Of a stretch of DNA of 64,000 nt, positions 1 to 64,000 are shown piece by piece (the first letter of the stretch is position 1; every line of letters starts with the position of its first letter). The DNA comes from Microthyrium microscopicum. Taxonomy: Eukaryota. The position numbers were made by a program, and so were the translations under genes. The notes beneath the pieces were generated by a model. That model searched no databases. It had not been told where the DNA came from and saw only the letters and a program-made list of their open reading frames with translations. The DNA is taken from contig MU004233.1 in NCBI GenBank assembly GCA_010405405.1, positions 313,067-377,066 of the forward strand, in the 5' to 3' direction.

Positions 1-2977
1 AAACTACTTAAAATTAAGTAAGCTAAGATTATATACTATAAAGTATAATAATAAATAATAAAACTTATTTTAATATTATAAATTATATCTTAACTAAGAA
101 GCTTTAATTAAAAATATATTATTTCCTAAAGAAGTTAACTAAATACTTAAATAGTATACTTATAACTATTTATAAAGTAGTAACTACTAAAGTAATAGTA
201 GTTAATTCTAATAAAATCTTAAAGACTAATAAAGTATTATTTTATATTATAAACTTACTATATTATATAATTATTATAAAAATACCTTAGCTTAAAAACT
301 AGAACTCTTTATTAAACTTTAAGGTTAAGACTTTATTCTTTATTTATCTAAAAAATAACTATTATAGTAAAATTAGCTTTATCTCTCTAAAGAAATTACT
401 TTAATTAAGTTAAAATAAATTTACTTAGCTCTTTAAGTATTTAATAGGTTTATTAGACTATACTAATTTATAAGACTTACTATATTACTATAAGGAACTT
501 ATAAAAGCCTTTAATAAAAATAAAATATAAGATTTAGTAGAATATAGTCTATAAGACTTAGCTATTAACCTTAAGCTAAGTATAAGTATACTCTATAAGC
601 CTATTTATAGCCTATTAGAAATAAAACTAGTTATTCTATATAAATACCTTAAAAAAGACCTTAAAAGAGGATTTATTTATAAATCTTAGTCTTTTACTAG
701 AGCTTTAATTATCTTTATAAAAAAAAAGAATAATACTTTATATTTATATATAGACTATAGAAACTTAAATAATATTATAATTAAGAACTATTATACTTTA
801 CTACTAATTAAAGAATTATTAAACTAACTATTAAAAGCTAAGCTCTATATAAGCTTAAACCTTTATAAAATATACTATTATATCTATATTTATATTAATA
901 ATAAGTAAAAGATAGTATTCTAAACTAAATATAAATCCTTTAAATACTAAGTAATATTCTTTAAGCTTACTAATACTTTTACTACTTTCTAAATATATAT
1001 TAACTAAGCTTTATATAGCCTTATTAATATAACTTATATTATCTATCTTAATAATATTCTTATTTTTTCTAAGAATAAAGAAGATTATATTAAATATATA
1101 AAGAAAGTACTTAAAAGACTTATTAAGTTTAAATTATATACTAAGCTATTAAAGTATAGCTTTTATATAAATTAAACTAAATATCTTAAATATATTATAA
1201 CTTTAAATAGTACTATAGTAGAACTAGAATAAATTATAATAATTATAAATTAGCTAACGTTACGTAATATATATTAAGTAAAAGAATTTATTAGCTTTAT
1301 AAACTACTATTAATATTTTATTACTAATTTCTTTTATATTACTTCCTTATTAAACTCTTTAACTAAGAAGCTTTTAAGGTAAACTCTAAAAGATTAATAG
1401 CTATATAATAAGAAATTAGTTTCTATTAACTTTTCTTCTAAAGCTATTTAATTCTTTAATAATCTAAAGGCTACCTTTATATATATATTAATTTTTATTT
1501 ATTATAATTCTATATTAAAAACTTATCTAAAAATAAATACCTTTAAGTAAGTAATTTATAATATTTTAAGCTAAAAATAAACTAAGCTAAGCTAAGAAGG
1601 CTAATAATAACTTATAATATTTTACTTAAAAAAGCTATTAAGACTTAAGAATTACTATAAAACCCTATAGTAGAAGTTTCTAGCTATTATTAACTCTATA
1701 AGAATTTTTTATAAGTACTTATATAATATTCTAAAGTTCTTAATTCTAATAGATTATATAAACTTTTATTTACTTAATATATTCTAAAATATTTTTATTA
1801 TATATATAAAATAAGTAGATTTCCTTACTAAGTTTAAGTTTAATATTAAGTACTATTTAGAGAAGATAAACTCTATAAATAGACCTTTATAAAGACTAGA
1901 CTATATTTTCTTAGGTAATATAAAGTAGAAAAAAACTATAAATATTTTATTAAACCTTATCTAAGATAAACTATAACTATTTAAAGCTTTTAAGTCTAAT
2001 AAAGACCTAACTAGATTTATTAATACCTTAATTATATTTATTAATACTTTATTATAGTATTTAAAAAATAATTCTTAAAAAGTAAATATTATTACTATAT
2101 TAGATATACTTAATAGCTCTTCTACTAAGCTAATAAAAAATAAATAAACCTATCTATAAATAAAGATTATTATAAAAGATAGTAGAGTTTAAGTTTTTTA
2201 ATATTTTTATAATAACTTCTTAAAAAGAGGCTATAAAGACTAATATAAAATATTAAAAAAGATTTAATACTATTATATTTAAGATAATATTAATAAGAAT
2301 ATTTAAGAATACTATATAGTCTATTTAAAGTATAAATAAAATATATCTACTAAATAAAACTAAAATAAGCTTTTTCTACTCTTACTAGTACTAATAGCTC
2401 TTTAGAAAGATATTATAGTTAATTTTATTACTAACTTACTTCTAAGTATCTTTTAAGAATAGCTATATAATTCTATTATAATAGTTATCTATAAACTAAC
2501 TAAAATAGCTTATTATATACTTTATTATAAAGATATAGATATAAATAATCTTACTAAGCTCTTTTTATATAAAGTAGTATAACTTTATAGTATACTAAAT
2601 ATAATTATATTTAATAAAGGCTTTATATTTATTTCTAAGTTTTAGAATATATTTCTTTACTACTTAGAAATCTAATAAAAGCTATTTACTACGTTCTAAC
2701 CTTAGATAAATAAATAAATAGAGCATTAAAACTAAAAAATTAAGTACTATTTATATATTTATTATAGCTAAAAGTAGAATAATTAAGCTAAAAAGCTTAA
2801 TCTTACTAAGTTTATATATAATAATAGTATATATAGCTTAACTAATATTACTCTATTTATAATATATATAGATAAATACTTATATATATTAGAAGAACTT
2901 AAAGAGTACTTAATAAGTATTACTCTTAATATAAAAGAATTAGTAGAATATATTCTATTTCTCTAAAGAGCTCTTTA

Positions 2978-3337
2978 TATTAGAGATTAGAGTTATAAAG
3001 TAGATAGAAAGATTATAAGATACTTAATAGATTAAGTATATAAAAATAAAGATAGGAGTAATTACTAAGGAACTATAAGAAGATTCCTTAGCCTCTATCT
3101 TATTACTTAGAAACCTCTAAGGTTTCTCTTTAAGTTAGAGTAGTCTATTTATAAGCTAAAGTACTTTAAAGGTATAATTAGCTACTAATCGTAATAATTA
3201 AGAACCTATTAGTTCTTTTAACTATAGAATATACTAAAGCTAAAGAAGTAGCTCTATTAACTTTTAATAGCTATTAGGCTAAAGTACTTAGGTTATAATA
3301 CTTATTTTAGAGAGTTTATTAGGTTTAATTCTTAATA
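2978..3337 (-). repeat. 3' LTR of element B (360 bp)
   Basis: Termini tatt...aata are RIPed TG...CA. Matches 11323-11682 directly and 30165-30524 as reverse complement. Confidence 0.92.
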
Positions 3338-4037
3338 TTATCTTCTTAATAAGGACCTAAATATCTTTATAAGTTTCTAAAAGATTAACTATATTCTAAT
3401 AGTACTAATATGCTTTAAGGTATATTATATTATAATAGTATAAATTACTTAGCTATTATCTAGCTAGCTAGATAATAATCTTAGTAAATCCTAGTAAATC
3501 TATTATTAGTTTTAAATATTACTTAAAGGGATACTTTTTAAATAATAATTTATAAAGCTAAATATTACTATTAGGTACCTATTTAGGTTTATCTAGGTTT
3601 ATTAAGAACTTAAGCGTTTTTAAGTTTCTTTAGGCTATTACTTTAAGCCTACTTAATTTATAGGTTATTATCTATTAAGAGTAATTTTCTTCTTTAGAAC
3701 TTTTACCTATAGTAAAGATTAATATTAAAGCTTTTCTTAATAGGAAGTACTTAATAAAGTAAGTATTTACTCTTTACTAACCTAATTAGGTAGGAGGATA
3801 TTAAATAAGATATATTTAATCTTATAATTATATACTTCTTTTAATTTTTTTTTATTCTATTTTTATAGAATTAAGATATATATCTAAGTAAATCCTAGCT
3901 AACTAAGTAAAGCTAACCTTTATAAATAGAGCTATAGTATAAGAATAAGTCTTAATTAGTAGTTCTAATATTTTACTAGTAACTTCTTTATAAATCTATT
4001 TAGTATATTTTATATCTTTTTATATCTATTTTCTCTA

Positions 4038-5701
4038 ATAGCTATTATAAAGAATAAAGTAAAAGCTAATAAAGCTCTAAATAGACTTAGTTTATTTCTA
4101 TCTAACGCTTTTAAGGTTTTTAAAAATACTATTAATCTACTAAAAACTTTAATTATTAGTATTATAAAATTAACTAATTCTACTAATACTAATACTACTA
4201 AAAAAGTAATTAACTAGGTTAAATTTGTTAATAGTATTAAAGTTAATACTAATAATAATTATATTAAATTATTAAGTTTAGGCTATTTCTCTTTAAAGCC
4301 TTCTAAATTTAAAGAGATTAAAGAGGATACTACTTAGGCTAAGAAAAAAAAAAGGTTTCTAAGTATAACTATAGTAATAAGTCTAAACCTTCTTAGCTTA
4401 ATATAAAGTAAATACGTATTAATAATATTATACGTATTAATAAGGCTTAGGCTTAGTTTAAATTATACTAAATCTCTTTTATTTATAATATATTAATTAA
4501 TTATAGTTAGTTAAGTAGTAAATATCTTCTATATAACTCTAATAATAATAAAATAAAACTATTTAACGTAAATAAGTTTATTCTATATAAGAATAAGACT
4601 AAGTTAATTATTAAATAGTTTCTTTTACTTAATTCGTATTAGTAATATACTAAAGTATATACTAAGACCTTTCTATATACTAATCTAAAGAATTAGTACT
4701 ATATAGCTTATAAAGACTATATATTAGCCTTTAAGGTTTAAAATAATTACTATTATATAATTTATAAAACTATAAAGTCTTATTAGTAATATCTTAAGGT
4801 AAGTTATTCTTAATTAATTTAATTTAAATCTAATTATTACTAACTATTTCTTAGGTTATTCCTTACAAGAAAGGTATTGTTAAGGACCTTATTATAAAGT
4901 ATTATAATATATTAAAGATCTATATACTTTACTAATAAACTTATAATAATAATCTAAGTAAGTATAATATAAGTTAGCTTCTTTATACTTAAAAGATAGT
5001 TTATATTACTAATAAAGACATTATAAAGGCTATCTAGATATAAGTAAACCTTCTTATTATACTTAGGTTTAAACTAATATAAATAAGTATATCTATATTA
5101 ACGCTATAAACAATACCTTTCCTCTATATTCTAATATTACTAAGGATAGATATAATAGTATCTATATAATACTAGTATATTATAGTAATAGTAAAGATAT
5201 CCTTAAGGCTAAGAAGGCTACCTATTACTCTAAAATAGCTTTACTTAGAGCTACTATTAAGACTACTTATATTAAGTATTATAATAACCTTTATACCTAT
5301 TATTATAAATTTAAATTACTTATAAATAATAGCTAGAAAGATATAAGTACTCTAATTATATTACTTAGATTTTAACTAACTCTATTTTAAATTATAAGTA
5401 CTTTATTACGTTAAATTAGTAAGCTTACTAATATTATAAAGATACTTACTTCTTAGTAAGTTAATAATACTAAAAAGAAGAAGAAAACTTTTAATATAAG
5501 TTAGTTTATAACCCTTTAGAGCTAGATTAATAAGTATAAGCTTAGTTTAAGTAAGTAGATAGTTTTTTGTTACTATCTAGTTATAATAAGTTAAATTAAT
5601 TCTAATAATAATAATTTAGAGACTAAAGAGTCTAAAGAATAGATATAATATTTAGTAAATATATTTAGTATTAAGTTAATATATTTAGTATCTAATAGAT
5701 A
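4038..5701 (+). pseudogene. RIP-degraded intron-containing extra gene, antisense to pol, in the 3' region of element B (homologous copy in A on the minus strand)
   Basis: Three intron-like segments (4799-4854, 5040-5086, 5343-5390) with GTAAGT-type donors and ACTAAC/T branch sites link one codon-like frame. There are 82 stop-free codons at 5088-5333. Ends are approximate. Confidence 0.6.
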
Positions 5702-8700
5702 AAGTTAGTTATATTTTAGGTTTATTATAAGCTATTTATTAGTACTTAGTAGCTATTAAGTTCTATTTAAATTAATTTATATAAATAGTATAAGATAGTT
5801 TCTTTTAATAAAATACTTTTTTAAATTTCTAAGTTCTTTCTTATAAACTTAGATAGTACTTAAGAATATATTTCTATAAACCTAAAATTATTATTTTAAG
5901 GTATTTAAAGAGTACTCCTTTAAAGATTAATAAGTAAAGCTAAAGTAATATTAATAATTTTAGATTTAGGTTTAAAATTAGTTTTATATTTAATTCTAAA
6001 TTTTCTCTAAGTCTTTTCTATTTAAACTATATTTATATATATATTTATAGAAACTTATTTATTCTAAAGTATTAAAATAGTACTATCTAAGTACTATTTA
6101 GTTTTATCTATATAAGCTTATCTTAATTATAAGTAAAGTAAATTATTATTATATATCTATATATACTATAAAGTAACTATATTTTTATATTTATCTTTTT
6201 TATAAAAAAAGGCTTATTCTAAGTCTTATTATAACTATTTTAATCTACTTAGCTCTTTCTTAGCTAATATAGGTTTAGTAAGCGCTAAAAACTTCTTTAG
6301 ACGTTTCTTTAGCTTTTTAAACTCTAGATAAGGTTTATTTAAGTTAAGTTATTTTAAGTTATATTTAGTTACTTTTATTAAAGCTAATTTAGCTAGAGAG
6401 ATACTTTTTTTCTTTAACTTTTTTTAATAACGCTTTAGCGTAATTAAGAAGAAGTTATTAATAAATTCCTAGCTTACTTTAAATATAGAGTAGTTCTTTT
6501 ACTTTACTTTATAGTAATAGATATTATTTTTATTAACCTTATATTTAATTACGCCTTTAACCTTATAGTAATTAGTCTCTTTAAGGTTTAAAGTTTTCTA
6601 AAATAAAACTATTTACTATAAAAAGTATATATTAAATATATATTATTATAATAAAGAGATATAGAAGATATTATAAACTAGAGTACTTTTAAGTAGATTA
6701 ATATAATACGTATTATAGTTAATAACTTCTATTACTTTAAAGAGATCTATATACTTAATATCTAGTTTCTTTTTAAACTTAGTCGTTCTAATATTCTTTA
6801 TATTAAGTAGAACTTAGTTATTTATCTTTAAGGTAACGTCTTTATAGCCTTTATTATAGTATTTAGCTTATAGGATTTAAATATTCTCTAGATAGGCCTA
6901 AAGGGCTTTTTAAAAGAATAGAATATATTTTACTAGTTTCTTTACATTAGGAGTAGTATCTATTAGATACTTTTTAGGTACTTCTAATATATATAGATAT
7001 TTATCTATATATACTATAAATAAAGTAATACTAGTTAAGCTATATATATTATTATTATATATAAACTTAGTAAGATTAAGCTTTTTAGCTTAATTATCCT
7101 ACTTCTAGTTATAATAAATATATAAATAGTACTTAATTTCTTAGTTTTAATACTCTATTTACTTATTTATTTAAAGTTAGAATATAGTAAATAGCTTCTA
7201 TTAAATCCTTAAGTAGTAAAGAAATATATTCTAGAACTTAGAAATAAATATAGAGCCTCTATTAAATATAATTATATTTAATATATTATAAAGTTATACT
7301 ACCTTATATAAAAAAAGCTTAGTAAGATTATTTATATTTATATCTTTATAATAAAATATATAATAAGCTATTTTAGTTAGCTTATAAATAATTACTATAA
7401 TAAAGTTATATAGCTATTCTTAGAAAATACTTAGAAGTAAGTTAATAATAAAATTAATTATAATATCTTTCTAAAAAGCTATTAGTACTAATAAAGATAG
7501 AAAAAGCTTATTTTAGCCTTATTTAATAAATATATTTTATTTATACTTTAAATAAACTACGTAGTACTCTTAAATATCTTTATTAATATTATCTTAAGTA
7601 TAATAGCGTTAAATCTTTTTTAATATTTTATATTAGCTTTTATAGCCTTCTTTTAAGAGATTATTATAAAAATATTAAAGAATTTAGACTTTACTATTCT
7701 TTATAATAACCTTTATCTATAGATAGATTTATTTATTTTCTATTAGCTTAATAAAAGAACTATTAAGTATATTTAATATAGTAATAATATCTACTTCTTA
7801 AGAATTATTTTTTAAATACTATAATAAAGTATTAATAAATATAACTAAAGTATTAATAAACTTAGTTAAGTCTTTATTAGACTTAGAAGCCTTAAATAGT
7901 TATAGTTTATCTTAGATAAGGTTTAATAAAATATTTATAGTTTTTTTTTACTTTATATTACCTAAGAAAATATAGTCTAGTCTCTATAAAGATCTATTTA
8001 TAGAGTTTATCTTCTCTAAATAGTACTTAATATTAAACTTAAACTTAATAAGGAAATCTACTTATTTTATATATATAATAAAAATATTTTAAAATATATT
8101 AAATAAATAAAAATTTATATAATCTATTAAGACTAAGAACTTTAAAATACTATATAAGTACTTATAAAAAACTCTTATAAAATTAATAATAGCTAAAAAT
8201 TTTTACTATAGAGTCCTATAGTAACTTTTAAGTCTTAATAGCTTCCTTAAGTAAAATACTATAGGTTACTATTAGCTTTCTTAGCTTAGCTTAGTTTATT
8301 TTTAGCTTAAAATACTATAAATTACTTACTTAAAGACGTCTATTTCTAAATAAGTTTTTAATATAAAATTATAGTAAATAAGAATTAGTATATATATAAA
8401 GATAACTTTTAGGTTATTAAAGAATTAAATAGCCTTAAAAGGAAGGTTAATAAGAACTAATTCTTTATTACGTAGCTATTAGCCTTTTAGGGCTTACTTT
8501 AAAAACTTTTTAATTAAAAAGTTTAATAAAGAAGTAATATAAAAGAAGTTAATAATAAAACGTTAATAATAGTTTATAAAGCTAATAAACTCTTTTATTT
8601 AATATATATTATATAGCGTTAGCTAATTTATAACTATTATAATTTATTCTAGTTCTACTATAATATTATTTAAGATTATAATATACTTAAAGTACTTAGT

Positions 8701-11322
8701 TTAATTTATATAAAAGCTATACTTTAATAGCTTAATATATAACTTAAACTTAATAAGTTATTTAAGTATCTTCTTTATATATTTAATATAATCTTTTTTA
8801 TTTTTAAAAAAAATAAGAATATTATTAAAGTAGATAATATAAGTTATATTAATAAAGCTATATAAAGCTTAATTAATATATATTTAAAAAGTAGTAAAAG
8901 TATTAGTAAGCTTAAAGAGTATTACTTAATATTTAAAGGATCTATATTTAGTTTAGAATACTATCTTTTACTTATTATTAGTATAAATATAAATATAATA
9001 ATATATTTTATAAAAGTCTAAGCTTATAAAAAGCTTAATTCTTAATAGTTAGTCTAATAATTCTTTAATTAATAGTAAAGTATAGTAGTTCTTAACTATA
9101 ATATTATTTAAGCTTCTATAGTCTATATATAAATATAAAGTATTATTCTTCTTCTTTATAAAAATAATTAAAGTTTTAATAAAAGATTAAAATTTATAGA
9201 TAAATCTCTTCTTAAAATTTTTCTTAAGATATTTATATAAAATAACTAGTTTTACTTCTAATAGACTATAAATAGGCTAATAAAGTATACTTATACTTAA
9301 CTTAAGATTAATAGCTAAGTTTTATAAACTATATTCTACTAAATTTTATACTTTATTCTTATTAAAAGCTTCTATAAGCTCCTTATAATAATATAGTAAG
9401 TCTTATAAGCTAATATAGTTTAATAAACCTATTAAATACTTAAAGAACTAAGTAGATTTATCTTAACTTAATTAGAGTAACTTTTTTAAAAAGATAAAGC
9501 TAATCTTACTATAGTAGTTATTCTTTAAATAAATAAAGAATAAAGTCTTAGCCTTAAAGTTTAGTAAAAGGTTCTAGTCCTTAAATTAGAGTATCTTTAT
9601 AATAATTATATAGTATAATAAGTTTATAATATAAAATAATACTTTATTAATCTTTAAGATCTTATTAGAGTTAACTACTATTACTTTAATAGTTATTACT
9701 TTATAAATAGCTATAGATATACTATTTAAATACTTAGCTAACTTCTTTAAGAGATAATATATCTTTAATTAAAGCTTCTTAGCTAAGATATAATCTATAA
9801 TATTAAAATAGGCCTTACTATTTATTATTATACTCTATAATATATAATCTTAGCTTACTTAATTTTAAGTAGTTCTTTATAAAATAATTTAGTATAATTT
9901 CTTTAATTAATATACTTTCTTATTTAGAATCTTCTTATTTCTTACTACTTTTAAGACTTAAATAATAATAACTTTATAAAAGTTACTAAGAAGGTTAAGA
10001 ATTAGATTATTTATAATAGAAACTATAAAATCCTAATTAACTACTTTATAGCTTAGTCTTTTTCCTTAATTTTTTTTAGCTTTAGGTTAAAATACTTATA
10101 AGCTATATAGCTTATCTTATTATAGTTCTAATACTTACTTTTACTAAGATTACTAAGAAATAGCTATTTAACTTTAAGTATTATATTACTCTTTAGTTTA
10201 TCTAGCTTTAAAGCCTTATTAAAAAGGCTTAGTTTAGACTTTTTTAACTTATTTTTTTAAGAACCTTATTAAGTCTTATTCTTTAAATTTATAAATATTA
10301 AATACTATTTAAAGGATTTACTATTTTTAATATCTTTCTTAAAAATAGTTAGTATCTTTTAGTTACTAATAAATTTTAAGTACTTTAAAATATATTAAGA
10401 TAAAACTTCTTTAGCTATCTTAATTATATAGTTTAAGTTAAAGATTATATTATTTTTAAAGTAAGTAAATAGTTTATTACTAAAGAATAATAAGTAAATT
10501 AATATATTATTAATCTTATACTTATAAAAAAGAAGTATAAGCTTATTAAAGTATTCTTAGAAGGTTTTTTTTCTTATTATAGTAGTTAAGAGGCTCTAAA
10601 AGGCCTTATAATACCTCTTAATAAGTAGACTAAGGAGTTTAAAGGCCTATTATTTTATAAGGGCCTATATAGGTTTATATTAGTTTAGTTTAACTAACTA
10701 GATCTAGAAATTAACGTAATTATCTTAAATAGATTATATAACCTCCTTATTAAGGTAATTATAGGCTTAAAAGATTACTAAATATAGGTCCTTCTTATAT
10801 TTCTTTATAATAAGTATATTAGTTATATTAAAGACTTAATCCTTATACTCTTATAGACTTTTAGCTTTATATATTTATAGTTTATTATTACTATAAACTA
10901 ATTTAGAATTATTATATTTAATATAGGCTAAAATAGCTAGGCTAGCATTATATTAATCCTATTTATTAATTTATTTAACTAAGTAGAGTTTTCTATATTT
11001 ATAAGCTACTTTTATTACCTTAAGTTATTTAATCTTAAGTATATTATATATTTACTATATTTTAGCTTATAATTATTTTAGCATCTTTTTTATATTTACT
11101 ACTAGTTTTAGATAGGCTTATTTTATATTAGTAGAATTACCTATAGAGCTACTTAGTTTTACTAGAGTTAGTATAGCTATATTTAGTATAACTAGATTTA
11201 GTCTAGCTAATTTTACTCTAGGGGCCTTATTCTTAAGTTTTATTAATTTATTACTTATAATTAATTATAGTATTTTAAAGGAAAAGCTTTATAAATACTT
11301 TATTAATAAGAAGTAATTATAA

Positions 11323-11682
11323 TATTAGAGATTAAGGTTATAGAGTAAGTAGAAAGGTTATAAAATACTTAATAGATTAAATATATAGAAATAGAGATAA
11401 GAATAATTACTAAGAAACTATAAGAGAATTCCTTAACCTCTATTTTATTACTTAGAAACCTTTAAGATTTCTCTTTAAGCTAGAGTAGTCTATTTATAAG
11501 TTAAGGTACCTTAGAGGTATGCTTAGCTACTAATTATAATAGTTAAGAACTTATTAGTTCTCTTAACTATAGAATATACTAAAGCTAAAGAAGTAACTTT
11601 ACTAGCTTTTAATAGCTATTAGGCTAAGGTACTTAGGCTATAATACTTATCTTAGAGAGTCTATTAGGTTTAATTCCTAATA
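11323..11682 (-). repeat. 5' LTR of element B (360 bp)
   Basis: Direct repeat of 2978-3337, followed by TSD cttta. Confidence 0.92.
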
Positions 11683-13449
11683 CTTTAAGCTTATTTAAAA
11701 AATATTTAAATCCTATAAGCTAAATACTATAATAAAGGCTATAAGGATATTACTTTAAAGATAAATAACTAGGTTTTACTTAATATAAAGAATATTAAAA
11801 TAACTAAGTCTAAAAAGAAACTAGATATTAAGTATATAGGCTTCTTTAAAGTAATAGAAGTTATTAACTATAATATATATTATATTAACTTATTTAAGAG
11901 CGTTTTAGTTTATAATGTCTTCTATATCTCTTTATTATAATAATATATATTTAATATATACTTCTTATAATAAATAGTCTTACTTTAAAAAATCTTAGAT
12001 CTTAAAGAGACTAACTACTATAAAGTTAAAGATATAATTAAATATAAGATTAATAAAGATAATACCTATTACTATAAAGTAAAGTAAAAGAATTACCTTA
12101 TCTTAAAAGTAAGTTAAAAATCTACTAGTAATCTTTTCTTAATTATACTAAAACGCTACTAAAAGAAGTTAAAAAAAAAGGATATCTCTCTAACTAAATT
12201 AGCTCTAATAAAAGTAACTAAATATAACTTAAAATAACTTAACTTAAATAAACTCTATCTAAAAAATAAGAAGCTAAAGAAATATTTAAAGAAGCTTTTA
12301 ATACCTACTAAATTTATACTAGCTAAGGAAAGGCTAAGTAAACTAAATAGTTATAATAAGACTTAAAATAAGTCTTTTTTTATAAGAAAGATAAGTATAA
12401 AAGTATAATTACTCTATAGTATATATAGATATATAATAATAATTTATCTTACTTATAATTAAGATAAGCTTATTTAAATTAAACTAAATAGTACCTAAAT
12501 AATACTATTATAATACTTTAGAATAAATAGATTCTTATAGATATATATATAAATATAGTCTAAATAGAAAAGACTTAGAGAAAATTTAGAATTAAATATA
12601 GAACTAATTTTAAACTTAAATCTAAAACTATTAATATTACTTTAGCTTTACTTATTAATCCTTAAAGGAGTATTCTTTAAATACTTTAAAATAATAATTT
12701 TAGGTTTATAAAAATATACTTCTAAGTACTATCTAGGTTTATAAGAAAGAACTTAAAAATTTAAGAAAGTATTTTATTAAAAGAAACTATTTTATACTAT
12801 TTATATAAATTAATTTAAATAGAACTTAATAGCTACTAAGTATTAATAAATAGCTTATAATAAACCTAAAATATAACTAACTTTACTTATTAAATACTAG
12901 ATATATTAACTTAATACTAAATATATTTATTAGATACTATATTTACTTTTTAAACTTTTTAGTCTCTAAATTATTATTATTAAAATTAATCTAACCTATT
13001 ATAACTAGATAGTAATAAAGAACTACCTACTTACTTAAACTAAGCTTATACTTATTAATTTAATTCTAAAGGATTATAAACTAACTTATATTAAAAACTT
13101 TCTCCTTCTTTTTAGTATTATTAACCTATTAAAAAGTAAGTATCTTTATAACGTTAGTAAGCTTACTAATTTAATATAATAAAATACCTATAACCTAGAA
13201 TAGAGTTAATTAAAATCTAAGTAATATAATTAAAGTACTTATACTCTCCTAGCTACTATTTATAAGTAATTTAAATTTATAATAATAAACGTAAAGGTTA
13301 TTATAGCGCTTAATATAAGTAATACTAATAGTAGCTTTAAGTAGAGCTATTTTAAAGTAATAAATAGCTTTCTTAGCCTTAAGGATATTCTTACTATTTC
13401 TATAATATACTAGTATTATATAAATACTATTATATTTATTCTTAGTAAT

Positions 13450-13651
13450 TATTAGAAACCTACGGGCGTAAGGGTGTAAGCTAATAGTAGATATAATTTA
13501 AGAAAACTAATACGAAGAATCTAAGAGAAAGAGTAAAGAATAATTATAGGTAAGCTATACTAAATAATCCTTAGGCGCTAAGCCCTTAGTATTACGTAAT
13601 AAAAGATACTAATAATATTATAATAGGATTAATAGTAATAGATCCGTAATA
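13450..13651 (-). repeat. 3' LTR of element C (202 bp)
   Basis: Matches 20661-20853 + 28409-28417. The adjacent pyrimidine run at 13655-13665 is a polypurine tract on the minus strand. Confidence 0.88.
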
Positions 13652-16600
13652 ATACTCTTCTCTTTAAGATTAGTACTTCTAAGCTAAAAACTTATAAAAG
13701 GATAAGATTTATAATTAAGTTATATAGTCTTATAATTCTAATACTTTTAGGGTATAAAATATAAAATATAAAAAGTAAAGATAATATTCTTCCTTTATAT
13801 ATAACTACTATATATATTTATTCTTTATACTATTTTCTAGCCTACTAAAGTAACTATTAAGAAATATTAACGAACTTTAAAATATTTTTAGAATACTCTA
13901 GTTTATAGATTAAGTATTAAGGTACGTATAGTAGTATTCTTTACTATTTTAGGGAAAGTTTATCTAAATTATACTTCTTCTCTTTCTTTTTTTAAGAGTT
14001 TATAAATATAGAATATAGCCCTAGTTTATTAGGATTTTAGTTATAGTACTTAGTAATAAGTTCTAAATAAGAGTTAAGATTTAACTATAGTTACTAATTA
14101 GAGTTATAGTTTTAGTTATCTTATTTTATAAACTAGACTTTATACTATAAAACCTTCTTCTTACTAAAGCCTTTTATAATACCTATCTTATTATTAATAA
14201 TATAGTTAACTATCTACTCCTACTTTATATTATTATTTATATTTATAATTATAAAGGAGTTATCTAGTTCTTAAAGTATAGTAATATATTTAGAAATAAG
14301 ATAAAGTAGCTAAGTATAAAAAATAGAGTAAATCTTTATCTTCTCTAGTAGTTCTAGCTTATAGGTAAGAATATTAATCTTCTTAATAATCTTAAAGAGT
14401 TTTATAAATTTATTATTAAGGAATTTTAATAGTTAAAGAAATTTATAATAATAAGTATTAAAGTATACTTAATTACCTAGTTTAAGGTTTAGTACTAGTT
14501 AACGAGTCTTATTAGCCTATTTTTTTATAAGGGCAATAGACTATAAGATCTATTCTTAGAAATACTTATAAAGATTAGTATAAGTATAGAGATATTAGTT
14601 AGTAAGTTACTATTTAGTTTAGGTTAGCTTAGTTCTTAAGTAAGTCTTTAGAAGTATTAGTTCTAATCTTAATTAAGAAAGATAACTATTAAGTATACGA
14701 AAGGGACTTATTTTAGTAAAGGCGTAAATAACGTAGTTAGTTTTAAACTTAGTAAATAATAGTAGTTCTATCTAGTCGTTCTATTACTAGTTAATAAAGT
14801 ATCTAAAGTAAGCTTTTAATATTATAACTAATATTTCTATAATATTATTACTTTATAGATACTAAGTAGTAATTAGGTAGATAATAATACTAATACGTTT
14901 ATAGAGACGTTACTAAAATATAGATATAAATTATAAATTATAGTTAGAAAGAATAGAGTTAGACTATTTAGTATATTTCTAGATTTAGTTAAGAAACGTA
15001 AGAACTATTATTTATATACTTAAGTTAAAAAGAAGTATATATTATTAGGTATATATTAGCCTATTTATAACAACTATAATATAATAGTAGATAGTTTTAA
15101 GATAAATATAAGGTAGTAAAGTAACTATAAAGTTAATAGAGATATTAGATTAGGCGTAGTTAAGTAATAGAAATAACTAGAGAAGATCCTACTTTTTTTA
15201 TTTAACTAGCTTAGAGAACGCATACTTATATACTTTTATATAGTATTTTATATCTTTAGCTATATAGGGCTAATAGTAAAATTAATAAAAACGCTAGTAT
15301 ATAGAAGCTATATTATTATAACCTATTACTTTATAATTATATATATATTTAATAGCATAGTATTAGAGACGTTTTATAGGAATAAGAAGTTATTATCTAT
15401 ATTAAATAGTATTATTAGTAAGTACTTAGTAATTACTAAGTTTAATTAGGTCTTTTTTTAGAGTACTATATAGTAAGCAATATAATTATATAGCTTTAGA
15501 GTTATAGATTATTTAGATAAGCTTATTTAATTAGCTAGCCTTAATAATATCTTTCTATAATATCTTTAGATTAATTAATATATTATCTATTTTAAAGTAA
15601 TTAATTAGCTTACTTAGAATTAGGATAGAACTCCTTATAGTTAGTTAATTAATTAGCTTACCTTTTATAGTTAGCGCATTAACTTTATTAGTAATAATTA
15701 TAGTAAGTTTAATTATTATAGGTTATTTATTATTAATAAGAAGGATAGCAATTTTAATAGTATATTAAATATTATAAGAATAAGAGATTTCGTAGTAGGT
15801 ATTAAAGTTATAAGAAGAAAAGATTAGTTATATTTATTAGGTAATCTATAGATTATTATTAGATTTTAGAAAATCTTATAATCTTTAAGTTAGCATATTT
15901 ATTTTTACGTTAAAGAGACTATTATAATATTTAATCTTAAATTAGAATTAGAAAAGGAACTTTATCTATTAAGTTTAATAATAAGATAGCTTTTTAGTTA
16001 ATATAAAAGTACGTAAGTTAAGATAGTTAGTAAAAACCTATATAGAGTTAAAGGTTAAAAATAATTTAAGTTTTTATTCTTTAAACGCTTATATAATTAT
16101 AAGTAGCTCTTTATTATAAATGTTATAATTATACTTTACTAGAATTATCTTTTTAGAAAGAAAAGCTACTAGATAAAGCTTACTATTTACGCCCTTTTAA
16201 GAAAGAATAGCTACTATTATTTAGTCTAAGGCATTAGTTTTAACCTAAGTCTTAGTATTAGGATTAAAATAATAAAAGATTAAAGTAATAGTAAAAGCCT
16301 TCTTTAAGGCGTTAAAAGCTTATTCTTTAGGTCTAGTCTTACTTTATAAGAAGTATAAGGAAGCGTCTTTTTAAATTAGTATAATAAGTAGTATAATAAT
16401 TTTTAAGTATTCTTTAATAAAATAGTAATAGAAGTTTATAAAGCTAAGGAATATTTAGATATTCTTTAAAGAAATAGAGTAATACTAATTAAGTATAGTA
16501 TTAACCTTCTTTTTATTTATTTAAATTCTATTAAGTATAATAATAATACTAAGATATTTAACTAATTAGGTTATAAACTTAGATTTAGAAATATTAAGGT

Positions 16601-19600
16601 AAAGTCTAGCTTTTTTAAGCTTATTAAGAATTAAGTAAATATAAGTAATATATTCCTCTTTAGTCTTACTCTAAATAAGGACGTTATTAAAGTAGACTAT
16701 AATAAAGTTATTAAAGTATTTATATACTATACTATTAATATAAGATTAAAAGCTTTTTAGTAATTTTATTATACTAAATAGTATTACTAAGGTTTTAAAA
16801 AGTCTATAGCGTATTAAGAACGTAATTTTATATTTATTCTCTTTATAAATTTAAATATTATTAAAGATAGTAATAATATTAAATTATAAAAAGAATTTTA
16901 CTTTATAAATCTTTATTAAAGTTTCTATTAAGAACAAAAGTATATTTTAGTTAATTAGTATAATCTTATTAAGTTTATAGTAGTTAATATAGATATAAAT
17001 ACTATTACCTAGTTTACTAATATATAATATAGATATAGCATAATAAGAGATACTTAGTTAGATAAAGCTTTTTCTAAGTATATTTTTAATATATTCCTTA
17101 ATAACTTATACTTATTAGTAAGATATATTATAGAATTTACATATAAGTACTTTTATATTTAGGTTAGTAGTAATAGTATAGTTAAAGCTTAGTTAGTATA
17201 GTAGTAGCTTATTAGTTTAGTAGAAGTTAAATAAAGAGATATAGTAATAGAATTTTAGTAGTATTAATTTTAATAATTCTTCTTATATTAGTAGGTTATA
17301 ATTAAGCTTTTTATACTATTTAGTATAGTTTTTAGTAAAGATTATAGTAATATTAATAACGTTCTATTAAGGAATAGGATTAAGGTCTTCTTCTTCTTCT
17401 AAAGTAATAAAGTCTTCTTAGTAAAGAGCTATAAAGTAGTAATCTTTATATTATATTATAGCTATAAAGACTCGTAGTAATACTATATAGATATTAAGAG
17501 TTCCTTCTTATCGTTTATTTATAATTACTTAACCCTTATAGTTAATAGTTATTAAGTAATAGAAAGTTATATAGTATTTTATATAATGCTTAGAGTAGAA
17601 GCTTAATATATATTAGCCTTCTTAGAGTATAACTTTATACTTATTTATTTATAGATTACTAAGGATTATATTATAGTTAGTAACTTTTATTATAAAGTAA
17701 AGAATCTATTTAAGGTAGATATTAATACATAATATAATAGCTACTATATAGGTTATTTTTATAATAGTATAGTTATTAGCTATTTTAGCGTAGTAGAGTT
17801 AAATTATCTTTACTAATAGAATACTATAAATTTAGAAGTAATAAGGATTAATAATACTAAAGACACTACTACCTATATTAATTAGGACTTTTATTTTAGT
17901 ATATACGTTATTATTAATAAGAATATTACTAGTAGTACTTTACTATTAGCCTATCTTTAAAATAGAATATTTTAGTAATTAGTTAATAGGAATATAGATT
18001 ACTAATATATAAATAATAGCTATACTTATAGAAGTACTTTTAATTTTAGAGTTACTTAAATAGTTAATAATAGCCTCTATTTAATATTTTTATTATTTAT
18101 TATATACTTCTATTTTATTTAGCTTTTTTATATAGCATTATAAAGGAGCGTTTAGTTTTCTTAGTCCTAGTAGTAATAATTATTATATATTAATAAACAA
18201 TTATACTATAGGGTTAGGTTTTATAGTTAGGTATTATTTTATTATAGATAAATACTAATAAGCTTAGTAGAGATATTAGAATTAGAGAAGGCTAATTTAC
18301 TTTTATACTTTAAGTTTTTATTTTTATAGTTATAACCTTATTTACTATATTAGATATAGCAATAGTCTCGTATTAGATATTAGTATAGAGTAATTTTATA
18401 GCGTAATATATAGTTAATTTAGTTATTAGTTTAGTTACTATTATTATTATTTTAATTACTAGATAGCTTATTCTTATTATTAGTTTTACGTTTAAGGTTT
18501 TAGTTAATAACTTATAACTTATTAATATATTTAGTAATAGTAGTAGCTTTAAAAAGAAATAGGTATTATATAATTTTTTTAATAATTATATATTTAAAAT
18601 AAGTAACCTTATTTACTTCTATAAAGCTAGCGTTAGTAATTTTATTATTAAACTTAGTAATATATAGAGCAAGCTTCTTAGTTTTTTTTATTTAGTTTAA
18701 AGAATTCTATAACTAGGTAATAACGTCTTTATAAGTATTATACTTTTAGGTATATTAATCTAGGTCTTTCTAGAACTCTATTATATTAGAATATAAGTTT
18801 AGTAATTTATATTATATATAGTTTTTAATAAATCTAAAGGTAATATTAAGAGTTTTACTATATACTTAAATAGTAGCATTTAGTTCTATAAGGAAAGAAG
18901 CTTACTTATTATAAAGATAGTCTTTAATACGAAGCTTTTATATAAGATATTATTTAAAGTTACGACTAAAGTATTTACTTAGATTACTTTATTTACGTTT
19001 TTTACTTTTACTATTAGCTAAGGATCTAGATACTATTAGAGTTAGGCTATTAGTTTTAATATAAGAAGCTTATTAATAAGAAGAAGGTATTACTTACTTA
19101 TTATTAGAATTAAGTTAGTAGATATTCTCTTTAGATTTATATACAAACTAACTAAGCTAGTTTTTAAGATCTTTATTCTAGAGACAAAAAGCTATAATCT
19201 TATTATACTTCTTAATATAGAAAGTACGTAGTTATTTAATATTATTAAGTACTTTATTAAGTTTTTATTAATTTATATTATAAGTATTCTTTAAATAGAG
19301 AACATATTTATTATCCTTATAGTTAGCTTTAATTATATAGTTAAGTTATTAGCAAAGTTAATTCGCCTTTATATATATTTTATTAACTACAACTATAGTA
19401 TTATTAAGTTTATTAGTTATATTTTTAATACTTTATTTATAATATTAGTAGGTATCTATTATATTATTTAATTAAGCATAAGTCTTTTAAGTATAGAGAT
19501 TAGCTACTTAGGCTAATTTAATATAACTATATAGTTATTTAAATTATATTTTTAGTAATATTATAACGCTATAAAGGAATTCTTTATAAGTCTTAATAAC

Positions 19601-20660
19601 TTTTAGATATAAGTTATCCTAAGTATAATATATAAGTATAAAGTCTAAAAAGACATTTTTAATAGTACTATCTAAAGAGATAGTTTTTTAGGCTTAGAAA
19701 GTAACTTCTTTATAGAGGAATTATATTAAGAATACTTAATTCTTCTTATTAGAAGTAATTAATTAGTAAGTAATAAGGTAAGAGAGTATTTAGTAATTTA
19801 ATAGTAATTCTTTAATTTAGGCTTAGTCTACTAGTTAAAGAGTAGCAATTAAAAGATTAGTAGAAAATGCCTTCTCTTTACTTTTATTTTAGAATTATAA
19901 TTAGCTATAAATATAGCTACTCTTAGTAATTTCTAGAACGTTAAATAGTAAAGATATCTTAACTATAGAGTTATAATAGAAGTATAAAGAATTATAGCGC
20001 AAAGGTTAGCTATAAGATAGTTCTATTATAGTATTATTTTTATTACTATTAACCTTAGTCTAAGTATAAAGTAGTATAATTATAGACTAAGTAATATTCT
20101 AAGTTCTTAATTACTATTACTTATAAAAATAAAATATAGAGCAAGTTTTATAAGTTTTAATAATGTCTTTTATAGTAAGATAAGGATTTAATATAAAGTA
20201 AGTATAAGTAATAAGTATAAATATTAAGAAGTCTTAAAATAAAGTATAGATAGGTTATAAAAGTATAATAGATAATTTAGAAAAAGGAGTAAGAAGTTTA
20301 ATTTATTATAATTTATCTTTAGGGCTTATTATAGTATAGTAGAATAAGTAAAGTTTTATTATAGATATAGTAGTAAAGAGAAGTAGTAGTAGTAAAGAAA
20401 GATTATTAATTTATAAGTCTAGTAGAGTAGAAGTTTTAGGTTAACTAGAGTCTTTTAAGCTCTTTAATTAGACGTTAAGAATCTAAGCTTCTAGTAGAGT
20501 TAAGAGTTAGAAATTTATATATTTACTACGCTAGTAGGTTAGATCTATTAAGATCTAAAAATAGAATTCTATATTTATATAGGTAAATATATTAAATCTT
20601 TAGATTTTAATACGCTAAATATTAGGATTATTTTTTAAATAGTATAAGGTATTAGTTTTA

Positions 20661-20853
20661 TATTAGGAACCTATAAGCGTAAGGATATAAGCTAATAATA
20701 GATATAATTTAAAAAAACTAATACAAAGAATCTAAGAAAGAGAGTAGGAAATAATTATAAGTAAGCTATACTAGATAATCCTTAGGCGCTAAGCCATTAG
20801 CATTACGTAATAGAGGATACTAATAATATTACAATAGAATTAATAGTAGTAGA
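20661..20853 (-). repeat. 5' LTR of element C (main part; last 9 bp displaced to 28409-28417)
   Basis: Direct repeat of 13450-13642, interrupted by element D. Confidence 0.88.
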
Positions 20854-21015
20854 TATTATAGGTTAGATAACAAAGAGATAAGTTATATTATAAGCCTACT
20901 AAATAGAAAAGTAACTTAGAGAGAAAAAAGAGTTAAAAAACTCTTTAACTAAGGTATTTATATATAATAGGAGTAGCCTAAATAGGCATAGCTTTAGAAA
21001 GTTTAATCCTTAATA
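20854..21015 (-). repeat. 3' LTR of element D (162 bp)
   Basis: Direct repeat of 28242-28403 with RIPed TG...CA termini. Confidence 0.92.
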
Positions 21016-21541
21016 TTACCTCCTCTATCTAAAAAATTCTAGCTAAAATACTAAGTTAATTATAAGATCTTAATCTTATTTAGCTATATTTAATACTTAC
21101 TATTTTTATAGTTTATAATAAAGCTTCTATTTATAATATATAGATCTATACGTTTACTTTTAAGTATAAAATATAAAGCTTAAGTTATTAACTATTAGTT
21201 CTATACTAGTATTTTACCTATTTTAAACTAAATTTTAGGTATAAGGCCTTTTTCTTAGTATATAATATTAGTTCTTTTTAGTTATAATCCTATAAAGGTT
21301 ACTTAATTTATAAGTTATTTTATTTATGCTTAGTTAGAGCTTTATTATAATATTAAGAGATAAGATTAAAAAAACATAACTACAATTAAGTTACTATATT
21401 TCTATTTATATATTTAGAAAGTATAAAGTAATATTATTCTATAAAGTTAACTATTCTTCTTTTATTATACTTTAAATAAGCTTCTTCTCTTCTAATTAGT
21501 TCTTATTAAGTTTCTTTTTTCTTACTTAATTAATTAATTAG

Positions 21542-22450
21542 GTAAGTTATTTATTATAATAACTATAGCCTTACTAACTATATAGAGATAGCTACCCTAA
21601 TTATTAATGTTTTTAATAATACTATTAGCTTTAATAGTTATATCCTTATTACTATTACTTTTATTTATATATTTATTATTAACTATAATGCTTCTTTACC
21701 TTATCTACTTACTACGCACAAGGTAGCTATATATAAGGCCTACTAGAACGATATAAATAAAAGCCTTTATCTTCTTAACTAAGTCCTACTTTATTACTAG
21801 AATAATATTATTTATAACCCTTATTTCTATTTACTAACTACTCTTTAATATAAGAAGATATATATAGTTATTAATTACTATAATCTATAAAACTATACTT
21901 TATTTAAGGCACTTTATATTAACTAGACTATACGTACTTTTTTAGCCTTTCTTAATTTATACTAATATATTTATAAAGTAAGGCCTTTTATATTATAACT
22001 AACTATTCTTCTAACTTTTTTAATAAGCGTCTTAACTTATTAAACGCTTTTTTTAAAGGGTTTACTAATAATTTATAGCCTAACGTTTATAATATTATAA
22101 TTTATTAAAGCTTTCTTAGTATAATTTAATTAACTAGTAGCTAGGCTAGTTATCTTAAAGCCTTAGGTATTTATTATATAAATATCTTATAATTCTTTAT
22201 TAAAAATAAGTAGAATAAGACTTATAAGGAGTAATATTATACTTATTATATTAGCGATTCTAATTTAAAGAATTAGTTATAATATATAGGTTATATTTAG
22301 CTTTTAGGATTTCATAATAATATATATTTAAACTATATTTATAATAATAATATTAGCTTAGCTAAGAAGTATCTTTATAATAATAAGAAAGAGGTTATTA
22401 AAAAAATTAAGAATTTTTTACTATTAATTATCTACTTTAGTCTTTCTATA
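21542..22450 (+). pseudogene. RIP-degraded intron-containing extra gene antisense to pol in element D, with a Cys-rich DUF3716-like motif
   Basis: Introns 21542-21585 (GTAAGT..ACTAAC..TAG) and 21930-21976. The frame from 21588 is stop-free for 52 codons. 22238-22336 de-RIPs to C-T-H-C-x14-C-IQLPGFHDG.-C-S-N-C. End is approximate. Confidence 0.6.
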
Positions 22451-25400
22451 TCCTAAGGTACTACTTAGGTTTTTCTTTCTTAGTAGTAGAGGTTTATTAG
22501 GTATATCTTATTTTTTTAGTTTTCTTATATTTTTATAATTTTCTAGTTTTATTTAGTAAGAAAGAGGGTCTTAATATAGATAAAAGAAAAGTATTTCTAT
22601 ATATAAGTTATAAATAGTACCTCTAATTATATCTCTATAAAGTTAATTACTATAATAAGAAAGCTAGTTTTTAATCTTAGTTATATTTAAAGAATAGACT
22701 AATTTAGTACTAATCTTTTATAATTATTTCATATATATTTTATCTTCTCTATCTACTTTATATAAGCTTTTAACTATTTAATAAAGTTAATTAGTTCTTT
22801 TATTATATTTAAATAATCTACCTATTTAATAATATAGACTATATAGAGTTTGCTCTTTATTATCTTCTTATATTTTTTAGCTATAATCTCCTTTACTAGC
22901 TACTTCTCTTATTCTTTTCTATCTAAGTCTTTAACTAAAATTAGTAATAGATAAGAATTATTAGTATCTTAACTTAGGAATAGGTTATTTATTACTAGTC
23001 TAAGTAAGTTAATATAAAATTTCTTAGTTCTTTATAGTATATTTAGTATAATTATATATAAGCTTATTATCTTTATAACTTAAAACTTAAAATAATAATA
23101 ATTAAACTTCTTCTTTACTTATTTAGTCTTAGTATTTTTTAAGTCTAGCTAGATTTAATTACTAACTTTATACTTAAGTATTTAGATCTTTATTTAGTTA
23201 GCTTATTTCTATATTTTTTCTTAGATAAGGATTATAGTATCTTAAGTCTATTTTATAGCTTTTAAAATTATATAAGTAGCTTCTTTTCCTTTTTTTCTTA
23301 AAGTATTCTTCTATTTAGATAAAGAAGCTTATTTAGAAAAGTCTAAGAAGATAAAGTTTTTAAAGCTATAGGATAAAAAAAAGAATAAAAGTTTTATTAT
23401 AAATAAATATTATAAGTTAAGTATAAGTTAAAGTATTAGTATTAGTAAGAACTAGTTTAATTATATATAATTTATATATATTTATACTTTAGCTTTAATA
23501 TCTAAGTTTTACTATTCTATAGAGCTATTTATTTAGAAATAAAATATAGTTAATAGCTATAACTCTATTTATAGTAGTATATAGAACTTTATTTAGAAGT
23601 CTTTTATAAATACTAGATTATAATTATAAATAATTATATTAGAAATACTATAAAGAAAATAGACGCATTATAAGAAAATAACTATAATATCTTTAATTTC
23701 TCTCTAAGTAAAGAGAATTAGGATTACTTTTTTACTTAGCTAATTAGTAATAACTATTAAGATTATATATCTATTTAATAAAAGAAGGTTTATTATAAAA
23801 TTTATAGATAGTTCTTACTATTATTAGCTTAGAATAGGTAGAGACTTTAGAAAGCCTTTTTTTTACTTATAACTAACCTTTAATTAGCTATATATACTAT
23901 AATTTTTTATAAAATACTTTATATTAGCTATAATTTTAGGCTAAAAGAAATATAGCTATAAAGCTTAGTAAATTTCTTTATAGCTAGAATAGCCTTAAGT
24001 TAAAGATATATAAGCTACTTATAATATTATTATTTATAAAGATTCTAAGTTTAGAATCTATAATTATCCTCTTTAGTAAAGATAATCTTTATTATTAATT
24101 AAGTAGTTAAGGATAGAGATTTTAATACTTATAATTAATAAAGAAAACTTTTATCTACTAGCTTTAATTATTTAATAAACTACTTAATAAGTATTATTAA
24201 CCTATACTACCTTATTTTACTAAGTTACTAATAGTTTAGAAACGTTTAGTATTAATAGTAGTAAGCTAGAAATTAAAGCTTTATTAGCTAATTAAGTCTC
24301 TACTAGTTTATCTTTAACTACTATAGAAAGAATAATAATATAGATAAGTAAAGCTTATAGTAATTTAAGTAATTAATCTCTTTAAATATAAAGTAGTTAG
24401 AAAGTTCTAGCCTAGATCTTCTTATTAGCTACGTTTTAGAGTATATCTTATTTATAATAAAAAAAACTATCTACTATACTATTCTATAAGCCTAAATAAT
24501 ACTTAATTATTATATTATACTTTATAAGTTTAATAAACTATTAAATATACCTTTCTATAAGCTTTTATAGTTTTATAAAATACTCTAGGTTTTTATAATT
24601 AAATATTACTTTAAATTTTTCTACTACTTATAGCTCTAAGTCCTATTCTTTTAGAATAAATATAATTATAAGTATCTCTTTATTATAAATTAAGTAGTTA
24701 CTTTAAGTAAAGTTATACTTTTTAAAAAAATAGGCTACTAGTTAAAATTTACTTATTTTATTCTTTTATACTAGTATAGCTTCTAAAAAGTAACTAAAAG
24801 AGTTAGTATAGATAAAAGTCTCTTTATTATAGTTAAATAAAGCTAGTATCTAGTTAATAATAAAGAGCTATTTTAGCTCCTTAAATATAGCTTTCTTTAG
24901 GTCTTTAAATAAAAAGAAAATATCCTTCTAAGTAAGTTAAATAAGAGGTTTTATAATTATTTAAAAGTTTAGTATAAACTTATAATAGAAATTAGTAAAG
25001 CTAAGGAAAGCTTAAACTTTATAAATATTCTTAAGAGCCTCCTATTCTTAGATTACTTTAACTTTAGCTAAGTCTATTAAGATTCTTTATTTAGCCTTAA
25101 TAATATAACTTAAGTATATTATTTAAGTAGTTATAAATTTATACTTCTAAATATTAAGATAAAGTTTTACTTTTTATAGCTACTTAAAGACTTTATAAAT
25201 ATAGGCTTTATATTACTTCCTAGTACTTAAGCTAAAGATTAAGACGTTATCTAAGTATATAAAAATATAGTTATTTAAGATATCTTAAAGAGTAAAGTTA
25301 ATAAATCTCTAAAAAATACTTAGAGTATTTAATAATCTAAATAGTATTACTATCTATTTAAATAAGCTATATTATATCTAAAAAGTTATCTTCTACTTAT

Positions 25401-28241
25401 TATTCTTATATATCTAAATCTTATAAAATACTTAAGATACATCTAATTTAGTAAACTATTATACTTTTTTTAAGGTATTTAGTATTTTATAAATAAATAG
25501 TAAAAAGTAATAATTCTTTATAGTTAACTTATTTAATATATAGTAGTTATAATAAAATTAAATTAATCTATCTACTTTATAAATAAAAAGAACTAGTACT
25601 CTAGTAAATAAGTTACTTACTTAAATAAACTTACTTTCTAGTAGATTATTAAGAATTCTTCTAAGGATTAATAACTTATCTTAATTTATAAAATATAATA
25701 TCTATTAAGATAGCTAAGGTTCCTTTCTATTAGTATTTAGGATTAGATTAATTTTATAGTTTATAAAAGAGCCTTAGATAAGTAGCTATTTATTAGCTAG
25801 CTCTTTTTAAAAGAGGTTAAGATAATCTAAATACTATTTAGAAAGCTTTTTATAAGAATTAATATACTTCTTAAAAGTAAAGGCTTTCTATAAGTTATAA
25901 AGACTTATAGTAAAGACTTATATAATTAGTATTAAGCCTTTTTAAGACTATCTTACCTACTTTCTAGCTTATTAAGTAAGCATCCTAAATACTATAGTTT
26001 TAATTACTATATAGTTATACTTTTTCTAAAGAGTCATTAGACTTATAATTATATAACCTATTTTATTAAAGACTAACTTCTTAAGTTTTATATAAAGAAT
26101 AATATTATATTTCTTTATCTAAGATAGGCTAAGGATTATATTATAGTCTAGAGTCTCTTTTACTATAAAAGCTTAAATAGTTTCTTTATAGCCTTTAATA
26201 TTAATTTTTATAATTACTATTTTATAGATTTCTTTAGCCTTACTATTTATTTCTTTAATAGAAATTACTTAAAGTAGTAATATACGTTTAAGTTTATATC
26301 TTTAGATAAAGTAAAAACTTATAAAAGAATAAGTTAAATAGCTACTATTAATAAAGCCTATATATAAAAAAAATTAATTTACTATTAAAGATATTAAAAA
26401 AGGCTCTATAATTATATTTTAAGTAAAGAACTTCTAATACTATTTTAAAATAATATTTTTATAATTTTCTAGCTTAGTATTACGTCTTTAATCTAAGCTT
26501 ACTAGTTTTCTAATTTTATATTAGTAATATTATATAGATTATTATAAAGGTTATTATTTCTTAGCTAAGTAATAATAGCCCTTACTAGCTAGCTACTTTA
26601 GGGAACGTTTAGAATATTAATAGTACTAGCCTAGAATTTACTAGTATTATCTTATAAGTATTTATCTTTAGTAAAGCCTTCTTTACCTTATCCTTATCTA
26701 TAGCTAACCTAGTTATAAAAGGAATTTTAGTTTCTAGATAACGTTTAAAGTACCTATTTATAGTCCTAAATTCTATAATTAGCTAAGCTATAATAAAAAT
26801 AAAGGTTATTTTATTTATAGTAGTTATACTAGGTTTAGCTAGCTCTAATCTAAATACCTTCTATTATATTTAGGTTTTAATTTCTAGATAGCTAAGTCTA
26901 CTAAGTACTTATTTTAGTATTTAAGCCTCTTAGACTATAATAGCTTATATAAGCTTAAACTATTTAATCCTAGGTTTCTAAAGCCTCTTAAGTAAAGGTA
27001 TCTAAGTTACTAAGCTAAGAATAAGTAATTAAGGCTATTCTAAAATTAGAATTTATAGTATTTTTTAAGAACTATATCTAAATAGAGGTAGCCTAAAATT
27101 ATACTCTAGTATAGATAAAATACTACTAAAACTTAGCCTAAAAAATTCTCTATTTTCTACCTCTCTACTAGATCTCTTAGAAGTTTACTAAAGCTCTTAT
27201 TTCTTTATATAAGTTATAAAAAAGAAGATCTATCTATTCTATAAACTTACTAAAACTTAGAATACTATAGCTAGTAAAATTCTAAATTTAGGAAAGAACT
27301 TATTAAGTAATATTTCTTATAAGCTAGCTAAATATATAGTAGATTTAAGCGTAGTTATTTATATAAATCTATTTATTAATATATAATTTTACTTTAATTA
27401 TTTAGTAAAAACTAGAGTAAAGAGTTAGGTCTTTATATAAGTATTATTCTAGGTTTAGAAAAACTAGTTAAAGGTTTTATAATAGTAGTTAAAGTAGCTT
27501 ATATTAAGTAGTTAGAGAATTTATTAAAAAAAATAGAGAAAGAACTACTAGTCTAGCTATTATAATTAGAGTTTAAAAAGGATTAGCTTATAAAATTAAA
27601 GAAAGGTAGTAGCTATAGTTAAAAGTTTCTTTAATAAAAAGTATAGCTAGTATTAAAGAAAAAGTTATACTAAATATTATAAATTCTCTCTAAAGTTATT
27701 CTTATTCTTACTACTACTATTAGGTTAGCGTTTTATAAATAGTATTATTTACTTATTATATAAAGATCTTATTACTAGTATAAATATTAGTAAGCTATTT
27801 ATTCTAGCTATTAACTTAGGCCTAAAGTTTAGTATAGACTACTATAATCTATTATATATTCTTATTTAATTATATATAAATTTTACTAGTTAACTTATTT
27901 AGTTATTATAAAGCTTATTTATAACTAATAGTAGTTATACGTAATTATAAGATAGATAAATTAAGTATATTATTAAATAGTAAAATACTATCTATTACTT
28001 ATTATAAGTTATTATTAATTACCTTTTAGGATATATTTAAGTAGTTTTATAGCTCTATCTATTATTAGTTAATATATATAAAGTATACTTCTATATTCTT
28101 ATAAGTAAAGCCTTTAGAGAACGTTTCTCTATCTTATCTAGTAGTTATTAAGTAAGAAAAATCTTAGTCTACTATTTTAGCTATTTATTAATAGATAAAG
28201 AGGAAGTAGGTAAAAAGAGGAGTTAGTTTAAAGTTACTTAA

Positions 28242-28403
28242 TATTATAAGTTAGATAACAAAAAGATAAGTTATATTATAAGCCTACTAAATAGGAAGAT
28301 AACTTAGAGAGAAAGAAGAGTTAAAAGACTCTTTAATTAAGGTATTTATATATAATAAGAGTAGCCTAAATAGGCATAGCTTTAAAGGGTTTAACCCTTA
28401 ATA
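28242..28403 (-). repeat. 5' LTR of element D (162 bp)
   Basis: Direct repeat of 20854-21015, followed by TSD gtaga. Confidence 0.92.
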
Positions 28404-30164
28404 GTAGATCTATAATAGTAATACTAAAATATAAAGAAAAGGTATTATTTATAGTATTAATATAAATATACTTATTTATATTAGTTTAAACCTAAGTATA
28501 ATAAAAGAATTTACTTATATCTAAATAGCTTTTATAACGTCCTTATTAATAACGTAAACTATTTTTTTAATATAAAGGAGCTAACTTATATTATACTTAC
28601 TTAGATTATTATTATAGATTTACTAATAAAATATATAGACCTTTAATATATTATAATACTTTATAAGAAAGTCTTTAATAATACCCTTCTTATAAAGAAT
28701 AACCTAAAAAATAGTTAATAATAATTAGATTTAAATTAAATTAATTAAAAATAACTTACTTAAACCTTAAAGGCTAATATATAGTCCTTATAAGCTATAT
28801 AGTACTAATTTTTTAGATTAGTATATAAAAAGATTTTAATATATACTTTAGTATATTACTAATATAAATTAAGTATAAGAAACTATTTAATAATTAACTT
28901 AGTCTTATTCTTATATAAAATAGACTTATTTACGTTAAATAGTTCTATTTTATTATTATTAAAGTTATATAAAAAACGTTTATTACTTAATTAACTATAA
29001 TTAATTAATATATTATAAATAAGAAAGGTCTAGTATAATTTAAACTAAGTCTAAGCCTTATTAGTACGTATAATATTATTAAGACGTATTTACTTTATAT
29101 TAAGCTAAAAAAGTTTAGACTTATTATTATAGTTATACTTAGAAGCCTTTTTCTTCTTTTTAGTCTAAGTAGTATTCTTTTTAACTTCCTTAAATTTAAA
29201 AGACTTTAAAGAGAAGTAGCCTAAACTTAATAGCTTAATATAGTTATTATTAGTATTAATTTTAGTACTATTAATAAATTTAACTTAATTAGTTACTTTT
29301 TTAGTAGTATTAGTATTAGTAGAATTAGCTAGTTTTATAACGCTAATAATTAAAGTCTTTAATAAAGTAATAGTATTTTTAGAAACTTTAAAGGTATTAA
29401 ATAAAGATAAATTAGATCTATTTAGAGCCTTATTAGCTCCTACTTTATTCTTTATAGTAGCTATTAAAAAGAATAAATATAAAAGAGTATAAAGTATACT
29501 AAGTAGATTTATAAAGAAGCTATTAGTAGAATATTAAGACTACTAGCTAGGACTTATTTTTATACTATAGCTTTATTTATAAAGGTTAGCTTTACTTAAT
29601 TAGTTAAGGTTTATTTAGGTATATACTTTAATTTTATAAAAGTAAGATAAAAAAAAATTAGAAAAAGTATATAATTATAAGATTAAATATACCTTATTTA
29701 ATATTCTTCTACTTAATTAGGTTAGTAAAGGATAAATATTTACTTTATTAAGTACTTTTTATTAAGAAAAGCTTTAATATTAATTTTTACTATAGGTAAA
29801 GGTTCTAAAAAGAAAAGTTGCCTTTAATAAATAATAACCTATAAATTAGGTAGGCTTAAAGTAATAATCTAAAGAAACTTAAAAATGCTTAAGTCTTTAA
29901 TAAACCTAGATAAACCTAAATAAGTACTTAATAATAATATTTAGCTTTATAAATTATTATTTAAGGAGTATTCCTTTAAGTAATATTTAAAACTAATAAT
30001 AAGTTTACTAAGATTTACTAAGATTATTATCTAGCTAACTAAATAGTAACTAAGTAGTTTATACTATTATAATATAATATACTTTAAAGTATATTAATAC
30101 TATTAGAACGTAGTTAACCCTTTAGAGACCTATAAGAACATTTAGGTTCTTATTAAGGAAATAA

Positions 30165-30524
30165 TATTAAGAATTAAACTTAATAAACTTTCTAAGATAG
30201 GTATTATAGCCTAAGTACCTTAGTCTAATAGCTATTAAAAGCTAGCAAAGCTACTTCTTTAGCTTTATTATATTCTATAGTTAAAAAAACTAATAGGTTC
30301 CTAACTATTATAATTAGTAGCTAAGTATACCTTTAAGGTAGCTTAGCTTATAGATAGACTACTCTAGCTTAGAGAAGAACCTTAAAGGTTCTTGAGTAAT
30401 AAGATAGAGGCTAAGGAATCCCTTTATAGTTCCTTAGTAATTACTCTTATCCTTATTTTTATATATCTAATCTATTAAGTGTCTTATAACCTTCTTACCT
30501 ACTCTATAACCCTAATTTCTAATA
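30165..30524 (+). repeat. 3' LTR of element A (360 bp)
   Basis: Reverse complement of B's LTRs, same length, preceded by the purine-rich aaggaaataa. Confidence 0.92.
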
Positions 30525-33500
30525 ATTAGCTAGAATTACTAGTACGTAAAAAAGAACTTTATAATGTTTCTATATCGTTTCTATTCTATCTACTCTTAGA
30601 ACTAGTAGACCTTAATAGTAAAGTTATATTACTTACTAGTATAAAGCTTTTATTTATATAGGCATTATATAGAGTTAGACTAGAGGTAAGGAAATAAATA
30701 TTAGTAGTTCTTTAGGATAATCCTAATAATTCTACTACTCTTTAGCAATATTATATATTAATATCTAATAATAAGCATCTAGACTAATATATTAAGTTTA
30801 TAGAAGAAGATTAATTCTTTAAATAACTATATACTATATTAGTAATTAATTAAACTATAGTATTACGTTACTAGTCTATTTAAAAACTTTAAGATTAGCT
30901 AGTAGAAGAACTTATAAATACTAATATAGAAGTAAGTTAATTAAGTAAATTAGTAAAAGTGCTATAGAAAGAGGTAGCTACTTATTAATAGATAATAATA
31001 GATTTTAAAGCGCTTACTAGCTAAATTTACTATAACTATAAGTTAGTACTAACTACTACTTATTTAAATAAATAAGTAGCTCTTACTAAATTAGTAAAGA
31101 AGCATAATACTAATTTATAATATTATAAGTTAGTTATTAACTTTTGCTACTAAGTCTAAGAACTTAAAGATAGACTTTAAATAAATTTAAACTAAGCCTA
31201 CGTTAATCTAAATAATTTAGAGAATAATATCTTCTTAGGTTATTTTATACTATAAGTAATATATCTAGTAGTTTTATACTTATAACTTTAAGCTTAAGAA
31301 ATACGCTATATCTTACTATTATTAGTAGCTAATAATACCTCCTTAGTAATACTTATAAAGTTTAAAGAACCTAGTAATTTTAAAGGTAAACCTACGTACT
31401 ATAAATAGTAGAAGAAGAAGATATTAAATATACTTCTTAATAAGAATATATACTTATATATCTCTATTAAAAAGAAGAAGATTAAGTTTATCTATATCTA
31501 TTATACTAGCCCTACTTATAGTATTATAATTATATATAAAGATTATAAGTTAAAGAACTCTTATAGTACTATAGAAAAGATATAGGTAGACCTAGATAGT
31601 TATTACTACTCTAAGAACGCTTTTAAAAATACTAAAGTATAGTTAAAGTCCTTAAATACTAAGATAAAAGATATAAAAGGTTTTTAAACCTTTATTAGCT
31701 ACTTCTTAATAAATTTAGTAAATATAGAACTATCTAAGTATAAAAAGATTATTAAATTATAAGATCTTATTAACTATAAGTTTATAAACCTACTAGTAGG
31801 CTAGTATTTTAGTAGTTTTACTATATTTTATACTTAACTTTACTTAGTTACGTACTAAATTAATTATAAACTTACTACTATAAATAATATCTCTTATAGC
31901 TATAATAATAATTAGTCTACTAATAAAGAGGCCTAAAATAATAAAATTAATAACGTTAACTATTCTATAGACATCTTTAATACTTTAAAAATAGATAAAT
32001 ATTACGTCTATTATAAATAAAAAAGTTACTACTACTTTAATAAGATTTTACTATATAAAGATTAAGAACTCTTATTTAATAATAAGATTAAAGCCTTAGT
32101 TATACCTTTAGTAATAATATTTATAAAAGTTTAAAAAAAATAATAACCCTTTATAGAGGATACTACTAAGAATAATAATTATTAGTCTTTAAACTAGTTG
32201 CTTCTTTACTAAGCTATAAGGAGGAGCTAAATAAGACTAAAGCGTATAATAAAAGAAAGAAATATACCTTTAATACTAATACTAAGTATATAAAAGATAT
32301 ATTTTATTAATATAATAAAGAGTAGTACTAAAATATTAAGAAAGCTAAAGAAATATTCTATTAGGCTAAAGAAGATTATAAGAATATTAAAAAGAAGATA
32401 TAAGAGAAGACTAAGAAGCTATTTAGCTACTTTTATTAGTATATTTAGCGCCTTAAGTATAAAGATACTATTTATAAAAGATAAGTCTTACTAATATATT
32501 TATATACTATCTATATCTTACTAGCCTCTATTATACTAGTAGTATAGCCTTAGAATATTAAAAAGAAAGATTCTATTATTAGATTATAATAAATTACTAT
32601 TAGCTTAGTATTTATACTATAGCGTTTAACCTACTCTAACGCTAGTATTTTAATTAATACTAGTAGTAGCATAATAGGAATTATTAACTCTTATTATCTT
32701 TAGTAATATAGTATTTCTACTTTTTAACTTATATATTTATACTTAGTAATACTTACTAATAGTAAATTAATATTTATAATTAATAAAGCTACTATTCTTA
32801 ATTTACGTATTAAATACTATATTAAGTAAATTAGCTATTTTATTATAAAAGTAGCTTCTTATAACCTAATCTTAGGAGTATCTTAGCTAGATTAATATAA
32901 AGTTAACCTATATAGAGAATTAAGAATATTAACCTTCTATAGTATAAGATATATTATAAATTATATTATATTATAACGCTTAATTATTATAGACCTAAAA
33001 GGATAATCTATAAACTTAGAATTACCTAAAAAATTAAATATTACTTTTATATCTATAGTAGTATTTAAGAAACTAATAAAGTATAAAGATACTATAGTTA
33101 ATATATTCTAGTTTAAAGATTTTAATAATAAAAAAGAAAAGAAACTTCTTAATAGTAATAAAGATAATAATAATAGGTTTATTATAAACCTTACTATATA
33201 TACTATATTAGAGAAGGATTATTTTAAATAGTAAGATAAGTAAGATTACTCTTATTTATTAAAAAAGAAAATCTTAAAGCTTATTCTAGAACGTTTCTAC
33301 TAATATTTTAAAGTCTTTAATCTAAAGCGTTTAGATATCTTTATACTTTACTATAGTAAATATAACTATGTTATTAATCTTATCTTTAATGCTAAAATTC
33401 TAAAACGCTAACCTATATTAATATTACTAAAGTAAGCCTTAGTTATTAAATAATATATTAAAAGCCTATTTTAGTAAGGCTTTACTATAAGTTTAAAATC

Positions 33501-36500
33501 TTAGTATACTATATTTATACTTTATATAAGTAAACTAGAAGGAGGTATCTACGTCTATATTAATTACTATAAGCTAAATAATATTACTATTAAAAATAGT
33601 AACGTTCTTTTACTTATTAGTAAGATACTTATATGCTTTATAAAGGTAAAATATTACTCTAAGTTTAATATTATTACTACCTTTAAACGAATCTATATTA
33701 AACTTAAAGATAAATATAAAATAGTATTCTTAATGTACTATAGTCTATTTAAGTTTAAAGTATTACTCTTTAACTTTATAAAGAGACTAAGAATATTCTA
33801 AGCGTATATTAACTATATACTAATATAGTTTTTAGATAATTTTATAACTATCTATTTAGATAATATTCTAATATTTAGTAAAATACTAAAAAAATATAAC
33901 GTCTATATATACTTAGTACTAAACGCCTTAGAACGTATAAGCTTATTCCTTAATATTAAGAAGTTAGAGTTTATTATTTAAGAAGTAAAATACTTTAGTC
34001 TAATTATTACTATAAAAGGCATTAAGATAGACTTCTTAAAAGTTAATACTATAATTAATTAGAAATAACTAAGTTATCTTAAAGATATATAAACGTTTCT
34101 TAAATTTACTAACTTTTATTAATAATTTATCTTTAATTACTCTACTATAGTAGTATTATTAATAAATCTTACTTAAAAGGATACTCTAGCTATATTCTCT
34201 TAGGACTCTAATAGGCCTAAGGAATAAGCTTTTAAGAAGCTAAAAGTAGATTTTACTAATATACTAATTCTATAATACTTTAATTATATTAAAGAAACTT
34301 AAATAGAGATAAACGTATTAAATTAGGCTTACGCTACTATATTATTATAAAAAAATATAAATAGTAATTTAAGATTAGTTACCTTCTTCTCTAAGAAAAT
34401 ATTACTAATAAAATATAATTATAATATTTATAATAAAGAATTACTTACTATTATCTACGTCTTTAAGGAGTAGAAACCTAAGTTATTTAGTACTAAAGAT
34501 ATTATAAAAGTATTCTTAAACTACTAAAATCTTTAAACCTTTATAAAAACTAAGAAGCTTATATACTATTAAATATACTAGGCTAAATTCCTATTATAAT
34601 TCTACTTTTTAATTAAATACTACTCTAGTAAAAATAATAATAAAGCTAATGCTTTAACTTAAAGATTATAAGACGTACTTTAAAGTAATAAAGACTTATA
34701 AGTTAAGTAATAGTATTAATTACTTTTATTTCTATATTAATTTAGTACTAAATAAGCTATTAAGCTAGTTATAATTCTTATTAACTTAATTACTTTATCT
34801 TTTATATAGATAGCTATATTTATATTAAATAAATTAGATATTACTATAGTAGAGAAGTCTAATTTAGAACTTATTATAAAGAGCTCTTAAAATAAAGCTC
34901 TAGCTAGTTTAAATAATTTGCTACTAGTTAATACTAAATCTCTAAATTTTAACCTAAAGTAATTTATATAAAAAGTAATAAAAGTAAGTAAGAAAGATAA
35001 GTTACTAATTATAATTTAACTAGTAAAGGTATAGAAAGACTACTTCTTACTCTTTAGTATACTAAATTAGGATTAAATTAAGTTAATAGATTATAAAGCT
35101 CTACTAAATAGTACTATTCTCTATTAATAAAAGCTATTTATACTAATAATATATTTATAAAATAAAGTAATAAAATAAGTATATTAATATAAAGTTATAG
35201 GTTATAAAGAAACTATAATAACCTACTACTACTTTTAATAAAATTATTAGTAGCTAAGAATATTAGAATATATTAAGAAATATATTAAAAGTTATTATTA
35301 TATCTTTTTAAAACTAGTACGCTAAAAGAAGTAAGGGCTTCTTTACTTATTTCCTCTACTAGATTAGGCTTAGTCTAATATCTTTATAAACTTTATTATC
35401 TTATTACTACGCTATATCTATTAGAGTATAGTTTACTAGTATATTATAGTTATTATTAATTATTTAATATAATTATAATAATTTATTATCTTTCTAAGTC
35501 TTTTAGTAAAAATAATAATTATAGTATTTATTAATTAAGTATAGAAGCTATATAGTTAGCTAGACTCTATTCTTTTAAATTAAGAAACTTAATTTATATT
35601 TATTTTTTAGGGTTACTTATATAAATATATAGGTATTATATTAAAATTAAGTACTATATAGTATTTAGAGTCTAATAGTATTACTAAAATAACTATTACT
35701 ATCTTAAAATAGTATTTTAGATTTTTTATTAATTAGGATTAAAATAATTAGGTAGCTTTATTACTATTTACTAAATTTATAGTAAATTCTACTATAAGTA
35801 CTACTACTAGCTTTATACCTTTTAAGGTATAAAATAGTTTTCTATTAAAATTAAAACTTAAGTCTATTTACTATTTACTATCTAAAACGTTATATACTTT
35901 TATTATAATATATAAAGAAGTTATTACTACTAATTAAGTATAAAATAGTTAAGAGAAGCTTTATAAGTTCTTAAAGAAGTAATTAGTATAGGCTTAAGCT
36001 TAATAAAAGCTTTATATTAATAAGTATTAGAATTTAGTACTAGATTTCTATCCTAAGGACTAGGTATAACTTAATATTTAAAATTATAATATAACTTACT
36101 CTTTAAAAATACTTAATAATAAAAGTATTAGTCTTTTTAAAGTATTACGTAAAATTAATAAAGTAACTTATAAATTAGATTTTTCTAAATTAATAAAGAT
36201 ATATCTAGTATTCTATATCTAGCTATTATATCTAATTAATAATAATATATATCTATTATAGGAATTAAACCTACTCTTAGTAGTTATAAGTAAAAAAAAA
36301 GATAAAGAAGAATAGCTTATTAATACTATTATTAATAGTAAATAGAATAATAGAAGTAAAAATAAAGTACTTAAATATAAAATTAAATAAATAAGATTTT
36401 ATAATAAAACTTAGTAGCCCTAGAAAGATATTATTAATATACTTAATATTATATTAGAATTCTATAGGCTTTATTCTTAGAAGTCTAGTTTATATTCTTC

Positions 36501-37068
36501 TTAATTTCTACTAGTAAATAAAGTTAAAGAAAAAGATTATAATACTAATAAACTACTTATAGATTAGAATTATATAATATAAAAAGTATTATATTTATTT
36601 ATTTTTACTAATAGCTTTATACTCCTAGTTTAGTTTTTAATTTATATTACTAAAGAAATTATAGAATACTATAAACTAGCTTAAATAAATATTCTCTTCT
36701 TTATTAAATAGATTTAGATAGTACTAAGGTAAGTTAATAGTATATTACTATATCTCTTAGTAGTAATATATATAAAGAAGTTTTATATTTATATAGACTA
36801 GTTTAGCCTAGTCTAGATTAGCTTAGACTAAACTAGAATAAATTAGATTAGAATATAGCTTATAAGGTCTATTTTAGAAAGAAAGAGTTATATAAGAAAT
36901 TCTTATAGATTTAGTATTATAGTATTTAGATATAGAGATCTAATTTTATAAATAAAATCTTTTTATTCTATTTAAAATTAGTATATCTAAGAATTCTCTA
37001 GACTCTATATTTTTATATCTATAGCTATATTTCTAAATCTCTTCTCTTTATACTTAGATCCTATAATA
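30525..37068 (+). mobile_element. Element E: RIP-degraded Ty3/Gypsy chromovirus (gag-pol and probable 3' LTR); probable host of element A
   Basis: Gag remnant at ~31000-32190, protease LIDTG at ~32650, RT at ~33350-34100 (KPGGGIRVC.DYRKLN, YLDDILIFS), RNaseH (NY.IYDKELL), integrase at ~35200-36200, chromodomain at ~36300-36490. Polypurine run at ~36876-36887, then a candidate LTR at ~36891-37068. The partner LTR is not in the window. Confidence 0.82.
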
Positions 37069-38247
37069 CTAGCTACTTTCTACTTACTTATTATACTTAT
37101 TAGCTCCTTATACTACTATATAATAATTATAATTTCTTAGCTAATATTTCTAAGCCTAGATAAAATTATGCTTATTTTATAATACTTAGCTACCTAGAGT
37201 ACTATAGCGTACAATAGAAGGTAGAGAAAATAATATTTACTACTATTTCTATAGTATTTTTTAAAAAGGTACTTTTTCTAGTATTCTTTATAGATATAAT
37301 ATTAAATTTTAGTATTATGTCTAACTAATAAGACTATTTTATCTAAAAAATTATATTATAGCTATTTAGCAGAATTAAAAAATTAGCCTAAATAGGTAAT
37401 TTTCTAGTTCTAAAGAGATTATTACTATATAATTTTACTATTTATAAGCAAGAAACTTAGGATATCTAAGATTATTTTTTATTACGGTATTTTACTTTAC
37501 GTTTTTAGCTAGGCTCGTATTTTACTTATGAGTAAGATTTAGTATACAGACTTCTACTAGTTTTACTAATACTAAATATAAAATTTTGTAACTTTGGTAT
37601 ATATAGACTACCTTAACTTTTGTTTTCTTATTCTTGCTTACTACTACTTTTGCTCCTTCTTAGTTTCTTATCGTGATCCTTCCTAGCTATTAAGACACTC
37701 TCTTACTAGACACTGTTAAGATATAATCTTATTTTAAGACATATTGGCTCTGTTAACCAGTATTTTGGACTTGATGTCGCCAAAATGTCTATTATAAAGC
37801 AACTCGACATTATTCCCTCTACACCCCCTCCCACGCTATGGTAGATATAAACAATTCAGCGTTGAGCACTGCACCATATTTCAGTTCCGATCTACAGTCA
37901 CAGTTAAATTCTCTCCTGGTGTACGTTGTAAAGCCATCTGTCCTGCAGTTGTATCGACTTTCCTTAGACAGTTTACTGCATACAATACGGATAAATGCCA
38001 TAGGCGGAGTGGGCGGCCGAGGCGGAGTAAGCGGCCGCCGCTAGACATATATCATGCATATTGAGGTATCTGAAATGTTCTCTAAGCAGTCTTTCCAAGT
38101 GATCAAAGTCATTTTACGGCAGTATAAATGCAATGAGTATCTTTCGCCAACCATGTCTGGAGAAAAAGATCTTTCAATCAGTCCGGACCATCAATTCCAA
38201 ACAATATTCTTATCATCACTTAATATTTCCTCCACAACAACACAATA

Positions 38248-38982
38248 ATGAAAGCTCCACGCAAAGTACTCATTTCCATGACAAGCCATAGTGCTCCCTT
38301 CTACCCTGATGGTCGCGTCAACGGGGCTTTCTACACCGAAGTCGCCCATCCATATCATGCACTCATCAAGGCCGGATTCGAAGTCGACCTTGCAAGCGAA
38401 ACAGGCTCTTTTGTCATCGATACATACTCGCTCAGTGATGAGTTCCTTACCGAAGAAGACAGAACGGTCCTTAACGACCCCAGCCATGCCTTGACCGTGC
38501 TCTTGAAAACCGGCGTCCGAAAAGCTAGTGATCTGGACGTCAGTGACTACGGAATGTTCTTTGCGTCGGCAGGTTTCGCAACAGTTTACGATTATCCGAC
38601 GGCGCGTACACTCCAAAGTATTGCAGAAGACGTCTGGAAACGCGGAGGGGTTATCGCTGCAGTCTGTCACGGAGGCGCCATATTCCCAGGAGTTCACGAC
38701 TCAGACACTGGCAAATCGATTATCGCTGGAAAACAGGTGACGGGCTTCAGCACGGAGGGGGATCGTCTTGCAGGTGTACTTGACAAGATTCATGAAGACG
38801 GGGTCAAGACTACTGAGGAGAGTGCTGTGTTGGCTGGAGCAGATTATACTGCTCCACCAGAGCCATTTGGTCCATTCATGATAACTAGTGGGCGAATTGT
38901 CACAGGAGCTAATCCTGCGAGTGCTCATATCACTGCTGCTGCAGCCATTGAGGCATTCAACAAGATAGTGGAGGATGCTTAG
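38248..38982 (+). CDS. DJ-1/PfpI family glutathione-independent glyoxalase (Hsp31-like)
   Basis: 244-aa ORF with EVAHPY (conserved Glu), AVCHG nucleophile elbow (Cys-His) and RIVTGANPASA. Confidence 0.9.
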   Translation: MKAPRKVLISMTSHSAPFYPDGRVNGAFYTEVAHPYHALIKAGFEVDLASETGSFVIDTYSLSDEFLTEEDRTVLNDPSHALTVLLKTGVRKASDLDVSDYGMFFASAGFATVYDYPTARTLQSIAEDVWKRGGVIAAVCHGGAIFPGVHDSDTGKSIIAGKQVTGFSTEGDRLAGVLDKIHEDGVKTTEESAVLAGADYTAPPEPFGPFMITSGRIVTGANPASAHITAAAAIEAFNKIVEDA

Positions 38983-39034
38983 GGACTCGGAGCAAAGGAT
39001 CATGAATAGACTTGTTTGGGATTCAAATTAATGA

Positions 39035-40006
39035 CTAAGACTTGGCTATCAGATAAGAAAGAATGCTGTCTCTATGCTTCACAATAAGACTCATATGCCC
39101 TTCACCTTTCATCCTCCTATACTCTGCCTCAGGTAGTAGCTCAAAAGCCTTGTCAGGCATCCCAACCGGTACATTCACATCCACATCACCATGCCAAATC
39201 GTCAACCGACTCGCCTCCAGATCCTCCAGTCGAAAGCCCCATTCGGATCCCAGCAAATAGAATTCCCAAGCCGCCCCTCTACTCCCCAGCCTTAACGCCT
39301 CCTTAGACGACCCAATATATGCTCCAAACAGCACATCATCCTTCAGAACTTGCTCCATACAATCCTTGTCCGCCTGTGGCTGCGGTAATACCTTTGCTTG
39401 AGCTTTCATAGACTCCTTCAACTTTTCTTTTCCTAAATTGCGAAGTGCACTGCCCATGGACTTGTCGATCATTTTCTCAGCCAACCAGGTCGACATTCCT
39501 GCAACCGTGAATAAGGCTCTCGTTTGCCACATCATACCTGTGGTCCCAAGAGCCCGTGGATACATACCTGAGGCGACTGTCGCGGACAGCAGGCGCTCTC
39601 GTGGGAGCTCATGTAGGCAGGCAAGCACATACGGACCACCACCTGAGAGACCAAGAACGCTGAATTTTTCAATGTCGAGATGATTGGCAAGTTCGAGAAC
39701 ATCTTGCGGCCAGTTGAGCAGTGTTCGGTTCTCTTGGAAGCTGGAGGCGCCAAAGCCGGGGCGATCCGTTGCGATCAGTGGGATTCCCAGGGCCTGGGCT
39801 GGCCGGTCGAGGAGTTGGCATTCAAGGTGTGACCCAGGTGTACCGTTGAAGTACAAAATAGGATATGTTTTTGGATTTGCAGTCGCTCCGTATTTGGCGT
39901 AGGCGAGAGTTCTGCCATCTTTGAGAGTGAGAGTTTCAACTGGATGTTGGGCGGGGAAATCAGGGGTAGGTGATTGGGGTGATGCAGTTGCTGGTTCTGA
40001 CTCCAT
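39035..40006 (-). CDS. Alpha/beta-fold hydrolase
   Basis: 323 aa with LKDGRTLAY, DRPGFG, the GLSGGG (GxSxG) nucleophile, WHGDVD and the GEGH catalytic His. Confidence 0.88.
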   Translation of the reverse strand: MESEPATASPQSPTPDFPAQHPVETLTLKDGRTLAYAKYGATANPKTYPILYFNGTPGSHLECQLLDRPAQALGIPLIATDRPGFGASSFQENRTLLNWPQDVLELANHLDIEKFSVLGLSGGGPYVLACLHELPRERLLSATVASGMYPRALGTTGMMWQTRALFTVAGMSTWLAEKMIDKSMGSALRNLGKEKLKESMKAQAKVLPQPQADKDCMEQVLKDDVLFGAYIGSSKEALRLGSRGAAWEFYLLGSEWGFRLEDLEASRLTIWHGDVDVNVPVGMPDKAFELLPEAEYRRMKGEGHMSLIVKHRDSILSYLIAKS

Positions 40007-40285
40007 TGAAGCGGCTGAGCCTGGTCTTGCTAGAGATAAATCTCAAGGTCTATTCAATGCGGAGTCTTGGTTCCTACGTTTCGTGCGTATGTGTATAGGT
40101 AGGCTTCTGCTGATGCCTGATGAGTGATGATCACAAGAGGGCTGAGTTCTTAGCGGTTCCAACCCACTTTGATGGAAAAGCGCTCCTTACATGCCGAAGC
40201 CATGGTGTACAGGTACATTGCCAGTATTGATGAACTAGCGCTTATTATTTTTAGGCCTCGATTATCTTCTACAACTGCTTTCTCT

Positions 40286-40315
40286 ATCCGCGGGTCCAGA
40301 AAGAGACCCGCGGAT
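40286..40315. promoter_or_regulatory. Perfect 11-bp inverted repeat with TCCGCGGG in each arm; candidate Zn2Cys6 binding site in a divergent promoter
   Basis: atccgcgggtc-N8-gacccgcggat, between the divergently transcribed hydrolase and FAD oxidoreductase. Confidence 0.45.
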
Positions 40316-40542
40316 TTCATTCTCAGAACACGCAATTCGTTCCCTCCTAAGGGACCGTCCTCTACTATAGGAAGTGATGGAGGTTTTGATTACGTTCCAA
40401 ATTCTGGGGCTGGAAATCTTCCTAACTTTTCAACTATGGAGCGTTTTCTCATATAAAACCACAAATCCACCAGATGTTTGGAAGCATCACCATCTCTTCT
40501 CCACAGGCTTTTAACCTTAATTGCTTACCAGTCTTGCAAATC

Positions 40543-42290
40543 ATGAAGCCGATTTGTTTTTATAATCTGACAAGTCTTGCATTGCTCCAACATGTATAGC
40601 AACAGTCATTACAATCCAAGCACAATCGGTCTGCGATCAAATTCACTCCGCAGCACCTTTGCTTTTAGCCTACTCACCCTCAAGTTCAAAGGCGTCACTA
40701 AACAGCGCAGACCTTACAAGCTTATATAAAAATACGACGACGACATACTGGGATGCTGCTAATGATGCAGATGTTCCGGCCTGCGCCTTCTTCCCTGCGT
40801 CCAGCAAAGACGTCAGCACCGCAATCGTTGCGTTGGCAAAAGAGCCTGGAGTGCCTTTTGCATTGAAGGCGGGAGGTCATAATTGGAATCGCGGCTTCTC
40901 GAGCACAGATGGCGGCGTCCTTATCTCGTTTCGGCCCAACCTACAGAACATCACACTTGCATCAGATGGCCAAACGGCCCAAGTTGGACCTGGCGCGGGC
41001 TGGGTTGAGGTAATGCAAAAGCTGGATAAGAGCAATAAGTGTGCCGTTGGTGGCCGATCTGGAGACGTTGGAGTTGGCGGCTATGTTTTGCAAGGAGGAA
41101 TTTCATACTTGACTGCTCAATATGTGAGTTCACAACCTTGGAAACATAGTTTCTGAAAGGGAAAACTTACGTTCTGTTGGAAGGGCTTTGCAAGCGACAA
41201 TGTCGTCGAATACGAACTCGTAACAGCCAATGCAACCATATTGACAGTCAACAACCATACAAACCCCGATGTTTTCTGGGCTCTGCGTGGAGGAGGTGAG
41301 ACAAGCCATACACTTCAGAAGATCCAAAACCTTACAGTTACCAGGCAATGCATTTGGGGTTGTCACCAGCTATACCCTTAAAGCGTACGACATCAATCAA
41401 GTCTGGGGCGGTGAGAGAACGTACGGTCCAGATCAACTCGATAAAATCAACTCAGCACTCACAAATTTCATTTCTGGCAGTCAAGACCCCCTTGCCGCCA
41501 TAATCCTTGATTACGTCTTCGTTGCAGAGAACCAGACGAACCAAATCACCGTAGCCTATTTCTACCACGGACCGACTCCTTCGAGCGTATTCGAAACCTT
41601 CATGTCAATTCCATATCTTGCAGACACGACCAGAACACAGCGCTATCCAGAGCTTCTCGATACCCAGGTCACATCCGCACTAGGATTGCGAACCTCTAAT
41701 GTGTTCAACTCTCTACCTAACATGCCATCCACGAACATGACATCGTATTTAGACTGGCATTGGAAGCAGGCTTCGGACGCAACGCTTCTAAGCTCACGCC
41801 AGGCCTACGGTATAGAGCTTCTGTCCATGGCGCTCCAACCGATTCCAGTGGCTTTGCAGCGAGCATCCGGAGCTCATGGAGCCGGAGCTTTGTCTCTGGA
41901 CCCTAATAACGGAGACAAGTTATGGATCGAGTACGATGTTGGGTGGACCAAGGATGCGGGCGATGATATACTGCCACAGCAACTGAAATCAATAGCGGAT
42001 GATGCTCTCGCATATCAAAAGGAGACATATGCAGGAGTGAACCCGACGAGCTACGTGTCTGGGGATCTGTCTGTTGTACCGTAAGTGATCTTTGCATCAA
42101 TGTTGCTGAATGTAATGACTGATAATTTTCGTTTTACAGGTACAATCCACTTTTCATGAACGATGCTCAATATACGCAGCCTGTTCTGAGGAGTTATGGG
42201 CAAGAAGCTTACAACAAGCTTTGGTCACTACATAAGCGGCTGGATCCTCAAGGCTTCCTGACCTCCCGTCAAAATGGTTTCTTCTTTTGA
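40543..42290 (+). CDS. Secreted FAD-binding oxidoreductase (FAD_binding_4/BBE-like), 4 exons, apparent frameshift in the signal peptide
   Basis: Motifs KAGGHN, VGVGGYVLQGG, DNVVEYELV, DVFWALRGGGNAFGVVT and C-terminal DPQGF. Introns 41124-41183, 41296-41344 and 42081-42139. ATG 40543 is out of frame with the body near 40586-40592. Confidence 0.82.
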
Positions 42291-42849
42291 ACTACAAAGT
42301 AAACAATATACAGGCAAGATAGGTAGTACGATTTTTATTTGCCTCTTGGACGTAAGTAAATATCATCATCGTGCTGGCGAATACATAGAGGTTTGCTCTT
42401 TAAACATAATTACAATGCACAATCTATTTCAAAAGTACAATCCTAGTTGAACTCAACAGGCATAGGATCGATGTCTGAGATGTAGGACTAGGTTTCCAGG
42501 ACATATCTCAGCCACAACTGTCGACGTAAATGGATCTACACTCAAAAATGGCGCTAAAATCTCACCTTTGCCTAAGTACAACTTCGCCTACTTCACCTGT
42601 AGCAAAAAAACATTAAACTGACATTTTTAGGCTATCCTGTCGCCAACCGGGTTGTATTTCTGACATCACTTCTTTCAGCACACTGTCACCATCGTTGATA
42701 ACTTCGATTGAAAGACAAGACTCAGAGGAGAGTCAAAAAACTGAAGTTTACGCAGACATCGATTGGGCTCTTAGTAAAAGCAGCAACTTATCTCTCGTCG
42801 GAGTACGGAACCTACATCGGATTAGCTTATATTCGGTGGTGTGCAAGTA

Positions 42850-44134
42850 ATGGAAGAAAAAAGTTACAGTCCCAAGCGAACAGGAATGAGAATGTCAGGC
42901 ACGAAACATCTCAGCAAATCTCGGCAAGGTTGCTTGATTTGCAAGCGTAGACATATCAAGGTACGATAGATGACTTCCGTTCCCGAATAAATGATAAAAA
43001 GATTGGTATCATGGTGGTGGGCTTTTTTGAACAACTATCCATACTGATTACTTGTTTTAGTGTGACGAACAAGGTCCGCCATGTGCCAACTGTCGCGTAC
43101 GCAACCTAGAATGCAAGTATAGGAAGCCAAAAACCTTGGAAAACACCGATAGTACAAATGAGCCGCTTAGCAATCTGGAGTCCAAAGCTGTTACAGGCAG
43201 TAGACGTCTTGAGCTTGAACTGTTCCATCAGTGGTCCACGGACACTTACCGCAGCCTTGTCTTCCAAGGAGACGATGAAAGCGTTTGGCGAGAACTTATC
43301 CCGCACACGGCTTTAGATTTCGATTTCTTGCTCCACATCATTTTCTCAATTTCGGCGTTGCATATCTCGTCCATGTCAACATCACCACGATCACAGAAGT
43401 ATCAGCTGGTTGCCCTCGAATATCAGAATCTTGCAATCACAGCTTTTCGAGATCGAGATACACTGAGTTCCTTCAACACATCTCAGTCATTGTGTGCGTT
43501 TTCACTTCTGAATCTTCTATTGGCCGTGGCATTCTCCATTTACCTGGATCAAAGCACTGGACATGCAAGCATATTGGAAAATCTGACAGTTCTTTTTGGT
43601 CTTCTGCAGGGCACGACTTCCATAATATCCTCAGGCAGAACAGCACTTTTGAACGGACCATTGGGGAACTTCGTGCGCCAGAGTTCTCATATGCAAGCAG
43701 ATGATCTGAATCTCAAAACCAAACAGTTGTTTTCGCAGCTGAGAGATCTTCGAGATGAGGAATATACCACGGCAACGGCATCAGCTAACTCTGGACCTAA
43801 CGCTACTCAAATCTACGAGAACACCTCACAAGCCATTGATAAGTTGGAAATATGTTTTGGATTGCGTTTTGGAAATAAGATGGTCATGTGTTTGAGATGG
43901 TTTGCAACACTTGATGCTGAATTTGTAAACAGAATACGAGATATGGACCCTCTACCATTGCTAATCGCCATGCATTGGGCTATCTTACTTTCTGATATTG
44001 GCAAGGAAAAGTGGTGGGCAAGAACTTCAGGGAAAGCATTAGTCGAGGAAATCTCCGGTATTCTAGTGCCTCAAAAGCAGCAATGGCTGCCCATTATTTC
44101 AGCGGTTCGTAGCGAGGTGGGTTTACCTCCTTAG
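42850..44134 (+). CDS. Zn(II)2Cys6 transcription factor (Upc2-like C-terminal domain)
   Basis: KSRQGCLICKRRHIK | intron 42961-43060 | CDEQGPPCANCRVRNLECKY, in frame with ORF 43136-44134 (LELFHQW, FLLHIIFSISALH). Confidence 0.9.
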
Positions 44135-44334
44135 CTATTTGCCATCACGGTAATACTGAGGTCTTGCTGGAACGCGAGAATCATGTCAACTTGTTTCACG
44201 GCATCAGCTGTCCCCAGAACTTGACACAAAATACACTACCAATCTTTTGAAGCCTAAAAAGCTCAACCACATTTCACTTGACATTTGTCTAATTCTCACG
44301 TCTACTATGATTATGGACTTCTTTCCGACGTTTC

Positions 44335-45379
44335 TTACAAATCAACGCCAAGAATAATCCGTTGCAGTTCCATGACCCCGGGAATATACCCATAATGTTT
44401 TGGCATATCTTCCCTCCATACCTAGTCTCTTGATCCATTGCACGGCTTCTCGAGCGCTAATGATACCCTCCATGCTGCATGGATCATCTGTACCAATTAG
44501 TAGATTTCTCAAAGTTACAAAGCACCTGTCACCGCGTAAGACGCTGCATGGCTTTTCAACATATGAGCCTTCTTTTTAGACAAGATATAGGTCCCAATGA
44601 GGTCATCGAGTTAGTTACCAAGACATCTTACATCGTATAAGCAGCATTCCTCTTCCATGAGATCGATGCCCGGATACTTTAGCTGCAGGAAGCTCTCCCC
44701 AGACACAGACTCAAAGGTATATCCAGCGTCACCCCAATCACCGACCACGATCCGTGGGAACGGAGATGAGGAAATATCTTTGTAGAATATGTTAGCTTGC
44801 TTGATATCGCCATGAACAAGAGGGCGCCAGTTTGGCTCGGTGCCAGGCCCCTCATGAATTGCTTCAAGAGCAACAAAAACTTGGAGTACCAGATTCCAGA
44901 CTAGCAGCTCCCGTTCGATTGGTCTCGTTGAGTTTTTCGCCTGTGCAAGATATGCTTCCAGATCGCCATCACATCTGTCTACGAGAGGACCCATAGTGTC
45001 ATCTGCGTAATAAATAGAACAGAGCTGTTCGGAGCTATTCACGAAGTGCCAACCATGATACCCTAGCAGATTCCTGTTAAGTAGCCGGATAATCCTTGAA
45101 GGCTTCTTTCAACATTGCTAGAACATGGATCTCGGATATTACCTGTGACTTTTTGCTGACTGGAACAAATTTGGCTACAAAAGGGGTATTGTCAACATCA
45201 AAAACTTCGTAGGCTACGCCAAAGCCTCCCTCTCCTAGTGGGGTCGATTGTGTGAATTGATATGGAAATCCTTTGTGATTTCTGAGTTTCCATCTTAGAT
45301 TGCTAGCTTTTACGGAAGGCAAAACTGGCGTCGGACCTGCAGCGGGGAACCATTGTATCGTGTTCGTAGAAGCAAACAT
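44335..45379 (-). pseudogene. Protein kinase pseudogene, paralog of 46376-47671
   Basis: Motifs LGEGGFGVAY, VAK, HGDIKQANI, GDWG. Frameshift at ~45080, in-frame TAA at 44611-44613 and a further frameshift at ~44420. The C-terminal remnant GIISAREAVQWIK..MPKHYG..ELQRIILG matches the paralog. Confidence 0.82.
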
Positions 45380-46375
45380 GTTTCTTTGTTCTTTCTCAAG
45401 TTTTTGATGTAGCTCTAGAGTATAGCGATTTTGATCGCGGTAAGTTTTGGTGAAAAAATGAATACTAAGGCATTCGACTAACCAAGCCTATGTTCTGGAC
45501 AAAGGGCGTAAAGACATCTTGCTTGATATGATAATTACAAAGCCGTAGTATTACTGTTCTGAACAAAGAGAGTCTCATGTCAAAGGAAGCACGATTGGCA
45601 CAGGAGGATTAGAGCAACTCCAAAGGTAGCTCCGCTGCCCAATAGTAAACATTAAACGAGAATTATGATAGTTGAAACATAAAAGGCTTGTCTTTATCTC
45701 CTTTCTAGTGCTAGGGAACAGTCCGCAACGTTTGTGATGAATATTTGTTTTGATATTGCTTAATTTCTATAGAAAACACTGTATGAACAGAATAATGCTC
45801 GCATAAAGTTGAACATTCGGAATGGACATGTAAAGCATTCTGTCCCGCAAGTATAAGGAAGAAGTCGCCAGGCGCATGGAAAGAATATGATCAGCCGGCA
45901 AAAACCCGGTTTGTTTTCACTGGATGAAAGCTGTTGCGTCCATGAGTCTTCTCGCGCTTGTTGTGAATATTACACTAAACATAAAAGGTCACTCAACGTG
46001 GTTATTGGCTCATCGAAGGCTCCAGGCACATTACCGGACTGATCAAGCTAGACACCTGAAGCACTTCACCTCACTGGTTTTCGAATTGCCCCATTTTCTT
46101 TTGGCTCCGCTGAGGTGCCTTGATATAAAAGTCTACCTGAAAACACATTAGGTGCAAAAGAGGTCACTGGAGGGCTATGGTCCAAGGAGTCACTCCACTG
46201 TCACTACAATAGTATGTTATATAAGACCAATCCGGGTGATAACCAAAACCCTCAAACTCCTTCGCTCCTCCGTCCAAATCACCCACCAACTGCTCCACGA
46301 GTTCAGTTCCTATCAAATATGAGCCAATTACTCTACTCCCTTTTAGCCGATGGTTGCGATCCTTCTACAGTCGCC

Positions 46376-47671
46376 ATGCCTAAGGATATCAATTCTAGCT
46401 CATGGAAATGGTTCGCGTCGTCAGAGACACCACATAGCCTTCCTGGCTACTCATCTGGAATTGAGCAATATGTTCAAACGTCGACGCCAAATCCCTTCCA
46501 GATGCTGGAAAAGCTAGGTTCAGGGCAAGGCGGTGATGTCTACAAAGTTCGCCATATCGACGAGGTTTTTGCTGCCAAGTTATGTTATCGGTATCACATC
46601 GAACAAGACATGGAGGGAACCTCAGAGATTTGTGCTATGGCAATGCTTAAGGAAGCTTTCAAAGGCCAACCAGTCTCCAAAAACCTGGGACAGTATTACG
46701 GCTGGTTTTTGAATCCCGCAGGACGCCTGCCACCTCATATAGAAGAACGAGGAATTCTCATGGACTTATACGACGGCGATCTAGAACATTTCGCCGAACA
46801 TCATGCTCCCGCATCTCCACAAGATGCGGAGCTGCAAATATGGAACATCGTCTATCACGTCGCACTTGTTCTCGCAGCTATCCACAATGGACCAGGCACG
46901 GAACCAAATTGGCGAACTCTTTGCCATCATGACATCAAACTTGCAAACATATTCTATAGATTCTCGCCGGGCTTGCATTTCCCGCTCGTTGTCCTGGGAG
47001 ACTGGGGTCGATCAATCTATCGTGATAAGTCACAACCACAGAGCACTGTCCAGGAAAAGTACTCTGTAGTTCGAAGCTTGACGGGCTGGAACCCTTTGAG
47101 CGACGTTAAATCACTTGGGCATGTCCTTTCGCTCTTGATAAATCCCGAAGAGGTCTGGGAGAATGAGGATGCTCCGATGATGACACCTTACTGCAAGCAG
47201 GAAGTCAGTCAGGCACTGTTCGACTTGAAAGTCATGATTTTCCGTCCGGTTGACCCTGAGCGGGATGCGCTTGAAGCCGAGTGCGCGGCGATTGCGGCTC
47301 AATTCAACGGAGACCACTCAGCAAAACAAAAGGAGCTATACGGCGAAGATTATGAAGAAGAGGAGGAACGAGAGCTTGACCCTGAGCCTAACTTGGAAGA
47401 CGTTAAAGGCATTGTGACTGCACAGGAAGCAGTGAATTGGATCAAAGAGATGTGGAAGCAGAAAATGCCTGAGCAGTATGGGAACTCCCCGGAAGCTTTG
47501 GAGTTGCAACGAATCATACTTGGTACCGGCGACTCTGTTCCCGAATCACAAGCTCAGCACTATGCTGCTCCAAAGCGGAACGCAGGTCAAAAGCGTCGTC
47601 GTGCTGATGCTGATGAGGATGACAACGCGGATGGAAGCACTAAGAAACGAAAGGCCGTGCTAGAAGAATAG
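46376..47671 (+). CDS. Atypical non-RD Ser/Thr protein kinase-like protein (DWG motif), acidic tail and basic NLS
   Basis: LGSGQGGDVYKV, AAK, alphaC Glu, HHDIKLANI, GDWG, C-terminal KRRR...KKRK. The start at gccATG 46376 was chosen by alignment to the paralog; the ORF extends to 46214. Confidence 0.82.
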   Translation: MPKDINSSSWKWFASSETPHSLPGYSSGIEQYVQTSTPNPFQMLEKLGSGQGGDVYKVRHIDEVFAAKLCYRYHIEQDMEGTSEICAMAMLKEAFKGQPVSKNLGQYYGWFLNPAGRLPPHIEERGILMDLYDGDLEHFAEHHAPASPQDAELQIWNIVYHVALVLAAIHNGPGTEPNWRTLCHHDIKLANIFYRFSPGLHFPLVVLGDWGRSIYRDKSQPQSTVQEKYSVVRSLTGWNPLSDVKSLGHVLSLLINPEEVWENEDAPMMTPYCKQEVSQALFDLKVMIFRPVDPERDALEAECAAIAAQFNGDHSAKQKELYGEDYEEEEERELDPEPNLEDVKGIVTAQEAVNWIKEMWKQKMPEQYGNSPEALELQRIILGTGDSVPESQAQHYAAPKRNAGQKRRRADADEDDNADGSTKKRKAVLEE

Positions 47672-48331
47672 GTTTGGATTTGGACATATTCATGGTCAGC
47701 TCCATTATATTCTTATGAGGTCTCAGGCTACATTTTCTTTTATAAAGCCCCTGGGTAGTAGTTCAAGACCAACCGCTGCATTTTGCTCGGCATATGGAAT
47801 ACAAACCTGTAAGGCTAGTGCCCCAATATGAATAGCAACTGTGGACCAATTCATTCATTGCCGGGTGCCTTTCAGACGCAGGAATTTTGATGGACATTGT
47901 TGACCAATGTCAACAGATGGCGAACTCGAATGGTGTTGATCGCGAGTATAGATCAAGTTTAGGCTGAACGGGACTTGGCTTTATAAAGGCAAAGTGCCTA
48001 ACCATGAATGGTACTCTAGAATATTCAACAGATATGGATTGGTAGATTTTCCGTCTAGTTCTCATAGAGGTTTAATGCTAGCAACAAGTACCAAAACGAC
48101 CAGTACAAATACATTATGATCCAAAAAGTATCGAATCCAGAATCAGACCGTCTTCTCCGCTCCCTTTCGCATACTGTAGCAGATATAAGCATACAGTCCC
48201 TCAAGTCGGGTTTACTCCAAACGCCGCGCAATGATTTTTTAAGTCGTCAAAATCTTCAGAGATTGACCAGTCCGGTTCTTATTCCTGCTACAAAGCCGAT
48301 GAAAAGTAGGTTGACCAGTGGATACTCCCAT

Positions 48332-49364
48332 TCATTTCTCCACAGAAGTGCGTTCGGAATCAGAAGGTGGAAGTCGTCCACTCTTGAAGACAGGCCCAGG
48401 ATGTGCTACAACGAGACAATACGCAGCAACAATAACCATTCTACAAAGTTATCAGCAAACAGTCGTATAGCGATTGGGCCGAGAAATACTCACACAGACT
48501 CCAATCCAATGAAGAGACCCTCATCCCTCAGTGCCTTACTGTTCCTCGAGTAACCCTCACTCAGCTCGAAAATTCGATATGAGCAACGAATGAGAATGAG
48601 TATTGTTGCAAGAGCAAGAAATCCACAGAACACTTTAAATCGGGTCGGTAGTGCCGCCTTGGTCCAGACGGAGCGACTTCGAATGGCATAGTCGACGATG
48701 AGCACGCAAAAAAAGAAGAGCGTGATGACCTGGATAGAAAGACCTGCGAGTGCAATGTTCACGGCTGTGCTGCTTTTGCCATTAGATGAAGATGACATTG
48801 CTCCTCCAATGGCTTGTAAGACTAGGGATAGAATATCGAAGGGAATGAAGATCCAGATGAATAACTTTGGGGCAAATCGCGAGTGACTGGGTGAGAGATA
48901 AGTGATGCTAAATAGCGAGTTAGCAAAATGAAGGGTTCAGTTTCGATTTTACAAAACTTTGGTACTCACATTTGGGTTAACATGACATATATAGCCGCTG
49001 CGAAGAAAACTGGTCCTATCGTGATACACACAATTTGCATAATGAATCCAGGTTGCGCCCACGGATTTTGCCAGTATAGAATGCGTCCGGCATATCCAAG
49101 TATCTCGTCTATACAGCCAAAGACCATTGAGCCCATAAACCACCACGTCTTGTAGCGGAAGCCAAGGACGATTTGGATGATCATGCAGATAAAGTACAGA
49201 GCAATCAGAACGCCACTGGCTGCAAGAGACGGTCTATAGCCATATACGCTGAGCGCGACTGGACAGTGTGCAACTGTGCAGTTGGTATAGGCACCGCTGG
49301 CCAACCAGAAAGTACCATTGGGAAGTTGAAAGGCCTGATTGCCATTGATGTTTGTGACGGACAT
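48332..49364 (-). CDS. RTA1-like lipid-translocating exporter (RTA1/RSB1 family), 3 exons
   Basis: YGYRPS, EILGYAGR, QIVCITIGPVFFAAAIY, IFIPFDILSLVLQAIGG, ILIRCSYRIFELSEG, HPG. Introns 48908-48969 and 48441-48493. Confidence 0.92.
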
Positions 49365-50477
49365 TTGATGTGCGGAAGACGAGGATAATTTGGAGATGGT
49401 TTGGATGGGATCGAATGCGATGGGATGTTGATACAAATTATAAGTTATAATTAAGTTGAGGTTGTAGACACGATTTTGTAAAAGTTTAGCTTGGTTTATA
49501 ACTTTATGATGAGTGAGAAACAAGGCCTGTCTTTATATTCTCAAACGCGTCTTGAGTCTTGACAGAAGCCAAGTCTGAAATCCATACGCGCGGTGTTCGC
49601 AAGAATACGATATCGCTAGGCATCCAAGATGCAGGGTGGAATGAAGTTGTTCCATAGTTCAGGGTATGCCGGCTGGTAAATCGCGATATCAGTGGGCAGC
49701 GTGGACCTTCTATGATTCATAGTTTATGTAGAGAGGCTTGACATAAGCGAGCATTGAAGTGCATGTCAGCCTTGGAAAAATCTCCTGGCGCGCAATGGAT
49801 CCAAATTGGGAGATAGCGTCGCTTAAATGCTTGGCTTTGTCCTTGAAAAACGTAGGACCACAAGGACCTTGAGCAGATCAGGGAGAGATACCGATTTTAT
49901 GCGGTGAGTTGTTGTCCCGACTCACTGGCTAGCGCTAAATATAGCGGCTCTTTCGGACGGTTCGGTGCCATTTAATCGGGAGTGTCCACTAAACCTTCCG
50001 ACGTTGAGAAATCCTCGCCAACTCTCCAACATCATCTTGCTCACTGCAATTAACGTTGACATACATCGACGAGCTTCTCTCACTGGTAATCAATAGGCCT
50101 GAGGCTCCCTGAAGGATTACACCAGCTTCTGCGCTGACATGGATCATTCTGTTCCGCGAAACAGCGATGATATTCGATGATTGAGAGAGTATTTGATTGC
50201 TAGCATTCAGACTTTTCGGGTTTTAACAATGACGAGAGAATAGTCGCAGATTGGTACAGTATCGATAACATGAACTGTCTAGAAAAAATATATGTTGATC
50301 ATCCTCTTCCAAGATATTCCAGGATCGTGAAACTGCACAGCCTCACAGCGCAATCGCATCAGATTCACACATTACATTACTCACTTACAGATAATCCATG
50401 CTATCTTCTTTCCAACATCTACATCTACATCTCTTCAATATCAGCTCCTAAGTGTTCACCTCAGGGGTTCTACCAAC

Positions 50478-51230
50478 ATGGCACAAAACATCTACGACGA
50501 CGCCAACTTTTTCGACAACTACAACCTCCTCCCGCGCTCAATCAACGGCCTCGACGGTGCGCCGGAATGGCCTACATTGCGCACTCTCATCGGCGACGTG
50601 AAAGATGCCAGCATTCTGGATATAGGCTGCGGTCTAGGCTGGTTCTGTCGCTGGGCAGTCGAGAATGGCGCACGGAGCGTGGAGGGTGTGGATATTTCGA
50701 CAAAGATGCTTGAGAAAGCAAAGAGCTTGACAATTGATGGTGCGGACGGAACGATAAAGTACAGACAAGCTGATCTGGAGAGTATCGAATTGGAAGAGGG
50801 AAGATATGATCTGGTGTATTCAAGTTTGGCGCTGCATTACCTCCCCGAGCTCCCACCGTTGTTCAAGGCCGTTGCGGAGAGCTTGAAATCGGACGGGAGG
50901 TTTATTTTCAGCGTTGAGCATCCGGTCATGGTGGCACCACGAGATCCGACGTTCAAGAAAGACGAAAATGGCAACGTGTTCTGGCCACTGAATCAGTACA
51001 TTGACGAGGGCGAGCGTATCACGAACTGGCTAGGGAACGAGAAGGTGAGGAAGTATCATCATACAGTGGAGAGCTATGTGATGGGACTGATAGACGCTGG
51101 CTTTGGCATTGAGGGATTCAGGGAGAGTTGGGATGGAATGGAGAGGACGAGTGTAAAGGACATGGAGGACTGGGGAGGTCACAGACCATTTTTTCTGATT
51201 ATTGCTGCGCAAAAGAGAGGTCGGTCTTGA
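50478..51230 (+). CDS. Class I SAM-dependent methyltransferase (intronless)
   Basis: Motif I ILDIGCGLG, plus GVDIS, YDLVYSSLALHY and LKSDGRFIFSVEHP. Confidence 0.9.
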   Translation: MAQNIYDDANFFDNYNLLPRSINGLDGAPEWPTLRTLIGDVKDASILDIGCGLGWFCRWAVENGARSVEGVDISTKMLEKAKSLTIDGADGTIKYRQADLESIELEEGRYDLVYSSLALHYLPELPPLFKAVAESLKSDGRFIFSVEHPVMVAPRDPTFKKDENGNVFWPLNQYIDEGERITNWLGNEKVRKYHHTVESYVMGLIDAGFGIEGFRESWDGMERTSVKDMEDWGGHRPFFLIIAAQKRGRS

Positions 51231-51435
51231 CTCATTTCTCAGAGGAGGTATAAAGCGCTCACCGGAACGTCTGCTGAGCCACATCAATTGATATGGATAC
51301 ATCATTCTATTGGTTGTATTCGACTTACCAATCAACAATGCTATCAATCCTCACGTGGTAGTCTGAGTGTTCAGCCTGTTCAGCTGAACTCTCCATTTCA
51401 TTCCATTTCTCTTCGCTGCAATTCCTATCTTCCGA

Positions 51436-51475
51436 CGGTATTTATCTTTCCAGTCCGGTATTTATCTTTCCAGTC
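51436..51475. repeat. Perfect 20-bp tandem duplication upstream of the HET gene
   Basis: cggtatttatctttccagtc occurs twice in tandem. Confidence 0.9.
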
Positions 51476-51545
51476 CTGAAAAGAGCCCTCTGCTTGGAAC
51501 GGGTTTGTCTTCACGTACCTGCGCCACAGAGTACAAAATAGTACA

Positions 51546-53801
51546 ATGAGTGGAACAAATGAATGTCCGAGCAATTCAAACAACTTTACAGAATCCCGAA
51601 TGGATCTTCTCTGTCTCAAGTGCAGAGGCGTTGGCCATGGAGCAGCAACCTGTAAGGTCTCTTCCTGGCCACGCAACGAGTTTGCGTGGTTCTTCTCAGA
51701 AAAGCGCAAGGCGATGGACTTTTCGGATAATAGCAGCGAACTATGCCAGAGCTTGTGCAAACGATGCCACGAACTCGGCATTTTAGAGCTCTTCAAAGCA
51801 GATCTACCATGGAAAACAACATCAGAGTTGAACAAACTAGCATCAGCAGAAAATCCACCTTTCAGAGTACTTGGTCAAGCCGGGTCAATCGAGTTTCGAG
51901 ATAACTGCCCATTGTGTCGCTGCTTGTTTGCGTTGACACCCAACCCGAGCTCTTCGACACAGCGCATCATGATGCTTCTGGATTGGAATATGAACCGACT
52001 TGCGGGCGAAACTGATTTGGTTACAGACATGTCTGGATGGGATCAGTTTTCAAAATGCCTCCTGATTACACTCGCTGACAGTTTGGAGAGTAGTAATCTG
52101 GAATTTTCGGCAAGACTTCATCGAGGAGATGCTCTTACCCTGCTAGCCGAACATGAGCCTGATAGAGTGCTAGGCGGTAGAATGCTGGACCCTCACCAAT
52201 TAGGCTTCCAAATCATTGAGGATTGGCTGGCATCGTGCTATAAATATCATGGCGGAAATTGTGATTCCTTCTGGACCGAGGAACTGCTTGAGATCAAACT
52301 TGTGGATGTAGAAACTAGGAAGATCGTACAAGCACCTATAAAACGCTTCGACTATCTTGCTCTGAGCTACGTGTGGGGCGGCGTACGTCCGAAAAGCTAT
52401 CAAGTTGGATCACAACTAGAGCCAGGCGAATTGTCGCAAACGATCAAAGACGCTATGAAGATGACGAAGGACCTACAGCAACGTTATCTTTGGGTCGATG
52501 CTTTATGTATAGACCAAGCCGATAATAAGGATAAGGCACAGCAGATTGAGAGGATGGGAAACATCTATCGTGGTGCAACTTTCACTATTGTCGCACTTTC
52601 AGGGACATCTGCCAATAGCGGCCTTCCACGGCTGAATGGTCATGGAAAAATGCATCCTCAAATTTCGTGTCATGTAGAAGGACAACGTCTGGTCGGTTTA
52701 ATGCCTACCCTTTCTCAACAAATTTGGAGATCTTCCTGGGGTACGCGGGCGTGGACACTGCAAGAAGGCCTCCTATCACCTCGTTGCGTCTTTGTTGGAG
52801 AGCACCAACTATATTTTGAGTGTAATGGCATACAATCTTGCGAATCTCTGGATGAAAGCCTTTCATGGGCTCACCAGCTTCAGCTAGCTCCAGGAAGGTC
52901 TTCTCTCCAGAACGAGTGGCTAGGCTCCAAGACCGGAGCAGGCTGTTTAAAAACACCAATTGAGAGTCCTACAGAATCAACATCCCATCGAATCAATCAT
53001 TACGGGGCTAAAGTGGTCCTGTATAGCTACCGATCGATGACAAACGATGCTGACGGCCTGAATGCATTTTCTGCTATTCTTCAGCACCTAGAAACAATGT
53101 ATACGAAGGGGTTCTATGAGGGATTGCCTATCGAGGACTTCCAGTGGGGTCTTCTTTGGCGTTCTCAGTGGCCTCCGAGTCGTCGAGAAGGTTTTCCTAC
53201 CTGGACATGGGCTGGCTGGAAAGGAGGTTTATGGACGACGTACCCGTTCGATATCACCAAACCCCATGAGCATCCGGTTCATCTACGTATAGATAAGGTT
53301 AGCAATGGCTCGTTCTACCCCGTGTTCTCATCGACACAGGCACACTCCTTGCCCAATGACCCCGTCCTAGCGGCGTCGCTGCTCCAACCTTGTGAGCCAG
53401 CATTCGACATACATCGCAACTCTGACGCAGAAAAAAATAGACACCTATTCATTGAGGCGATAACGTTCGACTTTATCCCTGATTACAGTAGACCAATCCG
53501 CAATCCCCAAAGTAGTGGGCAGTACGCTATATTCCAATATCAAATTGGCAATGCACGCGGCTTTCTAAGAATCATGAGCCTCGACCCAGAAATCACCAGA
53601 GGCACAAGCAGCGATAAACAGCGTTTCCTTCTCCTGGCACGGGATTGCAGTAATGGTTTAGTTTTCCACCACCTTCTTCAGATCCGGGAGCAGGGTGGAC
53701 TGGCAGTGCGGACGACAGTGCTTGAACTGATTATTCCGCAGGACTCACTGGGCGCTTTGGCTGAGCTGCATCCTCAGAAGAGGCGGATAGTGCTCATGTA
53801 G
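51546..53801 (+). CDS. Heterokaryon-incompatibility (HET domain, TOL-like) protein with N-terminal CCHC zinc knuckle
   Basis: 751 aa with HET motifs YLALSYVWG, YLWVDALCIDQ, MGNIY, RAWTLQE and the downstream FPTWTWAGW. N-terminal CLKCRGVGHGAATC is Cx2Cx4Hx4C. Confidence 0.92.
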   Translation: MSGTNECPSNSNNFTESRMDLLCLKCRGVGHGAATCKVSSWPRNEFAWFFSEKRKAMDFSDNSSELCQSLCKRCHELGILELFKADLPWKTTSELNKLASAENPPFRVLGQAGSIEFRDNCPLCRCLFALTPNPSSSTQRIMMLLDWNMNRLAGETDLVTDMSGWDQFSKCLLITLADSLESSNLEFSARLHRGDALTLLAEHEPDRVLGGRMLDPHQLGFQIIEDWLASCYKYHGGNCDSFWTEELLEIKLVDVETRKIVQAPIKRFDYLALSYVWGGVRPKSYQVGSQLEPGELSQTIKDAMKMTKDLQQRYLWVDALCIDQADNKDKAQQIERMGNIYRGATFTIVALSGTSANSGLPRLNGHGKMHPQISCHVEGQRLVGLMPTLSQQIWRSSWGTRAWTLQEGLLSPRCVFVGEHQLYFECNGIQSCESLDESLSWAHQLQLAPGRSSLQNEWLGSKTGAGCLKTPIESPTESTSHRINHYGAKVVLYSYRSMTNDADGLNAFSAILQHLETMYTKGFYEGLPIEDFQWGLLWRSQWPPSRREGFPTWTWAGWKGGLWTTYPFDITKPHEHPVHLRIDKVSNGSFYPVFSSTQAHSLPNDPVLAASLLQPCEPAFDIHRNSDAEKNRHLFIEAITFDFIPDYSRPIRNPQSSGQYAIFQYQIGNARGFLRIMSLDPEITRGTSSDKQRFLLLARDCSNGLVFHHLLQIREQGGLAVRTTVLELIIPQDSLGALAELHPQKRRIVLM

Positions 53802-56039
53802 CTTGACGATAGTTCTCGTGTATCTCAAACAGGCGAGCACGCACCGACAAAGTCGCGGAGAAGGCTGGTTGGAGTGCCAGATCGGAACGAGAGTTGATGT
53901 TGGCTGATAACGATAGGATTCCAGATATCTAGATGTCAAAGAACTGTTTCAACGAGGTGAAGTGGGAATAGTACCTAAAATGAGCATCAGATATTTGAGA
54001 GGGACCTCACAAACCCGGTGATCAAAACATCTAAAAGCAGACGCACCGAATTATCCAGCGGATGGGCGCAAATCGCTCAATGGAACATCTAACGAAGCGC
54101 AGCAAGATGACTAACAAGTTCAATCAAGAAGGGCCACGAAAACGCGCCGGGACTGAGAGCTCTCAAAGCACATTGTAGAAAATACGAAGCGATACGAAAG
54201 CAAGCGCATGAAAAGCAGCGAAACAACCCGAAGCAAAATTGCAACAAGGATTCCCATCACCAAAGAACACCAAAAAAGCTTCCAGAAAACAATCACGGGC
54301 CGCAGATCGACAAGTTTGTGGAGAAAGCTAAATTCTAAAAACAGCAAGGCAGCTGGTGGACTTGGCATTTGTATGACGGCTTGGCAGGTCCCAAATATTC
54401 GGTTGGTCCTTCCGCTTTATGGAGCGTGATAGACAATCTGCCTTGCGCTACGAGGGATGTTGTAGGATCGTTGTTGGTTGTATTACTTTATGGAAAGATT
54501 AAGCACGGCGATGTCAAGTGGCTGTTCGGTCAAAGATGTAGGATCAGGTATTTGTTGTATGGCGGTGCAATGACAATAAACCAGTGGAGAGTTGATGTTG
54601 GCTTGGTTGGTGATTTAGGCGCTCTAGCTGAGAATTCCTCGGTCAGATTTCCAGTAGTTGCGCCTCATTCAGTTCTGGTTGTTGGCTATAGTTGTGTGGC
54701 ACATGAAGTTGAGATATGGTAGACTTTACAACGATTTGATTGAAAATGACCAAAGACGGTTCTTGGTGTTTCCAAGGTTCATCGCGTAGCAACAAGTGCA
54801 TTTTGGAATGCATCATGATATGAGATAAATTCGGGCGTTGTGATTGGCTGATTGGATGGGTCGCGATCTGCCTTGGGAAAGGCCAAGAGGCAAACCTCCA
54901 GTGTTGAGACATTTTGCCCCATAACATGTACCGTAAATCGTATTAGTCTAGCCGACAGACCCGAAAAGAGCTAGCGATCTATATTTGGGTCCACAACCTA
55001 TGTTACTTGTTACTCCTGGAGCTTGAACGATCGCATCAATTCATCGAAGGACATAGCATTTGCCCAGTTGGGAGGCTGAAATCAGGCACTGGTGATTCAG
55101 CCTTACTCCTTATTAGGCTGTGGCAACTGGAGTCTGGCGGATCAATAAATGAGCACGGACTCCATAACTTTGAGATGTGAAGTTGGGATGAAGTTGGGAG
55201 GCATGGAAATTTGGAGGCAAAGGTTAAGTGATGATGGGTAGACTTGAAAGGAACGAGTGGAAACGGTTCCTGCTCCAGATATCATTGCGTGGCTTTAACC
55301 GTGTTTCGACATGGCAGGTGATATGAACAAACAACCAGGCTACTCTTTTGCTGTATCAGGCAAGGCAGAATGCAGGGTGTGGGTCGCATTAGCCAATTGT
55401 ACGAGTGCATCATCTGCAGGTCAATGTCAATGATGGATACAACGGCGCGGTTGCTAGACGGTCCTTTTGAGTTATTCCTAGTCGCAAAATAACAATACGA
55501 TGTCTACCATCAGCATCGTGTAAAGAAAGGATGCTTTATTTCCCGGCGCATTCGATAATATCTTGGGGATGTTGCGCGTTCGATGGGGGGTAAGGCACTT
55601 GATCAAACAACGTACTCGATGGGAGCCATCACACTCGATAAAAAGCGCAGTAGATGGGGGACATGGCATTCGATGGGATTGTGGTAGATTTAGTGGAGGC
55701 AGTGAGAAACGTTCTTACTCGCTCCCCGCAGCAATACGGGAGTGGCACGACTAGCAGACTAGGTAGCAGACTAGCAATACATGAGGCAGTCCCACCACAT
55801 CAAGCTTTATTTAAGGAAGTCGCTCCTCAGCCACTTGTTTGCATTCCTTCATCGTACAAAACATCTCCCTCCCCTCTCTCTCAACTTCTCGACTTCATCC
55901 TTCCTCTCCAAAACCCCAAACAACAACATTTGCCCCACACATCGCAGCTGAGTAGGAGCTAGGACCTCGTCTCACCTCTTACTTCATCCCATCCATCAAA
56001 ACGTCTTCTCATCAAGAGCTTTTACGAGCATCCGGCAGC

Positions 56040-57148
56040 ATGGCCAGCGCATCCACTACCGACCCAAGTGTGTCCAAGGCACCCATCAATGGCAATAATG
56101 GAAACCATAACAACGCTGTTCACGACCAACTCGCGCGCCGCGATTACGTTCAACCATCGTACGCCACCAAAACAGACCCTCATGAAGACGCCGGATCTCA
56201 TGGCTGGTACGGCGGAATGATCAATGGACTTGGTTCCATCATTGGAACCTGTGGAGCCATTCCCTGTTGCGTAGTCTGCCCCAACCCATATCGTCCAGTA
56301 CAGCAAGGTGCCGTGGGCCTCATCACTAAATTCGGTCGTTTCTCGCGAGCTGTAGATCCCGGTCTCATCAAGGTAGGCTTCCCATTGCGGTAACCGCATT
56401 GGACTTGCTAACACTATTATAGATCAACCCCCTCTCCGAGAAGGTCATCATGATCGATGTCAAGATGCAAATCGTCGAAGTCCCACAACAGACCTGCATG
56501 ACCAAAGACAACGTTACCCTACATTTGAGCTCCGTTCTCTACTATCGCATCACATCTCCACACAAGGCCGCCTTTGGCATCGCCGACATCCGCCGCGCCC
56601 TCATCGAGCGTACACAAACAACTCTCCGCCACGTCATTGGTGCTCGCGTTCTCCAAGACGTCATCGAACGTCGTGAGGAGATTGCGCAAGATATCCGTAA
56701 CATTGTTGAAGACGTTGCCGAAGGTTGGGGCGCCGAAGTCGAGTCTATGCTCATCCGCGACATTGTCTTCAGCTCTGAACTCCAAGAATCACTCTCCATG
56801 GCTGCACAGGCCAAGCGATCTGGTGAGGCAAAGGTCATTGCGGCCCGCGCCGAAGTCGAGAGCGCCAAATTGATGCGTCAAGCCGCTGATATTCTGAGCT
56901 CGGCACCCGCTATGCAAATCCGCTATCTTGAAGCGATGCAAGCCATGGCACGCAGTGCCAACAGCAAGGTCATTTTCTTGCCAGCCACCAACCAGACGGT
57001 TCAAGCACAGTTGTCCGACATTGCGAACAATAATGGGCAGCCACTGTCACAGCCTGGTTCAAGTAGCAGTCCTCCAGGCAATGAATATGGAAGTCAAGAC
57101 GCAGGATTTCAGTCAGCTATCAACTCTCACATCATTGAGCACATGTAA
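56040..57148 (+). CDS. Stomatin / SPFH (band 7) family protein, 2 exons
   Basis: CGAIPCCVVCPNPY, TKDNV, AESAKLMRQAADILSSAPAMQIRYLEAM-type C-terminus. Intron 56373-56422 joins the two ORFs in frame. Confidence 0.93.
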
Positions 57149-58076
57149 ATCTGGTCAAACAAATTGATTGCTGAAAATTCGAAAATTCGACATTCACTCG
57201 GGAGGATTATCAACGGAACGATCCGGATTTCAGAATTCCTACTGTATATTGCTTGGTCCATTACTTCTTAGGCGTTTTGGAAGGGACAAAGATACCCAAT
57301 TCTCTCGCTGACTTAGTCTTTCTTATTAGTTAGTAATGCCTAGTATGATAATTAATGGAAAATAATGGCTCTAATTGTTTGGTCCTTAAAAAGGTCACTC
57401 CGGATCAACAACGTGCAAAAATTAGTACGCTTCCATCAACTGCGATCTCCACAATTATTCCATGCAAAATATGCTACGTCCTGCTTTCCATCGTGGCCGG
57501 TCGATGGTACCACTCGGTGCGCACTTAGTAGATTGAATCTTTCACCTCGAGAACCGTGGGTCAAACTGTTTCAACCTCTAGATACTTCATGCCTGCTTTC
57601 CAGCCAGCAACTCAGACAATGCCGCACATCGTTCGGAAATGGAATTTCCTCTCCAATTCCAAGAGCCAACATGGCAAACTATATTTTGTTTCGCAACATG
57701 TCAGTTCTGTGAAATCAGTTTCCTACCTACCAAGTAACGAGTGGCCAAAAAAGAGCAAAAAGATTGTCCTGCTGTCATTTGTTAGTTTTCCCAATCCATG
57801 ATATACATTTATTTTGCTCATGTTTTTCCCACGTGTAGGTAAAGCTCTATTTTAAGGACCTATACATAAGGGAAATGAATATTATTACAAAGGAGCCTCG
57901 CTCGGAGGCCATAATAAGGACGGCCAAAATTAAAGCAAATGGGTATATAGCATCATCATAACCCGCCACTCGTGAGTAGTCTTTGAGTACTCGAGTCGAT
58001 CGCAAAATACGAACTGAACTTCTATTCTTGACTTGTAATCGTTGAGGCTAGGTATCGAGTGAAAGCGAAGTCGTGA

Positions 58077-58484
58077 TTATACTAGCTCCTCAAGGTTGAA
58101 CGCTTGACCTGTTTATATAAGAGTCAGTAACTGACACAGAGAATGAAGAATGTCGTCCTACCTTGTGGATTGGGAGTAGAAGTCAGATCAGGTTGTGGTG
58201 CAAAGTTGAAGTGTCCTGTAACAGTTCTCTCAACATAGACCCAATGGGTCGACCTCGAAGCTTGATCCTGTTGGGTGAACTGATCTGCTCTGAGGGCTCT
58301 AGTGGTGTAGGCTGTAGAAACAAGTCAGACGTTACCAAACATAGCAATTTTTAAGCCTACTCGGGGGTGCAATTGGTGTTGCTGATGATCCAACACGACG
58401 TTGTATGACTTTCCAGATCACCAGTATAGAGGGAGGACAAGTGACGACCAGCGTCACGATTGCAATGAGTGATTCGAGTTGCAT
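58077..58484 (-). CDS. Small (101 aa) single-pass membrane protein with PPxY motif, 3 exons
   Basis: Exons 58484-58361, 58311-58162 and 58108-58077. Both introns are GTAGG...CTGAC...CAG (49 and 53 bp). The spliced frame is open: MQLESLIAIVTLVVTCPPSILVIWKVIQRR...APPTY...NLEELV. Confidence 0.72.
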
Positions 58485-59692
58485 TTTTAAGCTTACTTGG
58501 AGAGTTAACTGTATGTGCCATCTTGTTAAGTTAATGGAAGGGGAACACTCGGTTTTATAGTACCTAGCAGGTAAGCTTGCGAATACTGGAATAGGCAGAC
58601 TCATGAAATTGAAAGGCTGAGTGTGTTTGAATTTAGGACGTTGTGAAGCTTTTCCCCAACACTCCCGCGCGGCCAGACAAGTCCAGGTACCACACCGTCG
58701 CCGCGTCGGATAGGGGTGGGGCCTCGCACCCAACAGTTAGAGTTGTGGGAGAAATGCGAATCCGCGCTGCCAGGTAGCTTGACGTGCAGCAGCGGCCGGT
58801 TGATGATTGGGTAATCCTGGCCTGTTCGCCCCTTCACCGACAATACGCGAGTCTCTCATGCCCTTATATTGGTTAGAATACAGAATCCAATGCATTAAGT
58901 TGATCCAGGGTCAAGGTAGCTTTAAGCTGGCAAATGCTTCTAGGCCGACCTTCCACTGGCCGGGTGGTGTTGCTTAGCTATCTGTCCCAGATCCTAGTTT
59001 GGCTAAGCGTGCCTAGTCGTTTTGAACTTCTATACCATGGTGTAGCACGCTGGTGGGTCCTCAGCCTGATCCAAATTCCTTTCCAACTTGACTTTGCTTC
59101 GGCCTTTTTGGAGCATTTCTCTAGATCCACTCCTTTGAGCAGTACCTAGCAGCAGAACTGAGTCTGACTATAGACGAGATTACCCAGCCCATCTCATCTC
59201 CTATTTAGTAGGTACCTTATATAAGACTGACCTGACTAGGTGTCATAGAGGTATAGTCATGACGAACCGATGACACGATAATGCTCAAAAAATACACGAT
59301 GAGACACATTCATGGCCTCTCCATCTACAAAAGAATTTGGCATGTCGATAAAATTCCATGATAGAAGATCAGTATATGATACATATGATAGCGTTGCAAT
59401 TTGCCAAAGAAGGAGGCCATGTAGTAGTAATTTATATCTTACAGGATGCTATTCGGGACAAAATTTAGGGGATCGAAAGTGTGTCGTCAACGAAATGGGC
59501 ATCCAATACATGCTTTGTTTTGAGCATCGACGAACCCAAGTTTCTCGGATTTAAAGATACTTCTCAGCGCCCAACAGCAGGTGGAGAGCCAAAGAAGCTA
59601 ATATTTCACTGTTAACCATGAGAATTTCGAATATCGAACAGAAGTGGTGTAAAGGCAGCAGTTTCTGTAAATTAGCTGGGACATAAAAACTG

Positions 59693-61480
59693 TTACAATC
59701 CTATCAGCGGACAAAGCCTATCATACTCTGGCACACTACCAAAGCTAGGAGTAGACTGGTTTTGATACCCCAATCGCACCAAGGTCGTTCCTATTAGTGT
59801 TAGTAACCTTCAGCAGAGAGTCCAGGGTGGCTAACCTTTATTATCATATAACGGCCACCCAAGACCCACCAACCCCTTCTCCGAATCCTTCGCAAAAGTG
59901 GCCCAAGCAGTCATAACATTTTTCACAAACTTCTCTTCCTCCGGCGTATTCTTTCCCTGTTTATCATTCCTCTCCACTGTTCCAAACACAATCGGGCAAT
60001 CAATAGAATGATATGCTCCAATATCAGGATAGATAGCCTGGTTTGGCCAGGTACCCATCCAGAGATATCGCCAAGCTGGAATTCCTTGCGCGCGACGGGC
60101 ACTGACAGCACTGCTGGATGCGCAGCCGATTGAGGAGTCGATGAGTGGCATTAGGCTGCTGAGGATGCTGCCAAAGGTCCCGTTGGAGTAGCGGTAGGAG
60201 TTGACATATTTGATGAGTTCTTCGGCGTAGGCTCCGGGAATGCCACCGTTCTTTTTGACGCCGCGGAGGGTTCCTAGGCCAAGTCCAGTTAGGAGACCAG
60301 CTTCGTGGTCGGTGTTCCCGGCAATGAATGGCTGAAGATCAATCAGTAAATCTCTGTGACTGGAACTTGATTTCTTACCCTCTTTATGAAGTTTCCAGCC
60401 TTCCTTCTCACCGCATAGTCATTGAAGACAACCTTGTTATCAACAGTTGGTCCAAAGAACGTAAGCGCCATCGGACCAGCGGCGCTTGTTAGAGCTTTCT
60501 GTATATCAAGAGCTGGCAGATCTCTCATACAGTCCACGGTTCTGAGTCCATTTGGCTTTCCACCACAGCCAGCTTTCTCTGTCAGCGTCCACCAGTTTGG
60601 ATTATTAGCCGGAGTCACAGGTATAGCACCAGTGACACCAGATTGGGCGATAAAGCTGTTGATAATTGGATCCTTCGTCCAAGCATACGTATAATAGTCA
60701 ACTGAAGCGCCTCCAGCCGATTCTCCAAACAGCGTCATCCGCTTGGGGTCACCGCCAAATTTGGCGATGTTGTCGCGAAGCCACTCAATGGCTAACCTCT
60801 GGTCGAGTAATCCGAGGTTGACGTCCTGAAGGCCTGGCGCAGCTGGGAAGCCGAAGACATTGAGACGATAACTACTTCCATCAGCAGAGTACCTCAAGAC
60901 GCATGATTTGACCATACTTAATACTCGCAACAATAACATCCTGCTCAGCAGCAAACCTCGCCCCATTATAAAACGGTGCCGCCGTATCCCCCGCTCCAAA
61001 AGCTACCACACATCAGCTCACATCCCCTATCACACTCGCAACAAACTCACCACCGCCATAGATCCAAACCAAAACCGCCTTACTCTTCTCACCACCTTCC
61101 GGCTTCGTCCAAATATTCAACGTCAGACAATCCTCACTATAATTCCTACCCTTCACTCCGCCCATACCCTCGCCATATCCAAGCACACCAAAATCCGTCC
61201 CCTCCGTATTCGCAGAGTTCGGATCTAAGCCTTGAATGCATCCCGCGCCAAAATCAGTACCAGCGATGGGGCCCTTGCCTTTAAACGGTTGAGGAGCCGC
61301 AAAGCGCAATTTGCCGATGGGTGGCTCAGCGTATGGAATGCCGAGATATTCAGATACATTCGAAGATGCCGGCCAGGGAGCGAGGCGGCCTTTCACGGTG
61401 CCGACTGTGGTTTCGACAGTTGCTTGTGCCGCTGCCAGGAATGGCGCAACCGAGAGCGCTGCTAACAGATGGAGCAGCAT
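59693..61480 (-). CDS. Secreted type-B carboxylesterase/lipase, 5 exons
   Basis: Signal peptide, YLGIPYA, SEDCLTLNIW, NYRLNVFGF, GESAG (Ser), GNTDHEAG (Glu), GAYH (His). Introns 61003-61050, 60872-60917, 60332-60378 and 59791-59835. Confidence 0.93.
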
Positions 61481-62518
61481 TATTGGGGCTGTTGAAAACT
61501 TTTGGTGACGGAGATTCCAAAATAGGAACGAGGTACCACGATCTGTAAATACATGGTAATGCGTCTATTCATCTATAGCCAGGGCTATGTGGTGCGACGA
61601 ATGCGAAATTGAAGTAATCTATTGCAACGACAGCTTGCGCCTAGTTCTTATAGCTTATAGTGCTGAAGTGCGCACAAAAAGCCTATTAGTGTTTAGTCCA
61701 CCTACTTTGCTGTTGAGCCTCATTCTTTTGGGGTTAAAAGTCATATATCTGCGACTCCATGGAAAGACCTTGATAGGATAGGTCGAGTATTCGAAAGACT
61801 ATGCTGACTCATCGCACATTTCGACCGTCAGTGTAGTGCATATTGAACTCGCAGTCAAAAGTATTTCCTTCCATATCGAAAAGGATACACTTCTCATTGT
61901 GCTGGTGGTGACTTCGTGACGGAGCTTCCAGTGGTCAATTCGCAGCCGCTCGCCATTCCGGCGCGGTACATATTAATCTCCTTCACCAGCGAGAAGTCGC
62001 AAGGTCAAATAGACCTTTTTGATAATCTGCAACAATCGGAGAAGTAAAGAAAGCAAAAAAGGAGGTTAGAAAAAGTCACCATTTACAAACACCAACTAGC
62101 AGGGATGGCACCAACCAACAAGGCTGAGATCGACAGTGGAAAAAGTTGGCACAAGGCTGACATCTGATAGCGCCACAAAGATCAGCTGCAAAGCCTGCAA
62201 AACGTCATTTACACGTGCACGTTCGCAAACGATCTGCCAATCTATCAAGATAAACAACAAATTTTATTGCTTCGCACATCGTGATAACTGCATTCAAGTA
62301 GCTAAAAAGAGAAAAAGTCTAATATTCGTATAGTGTTACCTGTAGAACCCGGCCCGGAAAGAAGAATTGATGAACGCGCACTGATGATAGCTCTGAAACG
62401 ACATGCTGAAGCTGTAGAAGGGTGCATAATCAAATCGCTGATATCCTTCAGAATAAACTCCATCCTCATAGCCATAACTGGCGATAAGAAGCCTCCTTAT
62501 CCAACAATTGTAGGTAGT

Positions 62519-63201
62519 TTACTTCTTTTGGACCTTCTCCTCTGTCTTCTTTTGCACACCAACGAGCCAGTCGGTACCGTATTGCATCACCGAGTAAATG
62601 ACGCGGAGTTCAGTGTCGATAGCAGCTCTGGCACGACCAATAGTCTTGCCGTATCCTTGTTTTTCGTACTTGGAGTATTCTTCGTTGTACATTGAGAACA
62701 TTTTGCCCTTGCCTTCGCCGTAGAGCTTGAATGGGTATCCGGCAACGTCGGAAGCTTTCTCCTTTAGGGTGGCGGTGTCGTCCTTGACGATGGGGAACTT
62801 GGATTCGAGGGTGGAGAGGCCAGAGTCTCCGAGTGAGTCGGCTTTGGCGACGTATGGAGACACGTAGCTGATGGGAGTTTGGAGGTATGGTGCAACTGGC
62901 TTGTAGAGAAGGTTATCAATTCGGATGTAGGCACCGTTGAGGAAGTCGAGAGATTTTGCGCCATATGGGTTGGACTTGTATGTTTTGATTGTGTCATTGA
63001 CCACGGGGAATGAGGTCAAATGCTATGCTCCTGTTAGTATGTTGAATTCCTCCTGAAGAAGTGGCCGTGACTTACTGAGAGGAATTGAGAGTGAGGCTCT
63101 CCACCATTAGTGGTTGGTGCTGAAGGCATATTGTCTTTTACTTGGTTGACTCCGTTGGTGATTGTATCGGTGACTGTGTCTTTTTCAGCATGTGGTGCCA
63201 T
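62519..63201 (-). CDS. Fungal perilipin (CAP20/MPL1-like lipid-droplet protein), 2 exons
   Basis: MAPHAE..NG..SQFLS | intron 63023-63075 | HLTSFPVVND..YKSNPYGAKSL, PYVAKADSLGDSGL..ESKFPIVK. Confidence 0.85.
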
Positions 63202-64000
63202 TGTGAATTTGAGGTTGTGAAAGAAGTGGGAGAGTGGGGGTTGGTATCTGAGATAAGGCTTAAAACAGAAACAACCAGGGCACAGAGTATAAGAGGGCAA
63301 AGGAGATGTTTTGCAAGATAGAGTTGGATGAATTTGGATAGGCAGATGAGAAGGAGTCAAAGAATGGAGAATCAGGGTAGCAAGGGATTGTGTATGTGAG
63401 AGATAGCGTGTGCAAAGAGTTGGGCGATTTCTGTTACTTTTTGCAATGGAGTCTGGCCGCTAAGTTGACCAGTAACACGGTGGATCTGAATCGCAGGGAG
63501 GCTTGGAGGCGTTCTTTGGTCGACCACGCTTCAGCATGTGAACGAGGGGCCTTTCTGAAGTGTGCTCCAAGCTTGTGCAGCAACCTCAAGATACTGTTCA
63601 ACAATGCTAAGCGCTGGACAGGGAAGATGAATAGATTGTGATGATGGGAAGAAAATAGCTTCGTTTGCAAGCAGTCGTCATACCTTTTGTACCTGCGGAT
63701 TTGGGCATTATTCACAAGAAAATGCTAATTCACCTTGGAGAATCGGCGACTGGTTGGAGAGAAGGATTTTGACAACTGCTTGTTTTCCAATCAAACTGGC
63801 GGGGGATAAGACGTGGGTCGGGACAAAGGGACGAAGAAGGCCTGGGGGTTGTAGAATTAATCAGATATTGAAAAGAGGAGTTGGAGGGATCGAGATACAG
63901 GGTGAGCAAGAAAGTATGATGTTTTAAACAACGGCAGGTGTAAGTCTGCGAGCACATGGCTAGGTCGTAGTTCCCACAATAATAACAGGTTTTGTATCAT

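Follow-up and report, generated by a model that had tools for sequence, protein, structure and literature searches.

The window, that is, the whole stretch of 64,000 nucleotides analysed here, consists of two parts that differ sharply in base composition. Positions 38-64 kb form an ordinary gene-bearing flank (43-51% GC) with genes for HET-domain, kinase, methyltransferase, Band 7, esterase and hydrolase proteins, whereas positions 1-37 kb form an AT-rich block (16-22% GC) of nested Ty3/gypsy elements that have been mutated by RIP (repeat-induced point mutation). The dinucleotide signature of this block is pronounced: CpA and TpG are depleted (observed/expected ratios of 0.05 and 0.02, respectively), TpA is in excess (1.37), and the TA/AT index reaches 1.64, compared to 0.69 in the flank. 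Within the block, self-blastn, a pair of LTRs and a target duplication delimit a complete LTR retrotransposon copy, denoted N, on the minus strand. Its main features are as follows:

2978..11682, minus strand: complete LTR retrotransposon copy N, 8.7 kb
2978..3337, minus strand: 3' LTR of N, ~360 bp, from a three-way alignment with the 5' LTR of N and the 3' LTR of copy A
~3338..3352, minus strand: purine-rich, PPT-like tract that precedes the 3' LTR on this strand
6232..9873, minus strand: pol of N, with RT, RNase H, integrase and a Tf2-type SH3 domain, heavily RIPed
6444..6573, minus strand: tentative chromodomain-like motif at the end of pol, found by eye and by regular expression on the translation

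The two LTRs of N (2977-3337 and 11322-11682) are direct repeats of ~360 bp that are 89% identical in self-blastn. Judging from the alignment and the flanking sequence, the element has TA...TA termini and is flanked by a 5-bp CTTTA target duplication. The minus frame of 6232-9873 matches six Ty3/gypsy polyproteins, the best of which, P0124 (E = 1.9e-75), carries the RVT_1, RNase H, rve and SH3_Tf2-1 domains. When stops were read as X, Pfam yielded matches to SH3_Tf2-1 at 6816-6640 (minus strand, E = 1.2e-07) and to RT_RNaseH_2 at 8424-8110 (minus strand, E = 2.6e-05); a second SH3_Tf2-1 match lies on the plus strand, at 11770-11946. A single frame is kept throughout pol, and this frame (-1) contains 88 stops in 1190 codons, the remaining two minus frames having 161 and 182. 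Direct LTRs, a target-site duplication and the pol order RT-RNase H-integrase together identify N as a Ty3/gypsy element. The chromodomain-like motif is also visible, again by eye and regular expression, in copy A at ~12079; Pfam Chromo did not match the pol-end translation of N, where the motif can be seen by these means.

N is inserted in the pol of copy A, a member of the same family (designated A/B in the original prediction) that lies on the plus strand. Copy A can be followed through three reverse self-matches, namely, 2-2977 with 9874-6899 (90%), 5129-6903 with 13457-11683 (89%) and 2978-5160 with 30524-28399 (86%). It is further split by two nested elements (13450-20854 and 20853-28406), and its 3' LTR lies at ~30165-30564. 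Over positions 2978-6903, all but 22 of the 447 mismatches between N and A (425/447) are transitions. These differences fall mainly at CpT (156) and ApG (132) sites, CpA and TpG being saturated in both copies. Depletion of CpA and TpG, excess of TpA and a divergence that consists almost exclusively of transitions mark both copies as RIP-mutated repeats. Only three indel events separate the two copies in 3.9 kb: a 57-nt segment, one G in a purine run and one base at 6238.

The region between the end of the chromodomain-like motif (~6444) and the start of the 3' LTR (3337), hereafter the tail, spans ~3.1 kb, as measured from the LTR alignment and the motif located by eye and regular expression, which bears out the ~3 kb originally reported for this interval. 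The entire 3-kb tail is retained in both copies. RIP makes transitions only, so that the purine/pyrimidine string of a sequence is unaffected by it. The period-3 power of this string (P3), with significance assessed by permutation, reveals a plus-strand coding signal, antisense to pol, which extends from ~4000 to 5340 and perhaps to 5640. Along the tail, P3 equals 11.3 at 3969-4493 (p = 5e-05), 2.5 at 4511-4798 (p = 0.076), 5.7 at 4855-5039 (p = 0.0033), 11.7 at 5087-5342 (a value reached by 0 of 20,000 permutations) and 3.1 at 5391-5550 (p = 0.048); the flanks 3338-3968 and 5702-6300 have values of 0.6 and 0.8. The two highest values match those of the strongest gag-pol stretches of the AT-rich block. 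Tandem repeats were rejected as a source of the periodicity, given that the arrays detected were short, none exceeding 72 nt.

To describe the gene structure, we use the following features, with registers given as position modulo 3:

3338..4037, plus strand: non-coding interval that separates the 3' LTR from the coding signal; P3 0.6, no preferred frame
4038..4798, plus strand: putative exon 1; register 0 to 4345, then register 2
4343..4352, plus strand: purine run in which N is one base short; A has an extra G after N position 4345 (pairwise alignment)
4742..4798, plus strand: 57-nt (19-codon) segment found in N but not in A; its last base directly precedes the GTAAGT donor (alignment)
4799..4854, plus strand: putative intron 1, 56 nt, GTAAGT...ACTAAC...TTAG
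4855..5039, plus strand: putative exon 2, register 1; top frame in the codon model +1, purine maximum in register 1
5040..5086, plus strand: putative intron 2, 47 nt, ATAAGT...ACTAAT...TAA, with ACTAAT 9 nt before the end
5087..5342, plus strand: putative exon 3, register 0; P3 11.7, 1 stop in 85 codons
5343..5390, plus strand: putative intron 3, weak, 48 nt, ATAAGT...ACTAAC...TTAA; the A copy ends in CTAG
5391..5640, plus strand: possible exon 4, weak, gene end undefined; 8 stops in 83 codons
28399..29533, minus strand: copy A, from exon 1 into the initial part of exon 3; identity to N 86%
12884..13457, minus strand: copy A, the remaining exon 3 to exon 4

In this DNA of ~18% GC, the joined antisense frame contains 29 stops in 482 codons (6.0%), all of them TAA or TAG. 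The corresponding densities are 7.4% for the true pol frame and 12.5% for the average over all frames, a difference that matches the conversion of Gln, Trp and CGR codons into stops. Locally, the plus frame is considerably cleaner, with 2 stops in 102 codons at 4038-4345 and 1 in 85 at 5087-5342. It is fully open over 5073-5333, that is, for 87 codons, where 82 stop-free codons had been described. The basic patch and the acidic end attributed to the product are present as well, the former as a lysine run (KKKK) at 4338-4349 and the latter as a Glu/Lys-rich stretch near 5610-5640.

We further scored the tail with a small, local gene-finder that compares a codon model of RIPed pol with background and allows for RIP-tolerant splice patterns. 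The plus strand obtained a score of 17.7 and the minus strand 5.5, whereas 150 dinucleotide shuffles of the tail averaged 6.2 +/- 1.4, with a maximum of 10.7, so that none reached the plus-strand score. Without introns, the plus strand still scored 11.2, against a shuffle maximum of 10.4. When the codon model was trained without pol of the same family, the gene-finder score fell to 10.3. Taken together, these results provide strong reason to believe that the tail of N contains a protein-coding sequence antisense to pol.

The purine/pyrimidine pattern and the base composition per codon position are nearly strand-symmetric and did not decide the strand, which was instead assigned from stop density, codon usage and the gene-finder scores. 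In 4028-4477, the plus frame has 1-3 stops per 100 codons versus 11-12 in the exact complementary frame; one minus frame is fairly open in this segment too, with 3-5 stops per 100 codons. Under the codon model, for which three stretches of RIPed pol served as the training set, the best-scoring frame is a plus frame in four of the five tail segments, and +0 ties with -0 in the fifth (5391-5550); the accuracy of the model is moderate, the strand of held-out pol being called correctly in 36 of 47 windows and the frame in 24 of 47. In addition, a relaxed intron pattern defined a priori has 11 occurrences on the plus strand of the tail and 2 on the minus strand, with 4.1 expected per strand.

The exon-intron layout is most readily followed through the change of register, which runs 0, 2, 1, 0 along N. 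The first step lies within exon 1, where the codon model calls +0 and then +2, the latter call covering 4511-4798. In N, the register of 4038-4345 is offset by one base from that of the remaining exon, and an extra frame correction is needed near 4345-4510; in A, the additional G in the purine run restores the register. The gene-finder accordingly places a 95-nt gap at 4377-4471 in N, whereas in A it recovers a single exon at 29472-28760 (N 4030-4741), followed by the same 56-nt intron and a further exon at 28703-28524. Because A reads exon 1 continuously, the gap in N only compensates for the one base absent from the purine run. The other two steps coincide with putative introns: segments of 56 and 47 nt exactly join register 2 to 1 and 1 to 0, respectively. 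Thus, removal of the putative introns restores one reading frame (independent register calls +2, +1, +0), as had been proposed, with exon 1 lying in a single frame in A only, but the joined frame is not open, given the 29 stops noted above. Exon 2 itself contains 5 stops in 61 codons.

Three intron-like segments had been predicted here, and their coordinates, donors and branch-site words all stand, as does the CTAG acceptor of the third segment in A (TTAA in N). The exception is the AG acceptor of 5040-5086, which is absent from both N and A, each copy having TAA at this position. Segment 4799-4854 displays the full set of spliceosomal features, namely, a GT donor, a CTRAY branch site, a YAG acceptor and a length within 45-75 nt. 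By contrast, the donor of 5040-5086 is AT and its acceptor AA in N as well as in A; 5343-5390 likewise begins with an AT donor in the two copies, and its acceptor is AG in A only. The ACTAAT and ACTAAC words of introns 2 and 3 are located 9-11 nt before the intron ends. The proposal that the ATAAGT donors derive from RIP is consistent with their context: both are preceded by T and thus sit where TpG, with an observed/expected ratio of 0.02, has been almost completely removed, whereas the donor at 4799 (G|GTAAGT) keeps its G, since GpG is a poor RIP site. The ApG acceptor of intron 3, mutated in one copy only, fits the partially converted CpT/ApG class of differences between N and A.

At penalties 2-4, the gene-finder picked 4799-4854 and 5040-5086 among 991 candidate introns. 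All three gaps that it placed in the tail alter the frame. In intronless gag-pol controls of ~20 kb, run at penalty 3, nine spurious gaps appeared, eight of which are multiples of 3, indicating that the control gaps merely skip low-scoring stretches. A strict GTAAGT..CTAAC..YAG unit occurs three times in 74 kb of strand, and 4799-4854 is one of these occurrences. The exact intron boundaries depend on the scoring model: a second model, trained without pol of the same family, retained 5040-5086 unchanged and replaced intron 1 by 4719-4843, and at a penalty of 6 or more, the first exon alone remains. Intron 3 and exon 4 were not picked at a penalty of 3 or more, and at penalty 2 the gene-finder preferred 5343-5459.

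Further readings were set aside. A single 288-nt intron (4799-5086), which would keep register +0 in N, leaves the +1 signal of 4855-5039 out of account, and the gene-finder did not select it. An intron pattern defined post hoc (20 observed versus 10.6 +/- 3.2 in shuffles) was given no weight, as it was built from the three candidates themselves and is circular. The 57-nt indel was considered as a duplicate of intron 1, but no match was apparent by eye in the purine/pyrimidine alphabet.

Overall, the evidence for introns is moderate, and we regard them as real on balance, splicing being probably the best reading of 4799-4854 and 5040-5086. For the multi-exon antisense gene as a whole, the coding sequence is well supported and splicing is probable, whereas the third intron and the last exon are weak. 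The comparison of N with A, a two-copy version of the de-RIP test suggested in the original prediction, left the matter undecided: over 3700-5900 of N, the three plus frames contain 59, 101 and 125 stops, not one of which is rescued by A, and the spliced frame stays closed. The comparison therefore speaks neither for nor against the gene; nor do N and A constitute independent evidence for it. In A, the antisense gene is additionally broken within exon 3 by the nested elements (13450-28406). In both copies, the antisense gene is dead, that is, a pseudogene killed by RIP.

An antisense ORF that never had introns would account for part of these observations, if the frame changes were frameshifts in a pseudogene of the master copy and the intron-like motifs by-products of RIP. 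Indeed, RIP makes words such as TAAGT, CTAA and TAG abundant; ATAAGT alone occurs 95 and 89 times on the two 37-kb strands, and the relaxed intron pattern occurs at 1.34 per kb per strand. The unspliced single +0 frame, with 37 stops in 534 codons (6.9%), is close to the spliced frame in stop density, a 1-nt indel within the gene does separate N from A, and the intron boundaries move with the scoring model. However, 4855-5039 has its purine maximum in register 1, and there the per-codon score of +0 is -3.553 versus -3.231 for the top frame. Furthermore, the family is young, as judged from the three indel events per 3.9 kb between the copies, and its pol remains in a single frame throughout, whereas both frame changes of the antisense sequence are bridged exactly by intron-size segments with branch-site words, and the strict intron unit is rare. 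We consider the intronless alternative unlikely.

The reading that we favour, at a probability of roughly 60%, is that the tail of the N family, a chromovirus-like lineage of Ty3/gypsy elements, carried an antisense gene of ~380-480 codons, most likely with two or three spliceosomal introns of 47-56 nt. The gene would start ~0.7 kb inside the 3' LTR and run towards the end of pol, and the 700 bp adjoining the 3' LTR (3338-4037) presumably held its own promoter and 5' UTR. Introns that lie antisense to the genomic RNA are still part of it when it is reverse-transcribed, and they multiply along with the element; those of the N family may have been propagated in this manner. In both copies, RIP has converted essentially every CpA and TpG, so that Gln and Trp codons become TAA and TAG, ATG becomes ATA, and a T|GT donor becomes T|AT.

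Searches for homologues of the product were uniformly negative. Pfam, applied to six frames of the N tail and three frames of the A tail with stops as X, returned no family at E <= 5. The +0 translation of 3969-5701 had no HMMER match at E <= 0.001 among 1.84 billion representatives and none at E <= 10 in a word-seeded search against proteins of 317-1010 residues, and the 87-residue open frame gave no usable match in the ESM Atlas. These failures are uninformative, since the same mutation load hides the RT and integrase core of pol from Pfam. A tblastx comparison of the tail with the rest of the window produced only noise (at most 30 bits), indicating that the tail does not duplicate any other element of the window. 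Because no homologues were found, the suggestion that the product is a silencing suppressor or a captured host gene has no support either way.

The same negative searches bear on whether the sequence ever served the element. It could be a passenger, derived from part of a host gene or of another intron-bearing transposon that was transduced or inserted in reverse orientation in an ancestor of the family and never used, as the lack of similarity to any Pfam retroelement protein family in N and A and the apparent introns, a typical feature of cellular genes, might suggest. A 22-nt imperfect inverted repeat (3329-3350/6443-6464) even brackets the tail, but it is one among 43 similar pairs at chance level and its left arm overlaps the LTR. 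HMMER and the word-seeded search yielded no cellular homologue either, both copies have kept the whole 3-kb tail, and the 57 nt by which they differ leave the reading frame and the donor intact. A passenger origin therefore appears improbable to us. Least credible of all is that no antisense gene exists, the signal being a sense-strand third ORF downstream of pol or a compositional accident: near strand symmetry of the purine-N-pyrimidine periodicity, the fairly open minus frame at 4028-4477 and the tie in 5391-5550 are compatible with this notion, yet the minus-strand score does not exceed the shuffle level, the exact complementary frame is dense in stops, and the permutation p values of the two main blocks are 5e-05 and below 5e-05.

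Returning to the spliced antisense gene, we suspect, by analogy with brtn and with Grande, RIRE2 and Retand of plants, that its product was an accessory or regulatory protein encoded by the element rather than a passenger. More generally, purine/pyrimidine periodicity combined with a codon model of RIPed pol can reveal the strand, frame and exon structure of a gene where homology searches fail. Given that N and A are both dead, the biology of the gene is accessible only through less-mutated relatives.

Little is understood about the antisense accessory genes of LTR retrotransposons, and their layout in fungi is not new, so that the novelty of the locus had been overrated in the original prediction. 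The gene brtn, described by Zhao et al. (2011; Virology 417:248) in Boty-like Ty3/gypsy elements, as cited by PMC7264820, PMC8365987, PMC4227169 and PMC5987419, is the only fungal example found in our literature search. In the accounts given by PMC7264820, PMC8365987 and PMC4227169, brtn is an additional antisense gene located between pol and the 3' LTR in elements of Botrytis cinerea and Sclerotinia sclerotiorum. N has the same arrangement, with antisense coding sequence at 4000-5340, between pol and the 3' LTR. As far as these accounts go, Boty and N are alike in being fungal, chromodomain-bearing Ty3/gypsy elements (the motif of N being tentative), in the lack of a known domain in the extra protein and in their RIPed, low-GC copies, which are common in the Boty host according to PMC8365987. 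They differ in size, full-length BcGypsy1/Boty being listed at ~6.4 kb in Table S2 of PMC8365987, compared to 8.7 kb for N. The host of N is probably not B. cinerea, since the best protein match of a HET-domain gene in the flank is 58% identical; named relatives of this gene are spread over several ascomycete classes. The likeness drawn here is one of layout. From this analogy, N looks like a further example of the layout known from Boty/brtn rather than a new type. A second, larger element with this layout and apparent introns would suggest a wider spread in ascomycetes and offers a comparison point for the function of such genes. It is conceivable, although we doubt it, that the gene is not a relative of brtn but was acquired independently, when a chromovirus lineage of a different ascomycete took up, in reverse orientation, a cellular gene with introns and maintained it as a factor of its own. 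If so, spliced antisense accessory genes would be a solution that has arisen repeatedly among fungal LTR retrotransposons, as in plants and deltaretroviruses.

In animals, HBZ of HTLV-1 is a gene opposite gag-pol near the 3' LTR, which can be spliced without affecting the genomic RNA. The gene of N has a comparable position, but HBZ belongs to an animal retrovirus and is transcribed from the 3' LTR, and no sequence relationship to N is expected. Antisense genes of deltaretroviruses are mentioned in PMC11963269, which, together with PMC7264820, also refers to antisense ORFs in plant Ty3/gypsy elements, including gene 23 of Grande, RIRE2, Retand (with a TRP28 domain) and PvRetro13. These ORFs are possibly regulatory, and Retand has a pol-to-3' LTR region of 2.9-6.6 kb with an ORF antisense to gag-pol; the Grande antisense ORF is transcribed from its own promoter, according to a title cited in PMC11963269. 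The word 'intron' does not occur in the main text of PMC7264820 or PMC11963269. These elements represent plant lineages other than chromoviruses, and the tail of N has no match to TRP28 or to any other Pfam family; nevertheless, as depicted in these sources, they share with N a long region between pol and the 3' LTR that harbours an antisense ORF.

Mobile elements are nested at three levels in positions 2-30564 of the window. The complete 8.7-kb Ty3/gypsy element, copy N, interrupts copy A, a second copy of the same family, as do two further LTR-bounded elements, which adjoin each other within copy A's version of the antisense gene, the putative RIP-killed coding sequence opposite pol.

Nested elements
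2-2977, 11683-13457 and 28399-30564, plus strand, pieces of copy A
2978-11682, minus strand, copy N, complete, interrupting copy A, with a 5-bp CTTTA duplication
13450-20854, LTR-bounded element interrupting copy A
20853-28406, LTR-bounded element interrupting copy A, with LTRs at 20853-21018 and 28241-28406

The last of these elements may itself be composite, as the best-scoring strand switches within it: in 21019-24500 a small local gene-finding program scores the plus strand highest for coding (17.0), and in 24501-28240 the minus strand (22.2). For the pol of copy N, by far the nearest relative is P0124 (E=1.9e-75 versus 1.9e-23 for the next match), an apparently unmutated Ty3/gypsy polyprotein of 1390 residues encoded on a 13-kb contig.

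Within the antisense gene, copies N and A differ by two indels in putative exon 1 (4038-4798). A segment of 57 nt (19 codons; 4742-4798) is present in copy N and missing from copy A; it is in frame and its 3' end lies exactly at the GTAAGT donor, which is kept. Compared by eye as purine/pyrimidine strings, this segment and the intron-like one next to it did not match, and its origin as a duplicate of the latter was rejected. The second difference, of a single base, lies in a purine run of lysine codons (4343-4352; about 29150-29160 in copy A) and could represent either a real frameshift in copy N or a homopolymer assembly error; with copy A's version of the run, exon 1 stays in a single frame. 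Just 5' of the second and third donors, both ATAAGT, the sequences 5023-5046 and 5326-5349 are alike over 24 nt (79%). An imperfect inverted repeat of 22 nt (3329-3350 and 6443-6464; 82% complementary) flanks the entire tail between pol and the 3' LTR, from the edge of the purine-rich PPT-like tract and the LTR to where the chromodomain-like motif ends; given that it is one among 43 similar pairs in the region, it is probably due to chance.

The flank at 38-64 kb carries genes, including one for a HET-domain protein, the top database match of which is only 58% identical and the named relatives of which span several ascomycete classes.

Genes of the flank
39038-40042, minus strand, alpha/beta hydrolase
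43061-44131, fungal transcription factor domain
46124-47668, protein kinase
50331-51227, methyltransferase
51480-53798, plus strand, HET-domain protein (PF06985), 773-codon open frame
56423-57145, Band 7/SPFH
60346-61002, minus strand, carboxylesterase

Across positions 1-37000, RIP has removed nearly all CpA/TpG dinucleotides (64 and 29, respectively, remain in 37 kb), and the residual mismatches between copies fall mostly at CpT/ApG. As a hint at the host lineage, though not a diagnostic one, the same dinucleotide pair as in this block is reported for Botrytis cinerea (PMC8365987).

Follow-up and report, generated by a model that had tools for sequence, protein, structure and literature searches.

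Remains of a candidate antisense gene with an intron between pol and the 3' LTR of a RIP-mutated Ty3/gypsy element in Microthyrium microscopicum

The window analysed here is a stretch of 64,000 nucleotides from contig MU004233.1 of Microthyrium microscopicum (assembly GCA_010405405.1, positions 313,067 to 377,066 of the forward strand), and all coordinates refer to it. The first 38 kb of the window have 19% G+C and RIP indices near saturation [TpA/ApT 1.64; (CpA+TpG)/(ApC+GpT) 0.05], compared with 0.69 and 1.33, respectively, in the gene-bearing half. The latter contains ordinary Pezizomycotina genes (HET, fungal transcription factor, kinase, methyltransferase, Band 7 and carboxylesterase); in a homology search with the HET protein the closest match had no more than 58% identity. 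Within the RIP-mutated part lies element Y (20854-28403), whose gag-pol is on the minus strand and whose own indices are 1.67 and 0.03. The insertion site of Y is the outer end of the 5' LTR belonging to a further element, X, and X in turn lies inside an inverted copy of family A. The features of Y, outside the spacer between pol and the 3' LTR, are as follows.

20849-20853, no strand: left copy of the TSD, GTAGA, read from the sequence and lying within the outer end of the 5' LTR of element X.
20854-21015, minus strand: 3' LTR of Y, 162 bp, identified by self-blastn.
21016-21030, minus strand: polypurine-tract-like run adjoining the 3' LTR; the minus strand reads AGATAGAGGAGGTAA, which fits the minus-strand orientation.
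22735-22899, minus strand: chromodomain-like end of pol, recognized by eye from ...YIIK-X-V-D-Y..., which RIP reversal could restore to Y-L-V-K-W-x-G-Y.
24526-24897, minus strand: RT-associated RNase H of pol (Pfam RT_RNaseH_2, E=3.7e-10; RT_RNaseH, E=1.1e-08).
26065-26337, minus strand: retroviral aspartyl protease, a weak match (Pfam RVP_2, E=0.011, 16 bits, under the curated cut-off).
26760-26801, minus strand: gag zinc knuckle, today in Tyr codons, found in a scan for RIP-capable C-x2-C-x4-H-x4-C, with Gly-capable codons at the usual Gly positions.
28242-28403, minus strand: 5' LTR of Y, identified by self-blastn and a collapsed comparison (28241 is the start in one comparison).
28404-28408, no strand: right copy of the TSD, GTAGA, read from the sequence.

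Y is a complete, chromovirus-like Ty3/gypsy LTR retrotransposon that has been RIP-mutated to saturation. It possesses an RT-RNase H, a protease (weak), a gag knuckle, LTRs and a TSD; the two LTRs differ at 13 positions, all of them transitions, and are 100% identical once C>T and G>A changes are collapsed. Since gag-pol runs on the minus strand, the left LTR (20854-21015) is the 3' LTR. A Pfam search of Y in six frames, with X at stops, returns only RT_RNaseH and the weak RVP_2 match, with no RT, rve or Chromo, and the candidate for a chromodomain at the C-terminus of the integrase is the stretch seen by eye at 22735-22899. RT, integrase and chromodomain must be present in Y although Pfam misses all three; the relatives X and Z give sub-threshold Pfam matches to the integrase-tail domain SH3_Tf2-1. 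The distance of ~1.7 kb between chromodomain and 3' LTR, given in an initial annotation of this DNA, agrees with the LTR at 20854-21015 and with the end of the chromodomain-like stretch (by eye) at ~22735.

As RIP consists of transitions only, the purine/pyrimidine string of the element equals that of its ancestor. TpG is gone altogether from the RIP-mutated DNA, so every ancestral TGY Cys codon reads Tyr today. The gag zinc knuckle of Y serves as an internal control for this conversion: in a scan for RIP-capable CCHC motifs the gag knuckles of three elements (Y, A and X) are now Tyr codons, and Cys>Tyr conversion is the rule in this RIP-mutated DNA. Ordinary homology search is blind in RIP-saturated DNA of this kind, but former genes, with their frames and changes of phase, can still be traced by purine/pyrimidine periodicity.

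In the 1.7 kb between pol and the LTR, Y retains what used to be protein-coding sequence, in two reading phases. Purine/pyrimidine triplet periodicity, which transitions cannot alter, was expressed as chi-square in 300-nt windows across the 38 kb. It rises to 26.9 at 21451-21900 and to 17.8 at 22051-22400, the 95th and 99th percentiles of all windows being 15.0 and 24.0 in a sequence most of which is itself former gag/pol; on 2 degrees of freedom, the value of 26.9 is as high as in the strongest gag/pol windows anywhere in the 38 kb. A likelihood scan places the onset of the signal at ~21560-21600, a phase switch best at 21977 (~21960-21995 within 2 log units) and the end at ~22420-22440. These three points fall at the start codon, the start of exon 2 and the end of exon 2 that had been named earlier. 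A frame shift of two bases between the blocks is both necessary and sufficient to make each of them pyrimidine-rich at the third position. The two plus-strand frames have 5.3% and 6.4% stop-like codons, which places them in the lowest 3-5% of 5016 windows, and today's copy of the spacer gene is full of stop codons. The features of the spacer, read on the plus strand (antisense to gag-pol), are as follows.

21542-21585, plus strand: canonical spliceosomal intron motif, 44 nt (GTAAGT...ACTAAC...TAG, regular-expression scan), ending 2 nt ahead of the putative start codon.
21588-21929, plus strand: putative exon 1 of 114 codons, 6 of them stop-like; purine fractions at the three codon positions 0.57/0.44/0.24, chi-square to 26.9.
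21930-21976, plus strand: putative intron 2, 47 nt, RIP-degraded, with the phase-switch breakpoint at 21977 and uncertain borders.
21977-22456, plus strand: putative exon 2, ~159 codons up to a stop-like TAA at 22454-22456; purine fraction 0.58/0.59/0.34, chi-square to 17.8, 10 of 157 codons stop-like.
22238-22336, plus strand: Tyr-rich cluster within putative exon 2, reversible with respect to RIP to a Cys cluster, C-x2-C-x14-C-x3-P-G-x5-C-x-N-C.

The first of these introns, described as intact in the initial annotation, is present exactly as described, with GTAAGT from 21542, ACTAAC inside and TAG to 21585; the hallmarks of a fungal intron (5' GTAAGT, branch site ACTAAC, 3' YAG, a length of ~40-80 nt) are all found there. 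The strict motif occurs three times in the 38 kb, each time on the plus strand, where 1.1 occurrences would be expected on both strands together. The two others belong to the equivalent spacer of family A, and one of them, at 3759-3789, seems too short to be functional at its matched length of 31 nt. All three strict motifs are on the antisense strand of pol-to-LTR spacers and, because such spacers amount to only ~5-7% of the sequence searched (by our own arithmetic), this distribution is unlikely by chance. The triplets ATA GCT ACC, taken earlier for a RIP-mutated start, do begin at 21588; ATA GCT, at the onset of the signal, is what RIP makes of ATG GCT and is compatible with a former start codon. 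Upstream of intron 1 there is no periodicity, so that intron 1 would lie in the 5' UTR, 2 nt before the start codon, an unusual arrangement.

As to the second intron, proposed at 21930-21976 as preserving the frame, the phase switch at 21977 agrees with the proposal, whereas the motif is only RIP-compatible and indistinguishable from chance. On each strand, a RIP-tolerant intron pattern begins 7.9-9.7 times per kb, and an alternative intron at 21965-22014 (50 nt) would produce the same phase shift. The evidence for intron 2 is the phase switch and not the motif, and the switch could also be an indel.

The phase of the periodicity is identical on both strands, and periodicity alone cannot decide which of them was coding. 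The region could thus be read on the minus strand, as a third ORF after pol in two frames that are both unlike the pol frame, with the plus-strand intron motif a coincidence; sense ORFs after pol do exist in plant elements (PMC7264820). A codon-class strand model based on purine/pyrimidine codon classes and trained on nine host ORFs leans this way, by -8.2 bits for exon 1 and -3.8 bits for exon 2. On host genes read on their true strand the model gives +4.3 (sd 6.1) and is right in 87%, but it returns -4.9 and -10.9 for two of the three chunks of Y gag, the knuckle-bearing chunk included, and is right in only six of nine chunks of Y pol. Because it mis-calls the element's own gag and a third of its pol chunks, the test is a weak one. 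Composition does not separate the strands either: first-position purine on the minus reading and third-position pyrimidine on the plus reading have one and the same value, 0.745, which in each case is above the maximum of 148 host windows. The strict intron motif stands on the plus strand at the onset of the signal, and the minus strand of the region has neither a strict nor a relaxed motif. Stop-like codons are also more frequent on the minus strand (22 of 271, against 16 of 271 on the plus strand), the minus frames of the spacer have no Pfam matches, and ~300 nt free of periodicity separate the region from the end of pol. We regard a sense ORF as quite improbable. A perfect plus-strand intron just before the start of the signal argues for an antisense gene, and the plus strand is favoured with reasonable confidence.

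Exon 2 contains the most specific clue to the nature of the product on the plus-strand reading. The codons listed in the initial annotation are there, TAT ACT TAT TAT at 22238-22249 being followed by 14 codons and then, at 22292-22336, by TAT ATT TAG CTT TTA GGA TTT CAT AAT AAT ATA TAT TTA AAC TAT. Its back-translation into a Cys cluster by C>T and G>A changes only also holds, each residue lying within the set that T>C or A>G reversal can reach, and of the 15 reversals that this takes, 13 have the canonical CpA/TpG context. The cluster so restored is compatible with a DUF3716-like consensus. When the codons of the ORF were shuffled 20000 times, a flexible form of the Cys motif appeared in 3.3% of cases; in the 38 kb it occurs at five loci, where 1.33 are expected. 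The occurrences in family A (5255-5359 and 13226-13333, two copies of one locus) are stop-rich and off-frame, and were rejected as candidates. The 11-residue core P-G-F-x2-G-A-C-x-N-C is unique in the 38 kb and is found in 0.05% of shuffles, a figure to be read with the proviso that this core was fixed after the sequence had been seen. The Cys cluster is a lead, not a test.

Searches for relatives of the product gave no matches. Pfam, including PF12511, has none for either exon at E<=10 with X at stops; an exhaustive phmmer search with exon 2 against 1.84 billion representative proteins has none at E<=0.001; a word-indexed protein search with exon 1 has none at E<=1; and a search of the PDB has none. 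These negatives carry little weight, since Pfam in the same test equally misses the RT, integrase and chromodomain of Y. On the strength of the motif, the spacer product may be a member of DUF3716, though this is less likely than not. A literature search on DUF3716/PF12511 found no report tying the domain to LTR retrotransposons.

It may be asked whether the spacer was ever a gene at all, or whether periodicity, intron motif and Tyr cluster have arisen by chance in AT-rich, RIP-mutated DNA. About one strict intron motif per 38 kb is indeed expected by chance, RIP-tolerant intron patterns are everywhere, two of the five loci with the flexible Cys motif are the copies of the one off-frame locus in family A, and no homologue of the product has been found. 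Transitions, however, cannot create purine/pyrimidine periodicity, the chi-square reaches the level of the strongest gag/pol windows, and three independent landmarks (onset, phase switch and end) coincide with features named beforehand. A chance origin of all these signals is therefore very unlikely.

The initial annotation had ascribed the cargo to a whole family of elements (D). This is not borne out in the window, which contains a single copy: neither a blastn search in purine/pyrimidine-collapsed sequence nor a RIP-aware ungapped scan of the window reveals a second one, the best non-self score of the scan being 13.2 against 10.9-16.0 for shuffled queries. In element X, whose layout is like that of Y, the chromodomain-like end and the LTR are only ~0.4 kb apart. 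The spacer of family A, present in two copies, does contain a plus-strand frame (3963-4457) with 2.2% stop-like codons, strong periodicity and strict intron motifs. The earlier suggestion that two families carry antisense spliced cargo in the same position is supported in that family A has a comparable open, periodic plus-strand frame with strict intron motifs, though in Y the strand is favoured rather than proven. Homology between the two cargoes was considered and rejected, as far as the method can see (RIP-aware Smith-Waterman, z=-0.6; as positive control, the integrase regions of Y and X give z=7.2). The family A cargo, taken as two aligned copies, has no relatives in Pfam or in a word-indexed protein search.

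A single occurrence in the window, together with the short spacer of X, is what would be expected if the coding region were real but private to this copy of Y, as a transduced fragment of a host gene or as a piece of a nested mobile element such as a REP9-like DNA transposon carrying DUF3716. There are precedents for both, as transduced ORFs can be confined to a single copy or a few (PMC7264820) and a class II transposon has been described with DUF3716 genes inside it (PMC8232023). The segment is, however, not delimited by terminal inverted repeats, LTRs or duplications, and a search for inverted or direct repeats that might bound a nested insertion in the spacer of Y gave AT-rich noise only. 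The whole element, spacer included, lies within one TSD and between LTRs that differ by transitions only, and an analogous spacer gene is present in the two copies of family A. We consider private cargo unlikely, though less so than the other two alternatives discussed above.

The explanation that we prefer, by a modest balance of probability, is that the spacer of Y carries the wreck of one extra antisense gene with an intron, of the aORF-3R or brtn-like kind. In the model that we infer for it (strand, start codon, second intron, Cys cluster and any function alike), a promoter, located in the 3' LTR or within 21016-21540, would be followed by an intron of 44 nt (21542-21585); translation would begin at 21588, at an ATA that was once ATG, exon 1 would run to ~21929 and, after another short intron of ~47-50 nt, exon 2 would extend to ~22456. 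In the Y copy this gene would be dead. The product would have ~270 residues, with a C-terminal part that is probably Cys-rich and metal-binding (probably zinc) and that may bind nucleic acid. Transcription of such an accessory gene would start from a promoter of its own, within or beside the 3' LTR, and run convergently with pol. Its protein may act on the element's own cycle, probably by regulating or assisting retrotransposition; alternatively, RNA silencing may have been fed by the antisense transcript. Since the genomic RNA corresponds to the opposite strand, introns on the antisense strand are not lost in retrotransposition, which would explain how they are retained.

If this gene model is right, intron-bearing antisense accessory genes exist in several fungal Ty3/gypsy families and not in Boty alone. 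If the reading of the product as DUF3716 is right, a large fungal family without known function would acquire a concrete setting, as transposon-borne and probably zinc- and DNA-binding, in which its function becomes testable. It is a further step, and a doubtful one, to propose that a lineage of fungal chromoviruses carries an intron-containing antisense DUF3716 gene, that DUF3716 is a nucleic-acid-binding accessory domain recruited independently by different classes of mobile element (REP9 among them), and that many 'orphan' DUF3716 genes are transposon cargo or its domesticated descendants.

An antisense gene between pol and the 3' LTR is, as a layout, known already from Boty. The brtn gene of Boty-like elements in Botrytis and Sclerotinia was reportedly treated by Zhao et al. 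in 2011 (Virology 417:248). In Botrytis and Sclerotinia, brtn of Boty is an antisense ORF between pol and the 3' LTR according to several papers (PMC8365987, PMC7264820; also PMC4227169, PMC5987419), which also mention further additional ORFs in elements of B. cinerea (PMC8365987) and a BRTN-like transcript in Monilinia (PMC5987419). With such ORFs in print for Boty and for several plant families (PMC7264820, PMC8365987), the module can no longer be called little described, as it was in the initial annotation; a broader literature search brought up no fungal antisense case beyond Boty. Boty and Y are both fungal Ty3/gypsy elements with gag, zinc knuckle, protease, RT, integrase and chromodomain (that of Y by eye only), and in both an additional gene occupies the interval from pol to the 3' LTR, antisense to gag-pol (the favoured strand in Y). 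They differ in that the Y copy is RIP-dead and its host is not Botrytis; the likeness is one of position and, probably, orientation, and the protein searches with the spacer products of Y and family A returned no BRTN sequence.

The resemblance to DUF3716 proteins is of another kind. DUF3716 (PF12511) is found in proteins of Pezizomycotina, and its Cys-rich module has been linked in print to the binding of telomeric sequence; DUF3716 genes are described within the class II (DNA) transposon REP9 of Zymoseptoria (PMC8232023). The product of Y would share with these proteins a short Cys-rich module in a small fungal protein (the Cys residues of Y being those restored from Tyr codons), as well as carriage by a mobile element, for which there is at least one documented case. 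It differs from them in having no HMM or sequence match, and the known transposon is a DNA transposon, not an LTR element. HBZ of HTLV (PMC7264820) likewise is an antisense gene near the 3' LTR, in the virus spliced and regulatory; with another host kingdom and no sequence relation, it is an analogy only.

Close to Y in position is also the aORF-3R class of plant elements, represented by Grande gene23, RIRE2, Retand and PvRetro13 (PMC7264820). As in these, the ORF region of Y (21588-22456) is placed between pol and the 3' LTR, with the chromodomain-like end (~22735) on one side and the LTR (20854-21015) on the other, and it is probably antisense to gag-pol. It was formerly protein-coding as judged by periodicity and few stop-like codons. 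Plant aORF-3R genes also have their own promoter upstream of the ORF, as proposed for Y, and no clear homologues in databases, and some of them are suspected of acting in the nucleus or of binding DNA. Unlike Y, they belong to plant hosts, their sequences are unrelated, and the available text of the review describes no introns within the antisense ORFs (PMC7264820). The same text discusses a role as regulatory protein or, alternatively, as antisense RNA in silencing, and it calls for looking at spliced antisense transcripts (PMC7264820).

In each of three elements the gag zinc knuckle lies on the minus strand:

26760-26801, minus strand, gag zinc knuckle
10092-10133, minus strand, gag zinc knuckle
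19623-19664, minus strand, gag zinc knuckle

The motifs now persist as Tyr codons only, bar one Cys codon in the LTR retrotransposon X, and this directly shows that, within the knuckles, almost all Cys and His codons have been converted to Tyr by RIP.

Across positions 1-30564 of the window the elements are nested in Russian-doll fashion. The copy of family A (another LTR retrotransposon family) that holds X is also the host of the full family-A element.

20854-28403, element Y (RIP-saturated Ty3/gypsy element), inserted in the outer end of the 5' LTR of X
Start at 13450, element X, inserted in the inverted family-A copy
30564..28399, 13457..11683 and 2977..2, pieces of the interrupted inverted family-A copy
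2977-11682, full family-A element, with LTRs at 2977-3337 and 11322-11682

Family A has a spacer between pol and LTR, present in two copies:

3759-4854, plus strand, family-A pol-to-LTR spacer
About 29135-29539, minus strand, second copy of the spacer

The spacer frame at 3963-4457 is among the most open of the RIP-saturated AT block (2.2% stop-like codons), purine periodicity, a RIP-invariant triplet signal of former coding, is strong at 4001-4340 (chi-square 22-25), and the antisense strand carries two strict intron motifs. The spacer product has no relatives in Pfam or sequence databases, and similarity to the family-D cargo, the former coding region in the corresponding spacer of Y, is not detectable. 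On the sense strand, a C-x2-C-x4-H-x4-C pattern reachable by reversing RIP changes occurs in both copies [4503-4544 (-) and 28957-28998 (+)]; it may be due to chance.

Element X has a low-stop frame of its own:

18812-19531, plus strand, antisense to the gag region of X

Stop-like codons make up just 2-4% of this frame and periodicity is strong nearby, at 18151-18750 and 19151-19500. The frame could be a plain mirror of gag in the same phase.

At about 37900-38200, RIP-saturated DNA (19% G+C) switches abruptly to normal genes (47% G+C), the first of which starts at most a few hundred bases from the border:

38224-38979, DJ-1/PfpI-like gene

Pfam Chromo gave no match for any element of the window, and chromodomain-like stretches are discernible by eye only. 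Two elements give sub-threshold matches to the SH3 tail of Tf2-1-type integrases, element Z at 35400-36900 (+) (E = 2.2e-05) and X at 13651-15000 (-) (E = 8.2e-05).
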